DNA from: an uncultured Methanospirillum sp. | GTDB taxonomy: Archaea > Halobacteriota > Methanomicrobia > Methanomicrobiales > Methanospirillaceae | Reading direction: 5' to 3' | Length of the DNA stretch: 64,000 nucleotides | NCBI GenBank assembly: GCA_964637135.1 | Contig: CAZWTX010000011.1 | Span: 4,297 to 68,296, forward strand | Shown here: piece after piece, positions 1 to 64,000 of the stretch | How the letters are laid out: each line of letters begins with the position of its first letter | Numbering within the stretch: position 1 is the stretch's first letter | Notes under the pieces: generated by a model | Database searches by the model: none | Told to the model about the DNA's origin: nothing | The model's input: only the letters and a program-made list of their open reading frames with translations | Translations under genes and position numbers: made by a program

Positions 1-1
1 A

Positions 2-253
2 CTCCTCGGGAAGGTAGCCGATCTGCTCCTTTATCCGGATCGGATCGCCGGAGATATCAGTCCCCCCGATGCTGAGGCTGCCTGATGTCGGTTTTACCAG
101 GCCTGAAAGGATCTTCAGGAGGGTGGTTTTTCCAGCCCCGTTATGCCCGATTATCCCGAATATTTCCCCTTCACGGCAGGTGAATGAAACCTGGTCAAGG
201 GCGATGACATCTCCGTACCGCTTGGAGAGTTCTGATGCCTCGATCATACGCAT
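2..253 (-). CDS. ABC transporter ATP-binding protein (N-terminal part only, runs off the window edge)
   Basis: Not in the ORF track. Manual translation from ATG at 253: MRMIEASELSKRYGDVIALDQVSFTCREGEIFGIIGHNGAGKTTLLKILSGLVKPTSG..., containing Walker A GHNGAGKT. Divergent from the two permease genes. Confidence 0.9.
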   Translation of the reverse strand, partial: MRMIEASELSKRYGDVIALDQVSFTCREGEIFGIIGHNGAGKTTLLKILSGLVKPTSGSLSIGGTDISGDPIRIKEQIGYLPEE

Positions 254-350
254 AGAGAGCCTGAACTCCAAAGGACTAATACTTGCCGCCCGTGACGATC
301 CCGGATTGAGCAGAGATGATATTAACCAGACCGGCATACAACTCACCATC

Positions 351-2162
351 ATGCAGGCGGTACGACAACTGATGACCATCGCAACGTGGGAAGTGAAGCG
401 CTTCTCATCGTCAATGAGCAGGGATCTCCTCCCCCTCGTTATTGTACTGGTCATCCTTCTCGTTCTTGTCAGCGGGTACACGGCCCAGCACGGGCTTCAC
501 CTTCAAGACCAGATGTACCGGATCGGCATTGACAGTCCTGTGTACCTGGACATCGTCGGACAGGATCCCCGGTATGCAGTATACCCCCTCTCCGAAGACG
601 GGATCACCCAGACTTCAGGGATAGATGTCGCCATCTCAAAGGGAACCGTCCTTCGGGCGAGGGGCCAGAAAGCAGAAGCAGCCCAGAAAAGCCTGGAACA
701 TGATTACCAGGGATACCAGGACCAGGTATTCCGGACCCAGACAGATCTCTTTGCCGCCTACCCGGTATGGGTGAAAAGCGATTATATCGTCAGTGAACTC
801 GATTTTCTTGCCACTCAGGGCGGAAGACAGGTTTCAACCCCGACCCGTGCGACGCCTGAGGCACCGGTCCCTGAAGGAACGGTGGAGCCGTACCTCCCAG
901 ACACGGGAGAAATCGCAAACCAGGAAGATCTCAGGATTGCCCTCTCTAAGCAGGCAGAACAGGGTGATGAAACGGTCGGGAGGTATTCAGGCCTTCTCGC
1001 CCAGCAGGAGGAGACCATGGGTGATTACCGTATCCCCTCAATGCTTTCACCGCCCCTTCCCTTTGACACGATCATCTTCATCTTCATCTTTATCTTTCCG
1101 CTCTACTTTACCTCGCAGTTCTTCATGATGAGCATCATGAACGAGCGGACGCTCAGGCAGGGAGAAGCACTGGTGGCATCCCCGGTCAGGCCGGCCATTA
1201 TCATTTTCGGAAAAATGCTCCCGTATGCCATCGGAATGGTGATCCTGGTCCTGGCGATCCTCTTCTCAATCAGTGCCCCGCTCAGTGCCATCCCCCCGCT
1301 CATTCCGGTGATCCTCTTCTTCCTGGCGTTTGCACTCTTCATCGGGATAATCGCACGGAGTTACAAGGAACTCTCCTTTATATCGATATTCTTCTCAACA
1401 ATAGCCACCTCCTATCTCTTCTTCCCGAGCATCTTTGCAAACATCCATATTGTCAGCCTCCTCTCTCCAATCACCCTGGTTATCCATGCACTTGACGGCA
1501 CAGGGTACACGGAGACCGATTACCTGTATGCCACTTCGCTCTTTTACCTGGTGAGCCTCATTCTCTTCACGGTATGTATCAAAAACTTCCACGAGGAGCA
1601 GATCTTCACAGAAAAGAACCTCTTTGCCAAGATCAGTTCCTGTCTCGGAAGCATGATACCGGCTAAGACCTGGCCGCTCTCGCTGCTAGTCATCAGTGCC
1701 CTCACCATCCCGTTTGTCTTCATGGCACAGATGATGTACCTCGTTCTGTTCTTCAACCTCCCGATGCCGGCCTCGCTGATCATGATCATGATCCTTGCAG
1801 CCCTCACCGAGGAGATCGCAAAAGCTGCCGGGTTAATCGGTCTTATTAACATGAACCCGGATATCTTTTCCTGGAAGGTTCTCGGGATAGCCGCCATCGC
1901 GATAGCAGCCGGGTTCCTGCTCGGTGAAAAATTACTTCTCTTTATCACGCTGTCCCAGATTTCAGACTCGGTGTTCGGGGCAATCCTTTTCCTTTCCCTC
2001 GGTCTGCTCTGGATGCCGTTCCTCCTCCATGCAGTGACGGTGTTCTGTACCGGGCTTTCCCTGAAATTCGGGGGTACGCGATCCCTGCCGGTCGGGATCG
2101 CCCTTGCCACCATGGTTCATTGTACCTATAATCTCATCCTCCTCAGGGGGTGGGCCTTTTGA
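351..2162 (+). CDS. ABC-2 type permease fused to a C-terminal PrsW-like intramembrane metalloprotease domain
   Basis: Start moved from 69 to ATG 351 because 69-253 is the antisense of the ATPase gene. Multi-TM ABC-2 core (MMSIMNER...LVASPV...GKMLPY); C-terminal EEIAK, FLLGE and HCTYN motifs. Confidence 0.75.
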   Translation: MQAVRQLMTIATWEVKRFSSSMSRDLLPLVIVLVILLVLVSGYTAQHGLHLQDQMYRIGIDSPVYLDIVGQDPRYAVYPLSEDGITQTSGIDVAISKGTVLRARGQKAEAAQKSLEHDYQGYQDQVFRTQTDLFAAYPVWVKSDYIVSELDFLATQGGRQVSTPTRATPEAPVPEGTVEPYLPDTGEIANQEDLRIALSKQAEQGDETVGRYSGLLAQQEETMGDYRIPSMLSPPLPFDTIIFIFIFIFPLYFTSQFFMMSIMNERTLRQGEALVASPVRPAIIIFGKMLPYAIGMVILVLAILFSISAPLSAIPPLIPVILFFLAFALFIGIIARSYKELSFISIFFSTIATSYLFFPSIFANIHIVSLLSPITLVIHALDGTGYTETDYLYATSLFYLVSLILFTVCIKNFHEEQIFTEKNLFAKISSCLGSMIPAKTWPLSLLVISALTIPFVFMAQMMYLVLFFNLPMPASLIMIMILAALTEEIAKAAGLIGLINMNPDIFSWKVLGIAAIAIAAGFLLGEKLLLFITLSQISDSVFGAILFLSLGLLWMPFLLHAVTVFCTGLSLKFGGTRSLPVGIALATMVHCTYNLILLRGWAF

Positions 2163-3229
2163 ATTTCCACCGGATCGCTCTCATCACCCGGAAAGAACTC
2201 CGTGCGATAGGTGCTGAAAAAACGATAATCCTGGCGATACTTCTCCAGCTCTTCATCGCACTCTTCTCATCATTTCTCATGGTCGGCCTCTCTGCCATGT
2301 ACGATCCATCTGCGTACGGGCGGGTAAGCGGAATCCAGTACGGGGTCGGGTATGCCGGAAACGATACCCTCCTTTATGAACTCATCACCCGCGACGGATC
2401 CTTCAGGCCATACCAGATGGACCCGGGAGTGGCCCTGGCGGCACTAAAGGAGAGAAAACTCGCTGCAGTGGTTGTTTTGTCCGATACACCACCCGGTGCG
2501 GAGGATCCGGTGACCATCACCCTCTATACGATCAAAAATGACATTCAGTCTGCCGTTATCGAAGTAAAACTGAAAGATATTCTCATGGATTACGAGAAGG
2601 TTATCCGTGACATCAGGAAAGATCGGCTCGACTCCCTCCCGCTGTCGCTCACGATAGCCCGGCCTGTTGTTTCGAATACCTTCTACGAGTTTATCTTCGG
2701 CCTGTTAATCCCGATGCTCCTCTTCATGCCGGCGATCATCTCCGCAGGACTTGTCATCGATCTCATCACCGAGGAACACCAGCAACAGACGCTCGATACC
2801 ATTAGATCAACCCCGGTCAGCGTGGAAGAACTCGTCTTTGGAAAAATACTCGCCTGCCTGATCCTGATCCCAATCCAGGCAGGAGTCTGGCTCCTCCTGC
2901 TGACGATAAACGGGATCCGGATCAGCAGTATTGTTGAGATCCTGCTCCATGTGATGGCCGGATCGGCCGTGCTCATCCTTGTTGCATCCCTTACCGCCCT
3001 CTGGTACCGGGACCGGACAAAAGCTCAGTTCATCTTCTCCACTGCCACGATTATCCTGCTCCTTCTTGCCCTTGCATTCCCCTATAATCCGGTCAACCTG
3101 ATCGTATTACTCGCAACAGGGAATAATCCGGGGATTCACTGGCTGGTTCTCCTCATTCTTGTGGTCTTCTGCCTGGTTCTCCTTGCCGGCGTCAGGATCG
3201 GATCGCGACGCCTGGAAACCGGATCCTGA
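2150..3229 (+). CDS. ABC-2 type transporter permease
   Basis: N-terminal TM, extracellular loop, then ITEEHQQQTLDTIRSTPV...FGKI and several TM helices. Overlaps the upstream permease by 13 bp. Confidence 0.85.
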   Translation: MGLLNFHRIALITRKELRAIGAEKTIILAILLQLFIALFSSFLMVGLSAMYDPSAYGRVSGIQYGVGYAGNDTLLYELITRDGSFRPYQMDPGVALAALKERKLAAVVVLSDTPPGAEDPVTITLYTIKNDIQSAVIEVKLKDILMDYEKVIRDIRKDRLDSLPLSLTIARPVVSNTFYEFIFGLLIPMLLFMPAIISAGLVIDLITEEHQQQTLDTIRSTPVSVEELVFGKILACLILIPIQAGVWLLLLTINGIRISSIVEILLHVMAGSAVLILVASLTALWYRDRTKAQFIFSTATIILLLLALAFPYNPVNLIVLLATGNNPGIHWLVLLILVVFCLVLLAGVRIGSRRLETGS

Positions 3230-3262
3230 CCGGTTCATGGCGATATCTTCATCTTTTTTGGG

Positions 3263-3805
3263 ATGAAACCCTTATTCGTGGCTGAAAATACCTTCTCAGG
3301 GAATAATCCGGGAAAAATGACCTGTGCCGGTTTCTGGAGACGTCTGCTCGCTGCAATCATCGATCTGGGAATCATCCTCCTGATTGATGCCGTCATTGTC
3401 ATATACACCGGTACGGGAAACCTTATACCGGCAGGAACCGGGAACCTGAGCGGCGGAAATCCCGATCTGCTCCTCGGGGCACATCTCCCGGGAGTCTCAC
3501 CAGGAGCCGCGTTCCCGGTTATTCTTCTCTGCCTGGTCCTGGTCCCATGGCTCTACTATGCCCTCCTGGAATCGTCACAAAACCAGGCCACCCTTGGCAA
3601 GATGACCGCACGAATAATTGTCACCGACCTGCAGGGGATGCGCCTGACCTTTGCACGGGCCACCCTTCGTCATTTTTCAAAATATCTCTCGGCCCTGCTT
3701 TGCATGGCCGGATTTGTCTGTATCCTCTATACACGGTATCAGCAGGGTCTCCATGACATCATCGGGGCATGTCTCGTCCTGTATCAGGAGCAGAAGATCT
3801 CCTGA
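3263..3805 (+). CDS. RDD family membrane protein
   Basis: AGFWRRLLAAIID, QATLGKM and QGLHDIIG motifs typical of RDD. Confidence 0.9.
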   Translation: MKPLFVAENTFSGNNPGKMTCAGFWRRLLAAIIDLGIILLIDAVIVIYTGTGNLIPAGTGNLSGGNPDLLLGAHLPGVSPGAAFPVILLCLVLVPWLYYALLESSQNQATLGKMTARIIVTDLQGMRLTFARATLRHFSKYLSALLCMAGFVCILYTRYQQGLHDIIGACLVLYQEQKIS

Positions 3806-3885
3806 TCCGCTTCTCTTCCGGTATCCCTCTCCGGGCTACGGCATCGGGGAAAAAGAGGCTGGAAACAAAAAAGATAGGGCCCTGA

Positions 3886-4431
3886 TTATCCGCAGGGGGA
3901 ACAGGAGACGATTATCTCCTTTGGCTGCAGCCGGCTCTCCCATTTTCCATGGTTGGAAGAAACGAGCGCATCAGCATCGCTATCAAGAAGATCGCTGTTC
4001 TCCTCGTGTATTTTTTGTTTATACTCGTCAAGGGCAACCCAGTCGCCTGCCCTGATGATATCACCAAGTGAACTGTATTTGGCAAGGTTTGAATATGCAG
4101 ATTCCTGTGAGACTGTTCCATTCTCAGTATTAAGGGTGGTCTGGTTGACTGTCGTGGTCAAATTATCAGCCGTCTGATTCATCGTCTGGTTTTCAGTCGC
4201 TGAAAGGGAAGAAGAATCCGTAACGGGGGTCAGGGTCGGTTCGGGATCGGTTTCATAAAAGGAAGCAGCATTCGAACCGGTCGATGAATAGATGCTTCTT
4301 CCCATATCATATCCGTATTTCTCAAATCCACCGGATCCTGCACCCGAACCGGACGCCAGCACTGTCGGGATGATCAGGACAACGAGAGTGATAATGCCTG
4401 CAAGAACCAGGCAGGAACGTGATGACACCAT
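3886..4431 (-). CDS. Hypothetical secreted protein with Thr/Asn-rich linker and C-terminal CSPCG
   Basis: Signal-peptide-like N-terminus, N-x-T sequons (NQT, NLT, NGT), coherent 181-aa ORF. Confidence 0.7.
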   Translation of the reverse strand: MVSSRSCLVLAGIITLVVLIIPTVLASGSGAGSGGFEKYGYDMGRSIYSSTGSNAASFYETDPEPTLTPVTDSSSLSATENQTMNQTADNLTTTVNQTTLNTENGTVSQESAYSNLAKYSSLGDIIRAGDWVALDEYKQKIHEENSDLLDSDADALVSSNHGKWESRLQPKEIIVSCSPCG

Positions 4432-4499
4432 AATCCGGATCTATAGGTTCCCTCCCGTTGGTCATAAACATGTGCAGGAAAACCACGGGAAATAACCAA

Positions 4500-4964
4500 T
4501 CACGGGAGGTCTATCGGATCATGCCTGATGATCCGGGATGAAGCAGGTAGGTTTTCAAGGAGAAAATCTCCACCGCGGGATCGAATCAGGATACCTGACA
4601 ATTCTTCAGACGCACAAAGAAGATGCTGTTCAGGATGGGTTCCCCGCTCAATCGAACAGGCAAGGAGAATCTCCGGTCCTGCCGAGACAACCATGCGAAG
4701 CCGTAATGAACCGGGATGGTTTTTTGGGAGAACCAACAGAGGAACATGGTACCTCCTCACAAGTTCAAGGAGGATAACCGCCTGGCCAAGCGGGCCGCCT
4801 TCCGGAGCGGAGACTGCAATAATATCCCCTTTCTGAAGAAACTGGGTATACTCGTCCCCGGAAGTCTCGATAAAAAGATGAAATGGATCCAGAACCAGGC
4901 CAACCAGGAGAAACGATTCTCCAGCCTGGATTTCGAGGTAGCCGGCGCCCGGCGATCCGATCAT
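4500..4964 (-). CDS. Conserved hypothetical protein (154 aa)
   Basis: Protein-like composition; its ATG overlaps the stop of the upstream 50-aa ORF (ATGA). Confidence 0.7.
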   Translation of the reverse strand: MIGSPGAGYLEIQAGESFLLVGLVLDPFHLFIETSGDEYTQFLQKGDIIAVSAPEGGPLGQAVILLELVRRYHVPLLVLPKNHPGSLRLRMVVSAGPEILLACSIERGTHPEQHLLCASEELSGILIRSRGGDFLLENLPASSRIIRHDPIDLP

Positions 4965-5113
4965 ACCTCGGTCACATTATCCGAACCACAGGAAGGGCAC
5001 CGGACATTCTTACCGATTCCCTTAAAGGATCCATTACAATCCTTGCATTTATAGTCTTTCGACTTCAGCCGCTCTTCAAACTCGATATCAACAGGTCCGC
5101 CGACGGTACACAT
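4961..5113 (-). CDS. Small zinc-ribbon protein, 50 aa (below the ORF-track cutoff)
   Basis: Manual translation MCTVGGPVDIEFEERLKSKDYKCKDCNGSFKGIGKNVRCPSCGSDNVTEV*; two CxxC pairs; GGTGA Shine-Dalgarno-like motif 6 nt upstream; ATGA overlap with the next gene. Confidence 0.85.
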   Translation of the reverse strand: MCTVGGPVDIEFEERLKSKDYKCKDCNGSFKGIGKNVRCPSCGSDNVTEV

Positions 5114-5253
5114 GCTGCATCACCATGTTATACTCACCTCTTCTCAAGATAAAAGGTGGTATACGGTGTACGTGCCTTATAAACTCCCGGAAGATCCTCC
5201 GGCTGGGACCATGGTATAACTTCCGGATGTGGGGTCAGGGCTGTCTGAAGCTC

Positions 5254-7065
5254 CTAGAGCTCGATCCTCGTCACGACCCCGTGCACCTTGTTATGGGGAA
5301 GCCGGTGGTACTGGACAAAGGAAGGACAAAGTCTTTTTATCGCGTAAAAAATCTTCCAGACCAACTTCCGGCTGACGATTTCCTCCATGCCATAAAAGAT
5401 CGTCTTCTCCTCGATTCCGGCATCGCGGATGATCTTCATCAGATCGATCATCTGCATGTACCCGTACGAAATCGAGAGATGCGATACTCCCGGAAGGATA
5501 TCACGTTCAAGCCGGAAGGTCATGCCACGGGGTTTTTCAAGAATGCTTAACGAGACAAAGACATTCTGCTCGTACAGGATCTCGTTTATGAACATGGTAC
5601 GGGGAATATATGCCGGGATGAAATCCAGGGAGCGGGAGAAGAAGATTCCCGTCCCCCTGATGAGACGCTGGGTCTCATGGGCACGCAGGTATTTCTTCTG
5701 AAACTTCTCCCAGGGCATTGGTTGTATGGCACGGTACATCGCCTCCTGCCCCTTGACATAGATGATGACGATGCAGAACGGAATGGAAGCAATGAGGAGT
5801 GACCAGTACCCGCCTGAGGAGAACTTTGTCAGGAGAGAGAAGAAGAACCCTGAATCGACGATGAGTACGAACAGGGAGAGAATGATATACACCGGTGTCT
5901 TCCGGCAGAGATAGATGGATACCATCAGGATCGCATCGATCATCATCGTCCCGGTCACAGCAATGCCGTATGCATTGGCAATACGGTCAGAGTACCCGAA
6001 TACCATCAGGACAAAGATCACCGCACAACAGAGCATCCAGTTTACACTGTCGATATAGATCTGGGTCCTGAGTTCATCGGAGGTATAATCAACTTTGAGC
6101 ATCGGGAGCAGGTGGGTCGTGATCGCCTGGTAGATGATGGAGAAAATCCCGCTTATCACGGCCTGGGATGCAATGATCGTTGCACATATCGTAAGGATAA
6201 GGAACGGAATGTAGAGAATGCCAAACTCCTGTGAGATCATCTCAAAGAGGGGATTTTCAACTCCGCTGTTGCGGATTAGAAATGCTCCCTGGCCCATATA
6301 GGAGATGATGATCCCGACACAGACGAAAAACCAGGCATACCGGATGGGTTCACGCCCGAGGTGACCCATGTCGGCAAAGAGCGCCTCCGCGCCGGTGGCA
6401 CAGAGGATGACGAGGGAGAGGGAGATGAACGCCTCGAAAAAATTATGCTCGAAGAACTGAAGGGCATATGTCGGGGAAAGGGCAAGAAAAACCGTGGGAG
6501 TCTGGATGATAGAGAACATGCCGGTCAGGAAGAGGGTCACAAACCAGATTACCATGACCGGACCGAAGTACGCCGCAACTCTCCCGGAACCCTTCCGCTG
6601 GAAGTAAAAGAGCAGAAAGGTGATGAGTATCGCGAGAATCAGGAGCCATTCCTGCCCGACTGACTCCTGTCCGGGGATATGACGGATTCCTTCCACGGCT
6701 GAGAGGATACTGATCGCCGGAGTGAGAACACAATCCCCGATCATCAGCGATATCCCGATGATCGCAAGGAGGGTGGCCCCTGCCACATGAGCCCTGCTTT
6801 TCAGGAGCGGCTGAAGGAGCTCCTTAAGAACGATTGTGCCCCCCTCCCCGTTCTCTGATAACCGCATCGCAAGAACCGCATACTGCAGCGTCACGAGAAT
6901 GAACATCGTCCAGAAAATAAGGGATATTATCCCCATCACGTTCTCTTCTGTCGGAGGAATGAGAAGGAAAAGAACAGCAAGGGTGTATATCGGGCTGGTT
7001 CCGATATCACCAAAAACAAGACCGGTTGCTTTGATGATGGACCCTGCGGGCGGATGCTCAGCCAT
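5254..7065 (-). CDS. kup: KUP/HAK/KT family potassium transporter
   Basis: GLVFGDIGTSPIY, GEGGT, GAEALFADMGH motifs. Likely start MAEHP at 7065. Confidence 0.97.
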   Translation of the reverse strand: MAEHPPAGSIIKATGLVFGDIGTSPIYTLAVLFLLIPPTEENVMGIISLIFWTMFILVTLQYAVLAMRLSENGEGGTIVLKELLQPLLKSRAHVAGATLLAIIGISLMIGDCVLTPAISILSAVEGIRHIPGQESVGQEWLLILAILITFLLFYFQRKGSGRVAAYFGPVMVIWFVTLFLTGMFSIIQTPTVFLALSPTYALQFFEHNFFEAFISLSLVILCATGAEALFADMGHLGREPIRYAWFFVCVGIIISYMGQGAFLIRNSGVENPLFEMISQEFGILYIPFLILTICATIIASQAVISGIFSIIYQAITTHLLPMLKVDYTSDELRTQIYIDSVNWMLCCAVIFVLMVFGYSDRIANAYGIAVTGTMMIDAILMVSIYLCRKTPVYIILSLFVLIVDSGFFFSLLTKFSSGGYWSLLIASIPFCIVIIYVKGQEAMYRAIQPMPWEKFQKKYLRAHETQRLIRGTGIFFSRSLDFIPAYIPRTMFINEILYEQNVFVSLSILEKPRGMTFRLERDILPGVSHLSISYGYMQMIDLMKIIRDAGIEEKTIFYGMEEIVSRKLVWKIFYAIKRLCPSFVQYHRLPHNKVHGVVTRIEL

Positions 7066-7228
7066 ATCTCTCCTGATATATCGCAATCTCGTTTTAAGAT
7101 ACTATCAGTCTGAGCATGCCGCCAATACCCATCATCTTCCGGATTTTTTTTGGGGGTACCCGGTGTACCGTTTGGATCAGGAGAAAAAATGAGTATACCA
7201 TAAGGATAACAGATAGGATACATCCGAC

Positions 7229-8587
7229 ATGTCAGTACTCATTGAAGGAATCGTCATTGTATTCCTCATTCTTCTGAACGGCCTTCTCTCCATGGCAGAA
7301 TTCGCCCTGGTCTCGTCAAGACGGACGAGGCTTGAGCAGATGCAGGCCGAAGGAATATCCGGTGCAGGGACCGCCCTTGAGATATCAGAGGATCCCAACA
7401 CATTCCTTTCTGCCATCCAGATCGGGATAACCCTCGTTGGGATCCTTGCGGGAGCCTATGGGGGTGCATCGCTGGCCGGCAAACTGACACCGGTGTTTGA
7501 GATCAGTTCATATACGGCACCATACGCGAATACCATCAGCCTCGTGCTCATCGTCCTCGCCATCACCTTCGTTACCATCGTAATCGGGGAACTTGTCCCG
7601 AAGCGGATCGGGCTGTCAGATCCCGAACGGATTGCCGCACGGATGGCGGGATCGATCCACGTCTTGGTGGCACTGACAAAACCGGTCATCCGGCTTACCT
7701 CGTGGGCAACAGATATGATCCTCCTTATCACCGGTGCTGCCGGCACCGTGGAATCAACGGTAACAGAGGAGGAAATCACCGTTCTTCTCGAGGAAGGAAC
7801 CCGGGCAGGGGTGTTCAATGAGACCGAGCAGGAGATCGTCCAGAGCGTATTCAGATTTGCCGACCGGGATGTCGCCTCAATCATGGTTCCACGGCCTGAC
7901 GTGGTTGCCATAAATCTTGATGATCCATTTGAGACCATCCGGGAGACGATCATCACAACCGGCCATACCCGGTATCCGGTGTACCGGAATGAGATCGATC
8001 AGATATCCGGCGTTATCTCGGTGCGGGATCTCTGGGCACAGACAACCGGGGGGGGGATCGTCTCACTTGATGTACTGGTCACGCCGGTCCTCATGGTTCC
8101 CGAAAGCCTCTCGACTATCCGCCTGCTTGAGATGTTTAAATCGGCAATATCCCCGCTTGCCGTCATTGTTGACGAATACGGATCAGTCCTCGGGATTGTG
8201 ACCCTCCATGATCTCATGGAAGCTATTGTTGGTGACATGGACTCAGTTGATATCACGTCCGGAGACCCGGATGTCGTTGAACGTGAAGACGGGTCCTGGT
8301 TTGTGGACGGGACATACCCCGTCATCGATCTCAAACGGCTTCTTGACCTGGAATCCCTGCCCGGAGAGGAGGAACACCATTACCGGACCGTTGCAGGGTT
8401 CCTGATGGCTGAACTTGACCGGATTCCAAAAACAGGAGACATCATCAGGTACGGGGGATTCAGCTACGAAGTCGCTGACATGGACGGGCACCGGATCGAT
8501 AAGATCATCATAACGCGGCTGCAGCCAGACGTGGAGACGGAAGCGGGAACGGATACCGGTGAAAGCCGGGAGCCGGGATCATCCTGA
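7229..8587 (+). CDS. Hemolysin/CNNM (TlyC/CorC-like) protein: DUF21 + CBS pair + CorC_HlyC
   Basis: NGLLSMAEFALVS, GELVPKRIG, GHTRYPV, VDEYGSVLGIVTLHDLMEAIVGD motifs. Confidence 0.95.
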   Translation: MSVLIEGIVIVFLILLNGLLSMAEFALVSSRRTRLEQMQAEGISGAGTALEISEDPNTFLSAIQIGITLVGILAGAYGGASLAGKLTPVFEISSYTAPYANTISLVLIVLAITFVTIVIGELVPKRIGLSDPERIAARMAGSIHVLVALTKPVIRLTSWATDMILLITGAAGTVESTVTEEEITVLLEEGTRAGVFNETEQEIVQSVFRFADRDVASIMVPRPDVVAINLDDPFETIRETIITTGHTRYPVYRNEIDQISGVISVRDLWAQTTGGGIVSLDVLVTPVLMVPESLSTIRLLEMFKSAISPLAVIVDEYGSVLGIVTLHDLMEAIVGDMDSVDITSGDPDVVEREDGSWFVDGTYPVIDLKRLLDLESLPGEEEHHYRTVAGFLMAELDRIPKTGDIIRYGGFSYEVADMDGHRIDKIIITRLQPDVETEAGTDTGESREPGSS

Positions 8588-8628
8588 CCAGATGCATGGA
8601 TTTACACTAAGCACCAATACATGATCCC

Positions 8629-9288
8629 ATGAAGTTCCAATATACACTGCTCATCTGTATCCTCTTCCTGATGGTGATACCCCTGTCTGCAGACCGGGAG
8701 GTCGGGTTTGCAGATGAAGGGAATGCAGCAGCAATCAGGGAATACAACGAGGCAGTAGACTTCGCAGCCGCAGGAGAGATGGACAAGGCCCTTACATCAG
8801 TGAATAATGCCCTTGATAACCAGCCGAACTTCACGCTTGCCCTGGTCACGAAAGGGAATATCCTGATCAATCTCGGCAGGCTCGATGAAGCTGAAAAAGC
8901 CATTAATGTAGCAGCCGGGATTGAACCGGAAGACCCCATGGTCCTCGTCAGCCAGTCATCCCTGATGCAGAGCAGGGGAGATCATGCGGCTGCCATCCGG
9001 TATGCCAATATTGCAATAACGTCTGATCCCGGATGTATCGAAGCCTGGATCCTCAAGGGCACATCACATGGATCTCTCGGGGAATATGAATCTGCAAAGA
9101 ACGCATCATTACAGGCATTGTCTCTTGATCCTGGCAACAATCCGGCACAGGCCAATCTTGCATATGCCCTCCGCATGATGGAAGCAAACAAGACCGGGAT
9201 GACCGGCCGCACGGGAGCACAAAGCCCGCTCCCGTGGATCCTTGTTCCCCTGTCCGTTCTGGCTCTGGCAGTATTACGACGGGTGTGA
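8629..9288 (+). CDS. Secreted TPR protein with C-terminal CTERM-like membrane anchor
   Basis: Signal peptide, about 4 TPR repeats, tail TG..AQSPLPWILVPLSVLALAVLRRV (hydrophobic helix plus RR). Confidence 0.85.
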   Translation: MKFQYTLLICILFLMVIPLSADREVGFADEGNAAAIREYNEAVDFAAAGEMDKALTSVNNALDNQPNFTLALVTKGNILINLGRLDEAEKAINVAAGIEPEDPMVLVSQSSLMQSRGDHAAAIRYANIAITSDPGCIEAWILKGTSHGSLGEYESAKNASLQALSLDPGNNPAQANLAYALRMMEANKTGMTGRTGAQSPLPWILVPLSVLALAVLRRV

Positions 9289-10974
9289 ACCGGTTTTCCG
9301 GGGACGACCACGTTTCCGCTTTTCTCCCGGAACAACGCCCGAGGAAACCGGAGGGTTAAAAGATTCAGGGACAACGATATCAGACACAACTGAAACGGAC
9401 TTTTTAGGACGACCACGTTTCCGCTTTTTTCCCGGAACACCACCGGGGGGAACCGGAGGTTCGGAAGACACAGGGACAACGATATCAGACACAACTGAAA
9501 CGGACTTTTTAGGACGACCACGTTTCCGCTTTTCTCCCGGAACAACGCCCGGGGAAACCGGAGGGTCGAAAGATTCAGGGACAACGACATCAGACACAAC
9601 TGAAACGGACTTTTTAGGACGACCACGTTTCCGCTTTTCTCCCGGAACAACGCCCGAGGGAACAGAGAGCGGAAGCAAAGAGTCTTTCCGGGGACGACCG
9701 CGTTTTTTCGGTCCTGGCCGGGGAGGTGATATAGGATCCGTATCTCCGAGAATAATAGAGGTATTGCCATTGTATCCCGGGGCCTCTTTTGCAATACGCT
9801 CTTTTGCCGCTTCACAATAGGTCTCAGAGATATCAATCCCCAGATACCGGCGTCCGAGACGGGATGCCACAAGTGCCGTTGTACCAACACCACTGAAGGG
9901 ATCGAGGATGATATCACCCTTAAAACTGAATAACTTCAGACACCGTTCTACCAGTTCCTCGGGGAACATTGCCGGATGGTTATACTGTTTCATCCGGCGT
10001 TCTGGTCCGATTGACCATTTTGCAACCACCCAGGACTTGAACTCCTCGTCAAGGATGTCGGCATCCTCGCCTCGCCCGTCTTTTTTCAAATCGCCTTTGC
10101 AGAAGACCTCGATAAACTCCCAGGTATATTTCAGATACGGGCTCGAAGGACTCTTCCAGCTTCCCCACGCGGTGTATTTACAGTTGTAATTATTCTTCTC
10201 CCAGATGATTTCCCCTTTCCAGATCATCTTCTCGTTCATGAAAAATGACGAGATAAGGTGATGAAGAGGGATGTAATCTGAGAAGAGGGGCTGGATATTG
10301 ACGATAAACCGCCCGCCATAGGTCAGTACCCGGATTCCTTCACGAAAGATCCGATACAGTTTATCGAGATATGCCGCCCAGTTGATCCCATCCTCGCTAG
10401 CCAGGTAATCAATGCCGAAATTATAGGGCGGGGACGTTATGATGAGGTCAATGCAGTTATCCGGAAGGGATGCCAGTATAGTTTCACTGTCCCCGGCAAT
10501 GATCTGGTTGGTACAGGTTTCAGGGATGGAATTTCTGGTCTTAGAAAATGAATGGTTTTCTGCGTAATAGTACGCACCTCTTGCCTTTTCCTTTTCTTTT
10601 CGTCCGCCCACTTTTCTCTCGTCGGCGTAGCCGGCGTACAACCGTTTTCCATTCCTGATCCCATAACTGCGGATTTTCAGGATCTCATCGTGTAACTGCA
10701 CGAGCGGGTGGAGCATGGCATCGCCGGTATCCTCCGGTCCCTCCAGCGAATCCTTCCCCAGTATCTCCCCGATCATTCCACGGATCTGCCCGGGATCAAG
10801 GTGGATCAGTTCAGCCTGAAGACCAGAAGGCTGGATACTGATCCGGAGCTCGTCTGGTGAGACCATGCCGGTGAGTGACTCTGCTGCACGAATCTCATCG
10901 CCGGAGAGCGGTCTTCCGAGATCAACACGGACCATTCGTGATGATGTCCCCGTCTTTTTTTTTCTTGCTGGCAT
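9274..10974 (-). CDS. Site-specific amino-DNA methyltransferase (beta class, N4-C/N6-A) with C-terminal AT-hook repeats
   Basis: Motif IV DLIITSPPY precedes HPAMFP and motif I ILDPFSGVGTT (beta order). Tail has five K/R-RGRP-K/R motifs. TATA-like TTTTATAAA about 30 nt upstream on the minus strand. Confidence 0.95.
   Translation of the reverse strand: MPARKKKTGTSSRMVRVDLGRPLSGDEIRAAESLTGMVSPDELRISIQPSGLQAELIHLDPGQIRGMIGEILGKDSLEGPEDTGDAMLHPLVQLHDEILKIRSYGIRNGKRLYAGYADERKVGGRKEKEKARGAYYYAENHSFSKTRNSIPETCTNQIIAGDSETILASLPDNCIDLIITSPPYNFGIDYLASEDGINWAAYLDKLYRIFREGIRVLTYGGRFIVNIQPLFSDYIPLHHLISSFFMNEKMIWKGEIIWEKNNYNCKYTAWGSWKSPSSPYLKYTWEFIEVFCKGDLKKDGRGEDADILDEEFKSWVVAKWSIGPERRMKQYNHPAMFPEELVERCLKLFSFKGDIILDPFSGVGTTALVASRLGRRYLGIDISETYCEAAKERIAKEAPGYNGNTSIILGDTDPISPPRPGPKKRGRPRKDSLLPLSVPSGVVPGEKRKRGRPKKSVSVVSDVVVPESFDPPVSPGVVPGEKRKRGRPKKSVSVVSDIVVPVSSEPPVPPGGVPGKKRKRGRPKKSVSVVSDIVVPESFNPPVSSGVVPGEKRKRGRPRKTGSHPS
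9301..9660 (-). repeat. 105-bp coding tandem repeat (about 3.4 copies, 35 aa each, one AT-hook per unit)
   Basis: GGACGACCACG recurs at 9302, 9407, 9512 and 9617 (period 105); a diverged GGACGACCGCG copy at 9692. Confidence 0.97.
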
Positions 10975-11257
10975 AACCCTTCCAGAATGAATTCAATGAA
11001 TGTTTATAAAAGTAAAAACTGATAACCATTCTCCTTTATAACCGCCTTTGACCACGGAACCGGGTAAGGTATTTCCATTACCGCGGATATCATCTCTCAT
11101 GAGCCGGGAGGACCACCCTCCCAAGAATGAATGGGCACCAATGCGGACAAGGAACATGAATGGCAGGAAAGCTGGCCGAAACAGGCGGACGGGAATACTT
11201 ACCGGAAAACCAAAACGACTACTCCGACCAGGATATCACCGCAGGCAGCCTTTGGAA

Positions 11258-13528
11258 ATGCAGGGAGGTGAAACGAACCCTTCGAGGAGATCAGAGGAGC
11301 GAACACCGGGGGGAGCAGACCGGGATACGAGGGTTCAGGTGAATTCCGGTGTATTCCCCGACCACGATTCAGGAGATATGCGACGGGATTACAGACCGGG
11401 TTCTCCGGAAGGATCGATTGAATCCCTGCTCATTCTTGTCCGTGACGTCGTGCGGTTCTCGAGGACACAGGTTCAGGAAGGAAAAGGGATCAAGCAGGTT
11501 ATCAGCAGAGCCGGTAACATCCTCGGGGTTGAATACTGTTCATTCTTCGATCTTCTGCCTAAAACCGGAAAAACCGTTGCAGATGAGGTATATCTCTGGT
11601 CAGCGAGGTACGGGTTTATTATCGGGGCAGATTGTGAAGACCCGGATGACGGAATTATCCGGATCAGGAACCGGCTGTCAGCAGGAGAAACAATATTCCT
11701 GTTCAGGAACCGGTCAGACGGCTTAATCAGGAAACTCTTCGAGAACAGGGAGGTTGATTCTGCTCTTATCATTCCAGTATTCTCCCAGGCACGGCTCGCA
11801 GGATCATTTGTCCTCTGGAGCCGGGATCCTTACCGGAGGTGGCGTTCTGAAGAACTGCACTGCCTCAGTATTCTCGCCGAATTCCTCGGAAAACTTCTCG
11901 AACATGGTAGTGTTGAAGAACGACTTCTTCTCAGCGAGGAAAAGTTCAGGACCATTGTCGATACGATCGGTGATTTTTATTTCCAGACCGATACAACCGG
12001 TGCAATTCGTGCTATGAGCCCGTCCATGGTACAGGCACTCGGTTACGATGCCCAGACGGATCTTCAGGGTGCCCTGTTTGAGTCATTGCTTGCCGATGGT
12101 GAGCAATGGGCAGTTTTTCTTTCTGATATCCTTCAGACAAACGGGGTTCGGGACTATGAACTCGAACTGGCAGGGAAGAGCGGAAAACCCATCTACGGCT
12201 CAGTCAGCTGCCGGATGGTATTTGACAGGGTCGGCCGGTTCCAGGGCCTGGAAGGGATTATCAGGGATATCACCCGGAGAAAACAATATGCCGAGTTACT
12301 GGAGGAAAACCAGTGGAAACTTGACCAGGCACAGAAAATTGCAAAACTCGGTGTCTGGTCATATTACCTGAACAACCGGTACCTGAAAGTCTCACCGGAA
12401 ATATTCTCTATCTTCAGCATTCACACTGGAGAGAACGTAATCGGGTTTGATAGGATCCAGGATATGACCGCTCCGCAATATCTGGAGCGACTGAAATCAT
12501 GCATCGAACAGAAAATTCCTGCAGGGGAGGAGTTTGAACTGGAATTTATGGTAACCTATGAGCGGGGTGCATTCAAATTCATCAGGATGAAAAGCCTCCC
12601 CATAATCCGGGATAATATTATAAAAGGCGCTTTTGGCATTTTCCAGGATGTAACCGAGCGTAAGCAGGTTGAGCAGCACCTCATCAGGTATGCCGAGGAA
12701 CTTGAACGTAAAAACCTGGAAATGGATGCCCTCCGGACCCAGCTGCTTGATATGAACAGGGAACTGGAGGATCGTGTAAAGAGACGGGCTCTGCAGGTAG
12801 AGGAACTGCTCAGGCAGAAAGATGAGTTTATCATGCAGATCGGCCACGATCTCAAGACGCCCCTCACCCCGCTCGTTGCCATCCTTCCGTTTATCAGAAA
12901 ACGGATAGACGATCCTGAGATCGGGGAACTCCTGGACATGACAATAAAAGATGTCACGTCGATAAAGCACCTTATCACGTCAGTCCTTGAACTGGCACGA
13001 ATGAACACCCTGTACACAGTCTCTGATGCACAGGTCATCAGGGTTGCCGATGTCATCAACGAAGTGATCACTGATTACTCCTACCTTATTCTCCAGAAAA
13101 GCCTGACGGTGAACAACAGTGTGCCCAGGGATCTGACCACGCTCATGTCACCCATGCATTTTGAGACACTCATCGGCAATATCATCGGAAACGCAGTGAA
13201 ATACTCATATCTTGAAGGAACCATAACCATATCCGGAGAAGGATATGATGATTATATCCTGCTCCAGGTCAGGGATACCGGTATCGGCATGAACAAGGAT
13301 GATATCAGGTTCATTTTTGACGGATTTTATCGTGCAGACTCATCACGCCATGAACGTGACTCGCACGGACTCGGACTGACCATTGCAAAACGCGTGATCG
13401 AACTCTACGGGGGCCAGATCTGGGCAGCCAGTGAAGGAGAAGGGAAAGGAACGGTCTTCCAGGTAAAACTGAAGAAAAGACCGAGGAATATCACTACCGG
13501 CAGTGAAGATCCAGACACAAACCGGTGA
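11258..13528 (+). CDS. Cytoplasmic sensor histidine kinase (GAF-like, PAS, PAS, HisKA, HATPase)
   Basis: HDLKTPLTP H-box, IIGNAVKY N-box, DTGIG, GLGL; PAS C-termini DITRRK and DVTERK. Start uncertain (TTG 11048 or a later ATG such as 11258). Confidence 0.92.
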   Translation: MQGGETNPSRRSEERTPGGADRDTRVQVNSGVFPDHDSGDMRRDYRPGSPEGSIESLLILVRDVVRFSRTQVQEGKGIKQVISRAGNILGVEYCSFFDLLPKTGKTVADEVYLWSARYGFIIGADCEDPDDGIIRIRNRLSAGETIFLFRNRSDGLIRKLFENREVDSALIIPVFSQARLAGSFVLWSRDPYRRWRSEELHCLSILAEFLGKLLEHGSVEERLLLSEEKFRTIVDTIGDFYFQTDTTGAIRAMSPSMVQALGYDAQTDLQGALFESLLADGEQWAVFLSDILQTNGVRDYELELAGKSGKPIYGSVSCRMVFDRVGRFQGLEGIIRDITRRKQYAELLEENQWKLDQAQKIAKLGVWSYYLNNRYLKVSPEIFSIFSIHTGENVIGFDRIQDMTAPQYLERLKSCIEQKIPAGEEFELEFMVTYERGAFKFIRMKSLPIIRDNIIKGAFGIFQDVTERKQVEQHLIRYAEELERKNLEMDALRTQLLDMNRELEDRVKRRALQVEELLRQKDEFIMQIGHDLKTPLTPLVAILPFIRKRIDDPEIGELLDMTIKDVTSIKHLITSVLELARMNTLYTVSDAQVIRVADVINEVITDYSYLILQKSLTVNNSVPRDLTTLMSPMHFETLIGNIIGNAVKYSYLEGTITISGEGYDDYILLQVRDTGIGMNKDDIRFIFDGFYRADSSRHERDSHGLGLTIAKRVIELYGGQIWAASEGEGKGTVFQVKLKKRPRNITTGSEDPDTNR

Positions 13529-13561
13529 AGTGGTATTGGAGAACGGCACAAAGGAGTACAG

Positions 13562-13945
13562 ATGATGAATGAAAAGGGTTGCATTCTGATCGTTGATGAT
13601 GATCCCCATATCAGACAGACGGTCAAAACCATCCTCTCTGCTGAGGGTTTTGATGTCAGCATGGCAGAGAGCGGTGAAGAATGCCTCAATCTGTTGAAAG
13701 AAGGATTCTCCGGGGTGATCCTTCTCGATATCATGATGCCGGTGATGGACGGATGGGATACGATCAAGGCTATCATCTCCGAAGACCTCTTCAATGGAGT
13801 TGTGATCGCCATGCTGACCGCGAGGAGTGCCCCTGATGAAAAGATGGTCGGTCTCCAGGAATATGTGATTGATTATATCACGAAACCGTTCGACATCGAT
13901 GACCTCATCCGCAAGACAGAATATTTTCTCAGGTTTGTCCCGTAA
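13562..13945 (+). CDS. Single-domain response regulator (receiver only)
   Basis: ILIVDDD, LLDIMMPVMDG, MLTA, YITKPF. Confidence 0.95.
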   Translation: MMNEKGCILIVDDDPHIRQTVKTILSAEGFDVSMAESGEECLNLLKEGFSGVILLDIMMPVMDGWDTIKAIISEDLFNGVVIAMLTARSAPDEKMVGLQEYVIDYITKPFDIDDLIRKTEYFLRFVP

Positions 13946-13966
13946 CAACCATTCGGTCAGCCAGAT

Positions 13967-14521
13967 ATGAAGATTATAATCATCGGTTCCTCAACCGGCG
14001 GCCCGTTCATTCTCGACGAGATATTTTCCCGTTTTCCGTCAGTCAACGCCTGTATCCTCATCATCCAGCATCTTCCGACAGCATTCACGGAATCGTTCAG
14101 GAAAAACCTCCAGTCGATCACCTCCATGAAGGTGATTATCGGCGAAGAAGGACAGGTGATTGCACCGGGGACGATCATCATCGCCCCGGGAGACCGGCAT
14201 CTCATCTTACAAAAAAACCGTACCATCCATCTCGATGATGCTCCAAAAATCCACGGGGTCAGGCCTGCTGCTGACAGTACCATGTGTTCACTGGTCTCAC
14301 GAATCGAAGACCGGATCCTCGGAATTATTCTTACCGGGATGGGACAGGATGGTACGACCGGGCTCAGGCATATCAAATCAACCGGCGGGGTGACATGGGC
14401 ACAGGATCCGGAAACCGCTCCGATCAAAAGTATGCCCATGTCAGCAATAGAAGCAGGCGTGGCAGACAAAGTCTATTCCCCGGTTGAGATCAGGACGCAA
14501 CTGGTTGCATTCTGCAGTTGA
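13967..14521 (+). CDS. cheB: Stand-alone CheB-type methylesterase domain (no receiver)
   Basis: Catalytic Ser-His-Asp contexts GSSTGGP, IQHLP and LTGMGQDG; only 184 aa. Confidence 0.92.
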   Translation: MKIIIIGSSTGGPFILDEIFSRFPSVNACILIIQHLPTAFTESFRKNLQSITSMKVIIGEEGQVIAPGTIIIAPGDRHLILQKNRTIHLDDAPKIHGVRPAADSTMCSLVSRIEDRILGIILTGMGQDGTTGLRHIKSTGGVTWAQDPETAPIKSMPMSAIEAGVADKVYSPVEIRTQLVAFCS

Positions 14522-14671
14522 TATCCCGGGCGGCTGCACCCGCCGGATTGCCGGATTCATGATTTTCCATCCCGTCTGCAGACATCTCGCAAGCCCCGGT
14601 TGAGGAATCACCCGGAATCGCTCCTGTGCACCTCTTTTTTCCTGTCATCGGCAAGACGATCCGGCAGCCGG

Positions 14672-15520
14672 TTATGCCCGGGGAATATGCATCTGAAGAA
14701 TCTGAAAGGGATCATACCAGCAGAACACCGGGATGAGAATAATTACACCAAGACAGAACCCGAGAAAGATCAGGTCATAGACCACCAGGGGTTTTTTCCG
14801 GATACTGATGTAACTGTCCCGGCCATATCCCCGGCAGAGCATGCTGGTATACGTCCGTTCACCCTGCTCGAGCGACCTGATAAAGAGGGACCCCATCGTG
14901 TATCCCATGTTCACGATCCGGTACCGGTACGGTAATGCCCGGTCAAAGGGATCAAAAAGGCGGGTACTGAGGGCATCAGTCACCTTTCTGAATACGGCAC
15001 CGAACACGTACAGGTAACGGATCATCATCCCGAGTGCCAGTATCAGTTCAGGCGGCACTTTCAGCCTTCCGGCTCCTTCAAGAAGATCCTGAAGAGTTGT
15101 CGTTGACGAGAGGAGGACGATGAACGAAAAGCAGACCAGGAATTTTACCAGCAGGATTGAAGCAAACTGAACTGATTCGGCATACACCGCTATACCGAAC
15201 GGCAGATCGACAAGCGTATGATACTCCGTGTAATACCGGTTTTTAAAAAAAATCTGGAACCCACACAACATGAACCCGAACGGGAGGGCAAGAATCAACC
15301 TGCGGAGGTACACCACCGGGGATATGCGGGAGAGAATCCAGAGAGAGAGGAATAAAACAAAGAACAGGAGCCCGGCCGCATAGACTACCGGGGAATAGGG
15401 AACTGCAACAACAGATACGATCGCAGCACAACAGACGATCAGTTTCACTCGTGCATCGAGGGAATGAATGACACTCTTTTGGGAGGAGACCTCTTCCAGG
15501 TCAAAGAGTTCTTCTATCAT
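14672..15520 (-). CDS. cbiQ: ECF transporter T component (CbiQ/NikQ)
   Basis: HSLDARVKL, MMIRYL and SMLCRGY motifs; operon context. Confidence 0.93.
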   Translation of the reverse strand: MIEELFDLEEVSSQKSVIHSLDARVKLIVCCAAIVSVVAVPYSPVVYAAGLLFFVLFLSLWILSRISPVVYLRRLILALPFGFMLCGFQIFFKNRYYTEYHTLVDLPFGIAVYAESVQFASILLVKFLVCFSFIVLLSSTTTLQDLLEGAGRLKVPPELILALGMMIRYLYVFGAVFRKVTDALSTRLFDPFDRALPYRYRIVNMGYTMGSLFIRSLEQGERTYTSMLCRGYGRDSYISIRKKPLVVYDLIFLGFCLGVIILIPVFCWYDPFQILQMHIPRA

Positions 15521-16350
15521 GAGCGCTTCTCAAAGGCTTTCAGGAATGCCTGCTCGGCCTCCTCGTACGTGTATGCCATATCAATGCTGACCCCGCGCTT
15601 CTGGAGCGAATGGATAAGTTTTGGGAGAACCGGGATATCGAGCCGTATCCCGGTGAGAAGATCAGGCCGGGAGAAGATATCTGAAACACTCCCTTCTGCA
15701 ACAGACTCCCCTCGGTTCATGACATAAATGTAGTCAGCCAGTTCAGCGGTGAGTGAAAGACTGTGCGTTGAAAAAATAACCGTCATCCCGTAGGTATCCG
15801 AAACGGTCCGGATAAACCTGACAATATCCTGGATGCCCTGGGGATCGAGGCCGGCGGTCGGTTCGTCAAGAACAAGTACCTGCGGTTCCATTGCAATAAC
15901 CCCGGCAATGGCAACACGTTTTTTTTCACCGCCGGAGAGGTGATGCGGGACACGGGTCAGATAATCTGAAAGGCCCACTATCCGCAATGCCTCGGTGACC
16001 CTGTGGCGCACAGTCTCTTCAGGAAGCCCAAGGTTGGTCGGACCGAACGCGACATCCTGTTCAACAGTTGGAGCGAATATCTGGTCATCGGGGTTTTGAA
16101 AGACCAGGCCCACGGTTTTGCGGACTTCCCTGATATTCTGTTTCGTCACCGGCTCTCCGCGTACCAGGACCTCCCCGCTTGTCGGTTTCAGCACTCCGTT
16201 AAAATGCTTGAAAAGAGTACTCTTTCCAGCCCCGTTCGGGCCGATAATTGCAATACGGGTGTTTCGTGGAGCGACAAACGAGATGTTTTTGAGAGCGGCG
16301 ATACCTCCCCTGTAGGTATGGCAAAGATCCCGGGTTTCTATGATATGCAT
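15517..16350 (-). CDS. cbiO: ECF transporter ATPase (CbiO/NikO)
   Basis: GPNGAGKST, FQNPDDQ, LSGGEKKR, DEPTAGLDP. Confidence 0.95.
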   Translation of the reverse strand: MHIIETRDLCHTYRGGIAALKNISFVAPRNTRIAIIGPNGAGKSTLFKHFNGVLKPTSGEVLVRGEPVTKQNIREVRKTVGLVFQNPDDQIFAPTVEQDVAFGPTNLGLPEETVRHRVTEALRIVGLSDYLTRVPHHLSGGEKKRVAIAGVIAMEPQVLVLDEPTAGLDPQGIQDIVRFIRTVSDTYGMTVIFSTHSLSLTAELADYIYVMNRGESVAEGSVSDIFSRPDLLTGIRLDIPVLPKLIHSLQKRGVSIDMAYTYEEAEQAFLKAFEKRS

Positions 16351-16496
16351 TCAGTATTCTCCAGGTCCGCAAAACCAGTATCAAAAATCCGGATATTGTA
16401 ATAACTCAATACTCATTCTTGCATGAGAGTATGATAAGAATATTACGAATCATCCACGACAGAAAAAAAAGGAATGAAAAAAGAAATATATGGTAC

Positions 16497-16844
16497 TCAC
16501 GACTTCGATCCGGTCTTTCCTGTCCGGACGAGGTACAAAGCGCCGACAACTACGATCAGCGTGATGATGATTCCGGCAATAATTGCTACAATCCCGCCGG
16601 ATGAACCCATACTCTCACCAAGCGAGTAATCGGGCATCGGGGATTCATATGCAAAGGAACCGGTCCCGATAACTTCAGGATCGCCCTCTTCAGGAGCTGA
16701 CCCGGTGAGGTCTTTCTGACCGGATACAACAAGCGCCGTGCTTTCGAGTCCGTCCGGATCGCCAGATGCGAGGAAGACGGCAACAACACCAATGAGGATG
16801 GCAATAATGACACCGGCAATAATGAAGGTCTTATTGTCAATCAT
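16497..16844 (-). CDS. PDGLE-domain membrane protein (NikN-like)
   Basis: ASGDPDGLE motif between two TM helices; overlaps the M-component stop. Confidence 0.9.
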   Translation of the reverse strand: MIDNKTFIIAGVIIAILIGVVAVFLASGDPDGLESTALVVSGQKDLTGSAPEEGDPEVIGTGSFAYESPMPDYSLGESMGSSGGIVAIIAGIIITLIVVVGALYLVRTGKTGSKS

Positions 16845-17479
16845 GCAGCAACTCCGGTTTTTGTATCAACAAGGTCAGGGCGTGCCATGGCAAGCACATA
16901 GATGACCACGGCCGTCACGATTCCTTCGATAACACCGATGATGGCATGGTATATACCCATGGCAACCAGTCCGGGACCGAGCGGGAACGTCCCTGCAACA
17001 GCCATCTCAACCGCACAGGCGAGAGCCGGGATGAGACAGGCCAGCCATGCGGCAACCGCTGCCGACAGGTAGGTGTTTTTCACGGTTTTCAACAGTCCGT
17101 GATACGAATAATACCCGACAAAGCCGCCGATAACACCCATGTTCAGGATGTTTGCTCCCATTGTCGTGATCCCACCGTCTCCAAAGATGAAGCCCTGCAC
17201 GATCAGCACGAGGGTCAGGATAAATACCGCGGCAAACGGAGATCCGAGAACGATGGCAGCGAGGGCCCCTCCGACAAGGTGACCGCTCGTGCCCATCGAA
17301 ACGGGCAGGTTGAAACTCTGCAGGGCAAAGATCCCGGCTGCCAGAACGGCGATCAGGGGGATCTTATCCTCGTTCATTTCAGAACGGGCCCATTTTACTG
17401 CCAGTGCGAGAAATACAAGCGCAATAATCCAGTATATTGCTGCCTGAGGAAGGGGTATGAACGCATCAGGAATATGCAT
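16841..17479 (-). CDS. cbiM: ECF S component CbiM/NikM (MHIPD N-terminus suggests nickel)
   Basis: Start MHIPDAF at 17479; GTSGHLVGG, FGDGGITTMGAN. Confidence 0.93.
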   Translation of the reverse strand: MHIPDAFIPLPQAAIYWIIALVFLALAVKWARSEMNEDKIPLIAVLAAGIFALQSFNLPVSMGTSGHLVGGALAAIVLGSPFAAVFILTLVLIVQGFIFGDGGITTMGANILNMGVIGGFVGYYSYHGLLKTVKNTYLSAAVAAWLACLIPALACAVEMAVAGTFPLGPGLVAMGIYHAIIGVIEGIVTAVVIYVLAMARPDLVDTKTGVAA

Positions 17480-17496
17480 GGTACTACCATCATACC

Positions 17497-17524
17497 ATAT
17501 GTGCAAATCTCATTTAGGTGTTAC
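17497..17524. promoter_or_regulatory. Possible NikR-type operator
   Basis: ATATGT-N16-TGTTAC; each half matches the E. coli NikR GTATGA-N16-TCATAC consensus at 4/6 with exact spacing; 18-45 nt upstream of the cbiM/nikM start. Confidence 0.35.
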
Positions 17525-17597
17525 GAGATGTCATCGGAATGAAAAAAGGATGTATCCTTCACAAAAAACCTGCTTTTTTTCGTAGACAGTAGGAAAT

Positions 17598-17735
17598 GGA
17601 GCCGGTTATCTCTTCCAGCAACCTCACCAGGCCAGACAACCATGACAGAGGCCCGGAGATGGATATGGATGCCTGACATCCGGGCTTCGCAGCCTTGATC
17701 CCGGATCTGGCCGAATACCATATTAGTCCGGCTCC
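17598..17735 (-). ncRNA. Candidate structured RNA or leader element (unassigned)
   Basis: Nested complementary pairs GGAGCCGG/CCGGCTCC, GGCCAGA/TCTGGCC and GCCCGGA/TCCGGGC; GGCU-GCGA-AGCC GNRA hairpin on the minus strand. Strand is a guess. Confidence 0.35.
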
Positions 17736-17751
17736 TAGGCATCAGGCTGCG

Positions 17752-18678
17752 CTATGCGAGAGGTAAGAATTCGCGGGAGGTAAAGAGGAACTGCTGGGCA
17801 TACCCGGCATACCGGCCGAAATAATTCCTGCAGAAGGAGGCCAGGTCATCATAGGAGTGTTTCTTCCCGGAGCCGGCAGGAAGCAGGGAAGAATACCCGC
17901 TCTCAACAATCGCCCGGATCCAGGTATCAACCGGAACCGCCTCAAACCGGGTGTATGCAAAGAGCAGCACGCAGTCTGCCACTTTCGGTCCGACACCCGG
18001 AAGCGTCATCAGTACCCGTTTTGCGTCTGCATACCCAAGATCCCGGATCCGGTCGAGCAGTAAGGGATCGGCAACAATTCGCCTCGCGGTCTCCTTTAGG
18101 TACGGAGCCCGGTACCCGGCACAGCATGCCCTGATCGCTCCCTCATCCGCGACACAGAGACGATCCGGTGCCGGGTAGGAGCAGGGGGAATGTGGGAAGG
18201 GTCCGAACCGGCCGGAGAGAAGTGATATCCTTTTCCCGATGGTCGGTATATTCGAGTTTGCTGAACAGATAAAACTCACGAGACAGTCCCAGGGGTCCTG
18301 CCGGAGAATGCGAAGACCGGTTCCGGCCTGTACCGCCGTTTCAAAAAGTTCATCCCGATCCTCCCGGAAGGCCCGGATGGAGTTGCGGATGTCTCCGGTG
18401 ATGGCAGAGATATCATCATCCAGCCCGAGAAAGCGGATAAGAACCGGGAGGGGGATGCCCTCCCAGCTGATACGATCGCCCTCCTGCTTCACCCTGACCC
18501 GGTATGAACCGTGTGAACCACACCAGAATCCGTCTTGCTGCTCCCAGCAGAATTTCTGCCCGGATTTGAACGTGAGATCAAGATCAAACGGAAGCCGGGT
18601 TACATCCAGGGTGAGGGTATGCACGGTATCATATCTCTCTCCCAGGGAGATATCACTGCGGCAGGTCGCTCCCCGCAT
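17752..18678 (-). CDS. ogg: 8-oxoguanine DNA glycosylase (OGG1-like N-terminal domain plus HhH-GPD)
   Basis: LRILRQDPWDCLVSFICSANSNI, LPGVGPKVADCVLLF, AVPVDTW. Confidence 0.92.
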   Translation of the reverse strand: MRGATCRSDISLGERYDTVHTLTLDVTRLPFDLDLTFKSGQKFCWEQQDGFWCGSHGSYRVRVKQEGDRISWEGIPLPVLIRFLGLDDDISAITGDIRNSIRAFREDRDELFETAVQAGTGLRILRQDPWDCLVSFICSANSNIPTIGKRISLLSGRFGPFPHSPCSYPAPDRLCVADEGAIRACCAGYRAPYLKETARRIVADPLLLDRIRDLGYADAKRVLMTLPGVGPKVADCVLLFAYTRFEAVPVDTWIRAIVESGYSSLLPAGSGKKHSYDDLASFCRNYFGRYAGYAQQFLFTSREFLPLA

Positions 18679-18738
18679 GACCGGTTATATCGACAGTAAG
18701 AAATATTCTAAAAAAGATAAAAGACTGAAGGAAGAATA

Positions 18739-19377
18739 ATGGGGATTAATCAGATGCGTTTTGCTTTTTTTCTCACAGGAGGACTACTAATCCTGCTCGC
18801 CATGGTGGCAGGTGTGTCGGCAGAAGAGACTGCTGCCGAACCATCTGCTGACTCGTATGAATCCGGAGGGATTGACCTCTCACAGGGCTGGAACTTTATC
18901 AGCGTTCCACGCAGGCTTGCCAAGGGATCTGACACGGCTTCGGTATTTGCCGGAATCCAGGCATCGGGAAGGAGTATCTGGACATACAACCCGTCTGAAA
19001 ACGGATGGAAAGACCTTGCTGCCGAGGACGTGATATCGCCCCTCGAAGGGTACTGGATCTATTCAGATAACCCGGTCACGGTCCCCCTTTCATACACGGT
19101 CGATCCCCTCCAGGTTCCACCGGTGAAAGAACTGGCGACCGGGTGGAACATGGTCGGCCTCTCGGGAACATACCCGGCATCGGCCCGTGACACGTTCCTG
19201 TCGATCAGGAAGACCTGGACCGAGGTCATTGGATGGGATGCCACGGCACAGCGCTTTGAACAGACCATCGTGAATGGCGGAGAGGGCGACCGGGCAGATA
19301 CGCGGGAGTTAAAGCCCTATCATGCATACTGGGTCTATGTGACCGAGCCCTGTACCCTCGCCAGCATTGGTGCATAA
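18739..19377 (+). CDS. Secreted/surface hypothetical protein with duplicated GWN motif
   Basis: Signal peptide; LSQGWNFISVP...EGYWIY and LATGWNMVG...HAYWVY internal duplication. Confidence 0.8.
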   Translation: MGINQMRFAFFLTGGLLILLAMVAGVSAEETAAEPSADSYESGGIDLSQGWNFISVPRRLAKGSDTASVFAGIQASGRSIWTYNPSENGWKDLAAEDVISPLEGYWIYSDNPVTVPLSYTVDPLQVPPVKELATGWNMVGLSGTYPASARDTFLSIRKTWTEVIGWDATAQRFEQTIVNGGEGDRADTRELKPYHAYWVYVTEPCTLASIGA

Positions 19378-19464
19378 ATCCTGATACCGGTCAGGTTCTT
19401 CTTTTTCGCTCCATACAAATATCTCCCCGGGGACAAAACAGTACAGCAGGATAGGTGAACGGGT

Positions 19465-21159
19465 TTGAACGGTTTGAAGCGGGCAGGATTGATCCTTTTT
19501 GTCGTGGGAACGCTGATCGGCCTCTCAGTGGCAGACAATATGACTGAGCGCCTCGATTATCCCGAATACTGGTTTCAGGAAGGAGTGTCCGAACTCCTCC
19601 TGAATCATTATGATCGTGCCCTGTACCTCCTCGAAACGGCACTATCACAGGATCCAACACTTGCAGGGGCCTGGTACTGGAAAGGAGTCACCCTTGAGGA
19701 GTTAGGGAGGGGAGCCGAAGCAAAACAGTCGTTTGCAAAGGCAGAAGAGATCGATCCTCTCATCAGGGATCCGTACCGGAAAAAAGTAGGAGCCCTTGCA
19801 GATTATACCGTCACCCCGGTCCCGACGGCCCGCCCGGTAAGCAGTGACGATGAAGATGAGATGATAACGGAAGATATTGATCTCTCAAAGCAACCTGATC
19901 CAACCGGGCCGGATATCATCATTACCGCCCTGGATGCTTCGATCAGGGAAGCAGACCAGGCACTGGCGATCTCATTCTCACTCGCGAACGAGGGTTTTAA
20001 ACCAACGCGTGACTTCTACGTCACCTTTTATGCTTCCACTGATTCTTCAATAACCACAGATGATACCGCAATCGGGTATTATCTCATTCCAAACCTCCTT
20101 GAGGGAACCGCAGACGATTATACCGGGTATATACCTCTCGCGAAGATACCGCCTGGCGAGTGGTATATCGGTGCATTAGCAGATCCAACAAACACGGTCA
20201 TGGAAGTCAGCGAGAAAAACAATGCCCGTTCCCTCTCGCAAAAGATCACCATTCCTGACGTCACCGATCCGACGCTACGGACAACACCGGAAACGTCACA
20301 ACTCGTTCTTGAAAAGAAGAGCGAATCAAAACCGGTTACGGTCACCAGACCAAACCTTGCGGTTACCCGCGTGGAATCATGGACGGCCGCTGCACCAGGA
20401 GAGACCATCCCGGTGAACACCACCATTAAAAATGATGGTGAAACAGACGCTGCATCGTTCATCGTAACCATATACCTCTCAAAGGATGCTCTCATCTCTG
20501 ATGATGACCATATCCTCGGTGAAGGGAGGATAGACGATCTCGGTGCCGGCCTTGCCAGGGAAGGATCTGCCGGGATTCTGGTTCCGGAGGATATCTCCCC
20601 GGGGACATATTACCTCGGGGTGCTCGCCGACAGCGGATTTGAGATCACCGAGATTGACGAGACCGACAACATGAGGTTTTCAGAGACTGGTGCCCTGAAG
20701 ATAACCTCACCGGGAGAGAGCGGGATCAGCGGGGAGGCCTCTCCTGTTCCTGCTGAATCGCAGGTACCGGCCTCAGAGCCACAAGCCGGATCAGAGATGC
20801 TTCCTGACCTCGTTGTTCAGGATATCACCTCTGATACAACCGCCACTCCCGGGGGGACAATCGCAGTCAACACCACGGTGAAGAATGCCGGCCCTGGTGA
20901 CGCCGGCACGTTCATGGTCTCCCTTCTCCTCTCTAAAGACGGTAACATCACCGCTGAAGACATCCTCATCGGACTTGGCGAGATCACGGATCTGCCAGCC
21001 GGATTAATCCGTAATGGAACGGCAACAGCCCCGATCCCGGCAAACCTTACTCCCGGGGAGTATTACTTCGGCATCATCGCCGACAGCGGAAACATGGTCG
21101 AAGAACTGAACGAAGACAATAACGCGGGAGCCGGTCCGGTTCCCATCAGGATCGCCTGA
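19465..21159 (+). CDS. Secreted protein with TPR repeats and three CARDB/Ig-like domains
   Basis: Signal peptide, TPR (AWYWKGVTLEELGR), three repeats ending in G(E/T)(W/Y)Y(I/L/F)G..AD...V.E..E.NN. Confidence 0.88.
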   Translation: MNGLKRAGLILFVVGTLIGLSVADNMTERLDYPEYWFQEGVSELLLNHYDRALYLLETALSQDPTLAGAWYWKGVTLEELGRGAEAKQSFAKAEEIDPLIRDPYRKKVGALADYTVTPVPTARPVSSDDEDEMITEDIDLSKQPDPTGPDIIITALDASIREADQALAISFSLANEGFKPTRDFYVTFYASTDSSITTDDTAIGYYLIPNLLEGTADDYTGYIPLAKIPPGEWYIGALADPTNTVMEVSEKNNARSLSQKITIPDVTDPTLRTTPETSQLVLEKKSESKPVTVTRPNLAVTRVESWTAAAPGETIPVNTTIKNDGETDAASFIVTIYLSKDALISDDDHILGEGRIDDLGAGLAREGSAGILVPEDISPGTYYLGVLADSGFEITEIDETDNMRFSETGALKITSPGESGISGEASPVPAESQVPASEPQAGSEMLPDLVVQDITSDTTATPGGTIAVNTTVKNAGPGDAGTFMVSLLLSKDGNITAEDILIGLGEITDLPAGLIRNGTATAPIPANLTPGEYYFGIIADSGNMVEELNEDNNAGAGPVPIRIA

Positions 21160-21362
21160 ATCCATCTCTTTTTTCGCGGGAGCAGATCCCGCTGCAATGT
21201 ATCAGCCGGATCACTGATCGGTATAATATCCATGCATCCCCGGACGGGACTCGGGCCTTGCATGCCAGTTTCCTGTCGGTGTGAGAGTGAGCGTTTACGA
21301 AAAAAGGTTCTGCCCTGAATTGTTTCAGGACAGATTGAGGGCCTGGTATTTCAGAAAGGGAA

Positions 21363-22589
21363 TCAGGTACCAATATCCCAGCTGTTCATGTACAACTGCT
21401 GCTCTTTTGAGAGTGTATCAATGGAAAGGCCAAGAGAAGCGAGTTTCAGGGAAGCAACCTCCTGGTCGATGCTGTCCGGAACCTCGTGGACCCCTGCTTT
21501 TAAAGCAGCGTGATTCTTTGCCATGTACTCGGTGCAGAGTGCTTGCAGGGCAAAGGAGAGATCCATCACCTCTATCGGATGCCCCATTCCTTTCGGAACC
21601 GCCAGGTTGACCAGCCGGCCTTCGGCCAGCAGGTGGATCTTCTTCCCGCCGATCAGGTACGTATGGATGCCATCCCGTTCAACAATGGAGGAGGCATGGC
21701 TCTCGAGCCAGACCCCGTCGATCTCGACATTGAAATGTCCTGCATTGGAGAGGATGGCACCATCCTTCATCATCTCAAAGTGCCTGCCGGTTATGATATC
21801 GCGGTTCCCGGTCGTGGTAATGAAGATATCACCGACCTGTGCTGCATCATCCATGGTCATCACATGGTAGCCCTCCATATGGGCTTCCAGTGCACGGCGG
21901 GGATCTATCTCGGTAACGATCACCTTTGCGCCAAGACCTGCCGCTTTACGGGCAAGCCCGCGACCGCAGTATCCGAACCCGGCGACAACGAGCCACTTCC
22001 CGGCGATGATGGCATTCGTGGTCACCATGATCGCCGTCAGGGCGCTCTCGCCGGTCCCGTGTACGTTGTCAAAGAACCGCTTCATCGGGGTGTCGTTCAC
22101 GGCAATCACCGGGAACTCAAGCTTTCCTTCGGCTGCCATGGAACGGAGCCGGTGAATACCAGTGGTCGTCTCCTCGCATCCGCCGATGATGCCGGGGAGG
22201 AGATCACGACGCGAGGTATGCAGCCGGTGAATGAGATCCATCCCGTCATCGATGGTGATATCCGGTTTTGCATTGAGCACGGTATCGATTGCCCCGTAGT
22301 ATTCATCAACCGAGCAGGCACGCACGGCATAACAGCTCACGTCCGGCACCTTGTCAAGGGCACGGGCAACATCATCCTGGGTGGAGAGCGGGTTGCAACC
22401 GGTGATATGAACCCGGGCACCCCCTGCTGCGAGGGTTTTGACCAGGTTTGCCGTTTTTGCCTCTACGTGGAGGGCCATCCCGATGACCTTTCCCTCAAAC
22501 GGTCTTTCTTTCCGGAACCGTTCGGTTATTGCGGCAAGGACCGGCATGTACTGCCGTGCCCATTCGATCTTGAGTTCTCCTGAATCCAT
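21363..22589 (-). CDS. ahcY: Adenosylhomocysteinase
   Basis: ALHVEAKTA, GCNPLSTQD, EETTTG, FDNVHGTGES, NAGHFNVEID. Confidence 0.98.
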   Translation of the reverse strand: MDSGELKIEWARQYMPVLAAITERFRKERPFEGKVIGMALHVEAKTANLVKTLAAGGARVHITGCNPLSTQDDVARALDKVPDVSCYAVRACSVDEYYGAIDTVLNAKPDITIDDGMDLIHRLHTSRRDLLPGIIGGCEETTTGIHRLRSMAAEGKLEFPVIAVNDTPMKRFFDNVHGTGESALTAIMVTTNAIIAGKWLVVAGFGYCGRGLARKAAGLGAKVIVTEIDPRRALEAHMEGYHVMTMDDAAQVGDIFITTTGNRDIITGRHFEMMKDGAILSNAGHFNVEIDGVWLESHASSIVERDGIHTYLIGGKKIHLLAEGRLVNLAVPKGMGHPIEVMDLSFALQALCTEYMAKNHAALKAGVHEVPDSIDQEVASLKLASLGLSIDTLSKEQQLYMNSWDIGT

Positions 22590-22742
22590 AACAATATCTC
22601 CTGTCCGGACCTCTCCGAAAAGAGGCGGCCGGTGACAGTCTACTGTGTCATATAAAGGCAGTCTGATGAGATAAATAAGAGGGCATCCGGCCCCGATCTC
22701 GGAATGGATAACCTGATGTGACTCCCACGAAATAGGTATCTT

Positions 22743-23549
22743 ATGGTACTCACCCGCCGGATCATTCCCTGCCTTGATATCAAAGACGGACGTGTGGTAA
22801 AAGGAACGAATTTCCTCGGTCTCCGGGATGCAGGCGACCCGGTCGAACTTGCTTCCCGGTATAACGAACAGGGAGCAGACGAGGTTGTCTTCCTCGATAT
22901 CACCGCGACCCGGGAGAACCGGGGCATGATCATCGATGTCATCAGCCGGGCAGCTGACGAACTTTTTCTTCCGCTCACCGTTGGCGGTGGAATCCGCTCG
23001 GTTGCCGATATCAGGCAGACCCTCCGGGCAGGGGCAGACAAGGTCAGTATCAACTCGAGCGCAGTGGCAGATCCTGACCTGATCACAACCGCTGCCGAAG
23101 CGTTTGGCACCCAGTGTATCGTCCTTGCCGTTGATGTCAGGAAAAACACCTCAACAAACCCGGATGCCACTACAATCACGATGGATGACGGATCAGCCTG
23201 CTGGTACGAGGTAGTGACACACGGGGGATCGAAACCAACCGGAATAGACGCGGTACGATGGGCAATGGACGGAGAGGAACGGGGAGCCGGGGAGATTCTC
23301 CTCACCTCGATGGAGACGGATGGCACGAAAAACGGGTTTGATATCCCGGTAACACGGACCATTTCAGAGTCGGTCTCAATTCCGGTGATCGCGTCAGGAG
23401 GTGTCGGCACCTTCGATCATTTCTATGACGGGTTTGTAACAGGAAAGGCCGATGCAGCACTTGCGGCGAGCGTCTTCCATTACGGTGAGATGACGGTGGC
23501 AGAGGTAAAGGAATACCTCGCCTCACGGAATGTTCCGGTCCGGCTGTAA
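22743..23549 (+). CDS. hisF: Imidazole glycerol phosphate synthase cyclase subunit
   Basis: [35 protein letters not shown]. Confidence 0.98.
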
Positions 23550-23555
23550 AAAAAA

Positions 23556-24302
23556 TCAGGATATCTTCTTTTTCCCGACTGCGGCTACGTAGATACAGAA
23601 TTCACGGGTACCTGCAAGCCCGAGGGCACAGTTCATTTCGTCATCCCGGTACGAACCGATGGCACAGACCCCGCACCCGATAGCTCCGGCGGTCAGGTAG
23701 AGATTCTGGCAGATGTGTCCTGACTCGATGAAGAGATACCGCCATCCCCTCGCCCCGAACTTCCAGCACATCCGTTCGGGAACCGCGGTCCAGAGAAATG
23801 TCACTGCCGAGGATCTGATCAGTTCCGGCCTGCGGCAGGTGGCTGAAACTGCTTCATAATCACCAGCATGGCACTGCTCCCCGACCAGGGCATGATCGAG
23901 CGGGAGGTACCGGTATATCCCGGGGGCGATCCCCTCAACCCGGTTTATCACGAGGTACGTCTCGAACGGATGGATGTTCCCTGCCGACGGAACGGTCCGG
24001 AAGTTCTCTGTCGGTTCATCCGGCCGGATGCCCTGGGTATAATGGAGAAGAATGGAGAGTTCCCACCGCATCAGGGACGCTTCGCTGAATTCACGGATCG
24101 TCCGGCGTGCATCGAGAACATCATAGAAAAACACCGGATCGACAGAAATTCCGGACGGAGGAGGAAGAGGAATCATCTTCCGGGAAGGTTCGCAGACACC
24201 ACATACCTTGACATCCGGTTCCTTTCCGGGTTGGATCGAGGAATCGGCAAGTTTCGTCTGGGATAGGAACAGGTCTCCGGTACGCTGTACATCTGATTCC
24301 AT
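23556..24302 (-). CDS. SagB/ThcOx-family nitroreductase-like dehydrogenase
   Basis: RRTIREFS, FRTVPSAGNIHPFETY, ESGHICQNLYL. Start moved to 24302 because the longer ORF overlaps rnpB. Confidence 0.9.
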   Translation of the reverse strand: MESDVQRTGDLFLSQTKLADSSIQPGKEPDVKVCGVCEPSRKMIPLPPPSGISVDPVFFYDVLDARRTIREFSEASLMRWELSILLHYTQGIRPDEPTENFRTVPSAGNIHPFETYLVINRVEGIAPGIYRYLPLDHALVGEQCHAGDYEAVSATCRRPELIRSSAVTFLWTAVPERMCWKFGARGWRYLFIESGHICQNLYLTAGAIGCGVCAIGSYRDDEMNCALGLAGTREFCIYVAAVGKKKIS

Positions 24303-24385
24303 ACATAGCAATGACGATGCAGGTACTTTAAATATCGGAGCACCTCTCGGTGACCGGAATATATGGGAAAACAGGATCTGGTAAT

Positions 24386-24698
24386 GAGTGGGAGGAGTAA
24401 GCCCCCTTCTGTTCATTGCGGCATTCAGCTTAGCGCCGAACCCGGGCAGGCACCGGGATGCCGTACTGCCCTGTTCCGGCTTGCACCCGCAGGGATTCAC
24501 CGTTCCATCGGCTCCTCTTCGTCCCTGCTCGGCAGTTTGGATCTGCCTCATCGCTCAGAAGAGGCCGTGTCGTTTCTGTGCCAGAGCCATGACTCTCGCC
24601 ATCCACACTATCATGTGGCTGCGTTCCCGGTTGGTGGGGGGACTTTCCTCAGCTGCTTGCATTTCTGCAAAGCTACCGTCAGCCGCACTCTCCCTCTC
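24386..24698 (-). ncRNA. rnpB: RNase P RNA
   Basis: Minus strand has GAGGAAAGUCC, GGUGCAAG and AACAGAAGGGGGCUUACU hallmark segments; 5' GAGAGGGAGAGU pairs with 3' ACUCCUCCCACUC; 313 nt. Confidence 0.97.
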
Positions 24699-24827
24699 GC
24701 GTATACATAATGACTGCAGGAATATTAGCAGTTCCCCCGGGAAGCCTGCAGGGAATACCCGTCACAGTCCCATCGGTGAGCAGCAGGCAGGGCAAAGATG
24801 TATATCCACTGGTATCGTGAACTCGGT

Positions 24828-25391
24828 ATGCATCTCAGCGAGGAAGAAGGAGCACTGGCCCTTCGGTATGCCAAAACCGTGCTTGCCGGGCATGTCGGAT
24901 CCGTTCCCTTCGAGGAACCGGCTTTCCCGGAGATCTTCTGTGAGAAACGCGGGGTCTTTGTAACGCTCACGAAGAACGGGGAGCTCAGGGGATGCATCGG
25001 ATTTCCCTACCCGGTCCTCCCCCTGAATGCAGCGATCAGGGATGCAGCCCGTTCTGCAGCTACTGAAGATCCCCGGTTCAGACCGGTCACCGCAGCTGAA
25101 CTCCCGGCGATCCGTGTCGAAGTGACCATCCTGACCGAGCCTGAACACCTCGCAGTCGCAGCGGCCGAACGGGACCGGCATATCGTCATCGGCAGGCATG
25201 GTCTGATCGTCAGGGGATACGGCAGATCCGGCCTCCTGCTCCCCCAGGTTCCGGTTGAATGGGAATGGAACGTCAGGGAATTTCTCGATCATACCTGTAT
25301 GAAAGCCGGCCTCCCGGCAAAGTGCTGGCTCGAGGACGCTGTGGAGGTTTTAACCTTTGAAGGGCAGATATTTTCTGAGAAAAACGACTGA
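24828..25391 (+). CDS. AMMECR1 / TIGR00296-type (AmmeMemoRadiSam A) protein
   Basis: GVFVTL...LRGCIG, EDPRF, GLLLPQV motifs. Likely start MHLSEEE at 24828. Confidence 0.93.
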
Positions 25392-26848
25392 TGGCATTAC
25401 AATTTGAAATTTTTGATACGGACATCGGCGGCCGTCTCGGCCGGCTGTATGATTCCGACCGGACCGTCCGGACTCCTGCCCTTCTGCCGGTCATCAATCC
25501 CCATCTTCAACTCATTACCCCGAAAGAGATGCAGAAGATGGGCATCGAGGCCGTGATAACGAATGCATATATCATCTCGAGGAGCCAGGAATATCGCGAG
25601 CGGGCCCTCTCCGAAGGGCTTCACCGGATGTACGATTTCGACGGGATCATCATGACCGACTCGGGATCGTTCCAGCTCTCGGTGTACGGCGAGGTCGAGA
25701 TCACCAATACCGCGACGATCGGATTCCAGCAGGCGATCGGGTCTGACATCATCGTACCGCTCGATATCCCGACCCATCCCGATACTCCCCGTGACCAGGT
25801 GGAACGGGAACTTGCCATCACCCAGGAACGAATTCAGGAGGCATACCAGGTTGCCGACCACGAACATCATACCCTTGCCGGCCCGGTGCAGGGAGGTCTG
25901 TTCCCTGATCTCAGGGAGAAGGCGGCACGGGATGTCTGCAGCACCGGGATCCGGTTCTGTCCGGTCGGAGCGGTTGTTCCGCTCATGGAGGCATACCGGT
26001 ACAAGGAACTGGTTCACACGGTCATGGCGGCAAAACGGGGACTCGAACCCTCTGCCTGTGTCCACCTGTTCGGGGCCGGCCACCCGTCCATGTTTGCCCT
26101 CGCGGTTGCCATGGGATGTGATCTCTTCGATTCTGCTGCCTATGCCCTCTATGCCAAGGATGGGAGGTACCTGACCGTTCACGGGAGTTATCACCTCGAC
26201 GAACTGACCTACCTCCCCTGCTCCTGTCCGGTCTGTGAGGGGCATACCGCACAGGAACTCAAGGCGTCTCCGGACCGCGAACGGCTCCTTGCCCTGCATA
26301 ATCTCAGGGTGACCATTGCGGAGATCAACCGGATCAGGCAGGCGATCAAGGATGGGGTGCTCTGGGAACTGGTCGATGAACGCTGCCGGGGTCATCCTGA
26401 ACTCCTGCGGGGGTACCGGGCACTCCTTGGCTATGCGGAAGAACTTGAAGGAAGAGATCGTGTCTCAAAGCGACGGTTCTTCTACCGGGGATCAGAGAGC
26501 TGCCGGCGGACCGAAGTGCTCAGGTATCACCGCACGGTGGGACGGTTTCATGCCGGAAAAGAGGCCCTGATCGCCTTTGAGAAGAAGAACACATCTGGAT
26601 ATGAGAACGTCTTCTTCTTCAAGCCCCCGTTTGGTCCGTATCCACCCGAACTCCGCGAGACGTTCCCGATCGGGCAGAGCGAGATCCCTGACTGGGATGA
26701 GGAGATGGTGGCAACCGGGTGCATGGGAATAAACCAGCTCATCGCGGGAAACCCGGATACCCGGTTCACCATCCGGTGCCGGCCCCGGTGGAAGGAACTC
26801 GTATCACGGCTGGTTACCGGGGCAGAGGTGATCTCTGATGATCTGTGA
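25391..26848 (+). CDS. tgtA: Archaeosine tRNA-guanine(15) transglycosylase
   Basis: [40 protein letters not shown] zinc site. Confidence 0.97.
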
Positions 26849-28466
26849 ATTCACCCACCGGGACGGAACCGCCCGGGCAGGAAAACTGATCGATGGTGAG
26901 AAGGAACTGCTCCTTCCGGGAATCTGCAGCAGGGAATGGTTCCCTGCCCTGCAGAACAGGGAACTGCAGTATGTTCCTCCGCTCGCAGACGAGGAATTTG
27001 CTGCAAAGTATCTCACCTGGGACGGAGAGCAGCCGGTACCCCTCCACCAGCATGGACCGTTTCCGGTGACATCGGGAACGGTGCTCATCGCGGCAAACTG
27101 GCATACCCTCATAAAACAGCCACGGGAGTTCATCAGGCAGATCGTCTCCCTGAAAGAGCGGCATCTTCCCGACACGGCATGGTACCTCCCTGGGGCGGCA
27201 CTTCCGGAAAACGCCGCCATCCTCGTGCATGCCGGATTCGACCTCTTCGACACGATCGCCGTTGACCTGGCTGGTGCCCGGGGGGAATTCTGTCTCTCAG
27301 ACGGGACGCACCCGGCAGCCATGATGAACGAGCAGGTCTGTTCATGTGACGGGTGCCGGAGCGGGGATCTCACGCTCCATAACCGGATTGCGCTCATGCA
27401 GGAACTTGCCCTGGTCAGATCACGGATCCGGGAGGGAACATTCCGGGAGTTTCTTGAGGGGAGATGCCGGAACAGGCCGGAGTATGTCTCCATCATGCGA
27501 AACCTCGAGCGGACGGAGTTCATGATGATGCACACGCCCGTCAGCCGGAACGTTCCCCTCTATGCCTGCTCGGGAGACAGCATTCACCGCCCGGAGGTCA
27601 GACGATTCATTGACCGGCTCCTCACCCGCTACCTCCCGCCGAAGGCCGATGTTGCCGTGCTGCTTCCCTGTTCGGCGAGAAAACCCTACTCGGTCTCCCA
27701 GAGCCACCGTCGGTTCATGCAGGCAGTCGGGAGGCGTGCCCACGAACTGATCATGACCTCACCGCTCGGGCTGGTTCCCCGGGACATCGAACTTGTATAC
27801 CCGGCCGCCCATTACGATGTCCCGGTCACCGGGTACTGGGACCACGAGGAACGACATGTCATCAGGGACGTGCTTGCCAGGTATTTCGCGAAGCATCCGT
27901 ACCGGCGGGTCATCGCCCATCTTGACGGAGATGCCCTGCTTATTGCACAAGAGGCTGCCGACGAGGCAGGGATTGCACTCGAGTGCACCGGCGGGGATAA
28001 TCCGGCGGGTGGCGAATCGCTCCGACAGTTAAGCGAGGCGCTCGCAGGCGAGAAGAAGATAAAGTCCCAGATGGTCAGGGGTATGATCTCCTTCCAGTTC
28101 GGGTATGATCTCCGGGCAGCCGGCCTTGAAGTGAAAGGGATCTACCCTGACCAGGTGGTGCAGATCAACCGGCGGCAGGTCTTCTCTACCGACCCGGCAC
28201 ACGGCCTGCTCAGGCCGACGTTCGAGGGATGGTCACTAATAGAGAACGGGTACCGGGTATACATCGATGACTTTGTTCCCAAAGGGGACATACTCGCGCC
28301 TGGTGTCGTCGAAGCCGATCCGGCGATCCGCGAGGGTGACGAGGTACTGGTCATCGGCGATCATGCCCGTGCCACAGGAAGGGCGATGATGTCGGCCGGG
28401 GAGATGATCCGATCGACCCGCGGGGTGGCGGTCCGGGTGCGTAAGGTAATGAAGCTGAACAGGTAA
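26838..28466 (+). CDS. arcS: Archaeosine synthase subunit alpha with PUA domain
   Basis: [25 protein letters not shown]-terminal PUA ([17 protein letters not shown]); adjacent to tgtA. Confidence 0.92.
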
Positions 28467-28506
28467 CGCATAAGGCACAGTACCAGTCGTCCGGATGTGA
28501 AAGTTA

Positions 28507-29346
28507 GTGTATACAATAGAGAAAGCTCGCCAGGTAGCAGACAAGGTCTATGAAATATGGGTTAATGCACCCCATGTTACGAAAAACGCACGAGCAGGAC
28601 AGTTCGTCATCATCCGGATAGACGAACACGGGGAGCGGATCCCCCTGACGATATCACGGATATCGGGAGATCAGGTCAGGATCATCTTCATGGCGGTCGG
28701 CAAAACCACGCATGCCCTCGCCTCCCTCACGCCGGGATCTGCCATCCAGGATATCGTCGGTCCGCTCGGTGTTCCGAGCGAGGTGAAGAACTGGGGAACC
28801 TGCATCCTCGTCGGCGGGGGAGTCGGGATTGCTTCCATGCCCTGTATCGCAGAAGCCCTGAAGGCAGCAGGCAACACGGTCATCACGATTCTCGGCGCGA
28901 GAAATGCGTCACTTCTTATCCTCGAGGATGAGATGACGGAGATCTGCGACGAGGTCTTCATCACAACCGACGACGGCTCAAAGGGACATCACGGGTTTGC
29001 CGCGGATGTCCTCAAGAACCTGATCACTGAACGGAAGATCGACGCCGTCTGGATCATCGGTCCGACAATCATGATGAAGGTAACCTCGCAGGCAACGAAG
29101 GAGAAAGGAATCAAGACCTTTGTCTCCCTCAATCCGATCATGGTGGACGGAACCGGGATGTGTGGATCCTGTCGGTGCGTCGTCGACGGGAAGACGCGGT
29201 TTGCCTGCGTTGACGGACCTGAATTCGATGCCCACCAGGTGGACTTCGATCTCCTGATGCAGCGGCAGCGGTATTACGGGGATCTGGAGAAGGAAGCTCT
29301 TGTCAGATGGCAGGAACACACCTGTAAATGCGGGGGGAACCAATAA
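28507..29346 (+). CDS. nfnA: NfnA/SudB-like FAD/[2Fe-2S] subunit
   Basis: GERIPLT, GPLG, GGGVG, DGTGMCGSCRC...FACVDGP; GTG start. Confidence 0.88.
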   Translation: MYTIEKARQVADKVYEIWVNAPHVTKNARAGQFVIIRIDEHGERIPLTISRISGDQVRIIFMAVGKTTHALASLTPGSAIQDIVGPLGVPSEVKNWGTCILVGGGVGIASMPCIAEALKAAGNTVITILGARNASLLILEDEMTEICDEVFITTDDGSKGHHGFAADVLKNLITERKIDAVWIIGPTIMMKVTSQATKEKGIKTFVSLNPIMVDGTGMCGSCRCVVDGKTRFACVDGPEFDAHQVDFDLLMQRQRYYGDLEKEALVRWQEHTCKCGGNQ

Positions 29347-30695
29347 TGGGAGACCGTCCGGCAGATATCCGGGTCAGGGATTTTTTTGAGGTCGATTCCG
29401 GGATGACGGCAGCGGAGGCGGTTGCCGAGGCAGAACGGTGCCTCCAGTGCAAGAACCCGGGATGTGTCTCCGGATGCCCGGTAAATATTGACATTCCGGC
29501 GTTCATTGCCCATATCGTCGAGGGCCGGTTTATCGAGGCAGCGAAAACGATTAAGGAACAGAACATGCTGCCAGCCATCTGCGGCCGGGTCTGTCCGCAG
29601 GAGACCCAGTGTGAAGCACTCTGTATCCTTGGAAAGAAAGAAACGCCGATCCGGATTGGCCAGCTGGAACGGTTTGCCGCCGATGAGGAACGAAACAGCG
29701 GTATCAGCCCGATCATTCCAAAGCCGAAGACCGGAAAAAGGATTGCCGTGGTCGGGTCAGGACCGGCCGGGATCACCGCCGCAGGGGATCTCGCCCGTGA
29801 AGGACATGAGGTGACCATCTTTGAATCACTCCATGTCCCCGGGGGTGTTCTCACCTATGGAATTCCCTCATTCCGTCTCCCAAAAGATATCGTAAACACA
29901 GAAATCGACCAGATCCTCGCCATGGGCGTCACCCTCCGTCTCAACCATCTCGTGGGAAGAAGTGTCTCCGTTGAAGACCTCCTCTCCTTTGACGCGGTGA
30001 TACTGGGGTCAGGTGCCGGTCTTCCCTACTTCATGGGAATTCCCGGTGAGAACCTGAACGGGGTGTACTCGGCGAATGAATTCCTCACCCGGGTAAACCT
30101 GATGCATGCTGACCGGTTCCCGGACTATGATACCCCGGTAGCACGGGGAAGCCGGGTGGTCGTGGTCGGCGGCGGAAACGTCGCGATGGATGCAGCCAGA
30201 ACGGCACGTCGCATGGGAGCGAAGGTGTCGCTCGTATACCGGAGACGAAAGGAAGACCTTCCGGCACGGCTCGCCGAGGTTCATCACGCTACCGAGGAAG
30301 GCGTGGAGATGATCACCTGTGTCAACCCGGTACGGATTCTCGGAGAACAGGGGGTCACCGGGATTGAATGTATCAGGATGCGGATGTGTGAACTGGACGA
30401 GAGCGGCCGGCCATCCGCGGAACCGATCGACGGGGATACCTTTGTCATCGACTGCGATGTCGTCATCCAGGCTATCGGCCAGGGGCCGAACCCGGTTCTT
30501 GCCAGGGAGATTCCCGGGCTTGACCGGGGCCGGGCCGGAAACGTGATCACTGACGAGGATGGAAAGACCTCACACCCGAAGATCTTTGCCGCCGGCGATG
30601 TCACCACCGGGGCAGCGACGGTTATCCTCGCGATGGGAGGGGCAAAACGGGCAGCTGCCACCATCATCGGGATGTTGTCAGGGAACGGATCCTGA
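29346..30695 (+). CDS. nfnB: NfnB/SudA-like subunit (often auto-annotated as NADPH glutamate synthase small chain)
   Basis: RCLQC..CVSGCP, CGRVCP...CE..C cluster motifs, GSGPAG, GGGNVAMDAAR; TAATG coupling to the upstream gene. Confidence 0.88.
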   Translation: MGDRPADIRVRDFFEVDSGMTAAEAVAEAERCLQCKNPGCVSGCPVNIDIPAFIAHIVEGRFIEAAKTIKEQNMLPAICGRVCPQETQCEALCILGKKETPIRIGQLERFAADEERNSGISPIIPKPKTGKRIAVVGSGPAGITAAGDLAREGHEVTIFESLHVPGGVLTYGIPSFRLPKDIVNTEIDQILAMGVTLRLNHLVGRSVSVEDLLSFDAVILGSGAGLPYFMGIPGENLNGVYSANEFLTRVNLMHADRFPDYDTPVARGSRVVVVGGGNVAMDAARTARRMGAKVSLVYRRRKEDLPARLAEVHHATEEGVEMITCVNPVRILGEQGVTGIECIRMRMCELDESGRPSAEPIDGDTFVIDCDVVIQAIGQGPNPVLAREIPGLDRGRAGNVITDEDGKTSHPKIFAAGDVTTGAATVILAMGGAKRAAATIIGMLSGNGS

Positions 30696-30700
30696 TCGAT

Positions 30701-31159
30701 ATGAACGGCCCCCGTCCTCCTGAAGACCTGGAAGCACTGCTCGGGTACACGTTCAGGACTCCCGGCCACCTGACACGGGCCCTTACCCGGCTGGCATACG
30801 CAAAAGAACATAGTCTTTCAGATGAAGCCCATCTCGATGCCCTTGCCACCCTGGGCGATGCCGTGATCGAGGTGCTGATCCTGACCCGCCTCGTCATCCA
30901 GGGGGGACATGACAAGGGAGAGATCTCGGTCAGGAAGATGGACATGGTGAATATGTCCATCCTCCGAAAAGCTGCTGAATCGCTGGATCTCCATTCTTTT
31001 GTACGGTGGGGACGGGGAGAAGAGAAGATGCATGTCTGGACATCCGGCCGCGTGCTTGCCGAATGCCTGGAAGCCCTTGCAGGGGCGATCTATCTTGATG
31101 GCGGCCTTGAGAGTGCTGAACAGGTACTGGACCGGCTGGGGCTCCTGCCCCGGGCCTGA
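30701..31159 (+). CDS. RNase III-domain protein lacking dsRBD (Mini-III-like)
   Basis: LGYTF...ALT, LATLGDAV, AECLEALAGAIYLDGG; 152 aa. Confidence 0.88.
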   Translation: MNGPRPPEDLEALLGYTFRTPGHLTRALTRLAYAKEHSLSDEAHLDALATLGDAVIEVLILTRLVIQGGHDKGEISVRKMDMVNMSILRKAAESLDLHSFVRWGRGEEKMHVWTSGRVLAECLEALAGAIYLDGGLESAEQVLDRLGLLPRA

Positions 31160-31222
31160 GGTATCAAAAAAGAGATAAACGAGCCTGCCACATGAATCAA
31201 AGCTACCGGAGATTACCAGGTT

Positions 31223-32257
31223 ATGGATAAAACGCAGAGACGATGGATCTATATCTCTCTGGCTATCAGTGTCATTATCCTCTTTATCGTCGTTTCCTCG
31301 ACCTTCAACGAGGAAACGCTCGTCTATCTCGCCCACATGAATCTCTTCTTCCTTGCCGGCGCTGTCGGCCTCCGGTTTGTCTCGTTCTCGCTCTGGGCAC
31401 TCCGGATACAGACGATGGCAGCGTCTCTCGGGTACCATGTCAGGTTCAGACATTGTTTCAACCTTGTTGTTGCCAACCTGCTTGTCGGTGCGATCACGCC
31501 CGGCCAGGCAGGCGGAGAACCGGTCAGGATCCATGAGCTCTACAAGGCGGATATGACGCTCGGTGATGCGACCGCAGTCGTGATCATGGAGCGGGTACTT
31601 GATGCAGTCATGCTCATCTGCCTCTCGGTCGGGTCCCTCATTGTCATGTGGAACGTGATCTGGAACCTCTCGGAGGGGCTGATCGTCCTCATCTTCTTCT
31701 CCATGGGCCTGCTCCTCCTCTTCGTGTTCATACTCCTGTTTGCGGCAAAATACCCGGCCTCTGCCAAGGAGCGGATCCTCTCCCTTCTCCACTGGATCGA
31801 AGCCAGGATGAAAAAGCCGGCGATCAGGAAGATCATCTCTTCCACCGATGTTGAGTTTGATAACTTCTGTACGGGAATTATTGCATTCTCAAGTCATGGA
31901 AAAAACGGGTTTATCTGGGGAGGAGTCTGTACCATCCTCTTCTGGTTCTCGGAATTTATCGTCGCGTCGGTGATCCTTATGGGTCTCGGACTTCCCCCGT
32001 CAATTTCAGAATCGATGCTCTCCCAGATTCTCATCGCCCTGATCAGCATGATCCCGTTTACCCCGGGGGCATCGGGGGTTGCAGAACTGTCGGCGACGTC
32101 CCTGTATGCCCTCTTCGTGCCGACCGCTGTCCTCGGGATCTTCATCCTTCTCTGGCGGCTCATCATGTTCTACCTGAACATTGTCTTCGGGGTCATTGCG
32201 ACCCTGTTTATCTTTAAGCGGGAGATAGCCCTGAACAGCGGGGAATACGAGGAATAA
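31223..32257 (+). CDS. UPF0104 / lysylphosphatidylglycerol-synthase TM-domain (flippase-like) protein
   Basis: ITPGQAGGEPVRI, ERVLD, PFTPGASGVAE, LWRLIMFY. Confidence 0.9.
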   Translation: MDKTQRRWIYISLAISVIILFIVVSSTFNEETLVYLAHMNLFFLAGAVGLRFVSFSLWALRIQTMAASLGYHVRFRHCFNLVVANLLVGAITPGQAGGEPVRIHELYKADMTLGDATAVVIMERVLDAVMLICLSVGSLIVMWNVIWNLSEGLIVLIFFSMGLLLLFVFILLFAAKYPASAKERILSLLHWIEARMKKPAIRKIISSTDVEFDNFCTGIIAFSSHGKNGFIWGGVCTILFWFSEFIVASVILMGLGLPPSISESMLSQILIALISMIPFTPGASGVAELSATSLYALFVPTAVLGIFILLWRLIMFYLNIVFGVIATLFIFKREIALNSGEYEE

Positions 32258-32261
32258 GGGA

Positions 32262-33170
32262 TCAGCCCAGAAGCCTGACGAGGAGGGCTTTCTGGACGTG
32301 GAGCCGGTTCTCTGCCTGGTCCCATACAACACTCTGGCTGCTGTCGATCATCTCGTCTGTTATCTCCCATCCCCGGTGTGCGGGGAGACAGTGCATGATG
32401 ATGGCCCCAGGTTTGGCGAGTTCCATCAGGTCACGGTTCACCTGGTAGGGCATGAAGATCGAACGGCGGGCATCTTCTTCTCCTTCGTGTCCCATCGAAA
32501 TCCAGGTATCCGTCATGACCACGTCTGCTTCCCTGACCGCCTCGTTCGGATCGTGCACCAGCCGGACCGTACCCCCGAGGGAGATGGCCCGGTCGACGAG
32601 ATGTTGTGGGGGACGGTACTGTTCAGGAACAGATACGGCGATATTCATGCCGGTCAGGACTGAACTGAGGATGAGGGAGGTGCAGACATTATTCCCGTCG
32701 CCCACCCAGGCAACATTCACCCCCTCCATCCGGTGCAGTTTCTCATCGATGGTGAGGATGTCGGCAAGGATCTGGCAGGGATGTTCCAGGTCAGACAAGC
32801 CGTTGATGACCGGTATGTCTGCATGTGTTGCCATATCGATAAGGGTCTGGTGGGAATTGGCCCGGATCATCGCGGCTGACACGAACCTGGACATCACGAG
32901 TGCGGTATCGCGGATCGCCTCGCCCCTGCCGAGCTGCATATCCTTGGGATGAAGGAAGAGGGCATGCCCGCCGAGTTCGAACATCCCGACTTCAAAGGAG
33001 AGCCTCGTTCTGGTCGAAGACTTTTCAAAGATCATCGCCAGGGTTTTTTTTGCCAGCACCGGGGTAAATACACCGGCTTTCCGTTCAGCCTTCAGCTGAC
33101 GGGCGAGACCGATTAGATCGACGAGTTCGGGCCGGGAGATGTCAAGGATCGAGAGGAAGTCTTTTTTCAT
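32262..33170 (-). CDS. argF: Ornithine carbamoyltransferase
   Basis: SSTRT, HPCQ, MHCLP. Confidence 0.98.
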   Translation of the reverse strand: MKKDFLSILDISRPELVDLIGLARQLKAERKAGVFTPVLAKKTLAMIFEKSSTRTRLSFEVGMFELGGHALFLHPKDMQLGRGEAIRDTALVMSRFVSAAMIRANSHQTLIDMATHADIPVINGLSDLEHPCQILADILTIDEKLHRMEGVNVAWVGDGNNVCTSLILSSVLTGMNIAVSVPEQYRPPQHLVDRAISLGGTVRLVHDPNEAVREADVVMTDTWISMGHEGEEDARRSIFMPYQVNRDLMELAKPGAIIMHCLPAHRGWEITDEMIDSSQSVVWDQAENRLHVQKALLVRLLG

Positions 33171-34453
33171 CTGATCTCCTGCATATGCCTGATTCTTTTC
33201 TGGAGGACAACTTCGGTTCCGATATCTGACCGGTACCGGATCGGTCCGCGGACACTTCTACACGCCTGTTCTGCAATCTCCTCAGCAACGGAAAGGCCCG
33301 GCCCGGTCCCGACGTAGGCCATCGTCCGGGAGGACTGGGTAACAAGATGATCCCCTTCACGCACGACACTCGCATAGTACAGCAATGCCGGTTCTGCAGG
33401 GGTAATCGTGATAATACCGCCGGCCTTCGGGTTATCGGGGTATCCGTCCGGGACAAGGTACTTACAGACGGTTGCAGCTGCTTCGAACTCGACCGGGAGG
33501 GTGTCAAGGGTTTTGTCGGCAACAGCGTCCATTACCTGTACCAGGTCAGTCTTCAGGAGGGAGAGGACATTCATCGCTTCAGGATCACCGAACCGTGCGT
33601 TGAACTCGATAACCATCGGTCCGGAACGGGTATTCATGAACTGGCCGTAGAGCACGCCCTGGAAGGGAGAGCCTTCACTACGTAACGCATCGATGGTAGC
33701 CTGCATGATCGAAAGGGCTACCCGAAAGTCTGCATCTGAGACAAAGGGAAGCCGGTGATCGGCCATCGTGTAGGCTCCCATACCTCCGGTGTTCGGTCCT
33801 GTATCTCCTTCAAACGCCCGCTTGTGATCCTGGACAAGCGGCATCGGGGCAAGGTGAACCCCGTCTGAAAAGGCCATCAGGGTAAATTCCTCACCACGAA
33901 GACGTTCCTCAAGAACGATCTTCCCCTTCAGCCGTTCAACATACCGGCAGGCTTCATCGTGATCGAGATGTTCGCCCATGATCTTGACGCCCTTCCCTCC
34001 GGTCAGGCCGGCCGGTTTGATCGCGTATTCTCCGGGAGAGCCGGCGATGTATCCGGCGGCAGCGGTTCCTGACTCAAAGATGATATACTCCGGAAGGCCG
34101 GGAATCCGGTGCCGTTTCATCAGGTCACGGCAGAATGCCTTGTCAGTCTCAATTCTGGCAGCAGCCTGCGAAGGACCCAGGCACCTGATCCCGATCGCTC
34201 TCAGGGCATCAGCCACCCCTGCCTCAAGCGGTGCTTCCGGACCGATAACGGCATGGGTTACCCGGTTATCCGAACAGAACCTGCAGATCTCCTGAACTGC
34301 CGTCTCCGGGCCGATAAGCATGTCTGCTGACAGTTCTGCAATGCCGGGATTTTTCCGTGCCATGACTGAGAAGATGACTGCCGCACGATTCTTCGCCAGT
34401 GCACGGGCGATTGCATGCTCCCTTCCACTGCTGCCCACGATAAGAACATTCAT
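33167..34453 (-). CDS. purD: Phosphoribosylamine-glycine ligase
   Basis: GREHA, GPEAPL, QDHKRAFEGDTGPNTGGMG, EFNARFGDPE. Likely start at 34453. Confidence 0.98.
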   Translation of the reverse strand: MNVLIVGSSGREHAIARALAKNRAAVIFSVMARKNPGIAELSADMLIGPETAVQEICRFCSDNRVTHAVIGPEAPLEAGVADALRAIGIRCLGPSQAAARIETDKAFCRDLMKRHRIPGLPEYIIFESGTAAAGYIAGSPGEYAIKPAGLTGGKGVKIMGEHLDHDEACRYVERLKGKIVLEERLRGEEFTLMAFSDGVHLAPMPLVQDHKRAFEGDTGPNTGGMGAYTMADHRLPFVSDADFRVALSIMQATIDALRSEGSPFQGVLYGQFMNTRSGPMVIEFNARFGDPEAMNVLSLLKTDLVQVMDAVADKTLDTLPVEFEAAATVCKYLVPDGYPDNPKAGGIITITPAEPALLYYASVVREGDHLVTQSSRTMAYVGTGPGLSVAEEIAEQACRSVRGPIRYRSDIGTEVVLQKRIRHMQEIR

Positions 34454-34752
34454 AGTATTTTCCCGGATAATTCCCCTCATTCCCTTATCAGGCCAGGAAT
34501 CTCCCGGGGGGTTCCTGCGAGATACATCCCCCGATGCCGGCAGGTACCCTGTTCCTGCGATGCGGGTGTCTTCTGATATCCTGATGAGATACTGTTCGGG
34601 CGGTTCATGTATACCAGATAAGAGTCCGATATCTAATAGAGGGAAGAGATTATGCCGCAGACCAGTTTAATTTTGTTGTTCATGACCGGTGAACCACGGG
34701 ATACTCCCTCATTGTGATGAGTGATTCCCGCGGCCGAACCCCGCGGACTTGG

Positions 34753-36615
34753 TCAGTGAGCCGCCCGTCCCTTGAGAGAACTGGCGACCTTCGGATCGAT
34801 ATGGGCCGCTTTCTGGAAACACATGTATGCTTCCCGTTTCATCCCTGCTTCATCAAGAAGGATCCCCTTATTGAGAAGTGCCCCGACATGTCTCGGGTCA
34901 AGGCGGAGGGTCCGATCAAAACACTGGAGGGCTTCTTTCTGCCTGACAAGATCCGAATAGATCAAGCCCATGTTATACCATGCCGGGGCATACGAGGGAT
35001 CGATACCGGTCGCCTGCGTAAAGGCCTGCAATGCCTCATAATACTGTTCATAAACCCGGTGAATCTTTCCCTTGTTAAAATGGGCCTTCAGGTGGAACTT
35101 GTTCAGGTCAATAACCTTCAGGTAACTGTTCATCGCCTCTTCGTATCGTTTCGCCTTGTGGAGGATCATGCCACGGTTAAACCAGGCCTCAACATTATCA
35201 GGATTGACCTCGATTGCATGATCGTAATACTGGAGCGCTTCTGCATGACGACGCATCTTGTGGAAACAGATTGCACGGTTTCTCATTGCGTCAGGATGAC
35301 GGGGATCCATCTTGAGGGCATTCTCATAACACTGGAGCGCTTCTTCAAACCGGCCGAGTTTATGGAAGCACAGTCCCCGGAACGACCAGGTATCGGCACT
35401 CCACTTGTCTATGATAAGGGCCTTTTTCGTGGAATCCAGTGCTTCCTCTATCTTTCCAAGCTTAAGGAAGATATCTGCCCTGGCAAGGAGAGCACTGATC
35501 TCACGCGGGTTGATATCGATCAGTTTGCCTGAACTCTGCAGTGCTTCCTGAAACCGTTCCATCCTGACAAAGGTCCTGATTTTATACAGCCATGCCGAGA
35601 GGTTCTTCTTTTCAAGTTCGAGAACGCGGTCAAAACAGGAGAGGGCATCAAGGTACTGTTCGAGTTCAAAGTAACAGATCCCCTTGTGCAGCCAGGCAGG
35701 AATATCCTTCTCATCCAGTTTGACAACCGTATCGAACGTAACCGCCGCCTCACGGTATTTCGCAGTATTTTTAAGGCAGTATCCCAGGAACAGCCAGGCA
35801 TGGGCCTGTTCTTTGTCCTGCTCCACCACGGTTCGGAAACACGCCGCGGCTACTTCTTCCTGGTGAAGATTAAAGAGGCAGTACCCTTTATGCAGCGTGG
35901 CACGCACCTGATCAGGATTCAGATTGAGCACCCGGTCAAAGGAGGATATGGCCGATTCGTAATCCTTCCGGTTATACTGGATATAGCCTTTATAGAGCCA
36001 GGCCTGCTCCTGCCGGTCATTCACCTCGAGGGTCTTCTCTAGAAACGGGAATGCCTTGTCGTACTCCTTTGCCTGGATCAGATTCAGGGCGGTAACATAG
36101 CAGACATTGCAGAGATCAGTCTCAGAGAGGAAAAGCCCCTGGTCTGCTTCCCTGCTCGCATCCTGATCGATCTCCTCGGTGATCTCTATCTTCTCGATCT
36201 CTTCTTCCGGGATGGGGGTCAGCGGGACAACCCCGAAGGCGAGGACATCTTCGGAGATATACAGCACTTCCCCGCCGGAGTCGATCTCTGCTCCTGATCC
36301 CGGCTGCTCGTCGCGATATGCTTTCGCAACTTCATTTGCAACCGCCTTTACCGGGGTTTTCTCTGCATTTGCATCATTATCGAGCAGGTCATCGGCCTCT
36401 TCAGGAAGCGGCTCGTCAGACTGGTCACCGGCGATCTCAGTATCCTCACCGGTACAGCCGGCACGTATCTCGGCGATGACCGTCTCAGAATCATTCTGCT
36501 GGAACGAGGAGATATCACGGAGGAGAAAGGAGAGAATCTCCTGGTATTGCTGGGAGTTAATCTCTCCTTTCGCCAGCCGCACCTGCAGTATTTTTATTGG
36601 ATCCTCGTCAGACAT
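34753..36615 (-). CDS. SHOCT-like N-terminus, acidic linker and long TPR array
   Basis: ILQVRLAKGEINSQQYQEI; about 12 TPR repeats (AW..KG.....L..Y.EA...FD). Confidence 0.9.
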   Translation of the reverse strand: MSDEDPIKILQVRLAKGEINSQQYQEILSFLLRDISSFQQNDSETVIAEIRAGCTGEDTEIAGDQSDEPLPEEADDLLDNDANAEKTPVKAVANEVAKAYRDEQPGSGAEIDSGGEVLYISEDVLAFGVVPLTPIPEEEIEKIEITEEIDQDASREADQGLFLSETDLCNVCYVTALNLIQAKEYDKAFPFLEKTLEVNDRQEQAWLYKGYIQYNRKDYESAISSFDRVLNLNPDQVRATLHKGYCLFNLHQEEVAAACFRTVVEQDKEQAHAWLFLGYCLKNTAKYREAAVTFDTVVKLDEKDIPAWLHKGICYFELEQYLDALSCFDRVLELEKKNLSAWLYKIRTFVRMERFQEALQSSGKLIDINPREISALLARADIFLKLGKIEEALDSTKKALIIDKWSADTWSFRGLCFHKLGRFEEALQCYENALKMDPRHPDAMRNRAICFHKMRRHAEALQYYDHAIEVNPDNVEAWFNRGMILHKAKRYEEAMNSYLKVIDLNKFHLKAHFNKGKIHRVYEQYYEALQAFTQATGIDPSYAPAWYNMGLIYSDLVRQKEALQCFDRTLRLDPRHVGALLNKGILLDEAGMKREAYMCFQKAAHIDPKVASSLKGRAAH

Positions 36616-36719
36616 CCGACACCTGCTCGCTTATCAACATTCATCTTTTTGCCTTTAAAGATATATCCCAGGGATCATTCCGGTAAAAATGGAGGAAATC
36701 CAGGTTATCCGAAAATCCA

Positions 36720-38048
36720 TCACCCGTCATTCCGGCTATCCGGATTGCGATCTCGTCCCGGGTGAATGGTCCTCACAGACGATTGTTCACCCAGTACCAG
36801 ATTAAATCCCCGTTTTTCCGGGTTCCACCTGACCTGGACATGATCGATGAGGAGGAGATCCCCGTACCCGGCTGACAACAGTTCCTCCTGGCCTTCAACA
36901 CGGGCAAAGCGTGGAAGGACCAGGAAAACCGGTTCTTTGCATGTCCCATCACAGATCTTGAAGAGATGGAACCGCCGGTCACCAATATCCCCGGATAATT
37001 TTCCCCCGATAACACAGACCGCCCTCCCGGTGTACCGGCGAAGATGAGAAAGTCTCACCTGGTACGCATTTTTTGGTAGTCGGTATGGCGAGTCCGGGGG
37101 ATTTCGGGTCAGCACGACGAAGGAGGATTTCACATCGGTATTGGTGTACCGGTATCCCTCCGGATCAGCTGCCAGTGCCTCCATGAAGGTGGTCGGTCTC
37201 ACAGGTGACGTCTCCCAGAATGTCCAGCATCCGGTCGGATGGCAGCGTGCACCCCAGGGGTAGGAACAGGGTGCATGGAGATACAGCCCTCTCCCGATCA
37301 GTTCATTCTGGAGTTCGCGAAGGAGGGTTGCATGCCTGAACTCCGCAGGTTCGGTGAGGATGACCAGTCCGTCGTCAGTCATCAGGGATACATAGGCCAT
37401 TACAAGATCCGCTTTCTCTTTCAGGGAGAGATCAATGAACTCGGCAAGTACATTCTGGATCGTCAGGACCGATATTCCTGATATGGCCGGGGGAGGATCC
37501 TGCCTCAGGTCCAGGGCGAATGGATCATGAAGAATGATGGAATCAGTGCCTTTTGCGTAACCATGAACGAGGGACTGGTATGCAAGGATATGTTCGGCTG
37601 ATCGCTCAACGGCATAGAGTTCCAGAAGGCCTCTCCTGCGTTCCCGGTGAAGGGTGATCGCAGCAAGGGAGACGACTCCCGGACCGGCACCGACATCGAG
37701 GAGAACCATCCGGTCAGGAATACGATGTTTCTTCTCAAGCCGCGAAAAGAGCCGGTACGCCTGCATGTAGTATACGGGCAGGTGGTATCCGAGATAGGCA
37801 TAGATGTCGTATAACCGGCCATACTTTGCGGACGGGTTCTTCTTCCAGTACCCGGCCTTCTGCGCAAGAATTGCCTGGCGGACCCGCGATAAAAAAACCG
37901 TATCCGCGATTTCAAGACCGGAACGGCTCCTGATATATGATGCAATCAGGGTGTCGATCTCCGGCGGAAGAGATTCACTGTTGCTCTTCTGGCCGGGCCG
38001 GGGTGTCTGATTCTTTTTCGGGCGGTGGCCCTCTGTTCGTTTTCTCAT
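36720..38048 (-). CDS. Class I SAM-dependent methyltransferase, Rsm22-like
   Basis: LLDVGAGPG motif I, ILTEPA, HAPC...C..C.C.F cysteine cluster, C-terminal OB-like region. Start uncertain. Confidence 0.75.
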   Translation of the reverse strand: MRKRTEGHRPKKNQTPRPGQKSNSESLPPEIDTLIASYIRSRSGLEIADTVFLSRVRQAILAQKAGYWKKNPSAKYGRLYDIYAYLGYHLPVYYMQAYRLFSRLEKKHRIPDRMVLLDVGAGPGVVSLAAITLHRERRRGLLELYAVERSAEHILAYQSLVHGYAKGTDSIILHDPFALDLRQDPPPAISGISVLTIQNVLAEFIDLSLKEKADLVMAYVSLMTDDGLVILTEPAEFRHATLLRELQNELIGRGLYLHAPCSYPWGARCHPTGCWTFWETSPVRPTTFMEALAADPEGYRYTNTDVKSSFVVLTRNPPDSPYRLPKNAYQVRLSHLRRYTGRAVCVIGGKLSGDIGDRRFHLFKICDGTCKEPVFLVLPRFARVEGQEELLSAGYGDLLLIDHVQVRWNPEKRGFNLVLGEQSSVRTIHPGRDRNPDSRNDG

Positions 38049-38239
38049 CACGCAGTCCTGCCCGGAGATCCGGGTTTGGAAATTACCCTGAATATTTGCG
38101 GTATAACGCAAAATAGCTGCACATCAGCCAGGTGCCTGAGAAGGCAGGACCACCAGTATACCTGAACCGGGGATGAACATTTTATCTGTCCGCAGCCGAC
38201 GGTATCTACCGGTCTGATACCGGATCCAGGATACCCGTC

Positions 38240-40873
38240 ATGACCCCCTCCCTAAACCATTTCTCCTTTTCATCCATCATTACCGGTCTTCTCGCCCTAT
38301 CTGCGATAATCGGGATATCTGTCATTTCAGGTTTTTCCTGGCAGGAGACGATACACCGGATTGACGCTGACTGGAATGAAACCATCCGCGAGTCAGGTGA
38401 TTCACTCGCATGGTCTCTCTCACAGATCAGCCAGGGGCAATACCATACAGACAATGTCCCATATGATTCTGTCATCGGCAGTTTTGTTGCCAGACACGGG
38501 GAGATCCTCGCAGTGACCCTGTATGATCAGGAACACAGAATGATCGGCGCAGCCGGTCACCAGGCGGGATCGGCCCCGGAGTCAATGATAGACCGGGTGT
38601 TTCTGACAAAAGGTGAGGAGATCATCGAAGATCGCCCAAGCAACACCGTCACCGTCATCCGGTTCATTGATACCATCAGGCAGCCGGGAGGGGCCGGAGA
38701 CCTTCCCGGTCTCGTCTCCGTCATCGTGTATGATTATTCAGGCATTGTCGCCGAAAAAGACCGCGTTCTCATAGCTGGATCGGTGATGACCAGCATTGCC
38801 CTCTTCATGGTCATGCTCTTTTCAGGCATCCTCTTCTGGTACCGTTTGCGGGCGACCCCCCGGAGTGATGACGATATCGGCGGGCAGAGCGATACCATTC
38901 CGGATGATCATCCGGAGAAAAATTCATCAGGAGAAGGAGACGGGTACAGGGAGGTATGGGAGAGCATCCCTGATCTCCTCTGCCGGTTCAGAAAGGACGG
39001 TACCATCATTGCTGTTAATCCGGCGTTTGCCGGTTTTTTCGGAGTGACCGGGCAGGATAGTGCCGGCACCCCGCTCGACCGGTTTCTCCCGCCGGAGCCG
39101 GATCCAAAACCGGGGTGGCGATCTATTCCTGGCGGGAACACCGGGACATGGTCATGGGAACAGGAGATCACGGATAAGACTGGTTCACCGAGATGGATTG
39201 AGTGGACAGGGAGCCCTTCATCCATCAGGGAAGGAGCAGATCTCCTGATCACCGGGCGGGATATCACCACCCGGAAACGGGTTGAAGCAGATCTTCGCGA
39301 GAGCCTGGAGAAGAATACCATCCTCGTCCAAAACCTGCCTGATTATATCCTGGTACACCGGGAGAACAGAATATGCCTCGTCAATCCGGCGATATGTTCA
39401 GGTCTTGGGTACGCAAAGAAAGACCTGATTGGGACTGATTTTTTATCTCTCGTCCATCCTGCTGATCTGGCAGGCATCACTACCTTGCATGAGCGGAATC
39501 TTCCGGAAGGCACCGAGAACCCCCCGATCAGGATCCGGTCATCAGACGGGCAATACCGGAGCGTCCTCGTCAGGATGATGGAGATCTCCTGCAGTGGGGA
39601 TACGGCTACCCAGGTCATCCTCTCTGAGATCCCCCGGTTTGAAAAAACCCAGAAGAAATTCAGGAAGATGGAAGAGCGGTACCGGAATCTCATCGAGCAG
39701 TTGAATGAAGGAATCTGGGTCGTTGATCAGGAGGGCAGGACACTCTATACCAACCGGAGGATGGAAGAGATACTCGGATATTCCCCCGATGAGATGAAAA
39801 ATATCCTGTTCGACGAGTTTTTTGATCCTGAAATGCGGGCATATGCAGGCGAACAACTCCGTCGGCGCCAGGAAGGATACACAGACCGGTACCAGATCAC
39901 GTTCAGACACCGCGACGGGCATGAGGTCTTTGCCGAGATATCGGCAACCCCGCAGATCAATGCCAGGAACCGGTTCCAGAGTTCGCTCGCGGTGGTAACC
40001 GATATCACCGAACGGAACGAGTCAGAGAAAAAAATCCATCAATATACCCTCGAACTCGAGCGGAAAAACGGGGAACTTGAACTCCTCCGTGACCAGATGA
40101 TCCTCGTAAATAATGATCTGGACCGGATCGTCAGGGGAAGAACAGCACAGGTCATGCGACTGCTCAGGCAGAAGGATGAATTCGTTATGCAGCTCGGGCA
40201 TGATCTCAGGACACCGCTCACCCCGATCATCGCCCTCCTTCCTGAACTGACAGAGTCGGTGAAGAGTGAAGAGGGATGTGAAATTCTCCGGATAATCGAA
40301 CGTAATATCCGTTTCATCCAGGATATTGCACAAAAATCACTGAAACTGGCACGGTTGAACTCCGTTGATATCGTCCCTGAACGGGTACCGGTCCAGGTTG
40401 CAGAAACCATACACAGCGTCATCCAGGCTCACCAGCAGAAACTTGACACGACCGGAATCAGGGTGGTGGAAGATATTTCAACGGATCTCATCATCAGTGC
40501 AGACCTGATCCTCTTCCAGGAACTGATTGATAACCTGGTGGGAAATGCTCTCAAGTTTATCTCCCCGGAGACCGGGGTTATCATCATCCATGCCTGGCAT
40601 GACGGAGATAATGCCATTATAACCATCTCTGACAACGGGATCGGACTTGCCGACGGTGAGAAGGACAAAATATTCGAGGAATTTTTCAAGTCTGACCGCT
40701 CACGGCACGATCGATCGTCCATTGGCCTCGGTCTTTCAATCTGCAGGAGAATCGTTCAGAAACACGGGGGCGATATCCATGCCGAAAGTGACGGGCCGGG
40801 AACCGGGACAACCTTCGTTATCCGGATTCCGGGTATTCAAAGAGATGATATACCTGCTTCCCCTATTAACTGA
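38240..40873 (+). CDS. Membrane-bound multi-PAS sensor histidine kinase
   Basis: Two TM helices flanking an extracytoplasmic region, three PAS domains, HDLRTPLTP, NLVGNALKF, DNGIG, GLGL. Confidence 0.93.
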   Translation: MTPSLNHFSFSSIITGLLALSAIIGISVISGFSWQETIHRIDADWNETIRESGDSLAWSLSQISQGQYHTDNVPYDSVIGSFVARHGEILAVTLYDQEHRMIGAAGHQAGSAPESMIDRVFLTKGEEIIEDRPSNTVTVIRFIDTIRQPGGAGDLPGLVSVIVYDYSGIVAEKDRVLIAGSVMTSIALFMVMLFSGILFWYRLRATPRSDDDIGGQSDTIPDDHPEKNSSGEGDGYREVWESIPDLLCRFRKDGTIIAVNPAFAGFFGVTGQDSAGTPLDRFLPPEPDPKPGWRSIPGGNTGTWSWEQEITDKTGSPRWIEWTGSPSSIREGADLLITGRDITTRKRVEADLRESLEKNTILVQNLPDYILVHRENRICLVNPAICSGLGYAKKDLIGTDFLSLVHPADLAGITTLHERNLPEGTENPPIRIRSSDGQYRSVLVRMMEISCSGDTATQVILSEIPRFEKTQKKFRKMEERYRNLIEQLNEGIWVVDQEGRTLYTNRRMEEILGYSPDEMKNILFDEFFDPEMRAYAGEQLRRRQEGYTDRYQITFRHRDGHEVFAEISATPQINARNRFQSSLAVVTDITERNESEKKIHQYTLELERKNGELELLRDQMILVNNDLDRIVRGRTAQVMRLLRQKDEFVMQLGHDLRTPLTPIIALLPELTESVKSEEGCEILRIIERNIRFIQDIAQKSLKLARLNSVDIVPERVPVQVAETIHSVIQAHQQKLDTTGIRVVEDISTDLIISADLILFQELIDNLVGNALKFISPETGVIIIHAWHDGDNAIITISDNGIGLADGEKDKIFEEFFKSDRSRHDRSSIGLGLSICRRIVQKHGGDIHAESDGPGTGTTFVIRIPGIQRDDIPASPIN

Positions 40874-40889
40874 TTATATTGGTGGAACG

Positions 40890-41273
40890 ATGGCGGATGA
40901 TCAATCAGGTATCCTGATCGTAGACGATGACGAGGATATCCTGTTCACGGTGAAATCAATCTTTAAAAAGAACGGGATGGATGTCACGCTCGCAAAAAGC
41001 GGAAAAGAATGTCTTGAGATTCTGGAGAAGGGGTTTCACGGGGTGGTTCTCATGGACATCATGATGCCGGGAATGGACGGCTGGGATACTGTCCACGAGA
41101 TTGTCAGCCGGGGATTGGCAGATGATCTGATCATTTCCATGTTCACGGCCAAGGATGCCCCTGATGCCAAGATGGACTATCTGAAAGAGTACGTGATCGA
41201 TTATATCACCAAGCCCTTTGAACCTGACGAGTTAATCACCGTTGTCAGGGAGTATCTTGATCTCCTCTCCTGA
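40890..41273 (+). CDS. Single-domain response regulator (paralog of 13562-13945)
   Basis: ILIVDDD, MDIMMPGMDG, EYVIDYITKPF. True start MADDQ at 40890. Confidence 0.95.
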   Translation: MADDQSGILIVDDDEDILFTVKSIFKKNGMDVTLAKSGKECLEILEKGFHGVVLMDIMMPGMDGWDTVHEIVSRGLADDLIISMFTAKDAPDAKMDYLKEYVIDYITKPFEPDELITVVREYLDLLS

Positions 41274-41291
41274 ATACGACTCAACCCTGCG

Positions 41292-41846
41292 ATGAAAATC
41301 ATCATTATCGGTTCTTCAACCGGGGGGCCCAGGATCCTGTTCGATCTCTTTGCTAACCTGAGTTGTCCCCATGCAGCGGTGCTCATCGTGCAGCACCTTC
41401 CTGCCTCGACGTCTCCGAGGATGGTAAAAAGACTCGGACAACTCAGCCGGATGACTGTGACCCTTGCAGAAAACGGGGATGAGATCAGAACCGGCACCAT
41501 CTACGTGGCCCCGGGAGATTACCACATGCTCCTTGAGAATAACCAGAGGATTGTCCTCTCTGACGGTGAAAAAGTCAACTTTGTCAGGCCGTCGATCGAT
41601 CTCACCATGAAGTCCCTCGTCCCGGATGGAAAAGACCAGTTTCTCGGCATTATCCTGACCGGGATGGGTATCGACGGGGCAGAGGGGATTTTGTCAATGA
41701 AGACGATCGGGGCGAAAACCATCGTACAGGATCCCAATACTGCAACCATCCGGAGCATGCCCGAAGCCGCCATCCGGACCGGAAAAATAGATGATATCCT
41801 TTCAGTTCCGGATATCAGGGCACGGATTGTATCGTTTGGTTCATGA
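41292..41846 (+). CDS. cheB: Stand-alone CheB-type methylesterase domain (paralog of 13967-14521)
   Basis: [20 protein letters not shown]; 184 aa. Confidence 0.92.
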
Positions 41847-44800
41847 CTCCGCACGAAGTCTGAAGACCTCCATATCCCTGTGCATGTTGCCCACCGCGGT
41901 ATTGATGAGATCGATTATCTCGGTGATCTGAGAGACGACGGCAAGTGCTTCCTCACTCGTCGCAGAAGACTGGGTTGCATCGTCTGCCGTCTTCTTTACA
42001 AGACCGCTCATCTCATTTGCGCTTGCAGTGATCTCTTCAAATGAAGCAGCCTGCTGCTCGGTTGCCCGGGCAATGGTGAGCATCTTCTGGTTAATCTCAT
42101 CCACGGCCAGTGTCAGTTCCTTGAAGGTGCTCAGGGTGTCGGTCAGTGCCTGGTTACCCTCCTGAACGGCTTTTCCGGCGGCCTCTATTGCAACCGCGGC
42201 ACTATCTGACTTTTTCTCAAGACCCTGGATCATGTCAGCAATCGATTCGGCAGATGTCCGTGATTCCTGGGCTAGTGCCTTGACTTCAGAGGCGACCACG
42301 GCGAATCCCCGACCGGCATCACCGGCCCTCGCCGCTTCGATTGCCGCATTGAGGGCCAGGAGGTTTGTCTGGTTTGCGAGATCCGTGATGATGTTGACAA
42401 TCTTGCGTATCTGGTCCATCTCACCCCTGATCTCACCGATGATCACCTCGACCTCTCCTGAAGAGCGGGTGATGCTTACCATTCCCTGGTCAGCTGCTCC
42501 CGCATAGTCGGTTCCCTTCAGGGCAAGGTGGTTTGCATCCTCGCTCAGGCGTGCAACCGCATCTGCATTTCCTGATATCTCGCTGACCATGACCGTGAGA
42601 TCGGCCATCGCACGGAGCACCTGATCAATGCCTTCTTCAGATTTTGCAGCGTTCCGGGATGTCTCTTCTGCATTCTGGGCAATTTCACGTGCACCCCGGC
42701 TGACATCCTCTACCCCGTACTGGGCAGTACTGGCATGCTTGGAAAGTCCCTCAACCTCTTCATTGAGACTGGTGATCGTCCCTGATATGTCCTTTCCGAT
42801 GGTATTCAGGATGGCACTGAACCGGGCAAATTCACCGGCAACCGGGAGCGAGGGATCGAAGGCTTCCGAGAAGTCACAGTGAGAATACGCCTCACAAACC
42901 CTGATTGCCTCACGAATCGGACCGATGAACGCATTCAGGGTATTATTCATCCCGATGATGACTTTGGCATAATCTCCAAGATGTATCGCGGGATCAGCAC
43001 GGACCTCAAGGTTTCCGGCCGTTGCAGCGTCTGACAGCAGATTCACGTCGTCGATCAGTTTATGAATCGCTGCGATGCACTGGTTCAGGTTGTTTTTTAT
43101 CTCGTTGAAATCGCCCTTGTACTCTTCAGTAATGGCCGGCGGGAGATCGCCCTTGCTGATGCGGTCGATATATTCGGCTGCAAGGTTCAACGGACTGATA
43201 TATGCATCAACCATGCTGTTGATCCCGCCAATCATCTTTCCGTTGTACCCGATGTACTTTGACGTGTCAGCACGGTAATCAAGCCGGCCGTTATTTGCTG
43301 CTTCGATGAGGGATTTTATGTCATCGTTGCGCATGTGCACGACATCGATCAGGGCATTCAGGTTGTTTTTGATCTCGTTAAAGTCGCCGTGGTACTCCTC
43401 GGTGATACGCGGAGGAAGGTCACCCTTGCTGATGCGGTCGATATACTCAGCAGAGACATTGATGGGGCCGATGTACGCATCCAGCATCTCATTGATGCCA
43501 CGAATCATCTTCCCGTTTTCACCGGGATACTTTTCAGCATCGGCACGAACATCGAGACGGCCTGCAAGAGCTCCCTCAATCAACATCTTGATGTCATCGT
43601 TGCGCATATGCACGACGTCCATCAGGGCATTCAGGTTGTTCTTGATCTCGTTGAAATCACCCTTGTAATCTTCAGTGATACGCGGGGGGATGTCACCCTT
43701 GCTGATACGATCGATATATTCCGCGGATACGTTGATGGGACCGATGTACGCATCCAGCATCTCGTTGATGCCTTCAATCATACGCCCGTTCTCACCGGGA
43801 TACTTCTTCGCGTCAGCACGGACATCGAGACGACCGCCGAGGGCACCGTCAATCAGCATTTTGATGTCAGTGTTACGCATGTGCACGACATCAATCAGGG
43901 CGTTCAGGTTGTTCTTGATCTCGTTGAAGTCCCCGTGATATTCCTCGGTGATACGTGGTGGGATGTCACCCTTACTGATACGGTCGATATACTCAGCAGA
44001 GACGTTGATAGGACCGATGTACGCATCAAGCATCTCGTTGATGCCTTCAATCATACGCCCGTTCTCACCAGGATACTTCTTCGCGTCGGCACGGACATCG
44101 AGATGGCCGCCGAGGGCACCGTCAATCAGCATTTTGATGTCAGTGTTACGCATGTGCACGACATCAATCAGGGCGTTCAGGTTGTTCTTGATCTCATTGA
44201 AGTCCCCGTGGTAATCTTCATCGATACGCGGGGGAATGTCACCCTTGCTGATACGGTCGATATACTCAGCAGAGACGTTGATGGGACCTATGTATGCATC
44301 CAGCATCTCGTTGATGCCTTCAATCATACGTCCGTTCTCACCAGGGTATTTATCAGCATCAGCACGGACATCGAGACGGCCGGCAAGCGCACCGTCAATC
44401 AGCATTTTGATGTCAGTGTTACGCATGTGCACGACATCAATCAGGGCGTTCAGGTTGTTCTTGATCTCATTGAAGTCCCCGTGGTAATCTTCATCGATAC
44501 GCGGGGGAATGTCACCCTTGCTGATACGGTCGATATACTCAGCAGAGACGTTGATGGGACCTATGTATGCATCCAGCATCTCGTTGATGCCTTCAATCAT
44601 ACGTCCGTTCTCACCAGGGTATTTATCAGCATCAGCACGGACATCGAGACGGCCGGCAAGCGCTCCGTCAATCAGCATCCTGATGTCAGTGTTACGCATG
44701 TGCACGACGTCAATCAGGGCATTCAGGTTGTTCTTGATCTCGTTGAAGTCCCCGTGATAATCCTCGGTGATGCGCGGAGGAAGGTCACCTTTGCTGATAC

Positions 44801-46622
44801 GGTCGATATATTCAGCAGAGACATTGATAGGGCCGATGTACGCATCCAGCATCTCATTGATGCCTTCAATCATACGCCCGTTTTCACCGGGATACTTCTT
44901 CGCGTCAGCACGGACATCGAGACGGCCCGCGAGGGCACCGTCGATCAGCAATTTGATGTCAGTGTTACGCATATGCACAACGTCAATCAGGGCATTCAGG
45001 TTGTTCTTGATCTCGTTGAAATCTCCCTTGTAATCTTCAGCAATACGCGGGGGAATGTCACCTTTGCTGATGCGGTCGATATATTCAGCAGAGACATTGA
45101 TAGGGCCGATGTACGCATCCAGCATCTCGTTGATGCCTTCAATCATCTTCCCGTTTTCACCAGGGTACTTATCAGCATCTGCACGAACATCGAGACGACC
45201 TGCGAGGGCACCGTCAATCAGCATCCTGATGTCAGTGTTACGCATGTGCACGACGTCAATCAGGGCATTCAGGTTGTTCTTGATCTCGTTGAAGTCCCCG
45301 TGATAATCCTCGGTGATGCGCGGAGGAAGGTCACCTTTGCTGATACGGTCGATATATTCAGCAGAGACATTGATAGGGCCGATGTACGCATCCAGCATCT
45401 CATTGATGCCTTCAATCATACGCCCGTTTTCACCGGGATACTTCTTTGCGTCAGCACGGACATCAAGACGGCCGGCAAGCGCACCGTCGATCAGCAATTT
45501 GATGTCAGTGTTACGCATGTGCACGACGTCAATCAGGGCATTCAGGTTGTTCTTGATCTCGTTGAAGTCCCCGTGATAATCCTCGGTGATACGGGGAGGA
45601 ATGTCACCCTTACTGATGCGGTCGATATACTCCGCAGAGACGTTGATCGGGCCGATGTACGCATCCAGCATCTCGTTTATCCCTTCAATCATCTTCCCGT
45701 TTTCACCGGGGTACTTCTTTGCATCGGCTCGGACATCGAGACGGCCGTCAAGCGCTCCCTGGATAAGCATCTGGATATCGACATTGCGCATATGCACGAC
45801 ATCGATCAGCGCATTCAGGTTGTTCTTGATCTCGTTGAAGTCACCACGATACGTCTCGGTGATACGCGGGGGAATATCACCTTTGCTGATACGGTCAATA
45901 TATTCAGCAGAGACGTTGATGGGGCCGATATACGCATCGAGAATATTGTTGACACCTTCGATCATCTTCCCATGGTAACCGGGATACTTCGAGGCGTCGG
46001 CACGTGCGTCCAGCCGTCCTTCGATTGCTGCTGTCGCCAGGAACTTGATATCGTCGCCACGGAGTTTTGCCACCTCGATGAGCCGGTTCACCCCTTTTAC
46101 GATCTTCGCAAATTCACCGGAATAGAGATCCTTGTCTATGGGATCGGGAAGGTTTCCGTCCGCGAATGCGATCATCGCCTCACCTATCTCACGTGACGGG
46201 GCAGAAACACCTTCCACCGCTTCATCAAGATTCTCGATCATCCGGGCAAACCCCCCGGTGTACCGCTCGGGATCTACCCGGATAGAGAGATCTCCCTGCA
46301 TAAATGCCTTGGAGATACGGGAGATATCTCCCTGCATCATCGCCATGCCGGTCCGGAGCTTTTCAAGGGTATCTGATATCATTGCCCGCTGACCGGGAAG
46401 TCGTCCAATGTCAGAAGAGAAATCTCCTGCCTGGATTTGTGTAACCGCTTTGGAGATGACACCAATCTCTCCGACCTGCAAATCAATCAGATTGTTCACA
46501 AGGTCGGCGATATCCCTCTCCGTCTCGCCGAGCTTGGAGGTTTCAACCCGTGCTTCTGAAAGGCCGGTTTTCTGAAGATCTACTGCTTTTTTAATTTCCT
46601 CAAACAGACGCTCGATGTCCAT
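41841..46622 (-). CDS. Cytoplasmic poly-HAMP methyl-accepting chemotaxis protein
   Basis: C-terminal signalling hairpin [34 protein letters not shown]; no TM segment; repeated 91-aa units. Likely start MDIERL at 46622. Confidence 0.95.
43080..46030 (-). repeat. 273-bp coding tandem repeat (91-aa di-HAMP unit), 10 near-identical copies plus diverged flanking copies
   Basis: [17 protein letters not shown] occurs 10 times, plus [17 protein letters not shown] once; first to last offset is 2730 bp = 10 x 273. Confidence 0.97.
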
Positions 46623-47010
46623 TAGTAACACCCCAACCGTAACGTGATGCAACGTTCAGAACCAGTGCAGGTTCTGATGTGGTTTGTTCGTCACTCATGC
46701 ATATAAGGAGTAGGGATCGTAAAATCCGGTTCTCACCAGGAGATGATACCAGCACCAGCCCTTATTTCACTGATCATTCACTATCCGCTTTCTCTCAAAG
46801 GAGTTTTAAAGGCAATACCGTTGGAAAGGGACACGAATTCTTCCTCAAAAGAGTATTGTTGGTATGATAAAATATGAATGTTTTCTGATCTTAATCCCAA
46901 TTATTTTAGGTTTTGAGAAAAATTCGACAACCTGCCCCGAAGGGAAGCGTTAAAAAGATGTCACGAGGAGGTGTTCTTATTCCGAAAAGGGCCATATCCC
47001 GCCGGAAAAC

Positions 47011-48087
47011 TCATAACGAACCCAAAAGAAGAACTGCCCGGACATCTCCTTCCGGAAGACAGCACAATTTCACATCAAACCGGATCTTCTTCCCTGAGGG
47101 AAGAACGCCATCGATAACCGTATCATTACCAGAACGAAGGACTTCCGGAATTACACGGGTGATCCAGGGTAACATGGTGTCTACATCGACAGGTTTTTCC
47201 TGGTTGTTCGTGCCCGGACCGGCGATCAACTCATCCATGGCAGGATTGAGGTATTGGAGGGAACCATTCTGGTCAAGGACCAGAACTGGTTGTCTTATGG
47301 AATCGGTAATAGTCCGGTACAGGTTTTCTCCCGGTACCCGGGATCCTGTATTCCCTTCGGTCACATCACGGATGATTCCACCGATCCCGGTGGCTTGTTC
47401 ACTGAAGAGAATGGGAAAGAGATGAAACCTGAAATCCCGCCCCCTGAACGGTTCGATGAACCGGACCGGAGAGGAGGTTGTGAGCACTTCCTCCTCGGCA
47501 CGCGAACAGATTGCATCAAGATCGCCAGGCAGGAGATCGCTATCTTTTGTTCCGTTGGTATCATCTGATAAAGAAAGCCCGAGAAACTCCCGGTATGAGG
47601 TATTCAAAAAGATAAACCGGTGTTCGTCATCCTTGATGAAGGCAAAGTCTGAAAGCGAATTGAGAAAGGTCTTCAGCCGGTGTTCGCTTTGAAAGGCGGC
47701 AAATTCAGCTAGGTTTCTTCTGACGAGGTGTTTGACGGTATTGATCAGTTCGGTGAACAGGGTATGGGGTTCGCCCCCTTTCTGCAGGTAAAAATCCGCC
47801 CCGTTGTTCAGGGCATCAATCACCACCTCTTCACGGCCTTTTCCGGTGAATATGACAAACGGGATGAGGGGATTTTCAGAACGAACCCGTTTTAAAAACT
47901 CAATCCCGTCCATGTCCGGCATATCATAGTCAGAAATCACTGCATCAAAGTGTTCCCCCCTCATTATCTCAAGCCCATCGAGAGGAGACTCAGCAGTAAC
48001 CACATCAAAGCCTCCTTCCTGGCGAAGATAGATCTCGGTTACGGCAAGAAGCGACGGTTCATCGTCAATATAGAGCACTTTTGTCAT
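47011..48087 (-). CDS. Response regulator with receiver and two PAS domains, no output domain
   Basis: YIDDE, SDYDMPDMDG, FTGKG, YLQKG; PAS ending GIIRDVTE. Confidence 0.92.
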   Translation of the reverse strand: MTKVLYIDDEPSLLAVTEIYLRQEGGFDVVTAESPLDGLEIMRGEHFDAVISDYDMPDMDGIEFLKRVRSENPLIPFVIFTGKGREEVVIDALNNGADFYLQKGGEPHTLFTELINTVKHLVRRNLAEFAAFQSEHRLKTFLNSLSDFAFIKDDEHRFIFLNTSYREFLGLSLSDDTNGTKDSDLLPGDLDAICSRAEEEVLTTSSPVRFIEPFRGRDFRFHLFPILFSEQATGIGGIIRDVTEGNTGSRVPGENLYRTITDSIRQPVLVLDQNGSLQYLNPAMDELIAGPGTNNQEKPVDVDTMLPWITRVIPEVLRSGNDTVIDGVLPSGKKIRFDVKLCCLPEGDVRAVLLLGSL

Positions 48088-48278
48088 ATTCGTGAGAGTA
48101 ACCCCTGATGGACGTATGTACAGGAATTAGATTAGGATGTATATCCATCTCAATGATATATCATCAAATCGGTTTCCTGATTGCCCGCGTCGTTCACCGA
48201 CCGACATAGCCACGAGCCACCGGGCAGATACCAGAATTATCAGGCATTCTGCCTGGAATAGTACCACAAAAGAATGAA

Positions 48279-48363
48279 TGCGAGGGAAGGGATTTGAACC
48301 CTCGAACTCCTGCGAGACAGGACTCTGAATCCTGCTCCTTTGACCTGGCTCGGATACCCTCGC
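48279..48363 (-). tRNA. tRNA-Leu(CAG)
   Basis: GCGAGGG acceptor pairs CCCTCGC + A; anticodon stem CAGGA/TCCTG with loop TTCAGAG; long variable arm; GGTTCAAATCC T-arm; 85 nt; CCA not encoded. Confidence 0.98.
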
Positions 48364-48424
48364 GCCACTACAGGTTATCCTGTTGAGTTATTAACCTTTA
48401 TCTTCAGCCATTCAGGAAACGGGA

Positions 48425-50095
48425 TCAGGAGGATTCCTGGTACCGTTTGAGCTCGCGAACCCTGAGTTCGGCCCGTTTGATCTTCCCGGAGAGGGTTTTT
48501 GGGAGTTCTTCGGTGAACTCAATGATCCGGGGATACTTATACGGGGCGGTTATCCGTTTCACATGCTTCTGGATATCTTTCATCAGCTGATCTGATGGTT
48601 CAAACCCGGGTTTCAGAACGACGAATGCCTTTACGATCATCCCCCGGATAGGATCGGGCGATCCGACCACAGCTGACTCCTGGACTGCCGGATGCTCCTG
48701 AAGGGCACTCTCCACTTCAAAGGGACCGATCCGGTATCCTGAACTCTTGATTACATCATCATCCCTGCCAACAAACCAGAAATATCCGTCATCATCCTCG
48801 TAGGCTTTGTCTCCGGTATAGTAAAACCCATCCTTAAAGGACTCTCCGTTCGCCTCAGGATTCTCCAGATATTCGGTAAACAGCCCGACCGGGCGGGGAT
48901 TCAGGCTGATGGCCAATCGTCCTTCAATGCCTTTCTCAACCGGCTTTCCGTTATCATCGTGCAGCTGGATATGCCATCCGGGAACCGGCCGGCCCATGGA
49001 TCCGGGCTTATGCTGCATGCACGGGAAGGTGGCGACACAGCAGCAGGTCTCGCTCTGTCCGTACCCCTCGTATATGGAAAGCCCGGTCTCCTCACGCCAG
49101 ATACGGTTCACTTCCGGGTTAAGCGGTTCACCCGCAGAGACACAGTGTCGCAGGGATCGGAGATCATATTTTCCAAGGTCGGCGATGATGAGCATCCGGT
49201 AGATGGTCGGGGGACAACAGAAGGTGGATATCTCGTACTTCTCAATGAGGGGGAGCAGTTCGGTTGCCTTGAACTTGCCCCGTGCATCATAAATAAAGAG
49301 ACAGCATCCCTCGATCCACTGGCCGAAGATCTTTCCCCATGCGCATTTTGCCCACCCGGTGTCAGAAGAGGTGAAATGAAGGTCATTCGGATAGAGATCC
49401 TGCCAGAGACGGGCCGTGACAATATGGCCGAGCGGGTAGGAATGGGTATGAAGGACCATCTTCGGTTCCCCGGTGGTTCCCGATGTGAAGTAGATCAGCA
49501 TCGGGTCGGTTGAATGGGTCTTTTGCAACACCGGCATACTGATCACTGACCGGGAAACCGGCGCAGGATAATAGAGTTCGTACGGGTAGCTGATCCAGTT
49601 TGGCAGTTCCCCGTCGATGAGCATCCGCTGCTGAATAGACGGGCAGAACCGGCATATCTTCTCTACCTTGTCAGCATTTTCAAGATCGGTGATGATCATG
49701 CTGAATTTTCCCGCGTTGATGCGGTACTGGAGATCCTTGGGCGTCAGCATCGTTGGTGACGGGCAGAAGACAGCCCCGAGTTTGGTGAGCGCGATCACAA
49801 ATATCCACCACTCGGGAACCCGGTGCAGCATCAGCATGACCCGGTCTCCTTTTTTTATCCCGTACTTGATGAGAATATTAGCGGCTTCCACCGAGAGATT
49901 CCGGAGATCACGAAACGTGAACTTCTTCTCTTCGCCTTTCTGGTCCACCCAGATCATGGCCAGCTTATTCCGGTCAACGTCAGCCCACCGGTCTATGACA
50001 TCAAATCCAAAATTGTAATACTCAGGGACCTCGATTGAAAAATCCCGCGTGAATTCTTCATAGGAAGTCATCCGGTGCGGCAATTCCTGCTTCAT
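48425..50095 (-). CDS. Acyl-CoA synthetase (AMP-forming, medium-chain ACSM-like)
   Basis: YFTSGTTGEPK, EGYGQSET, YYTGD, GRDDDVIKSSGYRIGPFEVES, LPKTLSGKI. Confidence 0.95.
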   Translation of the reverse strand: MKQELPHRMTSYEEFTRDFSIEVPEYYNFGFDVIDRWADVDRNKLAMIWVDQKGEEKKFTFRDLRNLSVEAANILIKYGIKKGDRVMLMLHRVPEWWIFVIALTKLGAVFCPSPTMLTPKDLQYRINAGKFSMIITDLENADKVEKICRFCPSIQQRMLIDGELPNWISYPYELYYPAPVSRSVISMPVLQKTHSTDPMLIYFTSGTTGEPKMVLHTHSYPLGHIVTARLWQDLYPNDLHFTSSDTGWAKCAWGKIFGQWIEGCCLFIYDARGKFKATELLPLIEKYEISTFCCPPTIYRMLIIADLGKYDLRSLRHCVSAGEPLNPEVNRIWREETGLSIYEGYGQSETCCCVATFPCMQHKPGSMGRPVPGWHIQLHDDNGKPVEKGIEGRLAISLNPRPVGLFTEYLENPEANGESFKDGFYYTGDKAYEDDDGYFWFVGRDDDVIKSSGYRIGPFEVESALQEHPAVQESAVVGSPDPIRGMIVKAFVVLKPGFEPSDQLMKDIQKHVKRITAPYKYPRIIEFTEELPKTLSGKIKRAELRVRELKRYQESS

Positions 50096-50096
50096 G

Positions 50097-50132
50097 AGTA
50101 TGATAAGGTGTGTCAGGGGGACTTATCATACT
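50097..50132. promoter_or_regulatory. Perfect 11-bp inverted repeat between divergent acyl-CoA synthetase and tbp
   Basis: AGTATGATAAG (50097-50107), N14, CTTATCATACT (50122-50132). The repeat is certain; a regulatory role is inferred. Confidence 0.6.
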
Positions 50133-50252
50133 ATCAGGATGATCAACAGATAGGAATCAGTCTGTTATCCACATCCCGATAAATTAAGCCGGATAATTGA
50201 AACGATAACTTTTTCGGCCGAATCCCGTCCAAATCACCATTAGTATTATGAT

Positions 50253-50831
50253 ATGAAACAGCCCACCATATCTGGAATGCAGGAAAAAAAATATGAGACC
50301 CTGAAGATTGAAAATATCGTCGCTTCAGGGGCGATCGCTGATTCAATAGATCTCGAGGTGATATCACAGAATATCGAAAACTGTGAACTCAATACAAAGC
50401 GTTTTCCAGGAGCAGTATACCGGATGGACAAACCAAAGATCGCATCCCTGATCTTCTCATCAGGAAAGGTGGTCCTCACCGGTATCAGGGACAACCAGTC
50501 GCTCGAAGAAGGACTCCGCCTGATCATCAATAAAATGAAAGAGAACGGGGTTCCCTGCTATGACGAACCACGGGTTGCCGTCACCAACATCGTCTGTTCC
50601 TATGATATCGGAAGCAAGATCAATCTCAATAAAGTGGTAATGACTCTGAACCTGGAGAATATCGAGTATGAACCTGAACAGTTTCCAGGTCTCGTGTATC
50701 GCATTGCCGAACCAAAAATCGTTGCCCTTCTCTTCTCTTCCGGAAAGATCATCCTGACCGGCGGGAAGAACATGGAAGATATCAAGGCAGGTCTCTCGTT
50801 CCTTGAACAGAAGATCGGCAGTATCATGTGA
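50253..50831 (+). CDS. tbp: TATA-box binding protein
   Basis: NIVAS, RFPGAVYR, LIFSSGKVVLTG, YEPEQFPGLVYR. Alternative start at 50277. Confidence 0.98.
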   Translation: MKQPTISGMQEKKYETLKIENIVASGAIADSIDLEVISQNIENCELNTKRFPGAVYRMDKPKIASLIFSSGKVVLTGIRDNQSLEEGLRLIINKMKENGVPCYDEPRVAVTNIVCSYDIGSKINLNKVVMTLNLENIEYEPEQFPGLVYRIAEPKIVALLFSSGKIILTGGKNMEDIKAGLSFLEQKIGSIM

Positions 50832-50874
50832 TACCCCCCCTGTTTTTCTCCCAATTCTACCCGTTCCACCAGTA

Positions 50875-53571
50875 TTACTGCTGCCAGAACCGGTGGGTCC
50901 GGATGAAGTTCCGTTCCGCTTTCAGGATCTCCCGGTACAGGGCATCGCCTTCGGTATAGGTGGCGATGATCCGGGACGCGGTTTCCGGTCCGACCCCTTT
51001 TGCAGCAAGAACGAGAATCGCCTTTTTCCCGCTTGACAGAACCATGTTCGCATTCCGGAGGAGCCGCTGTTCAATGGATCGCTCCTCGGCATTCTTCTCT
51101 TTCTTATTGGCGAGGGCATACTGTTCTTCTTCATACGGTTTCAGGGTGGCAATCAGCCGTGCCCCGCAGTGTCCGCAGACCGGGTGATCCGGGGCGCGTG
51201 ATACCCGAGTTTTCACTTTCCATTTCCGGCAGTTCATGCATGCAAGGATGATCTCCTGCTGGTCAAGGCGGTGACGGAGCGTGGATATCACCGCCTGATC
51301 GGCAGTCGGGGGAGGGATCATGTCCCTCGTGGAGAGGAGCCCGCTTGCCCCGATCATGCTCTGTGGAGCAATGCAGGTGTCCAGTTCTCCATCGCGGAGT
51401 TGTCCGACGATCCGGACTGCCCCGTCGACGTCCATGTACCGGCTGAACAATTCCCGGTATGCTTCTTTCTGGATGGCCGGCATCTGGAGGAGATCTGAAA
51501 GGCGGTGAATACTCAGTCGTTCAAAGTCTGCATCGGCATCGATAGCCCCGAACTTCTTCGCCACCTGGACCAGTTTCCACTTAAAGAGAGAGGTCCTTTT
51601 CAGGGCAAGTTCAAGAACGCCCCTGATATGCCCTGGTTCGAGGGTATGGATCACCTCGAGCACGTCCCGGGCCCCGATCTCGCGGGGAAGCCGGAGCAGG
51701 ATCCGGTATGCATCGAGATCAAGGCCGATCGTCGAGCCGTACCTCGCAGAAAGGAGAACGGATATGACTCTGCCGAATGCCTCGTTCGTCTGGTGACCGG
51801 CGCAGAGATTGATCACCACCCCGTCCTCTGCCGGTTCTATGGTCAGCAGCCGGTCGGTCGGGATGATCCCGTGATTCTTCTCGACGAGATCAAGAAAGCC
51901 GTGGGCAAACCGGATCGAGGCCTCGTCATTGGTATACCCGTCAAACGCCTGGGTCCGTCTGAGCATCCCGACTTCCTGGGCCACGACAAAGGGAACCGGA
52001 ATCTGTTCGCCTTCCCATGAAGGAAGTTCTCCAGAGGCATTCTTCGCCGGTTCAACGGTCACCTTCCCCTCCTCCATCTCAAGTACCCGCCAGAGCTGGC
52101 CACGGGCAATAAAAACGGCACCGGTATGGAGCGAGGTTATCACGAAGGATTCATCAAGTGAGCCGACCGTCCGGCGGGAAACCATATCAAAAACCGGAAA
52201 TTTTCGTTCGTCAGGAATCATCGAGAGGTTTCCCGAGAGGTACCGCCGGGCACGGGACGTGGTGATGATCCGGTCCCCGTCTGTCCGGATGACATAGTGT
52301 TCCTGAAGCTGGCCGATGATCTGGCTGAGATCTTCATCTGGATGCGGGCATATCGCAGAGCGGGAGAGGATTGCCCGGATATCAGCACGGGAGATCTCCC
52401 CGTACTCAACAGTAATAGCTGCCACCTGGTTTGCAATGGCGTCACCGGCATCATACGGCGGGGTCACCGGTTCCACCATGCCGGCCTGTGCCCGGCGGGT
52501 GATCACCAGGGATTCAAGGAGATCATCAAACCCGCTCGCGATGATCGTCCCGTGGGAGACCTTTCCGATCTGGTGGCCGGCCCGGCCAACCCGTTGCACA
52601 AGCCTGCTCACCTCACGGGGAGATCCGAACTGCACCACGTGATCGATATGACCGATATCGATGCCGAGTTCCATGGATGAGGTACAGATCAATGCCCTGA
52701 TCTCACCGTTCTTAAACCGCTCCTCGGCTTCGATCCTGACATCACGGGAGAGCGACCCATGGTGAACGTCAATACCGCCGTCACCGGCAAGGGCATGGCC
52801 GAGCGACTCAGCCGTCGAGCGGGTATTGACAAAGATGAGTGTCGACGGTCGGGACCGGATCTGTTTCCTGACCATGCGGACCTGGTCATCAAACTGCTCA
52901 CCGGCCATCTCCACGGAAATAGCGATCCGTTTCGTCACCGGGACTTCAACAATACTGCAGGGTCGCTCCCCTGTCAGGTACCGGGCAACTTCCGCAGGGT
53001 TTCCGACCGTTGCAGAGAGCCCGATCCGCTGGAACTCGCCGGCATACGGTATCAGCCGCTCAAGGGCAATACTCAGTTGTGCCCCCCGCTTGGTTCCCGC
53101 AAGGTCATGAATCTCATCGATTATCACGAACCTGACCGCTCTGAGATGTTCCCTGAGCCGTTTTCCCATGAATATTGCCTGGAGCGTCTCCGGCGTGGTG
53201 ACGAGCAGGTCGGGGGGATGAAGTGCCTGTTTCCTCCGTTCTGACTGGGAGGTGTCACCGTGCCTGACCCCGACGGTCAGACCGAGGTACCCGCACCACC
53301 ATTCCATCCGGTGGAGGATATCCCGGTTCAGACTCCGGAGCGGGGTAATATAAATGGCCGAGAATCCTCCTCCCTTCCCGCGTACCAGTTCGCTGAAAAC
53401 CGGCAGCATGGCACTCTCCGTCTTTCCCGTCCCGGTCGGGGCGATGAGAAGGATGTGGTTGCCGGCGAGAATTTCAGGTATTGATTTCTTCTGGACCTCG
53501 GAGAGATCGGAAAAGCCCTTTTCCCTGACTGCATCAGCGATACGCGGGTCAAGCGTCCGTATCATGGTCAT
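50875..53571 (-). CDS. lhr: Lhr-type SF2 helicase (archaeal Lhr core)
   Basis: APTGTGKT, DEIHD, GLSAT, HHGSLS, SSMELGID, QRVGRAGH, MIPDE; C-terminal zinc finger CMNC..CGHC. Confidence 0.93.
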   Translation of the reverse strand: MTMIRTLDPRIADAVREKGFSDLSEVQKKSIPEILAGNHILLIAPTGTGKTESAMLPVFSELVRGKGGGFSAIYITPLRSLNRDILHRMEWWCGYLGLTVGVRHGDTSQSERRKQALHPPDLLVTTPETLQAIFMGKRLREHLRAVRFVIIDEIHDLAGTKRGAQLSIALERLIPYAGEFQRIGLSATVGNPAEVARYLTGERPCSIVEVPVTKRIAISVEMAGEQFDDQVRMVRKQIRSRPSTLIFVNTRSTAESLGHALAGDGGIDVHHGSLSRDVRIEAEERFKNGEIRALICTSSMELGIDIGHIDHVVQFGSPREVSRLVQRVGRAGHQIGKVSHGTIIASGFDDLLESLVITRRAQAGMVEPVTPPYDAGDAIANQVAAITVEYGEISRADIRAILSRSAICPHPDEDLSQIIGQLQEHYVIRTDGDRIITTSRARRYLSGNLSMIPDERKFPVFDMVSRRTVGSLDESFVITSLHTGAVFIARGQLWRVLEMEEGKVTVEPAKNASGELPSWEGEQIPVPFVVAQEVGMLRRTQAFDGYTNDEASIRFAHGFLDLVEKNHGIIPTDRLLTIEPAEDGVVINLCAGHQTNEAFGRVISVLLSARYGSTIGLDLDAYRILLRLPREIGARDVLEVIHTLEPGHIRGVLELALKRTSLFKWKLVQVAKKFGAIDADADFERLSIHRLSDLLQMPAIQKEAYRELFSRYMDVDGAVRIVGQLRDGELDTCIAPQSMIGASGLLSTRDMIPPPTADQAVISTLRHRLDQQEIILACMNCRKWKVKTRVSRAPDHPVCGHCGARLIATLKPYEEEQYALANKKEKNAEERSIEQRLLRNANMVLSSGKKAILVLAAKGVGPETASRIIATYTEGDALYREILKAERNFIRTHRFWQQ

Positions 53572-54337
53572 GACGAAGGATGCCCGCAAGATCGCCGCCA
53601 TACGATCCGTCGGGAAGAAGACATTCTGCAGTCTCTACAATGAGGGAACGCGACAGCGGAGAGAACGGGGAGCGGAAAGTCCGTTCAATCCCGTACCCGG
53701 CAAATTCGTTGAATGCAGGAATAAAGAGAATCCGGGTAGATAGCGGCTCTTCAGGGCCCCTTTCCCCACCTCCGCTCCGGTCCGGGTCCGTGTTCCCCGG
53801 GTCATGCCTGAGCTCGCCGAGGATGTAGCAGGGCGAACGGATGGCCGTTCCGACTTCATCCCTGAGCGATACCACCGGGTGGTGATGGCCGGCGATAATG
53901 AGCGAGCCGGTCAATGCGGAGTCCGGGTGCATGTGCCCGTGCAGATACCCGTTCCCGTCTATTACGGTTCCATCAGGGCGGAGAAGTTCTGACGGACGAA
54001 GGAAGGATTCAATTCCGGGATCATGGTTTCCCGGGGAAACCAGCACCTCCCCGTTCTTCCGGAGTGCCTGGAAAAGACCAGGTAGTTCCCTGAATTCCTG
54101 GAGCGAGGTTCCCGGGACGCGATGCTTGATATCACCAAGAAGAAGGATGATGTCAGGTGAGGTATCGCGTGAGATAGCGAGCAGTCTTCGTATCCGATCC
54201 TCCCCCCGGCTTCGGAAATGGATGCCATGCGATCTAAGATCTGATTCGATCCCCATGTGCAGATCGGCAGCAACCAGTATCCGCATATCTTCCTCGACCA
54301 GTATCGCCGGACCCGAATCGATGAATTCTATCTCCAT
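53549..54337 (-). CDS. Metallophosphoesterase (ICC-like, Lhr-associated MPE type)
   Basis: ADLHMG, LGDIKH, PGNHD, LHGH, GHHHP, PAFN. Confidence 0.92.
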   Translation of the reverse strand: MEIEFIDSGPAILVEEDMRILVAADLHMGIESDLRSHGIHFRSRGEDRIRRLLAISRDTSPDIILLLGDIKHRVPGTSLQEFRELPGLFQALRKNGEVLVSPGNHDPGIESFLRPSELLRPDGTVIDGNGYLHGHMHPDSALTGSLIIAGHHHPVVSLRDEVGTAIRSPCYILGELRHDPGNTDPDRSGGGERGPEEPLSTRILFIPAFNEFAGYGIERTFRSPFSPLSRSLIVETAECLLPDGSYGGDLAGILRHDHDTDA

Positions 54338-54340
54338 GAC

Positions 54341-55114
54341 CTAGAGAATCTTGACAAATCCTGATGACGGCTGGTAGATCTCGTCATCGGCAACCAGTCC
54401 GCGGATGGTCTCAGTGAATACCGGCTCGGTAATGCCAAGTCCGGCAGCAGTTCCGGCAAGTTCTTCAAGAGATACACCGCGTGGACCTGAACATGACGTG
54501 ATCAGGGAGAGTATCCGCTCACGGACCTCCTCTGGCGAGGAAGGAATGATCTGCACGTGGCCGATAGCAGACTCTATCCATCCTGCCATTTCCCGGAGGG
54601 CATCCATCGTGAGCTGGTACTTAGTAATGGCACGATCTGCATCGTCAGGAGTCCTGGCCGGGTCTGAAGATGCCAGCCGGTCACGGAGGGTTTCGAGACG
54701 GTCAAGGGTATCTGCTGCCGCCCTAAGAATCCAGTGATCTCTTCCGGCACGATCCGACACCTGCAGCATCTCGAGCAGAAGTGGGAACTGGCCGGTCGGG
54801 GACGGGACTGCGTCCGGAACCGCCGTGAGGGAGACGAATACCGGCGGGGCGAGGTTATCGGGAATGAGACCGGGGAAGCGGGATGAATCGACCCGGATCG
54901 TCAGCACGCCGGTCGGATCAGCAACCCGGATCGATCCGACGCCCCTCCTGTCGAGTGACAGGTCGGTGAGAGCGCCGGAGAAAACGAGTCTCCTGACCGT
55001 TCCTCCGGTCAGGGTGACGGGCAGTGCATCTTCCGGTGAAGACTGTCCGGCAGGATTGCTATGAAACAATTCTATGGCAAAGAGGTGGAGAGACGGGAGA
55101 AGATCTGCAACCAT
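54341..55114 (-). CDS. RPA32-like protein (OB fold plus C-terminal winged helix)
   Basis: RRLVFSGAL...IRVADPTG OB pattern; C-terminal TIRGLVADDEIYQPSSGFVKIL winged-helix pattern. Start uncertain. Confidence 0.65.
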   Translation of the reverse strand: MVADLLPSLHLFAIELFHSNPAGQSSPEDALPVTLTGGTVRRLVFSGALTDLSLDRRGVGSIRVADPTGVLTIRVDSSRFPGLIPDNLAPPVFVSLTAVPDAVPSPTGQFPLLLEMLQVSDRAGRDHWILRAAADTLDRLETLRDRLASSDPARTPDDADRAITKYQLTMDALREMAGWIESAIGHVQIIPSSPEEVRERILSLITSCSGPRGVSLEELAGTAAGLGITEPVFTETIRGLVADDEIYQPSSGFVKIL

Positions 55115-55398
55115 GGATGATCCGGTGAAAAGTAGTATACGGTTGGTTCTCACCGGTGATAGACATACCCCTGAAGAATGGCAGGATATACTGACCCAAA
55201 ATTCCCGGCAGATACCCGGGATAATACCGGGGAAGCGGATATTTTTCCGGGATATTCACATCTGAATAAATCCCCGGAAAACAACGATTATCAGATGCCG
55301 GAATATCCTCCGTTTTACTGCGTTGAACCTTCGATATCTTTTTAATTCATTGGGATATATATCTGCGTACGCATAGTTCTAGAACGCGGGTAATTTGT

Positions 55399-58300
55399 AT
55401 GATGGGGAATGCTAAACCGGTAGGGTGTCTTATCCTCAGCCTTCTCCTGTTATCCTGCTGTTTTGCAGCAGCCGATAACGGAGCCGCAGGTGAGGTACTC
55501 AGGACTCCTGAGGCCACAATAGCCACAATGCCCCTCCTCTTTTCAGAGAACCAGGGGCAGTATGAAGAGAACGTCTCGTATCAGGCACGAAGTACCGAAC
55601 AGGTTATCACGGTCCTGAACAACGGGATTGAATTCAGTCAGAGTCCGGGTAACAGTTCGGTATTCATGCTTCTGGATGGATCAAATCCAGACACGAAGAT
55701 TATCGGGCTCAATCCCATCAACGGGACGGCCAACTATTACTACGGATCTGACCCGTCGGCATGGATTTCAGGAGTGCCACTCACCGCAGGGGTGCAGTAC
55801 CAGGAGGTATACCCGGGTATTGACATGAACCTCTCCGGAACAGAAGGGCTCCTTAAGAGTGAATTTACCGTCAGACCCGGAGCAGATCCGGCGGCAATCG
55901 TCCTGCAGTACCAGGGTCAGACCGGTCTTTCACTCAATGAGACCGGAGATCTTGTTATCCAGACTCCGGCACGTGAGATAGTGGATGAAGCTCCGTATGC
56001 ATACCAGGAGATAAACGGTACAAAGGTCACCGTTCCCTGTTCATACGTTGTCGGAGAGAACGGAACCGTCTCGTTCTCCCTGGAATCATACGATGCCACG
56101 CTTCCGCTCGTTATCGACCCGGTGCTCCGCTACTCCCTGTACTTTGGAGGAACAGGCAGGGACTGGGGAAACAGCATTGCCGTTGACCAGAATGGGTATG
56201 CCTATTTCATCGGCACCACCTGGTCTGATCATCTGAAGTACCTTTACAACATTACCCAGGAGAGCAGTGCCGAGGTCTCCGCACAGGGACTGGCCCCGGG
56301 AAGTGTCCAGCCGTTCTTCGGTGGCGGTGACAAGGATGCCTTTGTCATCAAGATCGATCCTGACGGAACCAGTCTTGTGTACATCACGTACATCGGTGGA
56401 AGCGGTACTGACGAGGGAACCGGTCTTGTTATTGACAAGGAAGGATCTGCCTACGTCGTCGGAGGAACCAACTCCAAGGACTTCCCGGTCAAGAACGGGT
56501 ACCGGGATGCCATATCAGGCGGGTATGATGCCTGGGTAGCCAAGCTCCAGCCGGACGGCAGGGACTTCGTGTACTCGACCTTCCTCGGCGGGGAAAAGGA
56601 TGACTTTGCAAACGCCGTGACGATTGATGACAAGACGAATGTCTTCGTTACCGGCCAGACCCATTCATGGAATTTCCCGGTTGTCAACCGGTACCAGCTC
56701 TCACCGTACGGCGGGATGGCTGATGCATTCATCACCAAGCTGGATCCGGAAGGAAAGTCAGTCGTATACTCCAACTTCATCGGCGGGAGTGCGTACGATG
56801 CAGGAACCGGTATTACTCTCGATCCGAATGGATATGCCTGTATCGTCGGGCAGACAGAGTCACGGGATCTCCCGGTCATAAAGCCATACCAGAACACGCT
56901 TCATGGAACATTTGATGCCTTTGTCACGAAGTTTGATCCCGAAGGCAAGTATCCTGCTGCGTATTCGACGTACCTTGGCGGGTCAGGATGGGAAGACGGC
57001 AGGGGAATCATTGCCCTTCCGGATGGGAAACTTGCCGTTGTCGGTGTCACCAAGTCAACGGATTTCCCGCTGAATAATGCCATCCAGAGCAGTCTGCTCG
57101 GCCTTCAGGACGGATTTTTAGCCACGCTGAACCAGGACGGATCGGCACTCGTTGAATCCACCTACTTCGGAGGAACCCTCATTGACAGTATCAACGGCGT
57201 GGATCGGGATGCAGCAGGGAACATCTTCGTCATCGGTACGACAGATTCACCCGATCTTCCGGTGCAGCGGGCATACCAGTCAAAGACGGGTGGCAGCTCT
57301 GACGCGATGATCGCCAAGTTCACCCCTGATCTCAGCCAGACAGTCTTTGTCACGTACCTCGGTGGATCACAGATCGAGGAAGGACGTGCCATTGCTGTCA
57401 CCGATGAGGGTGATGCCTACCTGAACGGGTACACCGAGTCCAAGAACTTCCCCAAGGTGTGGCCGTACCAGCAGAACTACGGTGATGGTGACCGCGACGC
57501 ATTCGTTGCCGTTCTCTCCGAACATGACATGATCCCGGTCACCGATTTCGTCGGTGTCCCGACTGAGGGAGATGCCCCGCTGACCGTCCAGTTCACGGAC
57601 AAGTCTCTTGGTATCCCGACCTCGTGGGCATGGGAATTCGGAGACAACACGACGTCTACCGAGAAGAACCCGGTTCACACCTACCAGAACCCCGGTGTCT
57701 ACACAGTCTCCCTGACGGCAAAGAACATCGTTTCAAGCCAGAAGAAGACAAAAGAGAACTATATCACGGTCCGGGAACCGATGAAACCCCCGGTTGCAGA
57801 TTTCAACGGGGTTCCCCAGTCAGGGATGGTTCCCCTGACCGTCACCTTCACCGATCTCTCGACCAATGAGCCCGACAAGTGGCTCTGGGCGTTTGGCGAT
57901 TCACAGACATCGGCAGAGAAGAACCCGGTTCACACCTACACGGTCCCCGGGAAATACACCGTTAACCTCACGGTGAGCAACCGTGCCGGCACATCCTCCA
58001 AGGAGAAACCAGAGTTTGTCAATGCACAGCCCTGTGTGATCAAGCCGGTAGCAGATTTTGCTGCCGACCCGACCAGCGGCATGGTACCGCTCTCGGTGAA
58101 GTTCACCGATCTCTCAAAGAACGCACCGACCGCATGGACATGGACATTCGGAGACGGGACTTCTGCAAACGAGCAGAACCCGACCCATGTCTACACGGTT
58201 CCGGGCAAGTACTCGGTCACCCTCAATGTCAGCAACCAGGCAGGATCAGACCAGATCACAAAGCCCGAACTCGTCAATGCACAGCCGTCAATCCTAAAAC

Positions 58301-60894
58301 CGATTGCCGACTTCGATGCATTCCCGACCTCCGGTCCGGCACCCCTGAGTGTCCAGTTCTCTGACCGTTCCCAGAATAACCCGGCAAAATGGCTCTGGGA
58401 CTTCGGGGACGGGGCCAAGTCAGAAGAACGCAACCCGGTTCACCTCTATGCAAACCCGGGACTCTACACCGTGTCCCTCACGGTCACCAACGAAGCAGGC
58501 GCTGATACAAAGGTAAAACCTGAACTTATCAATGCCTGTTCCCCGGTACTGCCGCCAAAGGCAGACTTCGCCGGGGAACCCCGGGAAGGAGTAGCACCTC
58601 TGAAGGTCTCATTCACCGATCTCTCGCTCAACCAGCCGACCTCATGGCTCTGGAACTTCGGAGACGGACAGACCGGTGCAGAGAAGAACCCGACCCATGT
58701 GTACAGCAATCCGGGAACCTACACGGTTACTCTGACCGTGACCAACGAAGCCGGCACTGACACGAAGGTTGCGCAGAATTACATCACGGTAAAGAGTTCG
58801 GTCCTTCCGCCAAAAGCAGACTTCACCGCCAATCCGACCAGCGGAATGGCACCCCTGAAGGTTTCGTTCATCGATCTCTCGAAGAACAACCCGAAGCAGT
58901 GGTACTGGAAGTTTGGTGACGGCACCGATTCAATCGAACAGAACCCGGTTCACGTCTACACCCAGGCAGGAGTCTATACCGTTGAACTGACCGTCAGCAA
59001 CGAGGGCGGTGCGGACACTAAGGTGGCAAAAGAGTTCGTGACGGTAAACCCGCCCGGATGCCCGCCTGATGCCCAGTTCAGAGGTGCACCAACCACCGGA
59101 ACGGCACCGCTTGCGGTGAGCTTTACCGACATGTCAACCGGTGCACCGGCAACATGGAAATGGAACTTCGGAGACGGACAGGTCTCACCAGAACAGCACC
59201 CTGAACACACCTACACGACTCCCGGGGAATACACGGTCAGTCTGTTCGTAGAGAACCAGTTCGGAACGTCGGAAGAGGTCAGGGAGAGGTACATCCGGGT
59301 CCTTGAAAAACCGGTCCCGCTCAAGGCAGCCTTCATGGGTGAGCCAACCGCAGGAGAAGCACCACTGACAGTCTGCTTCACCGATCTCTCCACCGGTGGC
59401 CCGCAGGCCTGGCTCTGGAACTTCGGAGACGGTAAGACCTCTCCCGAGATGAACCCGACCCATGTCTACGAGAAGGCCGGTGTGTACACGGTATTCCTCA
59501 CGGTTACCCGCGGTGATGAGCGGTCATCCGAGATCAGGTATGAATACATCCATGTCAGCGAGCCCGGAAAACCACCGGTTCCCGATTTCGTAGCTTCACC
59601 AACGAGCGGAACGGTTCCGCTGACCGTCTGTTTCACCGATCTTACACGTGAGAATCCGACCGCCTGGAACTGGGACTTCGGTGACGGTGGAAAATCAAGT
59701 GAGCAGAACCCAACCCATGTCTTCACGACTCCGGGAACCTACACGGTCTGCCTTGAAGCATCCAACCAGTTTGGATCTGCCAAGGCCTGCAAGCAGAACC
59801 TGATTACCGTCAGGGAAGCCCCGCAGAAACCGGCCGAGTTCTTCGGTCATATCACGGTTGACGGACAGCCGGCATGCACCGGAACCCTTGTCGAAGCCCG
59901 TGGAGCCGGTGTCGAGACCGGTGTCCCGCTCAATCCGGTGACCATGTCCCTTGAGGGCAGCTATGGAACGCCTGACCCGCTTACGGTGAAGGGCACCGTT
60001 AAGAACGGTGAGATGCTCACCTTCTGGGTCAAGACCTCGGGTGCATCCGAGTATGTCCAGGCAGAATGCTATGACGTCTACGGCGGCACCGAATGGACAC
60101 CGTCATATCCGTTCCGTGCCGGCGACAAGACCCGGCTTGATCTCAGAATCGGTGAGGCACCCATCCCGCCGATGCCGGTTCTCCCCCATGAGTTCTTCGG
60201 TGAAGTGACCTATGGCGGAACCCCGCTTGAAGCTGGATCCGTCCTCATCGTGAAGGGAGACAATGTCCTTGAAGGACACCGGGGCAACCCGCTTCCAGTG
60301 ACGTCTCCGGGAGTCTACGGATTTGGCGAGATGCAGAAACTGGTTGCACAGGGCGAACTGACAAAGGGTCAGCCGCTTACCTTCTGGATCGTCCCGGCAG
60401 GCACCAACGAGGAACTCCAGGCAGAAGTCAGGGATGTTGAAGGCGGCGGAGACTGGATGACCACGTACCCATACATCGAGGGAGGACTCACCAGACTTGA
60501 GATCAGGGCAGCCGGCGGAACCCCGCCGGTTCCAATCATCCCGATGACCCTGTCAGGATCTATCACCCTTGATGACATACCGGTCGTCACCGGATCCCTG
60601 GTGACCGCAGACGGTGCAGGTATCCGGGTCGGCGTCGACGGAAACCCCGTGCAGATCAGCACCGCCGGTACCTACGGCGACCAGACGAAACTGACCGTTC
60701 AGGGTGATGCCGGGAAAGGAACCCCGGTTACCTTCACCCTCTACGACGCCCAGAGCGGCAGGGAGTTCACTGCAGAAGTGAAGGATCCCGAGACCGGTAC
60801 CTGGGTCCAGACCTATCCATTCCAGCCGGGAACAGACCTGACCCTTGAGATGCGGGCCATATCTGTCATCCCGATGGCAACGGAAACCAACTAA
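55399..60894 (+). CDS. Large secreted surface protein: N-terminal domain, SBBP beta-propeller repeats, 9 PKD domains, 3 C-terminal repeats
   Basis: Signal peptide; YSTFLGG..D.A..IA.D propeller blades; nine P.A.F..P.SG.APL.V.F.D.S...P..W.W.FGDG units; three terminal repeats beginning PAEFFG, PHEFFG and PMTLSG. Confidence 0.93.
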   Translation: MMGNAKPVGCLILSLLLLSCCFAAADNGAAGEVLRTPEATIATMPLLFSENQGQYEENVSYQARSTEQVITVLNNGIEFSQSPGNSSVFMLLDGSNPDTKIIGLNPINGTANYYYGSDPSAWISGVPLTAGVQYQEVYPGIDMNLSGTEGLLKSEFTVRPGADPAAIVLQYQGQTGLSLNETGDLVIQTPAREIVDEAPYAYQEINGTKVTVPCSYVVGENGTVSFSLESYDATLPLVIDPVLRYSLYFGGTGRDWGNSIAVDQNGYAYFIGTTWSDHLKYLYNITQESSAEVSAQGLAPGSVQPFFGGGDKDAFVIKIDPDGTSLVYITYIGGSGTDEGTGLVIDKEGSAYVVGGTNSKDFPVKNGYRDAISGGYDAWVAKLQPDGRDFVYSTFLGGEKDDFANAVTIDDKTNVFVTGQTHSWNFPVVNRYQLSPYGGMADAFITKLDPEGKSVVYSNFIGGSAYDAGTGITLDPNGYACIVGQTESRDLPVIKPYQNTLHGTFDAFVTKFDPEGKYPAAYSTYLGGSGWEDGRGIIALPDGKLAVVGVTKSTDFPLNNAIQSSLLGLQDGFLATLNQDGSALVESTYFGGTLIDSINGVDRDAAGNIFVIGTTDSPDLPVQRAYQSKTGGSSDAMIAKFTPDLSQTVFVTYLGGSQIEEGRAIAVTDEGDAYLNGYTESKNFPKVWPYQQNYGDGDRDAFVAVLSEHDMIPVTDFVGVPTEGDAPLTVQFTDKSLGIPTSWAWEFGDNTTSTEKNPVHTYQNPGVYTVSLTAKNIVSSQKKTKENYITVREPMKPPVADFNGVPQSGMVPLTVTFTDLSTNEPDKWLWAFGDSQTSAEKNPVHTYTVPGKYTVNLTVSNRAGTSSKEKPEFVNAQPCVIKPVADFAADPTSGMVPLSVKFTDLSKNAPTAWTWTFGDGTSANEQNPTHVYTVPGKYSVTLNVSNQAGSDQITKPELVNAQPSILKPIADFDAFPTSGPAPLSVQFSDRSQNNPAKWLWDFGDGAKSEERNPVHLYANPGLYTVSLTVTNEAGADTKVKPELINACSPVLPPKADFAGEPREGVAPLKVSFTDLSLNQPTSWLWNFGDGQTGAEKNPTHVYSNPGTYTVTLTVTNEAGTDTKVAQNYITVKSSVLPPKADFTANPTSGMAPLKVSFIDLSKNNPKQWYWKFGDGTDSIEQNPVHVYTQAGVYTVELTVSNEGGADTKVAKEFVTVNPPGCPPDAQFRGAPTTGTAPLAVSFTDMSTGAPATWKWNFGDGQVSPEQHPEHTYTTPGEYTVSLFVENQFGTSEEVRERYIRVLEKPVPLKAAFMGEPTAGEAPLTVCFTDLSTGGPQAWLWNFGDGKTSPEMNPTHVYEKAGVYTVFLTVTRGDERSSEIRYEYIHVSEPGKPPVPDFVASPTSGTVPLTVCFTDLTRENPTAWNWDFGDGGKSSEQNPTHVFTTPGTYTVCLEASNQFGSAKACKQNLITVREAPQKPAEFFGHITVDGQPACTGTLVEARGAGVETGVPLNPVTMSLEGSYGTPDPLTVKGTVKNGEMLTFWVKTSGASEYVQAECYDVYGGTEWTPSYPFRAGDKTRLDLRIGEAPIPPMPVLPHEFFGEVTYGGTPLEAGSVLIVKGDNVLEGHRGNPLPVTSPGVYGFGEMQKLVAQGELTKGQPLTFWIVPAGTNEELQAEVRDVEGGGDWMTTYPYIEGGLTRLEIRAAGGTPPVPIIPMTLSGSITLDDIPVVTGSLVTADGAGIRVGVDGNPVQISTAGTYGDQTKLTVQGDAGKGTPVTFTLYDAQSGREFTAEVKDPETGTWVQTYPFQPGTDLTLEMRAISVIPMATETN
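57530..59820 (+). repeat. Nine tandem PKD-domain repeats
   Basis: Recurring W.FGD(G) and E.NP.H.Y...G.Y.V.L motifs about every 250 bp. Confidence 0.9.
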
Positions 60895-61050
60895 TCTTTT
60901 TTGTATCCCGGACCTTCTGATCTGATGTTCATTTGTGTCCTAGTCTTTTTCCGTCAGAACCAAACCCGATTTGCACCAGCATCCCATATTAACGCGGGTT
61001 TTTCAACAGGTCTGGATGGGAGATCCAACCCAGGGGATACACACCTTTGG

Positions 61051-61329
61051 TCATGGTTTCCGTCTGTACCGGTAATATGCCTGCTCAATCTTGTAGATCT
61101 TACGGCTCTCCTTTTTCTCCCCGGGGTCAGGACCGGATTTAATGATGGTGAACTCTCTTTTGAGTTCTTTCACCGCCTCCTGATCCGGCCATAGTTCAAG
61201 TATGATCTTCAGGACCGGGAAGGCGGTCTGTACCATTATGTCCCGCATTTTCATGAGTGCTTCTAAAAAAGACATGGTGATCTTCTCATATCCCTCCCGG
61301 ATATGGTTGATATCTCTTTCAGAGATCAT
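61051..61329 (-). CDS. Hypothetical protein (92 aa; ORF is open upstream to 61623)
   Basis: Helical-looking MISERDINHIREGYEKI... region; start ambiguous. Confidence 0.5.
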   Translation of the reverse strand: MISERDINHIREGYEKITMSFLEALMKMRDIMVQTAFPVLKIILELWPDQEAVKELKREFTIIKSGPDPGEKKESRKIYKIEQAYYRYRRKP

Positions 61330-61737
61330 GTATCTAACCACCCCCGATTCCCAACAGACCGGCCGACCGACACCAAGGTGATCAGAAAAAAATACCCGGG
61401 AACAGCCCTGAATCCTTACATGCGGGCCGTGTCTGTCATCCCGAAGGCAATACAACCTGCGAATCCCTTTTGTATCCCGGTCCCAGAACCGGAAGTCCGT
61501 ATCTCTCCCTGGGCACTCACCCTGATCCTGATGCACCCTGCATTCAATCACCGAATCAGCCCGTTTTTTAGCCTTTTCTCCTTCCCGGTAACATGATGGA
61601 AATACAGGGGTCAGAATCACCATTCACTTGTGTTATGAACGGATCCTGCCCGGATGTCGATCATGTTTATCATTTTGGAAAACATACTTTACCTGAGTAT
61701 ATATCACGAGTTCATCCGGATACCAGGAATGATACCA

Positions 61738-62724
61738 ATGCACCCTGAAATACAATCACTCACCACCCAGGCCAAAGAATATGCTGACCAGTTGTTCCCG
61801 CTTCAGAATGCAATCCAGCAGGTGATCGTCGGACAGCAGCCGGTTGTCAGTCGGCTCATCATTTCGCTCATTGCAGACGGCCATGTCCTTCTGGAAGGAG
61901 TGCCCGGTATTGCCAAGACACTCATGATCAAGACCCTGGCACGCTGTGTCGATGCCGGGTTTGCCCGGATCCAGTTCACCCCTGACCTTCTCCCGGCTGA
62001 TATTACCGGGACAAAGATATACAACCAGCAGACCTGCTCATTCTCAACCATCACCGGTCCGGTGTTCAGCCAGTTCCTCCTTGCCGACGAGATCAACCGG
62101 GCACCACCCAAGGTCCAGTCTGCCCTGCTCGAAGCAATGCAGGAGAGACAGGTGACCATCCAGGGAGAAACGCACCCCCTCCCGGTTCCCTTCTTCGTTC
62201 TTGCCACACAGAATCCAATCGAGCATGAAGGAACCTATCCCCTCCCCGAGGCACAGATGGACCGGTTCATGTTCAAGATTCTCATGGGATACCCGTCGAA
62301 AACCGATGAGATCACGATGCTCGATCGGTTCACCGACGGGGTGGCCATCAGTCCGGAACCGGTCATCTCCGCCGATCAGATCGTCAGGATCCAGCAGTTT
62401 GTCCCGAAGATCTATGCGGACACCGAGATCAAGCAGTACGTCACTTCTCTCGTGGATGCCTCACGAAACCCGAAAAACTACGGTCTTGCCAACCGGGAGT
62501 ATATCAGTTATGGAGCCTCTCCCCGGGCAACGATCTACCTGGTCATGGGAGCCAAGGCATATGCCCTGTTGAAGGGACGGGGATATGTCATCCCCGAGGA
62601 TGTCAAAGCAATCGCACCTGATGTGCTCAGGCACCGGATCATCCTCTCCTACCAGGCAGAAGCAGATGGCGTCACCACCGATGATATCATCACGGATATC
62701 CTGAAACAGGTCCGGGTTCCCTGA
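61738..62724 (+). CDS. moxR: MoxR family AAA+ ATPase
   Basis: GHVLLEGVPGIAKT, RIQFTPDLLPADITG, ADEINRAPPKVQSALLEAMQE, ATQNPIE. Confidence 0.96.
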   Translation: MHPEIQSLTTQAKEYADQLFPLQNAIQQVIVGQQPVVSRLIISLIADGHVLLEGVPGIAKTLMIKTLARCVDAGFARIQFTPDLLPADITGTKIYNQQTCSFSTITGPVFSQFLLADEINRAPPKVQSALLEAMQERQVTIQGETHPLPVPFFVLATQNPIEHEGTYPLPEAQMDRFMFKILMGYPSKTDEITMLDRFTDGVAISPEPVISADQIVRIQQFVPKIYADTEIKQYVTSLVDASRNPKNYGLANREYISYGASPRATIYLVMGAKAYALLKGRGYVIPEDVKAIAPDVLRHRIILSYQAEADGVTTDDIITDILKQVRVP

Positions 62725-62735
62725 CGGAGGATCAG

Positions 62736-63623
62736 ATGGAGACGGGAGAAGAACCACTTGACCTGATCCGCCAGATCCGGACCGTGGATATCATTACCCG
62801 TGCCCGGGTAACCGGACAACAGGCCGGGGTCCATATCTCAATGTTCAAGGGACAGGGAATAGAATTCTCTGATCTCCGGGAATACGTCCCGGGAGATGAC
62901 ATCCGGGCAATCGACTGGAAGATAACCGCACGGTACGGCATTCCCTACATCAAGGAGTTTGCCGAGGAACGGGACCAGACGTATTACCTGGTACTGGATC
63001 TTTCCGGGTCGGGAGCATTCGGAAACCGGGTCAGCAAGTTCAGGACCATGATCCAGGTTCTCGCCAGTATCGCCTTTACCGCGGTCCGGTACCATGACCG
63101 CATCGGGCTGATCGTGGTGACTGACCAGGTAGAGAAGTTCATCCCGGCACGAAACGGGAGAAAACATGCCGTCCATATCATCCAGACGGCCCTGAACCAT
63201 GAACCGGTATCGAAGGGATCTGACCTCCGGCCGGCTCTCCATTATCTCCTTGGGCGGATACGCCGGATGGCATCGATCATCATCATCTCTGATTTCTTCG
63301 TTCCTGACTGCAGCAGGGAACTCTCCCTCCTTGCGCAGCGGCACGAGGTGATGGCGATCAGTGTGTATGACAACCGGGAAGGAGAACTTCCCGACGTCGG
63401 ACTCATCCAGCTCGAAGACGCTGAAAGCGGGGAACAGATCCTTGCAGATACCTCTGACCCGGCATTCAGGGAACGGTACAGGGACGCATTTCTCACAGCA
63501 CGGGAGACGGTCAGGGAGATGCTCCTTGGCAATCATGTCAGGTCGACACGGATATCCACCTCCGACGACTGGATACGGCCCCTGCGAAGACTGTTTGAAT
63601 CGCTGGGAGTCCTGGAGGTATAA
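62736..63623 (+). CDS. DUF58 family protein
   Basis: EFSDLREYVPGDDIRAIDWK, LDLSGS, IIISDF. Confidence 0.95.
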   Translation: METGEEPLDLIRQIRTVDIITRARVTGQQAGVHISMFKGQGIEFSDLREYVPGDDIRAIDWKITARYGIPYIKEFAEERDQTYYLVLDLSGSGAFGNRVSKFRTMIQVLASIAFTAVRYHDRIGLIVVTDQVEKFIPARNGRKHAVHIIQTALNHEPVSKGSDLRPALHYLLGRIRRMASIIIISDFFVPDCSRELSLLAQRHEVMAISVYDNREGELPDVGLIQLEDAESGEQILADTSDPAFRERYRDAFLTARETVREMLLGNHVRSTRISTSDDWIRPLRRLFESLGVLEV

Positions 63624-64000
63624 TGGCCGGCTTTTACCACCCCGAGATGCTTGCCCTGCTCCTCGTCATACCGGCGCTGTACTGGTATTACCTCCGTGAG
63701 ACGAAACGACGCCGGCAGGAAGCGATGCAGTTCTCCCATATCGGTTTTCTGAAGACCGCCCTTGCCGGGAAGAAGGGAGGGGAAAACCGGCCGAGAAACC
63801 TCTTCCTCCTCAGTCTTCTCGCACTCGGGCTTATCATCACCGGGCTTGCCGATCCCCACCTTCCCCTTGAACAAACAAAGGAAGGTGTGAGCGTCGTGCT
63901 CGTTATGGATATATCGGGCAGCATGCAGGCCACCGATTACCAGCCGACACGGCTTGAGAGTGCAAAAAAGGCAGCATCAAGCCTCCTGGCAAACCTTGAT
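63623..64000 (+). CDS. BatA-like VWA-domain protein (partial, runs off the window)
   Basis: Manual translation MAGFYHPEMLALLLVIPALYWYY...VVLVMDISGSMQATDYQPTRLESAK; MIDAS DxSxS; TAATG coupling to DUF58. Confidence 0.92.
   Translation, partial: MAGFYHPEMLALLLVIPALYWYYLRETKRRRQEAMQFSHIGFLKTALAGKKGGENRPRNLFLLSLLALGLIITGLADPHLPLEQTKEGVSVVLVMDISGSMQATDYQPTRLESAKKAASSLLANLD

What the first reader, a model, noticed from the sequence alone, without database searches (positions are those of the whole stretch)
9274..10974. Archaeal DNA methyltransferase carrying five HMGA-like AT-hooks
Seen: a complete beta-class amino-MTase (SPPY, HPAMFP, DPFSGVGT) followed by a ~170-aa Pro/Ser/Val-rich, probably disordered tail with five AT-hook motifs: PKKRGRPRKD, KRKRGRPKKS three times, KRKRGRPRKT. 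Known: the RGRP core flanked by K/R binds the minor groove of AT-rich DNA in eukaryotic HMGA proteins and in Myxococcus CarD; it is not a usual part of prokaryotic MTases. Inference: the tail could tether the enzyme to AT-rich DNA. In this GC-rich genome that mostly means promoters, origins or invading DNA. That would give a chromatin-targeted, possibly regulatory methylation system, or an MTase doubling as an architectural protein. This is the best candidate for an undescribed system in the window.
Basis: partly seen in the sequence, partly recalled or inferred. Interest (0 to 1): 0.82.

Follow-up and report, generated by a model that had tools for sequence, protein, structure and literature searches.

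The report
Archaeal cytosine methylase with AT-hook tail
This methanogen gene encodes a stand-alone DNA cytosine methylase, the counterpart of the known enzyme M.MhuI, that has grown a floppy tail carrying five AT-hook DNA-gripping motifs; the tail most likely just holds the enzyme on DNA rather than forming a new regulatory system.

Summary
ORF 9274-10974 (-) encodes 566 aa: an N-terminal domain of unknown fold, a beta-class amino-methyltransferase core, and a 166-aa disordered basic tail with five K/R-flanked RGRP AT-hooks. Pfam AT_hook scores 32 bits against a cut-off of 17. Hooks 2-5 lie in a recent in-frame 105-nt tandem repeat.

Conserved gene order shows the gene is the ortholog of Methanospirillum hungatei Mhun_0884 (M.MhuI). 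That is a solitary enzyme matched by SMRT sequencing to m4C at CTNAG, with 96% of sites methylated.

Among orthologs the tail has zero hooks, one hook, five (this window) or eleven (one MAG, an independent 60-nt repeat). None of 150 wider cluster representatives has a hook.

CTNAG sites here show no link to AT-rich DNA, and the eleven-hook ortholog lies in a 34% GC locus. A multivalent, non-specific minor-groove tether is more likely.

Noticed in passing: the one-hook orthologs, M.MhuI included, end in a canonical PCNA-binding PIP box (QHHLDRFY). The multi-hook proteins lack it.

Verdict: a new variant of a known kind, of moderate interest. DNA binding by the tail is untested.

The parts
9274..10974 (-). 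Whole gene: 566-aa solitary beta-class N4-cytosine DNA methyltransferase with an AT-hook tail (stop codon at 9274-9276).
   Evidence: ORF. Pfam domains. Orthology to M.MhuI.
10750..10947 (-). N-terminal small alpha/beta domain (aa 10-75; strand-helix-strand-strand-helix), function unknown.
   Evidence: AF2 pLDDT is about 90. No Pfam hit, no PDB sequence hit and no significant fold match, best E 0.14.
10525..10692 (-). Conserved basic segment (aa 95-150; SYGIR.GKR.Y.GY.DERKV.GRKEK...RG..YYA) preceding the catalytic core.
   Evidence: Invariant columns G105, R120, K121, V122, R125, K128, R132 and Y137 in the 48-sequence alignment. It is retained even in the short REase-linked bacterial forms.
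9775..10521 (-). Beta-class amino-MTase catalytic core (aa 152-400). Motif IV SPPY lies at nt 10423-10434, motif I DPFSGVGT at nt 9880-9903 and HPAMFP at nt 9961-9978.
   Evidence: Pfam PF01555 E 3.4e-40. PDB 2zie E 8.6e-32 and the cytosine-N4 MTase 8s9n. Foldseek top hits are TTHA0409 and rotifer N4CMT. Coordinates.
10126..10194 (-). Near-invariant loop NNYNCKYTAWGSWKSPSSPYLKY (aa 261-283), the putative target-recognition loop.
   Evidence: The columns are invariant across the family. The loop differs from M.MhuI at one residue, A/S. Its low pLDDT in the apo model is compatible with ordering on DNA, which is an inference.
9277..9774 (-). Disordered basic C-terminal tail (aa 401-566; Pro/Val/Ser-rich, pI 11.3).
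   Evidence: pLDDT below 50 with no secondary structure. Composition.
9682..9711 (-). AT-hook 1, PKKRGRPRKD (aa 422-431), outside the tandem repeat.
9607..9636 (-). AT-hook 2, KRKRGRPKKS (aa 447-456).
9502..9531 (-). AT-hook 3, KRKRGRPKKS (aa 482-491).
9397..9426 (-). AT-hook 4, KRKRGRPKKS (aa 517-526).
9292..9321 (-). AT-hook 5, KRKRGRPRKT (aa 552-561), five residues from the C-terminus.
9302..9663 (.). Tandem repeat of 105 nt (35 codons, in frame) x 3.4 copies at 90% identity. It generated hooks 2-5.
   Evidence: TRF result. All 13 variable sites fall outside a 50-nt invariant block encoding KRKRGRPKKSVSVVSD. The depth ratio in an independent run fits about three copies.
10975..11047 (.). 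AT-rich divergent intergenic region between the MTase (-) and the PAS histidine kinase (+). It is the probable promoter region and contains TTTATAAAAG.
   Evidence: Sequence printed. Function is inferred only.
11048..14521 (+). Conserved neighbours: PAS histidine kinase, stand-alone receiver (13562-13945, ortholog of Mhun_0886 / PDB 3cg4) and CheB. They are context used to establish orthology, not shown to be functionally linked.
   Evidence: Synteny. The RR matches 3cg4 at E 3.5e-51.
8629..9288 (+). Convergent TPR-protein gene overlapping the MTase 3' end by 15 nt. It is a conserved neighbour and is not a restriction enzyme.

Best explanation
The gene encodes the ortholog of M.MhuI, a solitary beta-class DNA methyltransferase with no restriction partner. 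It very probably makes N4-methylcytosine at CTNAG throughout the chromosome.

Catalysis and site recognition lie in the conserved core (aa 95-400). The 166-aa C-terminal tail is an intrinsically disordered, strongly basic string of five AT-hooks that arose by recent in-frame tandem duplication of a 35-codon unit.

The most likely role of the tail is a multivalent, sequence-tolerant minor-groove tether. Each RGRP core can insert into a short A/T tract, and such tracts occur about every 200 bp in this genome. Several hooks on flexible Pro/Ser/Val spacers would raise the enzyme's residence time and local concentration on DNA. The enzyme could then scan and methylate efficiently without the hooks changing which sites it modifies.

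In the sister clade, which includes M.MhuI, the equivalent tail carries one hook plus a C-terminal PIP box that would dock the enzyme on the PCNA sliding clamp. In this lineage the PIP box is absent and the hook has been multiplied. That points to a switch from clamp-assisted to direct DNA tethering.

Shown: the gene structure, domains, repeat, orthology, solitary status and distribution of hooks.
Taken from the literature for the ortholog: m4C at CTNAG.
Inferred: DNA binding by the tail, its effect on the enzyme, and PCNA binding by the orthologs.
For: 1. Core identity.
- Pfam N6_N4_Mtase E 3.4e-40.
- Motif IV SPPY precedes motif I DPFxGxGT, which is the beta-class order. SPP[YF] is the N4-cytosine signature by established knowledge of amino-MTase motifs.
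- The closest structures are TTHA0409 and the cytosine-N4 MTase N4CMT.

2. Orthology to M.MhuI.
- The block CheB-RR-HK-MTase-TPR is conserved in the window, in L001-L008 and in the JF-1 chromosome.
- The window RR hits PDB 3cg4 (Mhun_0886) at E 3.5e-51, against 1e-18 for the next hit.
- The JF-1 RR two genes from the MTase is identical to 3cg4 (PMC9981736). The JF-1 MTase is therefore Mhun_0884.
- Blow et al. 2016 list Mhun_0884 as M.MhuI: type II, m4C, CTNAG, 96.3% of sites methylated, no linked REase (PMC4752239 supplement).
- The putative recognition loop differs from M.MhuI by one residue.
- In 13 other loci the same core sits beside a Bpu10I-family REase. By my recollection that family cuts CTNAG-core sites.

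3. Solitary status. There is no REase in the flanks, and no Bpu10I-like ORF anywhere in the 64-kb window.

4. The tail is real and under constraint.
- Pfam AT_hook scores above its gathering score.
- The tail is predicted disordered.
- The hook block is 100% identical across copies while all 13 substitutions fall in the spacers.
- One hook is conserved in 17 cluster representatives of the sister clade.
- P0045 has an independently expanded array with a 60-nt unit and acidic spacers. Only the hook is common to the two arrays.
- Both flanks of the array are reproduced in independent metagenomes.

5. The hooks do not point at the target sites. CTNAG sites are not enriched near A/T tracts or in intergenic DNA. 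W>=6 tracts are frequent at 297 per 64 kb, and 3.8-fold denser in intergenic DNA.

6. PIP box. It is present in 40 of 46 one-hook proteins, against 0.02 expected by shuffling, and absent from both multi-hook proteins.
Against: - No experiment shows that this tail binds DNA, or that it affects activity.
- Orthologs with no hook exist (M. lacunae and others), so the tail is dispensable for the basic function.
- Four members of the one-hook clade have let the hook decay.
- Identity of the hook block across copies could reflect recent duplication or gene conversion rather than selection. Codon-level syn/nonsyn counts did not discriminate the reading frame.
- The specificity is transferred from a 57-60% identical ortholog. 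The CTNAG link to the Bpu10I family rests on my recollection of that family's sites.
- The copy number of the repeat is not directly confirmed, because short-read contigs break inside it.
- Transcript evidence is minimal: depth-2 contigs in metatranscriptomes that may contain DNA.
- The NJ tree used for the gain/loss scenario has no support values.
Confidence: 0.55

Rival explanations
1. The hooks direct the enzyme preferentially to AT-rich DNA such as promoters, origins or foreign DNA. Methylation would then be regionally biased and regulatory, or the protein would double as an HMGA-like architectural factor.
For: - The hooks match the AT_hook model and closely resemble HMGA hooks.
- A/T tracts of 6 or more are 3.8-fold denser in intergenic DNA than in coding DNA in the window. 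A hook-tethered enzyme would therefore dwell more at promoters.
- Orphan MTases are often associated with regulatory unmethylated sites (PMC4752239).
- Five to eleven hooks is far more than simple affinity would seem to need.
Against: - The one-hook ortholog M.MhuI methylates 96.3% of CTNAG sites, which is essentially the whole genome.
- CTNAG sites in the window are not enriched in intergenic DNA (1.23 against 1.57 per kb). Their local AT content equals random (0.461 against 0.462), and they are no closer to A/T tracts than random positions.
- The largest array occurs in a 34% GC locus, where AT-rich DNA is everywhere and cannot serve as an address.
- Hook number (0, 1, 5, 11) does not track GC content.
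Confidence: 0.17
2. The array is an essentially neutral by-product of replication slippage in a low-complexity tail. It is tolerated because the tail is disordered, and the extra copies have no selected function.
For: - The repeat copies are 90% identical, so they are recent.
- Hook-less orthologs and decayed hooks exist.
- Only two multi-hook proteins were found among about 270 proteins and about 160 loci.
- The spacers evolve freely.
Against: - The hook block is invariant while the spacers diverge: 13 of 13 variable sites fall outside a 50-nt block. For a block fixed in advance the probability would be about 2e-4, but this block was chosen after seeing the data.
- Two independent expansions, with different unit lengths and spacer chemistry, both multiplied exactly the hook.
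- All repeats stay in frame and the ORF stays open.
Confidence: 0.15
3. The tail works mainly through something other than duplex-DNA minor-groove binding. Candidates are RNA binding, nucleoid condensate formation, or recruitment of a protein partner.
For: - AT-hook-like basic motifs in eukaryotes are reported to bind RNA as well (my recollection, not tested here).
- The block conserved with each hook extends beyond it (KRKRGRPKKSVSVVSD), which hints at an additional contact.
- The sister clade's tail carries a protein-docking PIP box.
Against: - No partner motif was found in the window protein, and it has no PIP-like match.
- The enzyme's substrate is DNA, so DNA tethering is the simpler reading.
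- The SVSVVSD extension is not shared with P0045 or with the one-hook clade.
Confidence: 0.08
4. The tail is not part of the protein, either through assembly collapse or expansion of the repeat or because translation ends earlier.
For: - Short-read contigs break inside the repeat.
- The exact protein is absent from the protein and contig collections.
- There is no proteomic evidence.
Against: - The ORF is uninterrupted from the conserved start to the stop.
- Contigs identical to both junctions (core to hooks 1-2, and hook 5 to the stop) occur in independent samples, and the depth ratio fits three copies.
- Orthologs encode homologous hook tails in the same frame.
- A metatranscriptome contig covers hooks 1-2.
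Confidence: 0.03

Closest known systems
M.MhuI (Mhun_0884, ABD40634.1) of Methanospirillum hungatei JF-1, a solitary type II m4C MTase acting at CTNAG
   Same: Same gene neighbourhood (TPR - MTase - PAS HK - stand-alone RR - CheB). The two share 57-60% identity, the same N-terminal domain and core, a near-identical putative recognition loop and a basic disordered C-terminal tail containing an RGRP hook.
   Different: M.MhuI has one hook (PKRRGRPPKQ) followed by a C-terminal PIP box (QHHLDRFY) and is 451 aa. The window protein has five hooks, no PIP box and a 105-nt repeat array, and is 566 aa.
P0045 (641 aa, MAG GCA_964434005.1), the eleven-hook ortholog
   Same: It lies in the same syntenic block and has the same core. 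Its tail is a tandem array of K/R-flanked RGRP hooks and lacks a PIP box.
   Different: Its unit is 60 nt (20 aa) x 10.4 with acidic spacers (PIIEEETEKV), in a 34% GC locus. The expansion was independent, and the protein is only 48% identical overall.
Type II R-M methyltransferases of the same core family, paired with Bpu10I-family restriction endonucleases (bacteria, ANME-2, Altiarchaeales)
   Same: The catalytic core and recognition loop are 55-65% identical.
   Different: They have an adjacent REase (13 of 81 loci), usually no alignable N-terminal domain, and no hook tail.
CcrM of Caulobacter, a beta-class orphan MTase with a C-terminal non-specific DNA-binding domain
   Same: It is a beta-class solitary MTase whose C-terminal extension contributes DNA binding beyond the catalytic core. 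The role of the CcrM C-terminal domain is from my recollection of the literature.
   Different: The CcrM extension is a folded domain, the enzyme makes m6A at GANTC, and the tails are unrelated in sequence.
Eukaryotic amino-MTases fused to chromatin modules: basal-fungal N6A-MTase clade with AT-hooks, and bdelloid-rotifer N4CMT
   Same: An amino-MTase of prokaryotic type is joined to a chromatin or DNA-targeting module. AT-hook fusions are explicitly listed in PMC4738411. N4CMT is a top structural match at about 30% identity.
   Different: Those are eukaryotic and their MTase clades or modules differ. That N4CMT carries a chromodomain is my recollection. The fusions arose independently.
HMGA proteins, Myxococcus CarD and WhiB7 (classical AT-hook proteins)
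   Same: They have an RGRP core flanked by K/R in a disordered region. HMGA and CarD have several hooks per protein (Pfam match; PMC11354804).
   Different: None is an enzyme. HMGA is about 100 aa with an acidic tail, and CarD and WhiB7 have RNAP-interacting domains. None of these features is present here.
DNMT1, the eukaryotic maintenance MTase recruited by PCNA
   Same: This is an analogy for the one-hook orthologs only: a DNA MTase carrying a PIP box (DNMT1-PCNA binding is established knowledge).
   Different: It is unrelated in sequence and makes m5C. The window protein itself has no PIP box.

Membership tests
Beta-class N6/N4 amino-DNA methyltransferases (Pfam PF01555) | Significant match to the family profile over the whole domain | tested here: met
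   E 3.4e-40, 138.8 bits against a cut-off of 26.7, profile positions 1-221 of 221.
Beta-class N6/N4 amino-DNA methyltransferases (Pfam PF01555) | Circular permutation typical of the beta class: catalytic motif IV (S/D/N-PP-Y/F) lies N-terminal to the SAM-binding motif I (FxGxG) | tested here: met
   SPPY at aa 181-184 and DPFSGVGT at aa 358-365.
Beta-class N6/N4 amino-DNA methyltransferases (Pfam PF01555) | Fold similar to solved beta-class MTases | tested here: met
   Foldseek hits: 2zie at E 4e-17 (TM to target 0.75), then 8s9o, 6pbd, 1g60, 1eg2 and 1boo.
N4-cytosine subclass | Motif IV is SPP[YF] rather than [DN]PP[YF] | tested here: met
   SPPY is invariant in 48 homologues. That this motif marks N4-cytosine enzymes is established knowledge, not a test made here.
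N4-cytosine subclass | Produces m4C in DNA | not testable with these tools
   Only the ortholog M.MhuI was matched to m4C, by SMRT sequencing (PMC4752239 supplement).
M.MhuI orthologous group (solitary CTNAG m4C MTase of Methanospirillaceae) | Same conserved gene neighbourhood as Mhun_0884 | tested here: met
   TPR-MTase-HK-RR-CheB in the window, L001-L008 and L082. The window RR is the ortholog of Mhun_0886 / 3cg4.
M.MhuI orthologous group (solitary CTNAG m4C MTase of Methanospirillaceae) | Conserved target-recognition region | tested here: met
   The 48-aa stretch around NNYNCKYT.WGSWKSPSSPYLKY differs from M.MhuI at 7 of its 48 positions; within the 23-aa loop itself there is one substitution, A/S.
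M.MhuI orthologous group (solitary CTNAG m4C MTase of Methanospirillaceae) | Methylates CTNAG | not testable with these tools
   Transferred from the ortholog. It is compatible with the Bpu10I-family REase partners of bacterial homologues.
Type II restriction-modification system | A cognate restriction endonuclease gene adjacent to the MTase | tested here: not met
   The neighbours are a TPR protein and a PAS kinase. PADLOC finds only the MTase. tblastn with the family's Bpu10I-like REases finds nothing in the 64-kb window or in the Methanospirillum loci.
AT-hook motif (Pfam PF02178) | Profile match above the gathering score | tested here: met
   32.2 bits against 17.4, with four stretches passing on their own.
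AT-hook motif (Pfam PF02178) | G-R-P core (usually RGRP) flanked by K/R on both sides | tested here: met
   Five instances, KKRGRPRK or KRKRGRP(K/R)K.
AT-hook motif (Pfam PF02178) | Binds the minor groove of AT-rich DNA | not testable with these tools
   Needs EMSA or footprinting with distamycin/netropsin competition.
HMGA protein family | Small (about 100 aa) non-enzymatic protein with three hooks and an acidic C-terminal tail | tested here: not met
   The hooks are appended to a 400-aa enzyme. The C-terminus is basic (KTGSHPS) and the tail pI is 11.3. Only the hooks are HMGA-like.
Myxococcus CarD family | N-terminal CarD_TRCF / RNAP-interacting domain | tested here: not met
   No such Pfam domain at E up to 1.
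PIP-box (PCNA-interacting) proteins | Qxx[LIM]xx[FYW][FYW], usually at the extreme C-terminus in archaea | tested here: not met
   No match anywhere in the window protein. It is met in 40 of 46 one-hook orthologs, M.MhuI included.
Phase-variable MTases (simple-sequence-repeat switches) | A repeat whose copy-number change shifts the reading frame | tested here: not met
   The unit is 105 nt, or 35 codons. Copy-number change keeps the frame and alters only the hook number.

The most novel reading that the evidence does not exclude
The C-terminal tails of this archaeal orphan MTase lineage are interchangeable tethering modules. The ancestral form, as in M.MhuI, would use one AT-hook plus a PIP box to ride on PCNA and methylate CTNAG directly behind the replication fork. 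That would be a prokaryotic counterpart of DNMT1-PCNA maintenance methylation. Lineages that lost the PIP box, namely this window and P0045, would have compensated by amplifying the AT-hook into 5-11-copy arrays. This leaves a natural series of 0, 1, 5 and 11 hooks, with or without a PIP box, in one orthologous enzyme.
Probability: 0.3. Interest if true: 0.75.

Novelty: new variant of a known kind. Interest (0 to 1): 0.5.

Why it matters
Orphan DNA methyltransferases are widespread in archaea, but how they find and keep up with their sites is largely unknown.

This lineage offers one orthologous enzyme, of a specificity already determined for M.MhuI, with four natural tail states:
- no tail;
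- one AT-hook plus a PIP box;
- five hooks;
- eleven hooks.

That makes two questions directly testable. The first is how non-specific DNA tethers and sliding-clamp docking affect the processivity, completeness and timing of methylation in an archaeon. The second is whether AT-hooks, usually regarded as a eukaryotic chromatin device, function in archaeal chromatin.

If the PIP box in M.MhuI-type enzymes is functional, I know of no earlier case of replication-coupled DNA methylation through PCNA outside eukaryotes. If the tail proves neutral, the gene is simply an M.MhuI ortholog with a repeat expansion.

Tried and rejected
1. Searching the 5.8-billion-protein collection with the tail alone found nothing, probably because of compositional filtering. 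It gave no census of similar hook arrays on other proteins.
2. The exact window protein is not in the protein or contig collections. Its genome is not among the GTDB representatives, so the organism could be placed only as a Methanospirillum relative.
3. The specificity lead GTAC, from one homologue auto-named 'MjaV', was rejected. Synteny ties the ortholog to Mhun_0884 (CTNAG), not to Mhun_3051 (GTAC).
4. Syn/nonsyn counts among repeat copies did not discriminate the reading frame, because the spacers change mostly non-synonymously in every frame. The frame rests on ORF continuity and ortholog conservation.
5. The opposite-strand and other-frame ORFs over the repeat (9242-9820 +, 192 aa; 8982-9917 -, 311 aa) were rejected as repeat-driven artefacts. 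The + frame even reads RGRP, because the hook codons are nearly self-complementary.
6. The R-M system reading was rejected, as no REase is present. The phase-variation reading was rejected, as the repeat is in frame.
7. tblastn with the N-terminal domain alone found nothing because the domain is too divergent. Alignment start positions were used as a rough proxy instead.
8. The fold search with the N-terminal domain gave no significant match.
9. An exact-block scan and a relative scan of JGI metagenome contigs gave no further hook-bearing relatives.
10. The RNA runs gave only depth-2 contigs, too weak to claim expression.
11. The bacterial-type 'QxxLF' C-terminal endings were noted but not pursued. 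The signal (18 of 101 against 1.0 expected) comes mostly from one archaeal clade.

Full report
**1. Observation**

The minus-strand ORF 9274-10974 encodes 566 aa.
- SPPY at aa 181-184, HPAMFP at 333-338 and DPFSGVGT at 358-365.
- Five basic-flanked RGRP hooks at aa 422-431, 447-456, 482-491, 517-526 and 552-561.

Pfam reports N6_N4_Mtase (E 3.4e-40, aa 175-392). It also reports AT_hook PF02178 at 32.2 bits, above its gathering score of 17.4, with four stretches passing on their own.

The tail (aa 401-566) is rich in Pro, Val and Ser and has a pI of 11.3, against 6.4 for the rest of the protein. AlphaFold2 models it without secondary structure at pLDDT below 50.

Hooks 2-5 are not independent. 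They lie in a 105-nt (35-codon) tandem repeat of 3.4 copies at 90% identity, nt 9302-9663.

Among the three full copies, all 13 variable sites lie outside a 50-nt block that encodes KRKRGRPKKSVSVVSD and is identical in every copy.

No other ORF in the window has a basic-flanked RGRP. The window is about 53% GC, so 'GC-rich' overstates it.

The two other long ORFs over the repeat are by-products of the repeat.

**2. Is the array real?**

The organism occurs in anaerobic bioreactor, digester, wastewater and sediment metagenomes. In run X1, contigs identical to the window cover 9000-9331 (hook 5 and the stop) and 9630-11200 (hooks 1-2 joined to the core).

The invariant repeat word has depth 25.4 against about 9 for the flanks, as expected for three copies. 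Short-read contigs do not span the array.

Two metatranscriptome contigs at depth 2 lie on the gene, and one covers hooks 1-2. This is weak evidence of transcription.

The exact protein is not in the large protein or contig collections. The genome is not among the GTDB species representatives.

**3. What the enzyme is**

The core (aa 152-402) matches solved beta-class amino-MTases. By sequence the best hits are T. thermophilus TTHA0409 (E 8.6e-32) and the cytosine-N4 MTase 8s9n. By fold they are the same enzymes, followed by CcrM, M.BceJIV, M.MboIIA, M.RsrI and M.PvuII.

Motif IV is SPPY, the form typical of N4-cytosine enzymes by established knowledge.

The closest homologues are Methanospirillum and other Methanomicrobiales MTases at 55-67% identity.

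The gene order CheB - stand-alone receiver - PAS histidine kinase - MTase - TPR protein (- CNNM or Kup) is conserved in three places:
- the window;
- all eight Methanospirillum loci from the genome scan, and the locus of P0045;
- the M. hungatei JF-1 chromosome.

The window's receiver protein hits PDB 3cg4 at E 3.5e-51, with the next hit at 1e-18. A published paper identifies 3cg4 as Mhun_0886 (PMC9981736). The JF-1 receiver two genes from the MTase is identical to the 3cg4 chain.

The JF-1 MTase (ABD40634.1) is therefore Mhun_0884. The supplement of Blow et al. 2016 lists Mhun_0884 as M.MhuI: type II, m4C, CTNAG, 96.3% of sites methylated, with no linked restriction gene (PMC4752239).

The near-invariant loop NNYNCKYT.WGSWKSPSSPYLKY is the likely recognition element. 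It differs from M.MhuI by one residue.

The same core occurs at 50-65% identity in many bacterial phyla. In 13 of 81 loci it sits directly beside a Bpu10I-family restriction endonuclease (PF09549, E 1e-22 to 5.5e-26). From memory, that family cuts sites built on CTNAG.

Neither the window nor any Methanospirillum locus has such a gene, and PADLOC sees only an MTase.

I conclude with high confidence that the window gene is a vertically inherited, solitary ortholog of M.MhuI. With good confidence, it makes m4C at CTNAG.

**4. The tail in its family**

Hook counts in the 120 best homologues, with the window protein counted separately:

| Form | Count | Notes |
|---|---|---|
| No tail hook | 102 | includes four with a long tail and a decayed hook (P0020-P0023) and two short bacterial forms whose only GRP match lies outside the tail |
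| One tail hook | 17 | about 450 aa, the M. hungatei group |
| Five hooks | window protein | 105-nt repeat unit |
| Eleven hooks | 1 (P0045) | 60-nt repeat unit |

None of the 150 best representatives of 50%-identity clusters, which span much wider MTase diversity, has a basic-flanked RGRP. A scan of JGI metagenome contigs added none.

P0045 is a syntenic ortholog from a 34% GC locus. Its array is a 60-nt unit x 10.4 copies with acidic spacers. It is unrelated to the window's 105-nt unit except for the hook itself, so the two arrays expanded independently.

On a neighbour-joining tree of the core, which has no support values, the placements are:
- the window protein is sister to the one-hook clade;
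- P0045 is basal within the Methanospirillaceae group;
- the hook-less clades lie in between.

Hooks have therefore been gained, multiplied and lost within one orthologous lineage.

**5. How it most likely works**

CTNAG sites in the window (99 sites, observed/expected 0.40) show no association with AT-rich DNA:
- They are not enriched in intergenic DNA.
- Their local AT content equals random.
- They are no nearer to A/T tracts than random positions.

A/T tracts of 6 or more occur about every 215 bp and are 3.8-fold denser between genes.

The one-hook ortholog methylates nearly all of its sites, and hook number does not follow GC content. I therefore favour a generic tether. In this reading the hooks do not choose the sites; they keep the enzyme on DNA. 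Multivalency and flexible spacers would give higher residence time and let the core scan neighbouring DNA. This step is inferred, not shown.

It is not excluded for a five-hook enzyme, but the target-site statistics and the 34% GC eleven-hook ortholog count against it.

A neutral slippage product is also possible. However, the hook block is invariant within divergent repeats, and exactly the hook was amplified twice independently. Both points argue for selection on hook number.

**6. An unexpected neighbour finding**

The most conserved part of the one-hook tails is their C-terminal peptide, for example EESSQHHLDRFYSDGS in M.MhuI. It contains Q-x-x-L-x-x-F-Y, the canonical PCNA-interacting PIP box, at the extreme C-terminus.

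A strict PIP pattern lies in the last 25 residues of 40 of 46 one-hook proteins, or 11 of 17 cluster representatives. Residue shuffling predicts 0.02.

P0020 retains the PIP box although it has lost the hook. Both multi-hook proteins lack it.

This suggests the ancestral tail is a tethering module (hook plus clamp docking). Lineages without the PIP box may have compensated by multiplying the hook.

I found no paper describing a PIP box on an archaeal DNA MTase. I also found none linking AT-hooks with prokaryotic R-M or orphan MTases. AT-hook fusions to amino-MTases are documented in basal fungi (PMC4738411), and bacterial AT-hook proteins such as WhiB7 are known (PMC11354804).

**7. Other parts**

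The N-terminal domain (aa 10-75) is confidently modelled, but it has no Pfam, PDB-sequence or fold match.

By a rough proxy, the alignment start position, forms with this domain are rarely REase-linked: 1 of 38 against 12 of 42, Fisher p 0.0018. Its role is open.

**8. Verdict**

The hooks are real and the fusion is unusual. It is not an undescribed system, and AT-rich targeting is not favoured.
- The gene is a new variant of a known kind: an M.MhuI-type solitary m4C methyltransferase with an amplified AT-hook tether.
- Interest is moderate. It is raised by the natural series of tail states and by the PIP box in the sister clade.

Noticed in passing
L082:9318-9341 (M. hungatei JF-1 CP000254, gene Mhun_0884 / M.MhuI); also the C-termini of P0005, P0006, P0011, P0012, P0015-P0020, P0025 and P0030: The one-hook orthologs end in a canonical PCNA-interacting PIP box (QHHLDRFY, QNNLDQFF or QPSLDHYY). 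It is present in 40 of 46 such proteins against 0.02 expected by shuffling. P0020 keeps it after losing the hook. The two multi-hook proteins lack it. This suggests clamp-coupled methylation in an archaeon.
   Followed up: partly
L047:8913-9741, L055:395-1216 and 11 further loci (L048, L049, L051, L052, L062, L064-L066, L068, L073, L076): Bacterial, ANME-2 and Altiarchaeales homologues of the MTase core sit next to a Bpu10I-family restriction endonuclease (PF09549). The core family therefore includes genuine type II R-M systems, while the Methanospirillaceae copies are solitary.
   Followed up: yes
window 10750-10947 (aa 10-75 of the MTase): This is a confidently folded small alpha/beta N-terminal domain with no Pfam, PDB-sequence or fold match. 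Loci in which it aligns are rarely REase-linked (1 of 38 against 12 of 42, p 0.0018 by a rough proxy).
   Followed up: partly
window 9242-9820 (+) and 8982-9917 (-): Long alternative-frame ORFs (192 and 311 aa) run through the repeat. The + frame even reads FRGRPRF, because the hook codons are nearly self-complementary. They are repeat artefacts, not genes.
   Followed up: yes
whole window: Tetranucleotide biases are strong. CTAG is almost absent (10 sites, o/e 0.04), and AGCT (0.29) and CTNAG (0.40) are depleted. GATC (2.66) and CCGG (2.75) are enriched. CTNAG, AGCT and GATC are among the motifs methylated in M. hungatei.
   Followed up: no
window 11048-14521 (+): The PAS histidine kinase, stand-alone receiver and CheB-like methylesterase are conserved next to the MTase throughout Methanospirillaceae. 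The receiver is the ortholog of the crystallised Mhun_0886 (PDB 3cg4). Whether this signalling module relates functionally to the MTase, with which it shares a divergent promoter region at 10975-11047, is unknown.
   Followed up: partly
window 9274-9288; L082:9244-9356: The MTase tail-coding end overlaps the convergent TPR gene by 15 nt in the window and, as the genes are called, by 113 nt in M. hungatei JF-1.
   Followed up: no
C-termini of hook-less homologues (for example P0001-P0004 'KSGIQSSLI', P0041 'GKQLELF', P0051 'DQLVLF', P0060 'QESLF', and many bacterial '...SLF' or '...RLF' ends): Many family members without hooks end in Q-x-x-L-[FIL] (18 of 101 against 1.0 expected by shuffling). 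This resembles truncated PIP or bacterial beta-clamp-binding motifs. The signal comes mostly from one archaeal clade, so it is weak.
   Followed up: partly

Follow-up and report, generated by a model that had tools for sequence, protein, structure and literature searches.

Three co-oriented genes occupy positions 11258-14521 of the window, by which we mean the whole 64-kb stretch of archaeal DNA analysed here, and they encode, as a preliminary description of the locus had it, a histidine kinase, a receiver of 127 aa and a CheB catalytic domain of 184 aa. In the list of open reading frames they are separated by 33 bp (kinase/receiver) and 21 bp (receiver/catalytic domain). Kinase 1 (11258..13528, + strand) comprises 756 aa from its ATG and has the Pfam and NCBIfam architecture GAF-PAS-PAS-coiled coil-HisKA-HATPase_c; its true start is uncertain, because the frame is open from a TTG at 11048 and contains a further in-frame ATG at 11099, and the gene call on an independent contig likewise gives 756 aa. 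The Pfam matches include GAF, PAS, HisKA (1.1e-7) and HATPase_c (4e-25), and the phosphorylatable histidine is residue 530 (nt 12845-12847). No hydrophobic segments were found in kinase 1, which is predicted to be cytoplasmic. The second gene encodes a stand-alone receiver (13562..13945, +; 127 aa; Pfam Response_reg 3.7e-26) with an AGGAG Shine-Dalgarno sequence 7 nt 5' of its ATG, and the third the receiver-less CheB catalytic domain, here called CheBc 1 (13967..14521, +; 184 aa; Pfam CheB_methylest 2.6e-54). Both proteins are intact, as had been proposed: the phospho-acceptor residues of the receiver are complete (D12/D13, D56 at nt 13727-13729, T86, Y105 and K108), and CheBc 1 keeps its Ser/His/Asp triad (S9, H35 and D128; nt 13991, 14069 and 14348). 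As only 8 residues precede the catalytic Ser, CheBc 1 is free of any linker remnant. The RNA trace of the locus consists of a single low-depth metatranscriptome contig of 233 nt over the 3' end of the CheB gene.

A second, paralogous cassette is found in the same window at 38240-41846. Kinase 2 (38240..40873, +; 877 aa) contains three PAS domains, HisKA and HATPase_c according to Pfam, is 30% identical to kinase 1 by tblastn and has its phosphorylatable histidine at residue 654; two N-terminal hydrophobic segments, located before the PAS domains, point to membrane insertion with a loop on the outside. Receiver 2, also stand-alone (40890..41273, +; 127 aa), and the likewise receiver-less CheBc 2 (41292..41846, +; 184 aa; triad intact) are 54% and 48% identical to their counterparts in copy 1. 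In both copies the kinase is of the class I HisKA type and not CheA, with HisKA and HATPase_c matches above the Pfam cut-offs. The H-boxes of the two kinases read GHDLKTPL and GHDLRTPL, and the HDLKT sequence, which places a HisKA E/DxxT/N motif after the phosphorylated histidine, presumably fits a bifunctional kinase/phosphatase.

The second cassette is directly abutted by a chemoreceptor gene (41841..46652, - strand), which is convergent with that of CheBc 2 and overlaps its 3' end by 6 bp. The encoded methyl-accepting chemotaxis protein (MCP) of 1603 aa contains 13 HAMP_2 units and an MCPsignal domain (PF00015, 7e-39; Pfam). No transmembrane segment was found in this poly-HAMP MCP, and it is predicted to be cytoplasmic. 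Motif scans identified a canonical hairpin tip of 30 residues, which binds CheA/CheW, together with a canonical methylation helix, represented by stretches of 15 and 13 residues, and the 10-residue methylation-site consensus. The earlier statement that no MCP is adjacent therefore holds for copy 1 and fails for copy 2.

Conservation of the gene order in archaea and bacteria

The linkage of the three genes, for which a survey of gene neighborhoods had been suggested, proved to be strongly conserved: the same order recurs at dozens of independent loci, and hence far beyond chance. The complete order kinase-receiver-CheBc was found at 15 non-redundant loci, namely the two copies of the window, one locus each in Methanoculleus, Methanospirillum, Thermoplasmatales, Geobacter and Geobacteraceae, three other Methanomicrobiales loci and five unassigned metagenome contigs, so that the cassette ranges over Methanomicrobiales, Thermoplasmatales, Geobacteraceae and other bacteria. 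M. hungatei carries it as well (P0020 and P0143, on one contig). The intergenic gaps in the cassettes vary between -35 and +38 bp, and at several junctions start and stop codons overlap by 4 bp, which is what operons with translational coupling would be expected to show.

At every locus examined, a member of the receiver-less CheB clade lies directly 3' of a receiver that stands alone and belongs to one particular subfamily. This receiver-CheBc pair forms the invariant core of the module and is kept even where the kinase is absent. An independent survey, seeded on the receiver motif alone by matching a DNA pattern against metagenomes, returned CheBc as the next gene after 31 of 36 close receivers (at least 130 bits) and after all 14 of those with at least 160 bits. 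Of 29 metagenome loci, 23 have a HisKA kinase no more than 1.5 kb away, and some receiver-CheBc pairs lack a neighboring kinase. When a genome collection was scanned with the CheB alignment, mostly canonical CheBs were retrieved, and cassettes were present at 5 of 80 loci. When 90 CheB domains are placed in a tree, those of 13 cassettes fall into a single clade, and the same four groups appear in the kinase-core, receiver and CheB trees. This agreement indicates that the cassette has been inherited and duplicated as a unit.

None of cheA, cheW, cheR, cheC and cheD was detected among the 52 open reading frames scanned across the 64 kb, i.e., all those of at least 150 aa that were judged to be genes, including four cbi genes; the reported absence of adjacent cheA, cheW and cheR is thus borne out and extends to the entire window. 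At the cassette loci examined none of these three genes is adjacent, nor were cheC and cheD present there, apart from a divergent CheB-CheR fusion 1.3 kb upstream of the receiver-CheBc locus L213. The lack of cheA, cheW and cheR across the window is also what would be expected if the cassette were a decaying, functionless remnant of a former che operon. This explanation is, however, hardly credible and is considered refuted by the conservation data: the catalytic and phospho-acceptor residues are invariant in archaea and bacteria, the cassette CheBs constitute one clade, the whole cassette has been duplicated with orthologues of both copies in other genomes, and upstream synteny is kept among Methanospirillum and the other Methanomicrobiales loci examined.

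The receiver and its catalytic neighbor

The receivers of the cassettes share a subfamily signature in the alignment, DIMMPxMDGWD and PDxKMxGLQEYVxDYITKPF. All of 22 receiver relatives keep D12, D56, T86, Y105 and K108, and D13 is nearly invariant. Furthermore, the alpha4-beta5 face is invariant within the subfamily, which fits a conserved protein partner, since in canonical CheB it is the alpha4-beta5 face of the receiver that covers the active site.

The preliminary description had interpreted the arrangement as a split CheB, and in the evolutionary sense this does not stand. The window receiver scores 123-204 bits against other cassette receivers and 22-41 bits against the receiver domains of canonical CheBs, and in NCBIfam it best matches receivers of the PhoB/OmpR type; on these grounds an origin as a detached CheB receiver was rejected, and from sequence comparison the cassette receiver looks recruited rather than split from CheB. 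None of the best 120 receiver homologues is fused; all of them stand alone. One receiver-CheBc fusion was encountered (P0248), and it is uninformative because its receiver is degenerate and just 31% identical to the window receiver. In both window copies receiver and CheBc share a reading frame, separated by one stop codon (TAA and TGA) and 7 or 6 further codons. Gaps of 23, 7, 5, 9, 20, 3, 32 or -4 nt occur at other loci, and with an in-frame share close to the one-in-three chance rate, programmed read-through and recent fission were both rejected.

The catalytic domain itself is a clear member of its family. Both copies match CheB_methylest (PF01339) with 184 bits, where the cut-off is 24, and over 173 of 174 profile positions, and the Ser/His/Asp triad is invariant in the alignment of 26 relatives. 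S9, H35 and D128 correspond to Ser164, His190 and Asp286 of Salmonella CheB (residues 2-181 aligned with 157-339 of 1A2O). Among PDB sequences CheBc 1 matches 3SFT (8.5e-37), and its AlphaFold (AF2) model (pLDDT 97.7) superimposes in Foldseek on the CheB catalytic-domain crystal structures 3SFT, 1CHD and 1A2O with TM values of 0.91-0.93. CheBc is accordingly a predicted methylesterase/deamidase, whose model closely matches bona fide receptor esterases. It falls below the cut-offs for canonical whole-protein CheB (NCBIfam NF001965 and NF009206; 181 and 160.6 bits versus 293 and 342), with the NCBIfam match covering model positions 168-352 only, and it has no receiver in cis. Compared with the canonical CheBs of Salmonella/E. 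coli (1A2O) and Thermotoga maritima (3SFT), the fold, the triad and 32-41% identity are shared, and regulation by a receiver domain would be common to both. In the cassette, however, the receiver is a separate polypeptide of another subfamily, closest to the PhoB/OmpR type, a HisKA kinase replaces CheA as the putative phosphodonor, and the genes lie outside a che operon.

Whether CheBc needs its receiver at all is the question raised by the most serious competing explanation. The isolated catalytic domain of enteric CheB, as known from E. coli, is already active, and a free CheBc may therefore need no activator. CheBc could then be constitutive, with co-expression as its only control, and the output of kinase and receiver would lie elsewhere, in a protein partner or a phosphate sink. 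It would in this respect resemble the receiver-less CheB of Campylobacterota (the Campylobacter/Helicobacter lineage), in which the missing N-terminal receiver is one of the features that define the F3 chemosensory class (PMC9321776). Moreover, this type of receiver is not exclusive to CheBc, since 5 of the 36 close receivers are paired with a kinase alone and the sister clade is orphan, adjoining ksgA or aminotransferase genes; the kinase, for its part, is absent near some receiver-CheBc pairs. Against a constitutive CheBc, no part of the module is more invariant than the receiver-CheBc pair, which persists without the kinase and often with overlapping stop and start codons, the trees are congruent and the output face of the receiver is invariant. 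Furthermore, the pathway of the F3 CheB is built on CheA (cheVAW, plus a fusion of CheA to a receiver), and this CheB has neither a receiver nor a HisKA kinase of its own next to it, whereas the cassettes share its receiver-less state and lack cheVAW and CheA at all loci examined, which places them outside the F3 class. On balance, we regard constitutive activity as unlikely, and prefer the proposed gating of CheBc in trans by the receiver.

Response regulators made of a single domain are known to act on partner proteins in trans, examples being CheY at the motor switch and DivK and CpdR in Caulobacter. Their phosphorylation is read by the partner through the alpha4-beta5-alpha5 face, and the cassette receiver is likewise stand-alone. 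To our knowledge, and in the literature searched, no case has been described in which a CheB catalytic domain is the partner of a single-domain receiver, and gating of CheBc in trans would, as far as we know, be the first regulation of this kind. Domains of the CheB type outside CheA operons are also known from CheB-CheR fusions with PAS/histidine kinases (e.g., P0247), and cheBR fusions have been counted in Geobacter (PMC8396549). These fusions carry CheR in the same chain and no separate receiver, whereas the cassette contains no methyltransferase. A description of the cassette was not found in the literature searched, and 'CheB, REC-CheB' are the only such architectures given in the census of Galperin (2018).

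Chemoreceptors as candidate substrates and the proposed signaling path

At 10 of 30 distinct related loci the next gene downstream encodes an MCP, nine times in convergent and once in co-directional orientation, and two loci surveyed separately (L096 and L103) also have a co-directional downstream MCP. The archaeal neighbor MCPs are orthologous to one another, with orthologues of the poly-HAMP MCP in the same position at L003, L091 and L094, and two bacterial neighbor MCPs with dCache_2 domains are each other's nearest relatives. The poly-HAMP MCP is the likely substrate of CheBc 2.

As an alternative target, the preliminary description had proposed the Glu-rich coiled coil of the kinase itself, and the window kinases do contain a long charged helix ahead of the HisKA domain. 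Neither kinase, however, contains a methylation-site consensus, strict or loose, in the motif scan, and the 'EE' of the kinase 1 coiled coil is not kept in copy 2, which leaves the self-substrate idea without support. More broadly, CheBc might demethylate or deamidate some protein other than an MCP, and the absence of an adjacent MCP at copy 1 and about two thirds of the related loci, as well as of a linked CheR at any locus, could be read in this way. We nevertheless find a non-MCP substrate, whether the coiled coil or another protein, very unlikely: the recurrent adjacency of MCPs of two unrelated architectures, in archaea as well as bacteria, would be hard to explain otherwise, and CheBc is structurally close to bona fide receptor esterases.

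With chemoreceptors as the preferred targets, we propose with about even confidence that the cassettes are a conserved accessory module, in which a CheB-type receptor methylesterase/deamidase is controlled by a classical sensor kinase instead of CheA. The cue would be sensed by the kinase, in copy 1 a cytoplasmic protein with GAF and PAS domains and in copy 2 a probably membrane-bound one with three PAS domains, which would autophosphorylate on the HisKA histidine and hand the phosphate on to Asp56 in the single-domain receiver encoded alongside. That kinase and receiver are cognate partners in this transfer is supported, though not proved, by their adjacency and the congruence of their trees. 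The receiver may then bind the co-encoded CheBc via its invariant alpha4-beta5 face, and its phosphorylation would switch CheBc, whether through relief of inhibition or through activation or recruitment. CheBc would in turn demethylate or deamidate Glu/Gln sites on chemoreceptors, namely the adjacent cytoplasmic poly-HAMP MCP in the case of copy 2 and MCPs encoded elsewhere in that of copy 1. As a net result, a non-chemotactic input would reset the signaling bias of particular chemoreceptors, which would signal onward via ordinary CheA/CheW. Phosphotransfer, the binding of receiver to CheBc together with its sign, and the substrate are all inferred steps of this path. For M. hungatei, 3 CheA, 3 CheR, 4 CheB and 27 MCP genes have been reported (PMC4704411), and a methylation system is thus available to its cassette.

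A more far-reaching interpretation, which we consider quite unlikely, is that kinase, receiver and CheBc, joined by an MCP in about one third of the loci, represent an unrecognized class of CheA-independent chemoreceptor-modification pathway. Such a pathway would be feed-forward, with the kinase input written into the methylation/amidation state of a dedicated receptor, as opposed to the feedback exerted through CheA. Taken furthest, this would mean a self-contained sensory circuit, free of CheA, made up of the HisKA kinase and the cytoplasmic MCP.

The usual account of receptor methylation is that of a closed loop in which CheA drives the feedback. In the cassettes, a CheB-type enzyme is connected by a free receiver to sensor kinases of the ordinary kind, in archaea as well as bacteria, and if the proposed accessory role is correct, unrelated cues perceived by PAS, GAF or Cache domains could retune specific chemoreceptors. 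The predicted solubility of kinase 1, the receiver, CheBc and the poly-HAMP MCP makes the system convenient for experiments. Finally, because these proteins are annotated as 'CheB', chemotaxis pathways may be overcounted. An example is M. hungatei, for which four CheB genes are reported and which carries at least one cassette-type CheBc.

Gene content of the two cassettes

Cassette 1 lies on the forward strand and comprises a 756-aa kinase (11258..13528), a stand-alone receiver (13562..13945) and CheBc, a receiver-less CheB catalytic domain (13967..14521), separated by gaps of 33 and then 21 bp, with an AGGAG located 7 nt 5' of the receiver ATG. The kinase frame is open from TTG 11048 and has a second in-frame ATG at 11099; the 756-aa form is also the one called independently on a metagenome contig. 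Pfam assigns GAF, PAS, HisKA and HATPase_c domains to the kinase, Response_reg to the receiver, and CheB_methylest only to CheBc (2.6e-54, 173/174 profile positions), to which NCBIfam whole-protein CheB models aligned with their C-terminal halves alone (181 vs a cut-off of 293). The phospho-accepting His of the kinase, D12/D13/D56/T86/Y105/K108 of the receiver and the catalytic S9/H35/D128 of CheBc are all in place, and the predicted CheBc model (pLDDT 97.7) superimposes on the catalytic domains of the CheB crystal structures 3SFT, 1CHD and 1A2O with TM scores of 0.91-0.93. These results confirm the three genes, their positions, their domains and the intact Ser/His/Asp contexts as given in the preliminary description, and the absence of adjacent cheA, cheW and cheR reported there extends to the whole 64 kb, where Pfam scans (48 ORFs plus precomputed assignments for four cbi genes) detected no CheA, CheW, CheR, CheC or CheD.

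A tblastn search of the window with the three cassette 1 proteins revealed cassette 2 at 38240..41846, in which the kinases share 30%, the receivers 54% and the CheBc domains 48% identity with copy 1; kinase 2 carries two hydrophobic N-terminal segments and kinase 1 none. In both copies receiver and CheBc share a reading frame, being spaced by one stop (TAA or TGA) plus 7 or 6 codons (21 and 18 nt; 13946-13966 and 41274-41291), which is probably due to chance, since the frame is not kept in orthologous loci.

Convergent with cassette 2 is an MCP gene (41841..46652, minus strand), whose 3' end overlaps CheBc 2 by 6 bp and which encodes a cytoplasmic, TM-less protein of 1603 aa with 13 HAMP_2 units (Pfam), a canonical hairpin tip and, in a motif scan, a textbook methylation helix (15 residues). 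Within this gene, 43313-45989 holds 9.8 copies of a 273-bp repeat (88% identity), which encode the near-identical 91-aa HAMP_2 pairs behind the 13 hits; the repeats have seemingly been homogenised or expanded recently. A 358-aa receiver-PAS protein is encoded 358 bp upstream on the same strand (47011-48087, minus), an adjacency absent from L183, the single orthologous locus with room for it. REC-PAS-PAS-HAMP-MCPsignal fusions are listed for Methanospirillum and Methanosphaerula (PMC5847659).

Conservation of the linkage

The nearest CheBc homologues fall into some 40 clusters, all of CheB_methylest-only proteins with a length of 182-201 aa; many come from Methanospirillum and other Methanomicrobiales. 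The preliminary description had left the linkage to a neighbourhood survey, in which it proved conserved: a stand-alone receiver directly precedes the CheBc homologue in every locus fetched with context, and a HisKA/HATPase kinase nearly always precedes the receiver. These loci are Methanospirillum sp. L082, the further Methanomicrobiales L085 and L088 (the latter syntenic with copy 1), the copy-2-type L091 and L094, the bacterial contig L096 and a further locus, L099; the genome scan added Methanoculleus, a Methanomicrobiales MAG, a Thermoplasmatales MAG and Geobacter, and L101 and Geobacteraceae L103 were reached via the receiver. Neighbouring cassette genes are separated by -35 to +38 bp, and at several junctions stop and start overlap by 4 bp. 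Such conservation rules out that the cassette is a decaying operon.

Neighbour joining of 90 CheB catalytic domains places the 13 cassette CheBs in a single clade without any receiver-fused CheB. The kinase-core, receiver and CheBc trees recover the same four groups (copy-1, copy-2, bacterial and Methanoculleus/Thermoplasmatales); the three genes have therefore been inherited, transferred and duplicated together, and the two window copies are old paralogues. The CheB domain accounts for about 44,000 clusters among 1.84 billion representative proteins, and about 30 of the best 150 CheB-domain matches are receiver-less proteins of the cassette type, which is thus a small minority of CheB.

For an independent survey seeded on the receiver subfamily, whose signature is DIMMPxMDGWD plus PDxKMxGLQEYVxDYITKPF, the first motif was converted to a degenerate DNA pattern, which matched 120 metagenome loci. 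Given downstream room, CheBc follows 31 of 36 receivers scoring at least 130 bits and all 14 scoring at least 160 bits. The survey contains 38 distinct CheBc clusters at 90% identity. Among the 29 CheBc-linked loci with upstream room, the kinase is directly upstream in 19 and within 1.5 kb in 23; some receiver-CheBc pairs have no kinase nearby, which leaves the pair itself as the invariant core of the module. An MCP lies within 400 bp in 10 of 30 CheBc clusters with downstream room (9 convergent, 1 co-directional). The window MCP is orthologous to MCPs adjoining other archaeal cassettes, and two bacterial dCache_2 MCPs, both in kinase-receiver-CheBc-MCP operons, are mutual nearest relatives. 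A sister receiver clade (105-130 bits, ~123 aa, DIMMPxxDGWD) is orphan: in its loci (L110, L161, L141, L159 and some 50 further ones from metagenomes) neither a kinase nor CheB is close by, and the gene immediately upstream invariably encodes a ksgA-type rRNA dimethylase or a class-V aminotransferase.

Variant arrangements were also observed. In L004 (7506-8558) and L216 (5505-6722) a kinase is followed by three stand-alone receivers and a tandem two-domain CheB protein, and such CheB-CheB proteins, of 383-570 aa, also rank highest in the profile search (P0241, P0242, P0244 and P0245). P0248 (318 aa, representative library) is a natural receiver-CheBc fusion with a catalytic-domain score like that of the cassette clade; its receiver may be a pseudo-receiver, judging from SRD in place of DDD (loss of the acidic pocket) and TEPF in place of TKPF (loss of the conserved Lys). 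In L103 (8116-13538) the kinase-receiver-CheBc-MCP operon extends further, with genes for another PAS kinase, another receiver (130 aa) and a REC-PAS-GGDEF-EAL protein, which hints that the bacterial version is tied to c-di-GMP signalling.

Receiver origin and the proposed signalling chain

Scored against the window receivers, cassette receivers reach 123-204 bits vs 22-41 bits for canonical CheB receiver domains and a median of 43 bits for other stand-alone (CheY-like) receivers. The best 120 receiver homologues are all stand-alone, and the top NCBIfam matches are PhoB/OmpR-type receivers. The receiver is thus no detached CheB receiver, and the 'split CheB' originally proposed is not supported as an evolutionary origin. 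Helix alpha4 and strand beta5, a region usually variable among receivers, are invariant in the subfamily alignment; in 1A2O it is this face of the receiver that lies against the active site of CheB. The invariance fits a conserved protein partner, for which the ever-adjacent CheBc would be the obvious candidate.

That kinase, receiver and CheBc function together is very likely. In the proposed chain, the kinase would phosphorylate the receiver and, because of its HDLKT motif, probably dephosphorylate it too; the receiver would control CheBc in trans, and CheBc would demethylate or deamidate chemoreceptors, namely the adjoining poly-HAMP MCP for copy 2 and MCPs encoded elsewhere for copy 1, so that a non-chemotactic input would reach the adaptation state of the receptors. 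This is the favoured reading, although we consider the chances of the entire chain evenly balanced. Its main rival, a constitutively active CheBc beside a receiver with a different output, is a minority possibility, in line with the isolated enteric CheB catalytic domain, which is active by itself, and with systems of the F3 chemosensory class. An MCP is the fairly probable substrate of CheBc and a different one is improbable; the kinase coiled coil suggested earlier is disfavoured, as both kinases lack any methylation-site motif (motif scan) and the EE pair pointed out in copy 1 is not kept in kinase 2.

In the literature found, receiver-less CheB is known only from CheA-based F3 systems (PMC9321776), whereas the 64 kb here hold no CheA. 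The archaeal two-component census lists the architectures 'CheB, REC-CheB' only (PMC5847659), the M. hungatei genome paper gives a plain count of 4 CheB genes (PMC4704411), and Geobacter has recorded CheB-CheR fusions (PMC8396549). The cassette is undescribed in the literature found, although subscription journals may hold a description; its parts are ordinary and its wiring is novel relative to that literature. If the chain holds, this conserved and experimentally tractable module would offer the first known example of a CheB catalytic domain under trans control of a classical two-component pair.

Genomic surroundings

The window carries a TATA-binding protein gene, which identifies its source as archaeal, and its sequence recurs in metagenomes from digesters, wastewater, sediment and other sources. 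Upstream of cassette 1, the order K+ transporter, TPR protein, N6/N4 DNA methylase is shared with Methanospirillum; together with the best database hits, this synteny indicates a Methanospirillum relative. The methylase gene (9274-10974, minus) overlaps the TPR gene (8629..9288) with its 3' end, and the C-terminal tail of the methylase, with AT-hook-like GRPKK motifs, is encoded by 3.4 copies of a 105-bp repeat (9302-9663; 90% identity); the pair is syntenic 5' of the cassette in L082, L085 and L088. Genes for a cobalt/nickel ECF transporter (cbiQ, cbiO, a PDGLE-domain gene and cbiM; 14672-17506, minus) converge on cassette 1, and cbiQ-cbiO are likewise the next neighbours in L088. Further downstream, the gene at 55399-60894 (plus) encodes a probable surface protein of 1831 aa, which combines DUF7948 and beta-propeller (SBBP) repeats with nine PKD domains; it is followed by a 190-aa minus-strand ORF without a Pfam match (61051-61623) and by a MoxR AAA ATPase and DUF58/VWA pair (61654-63623, plus).
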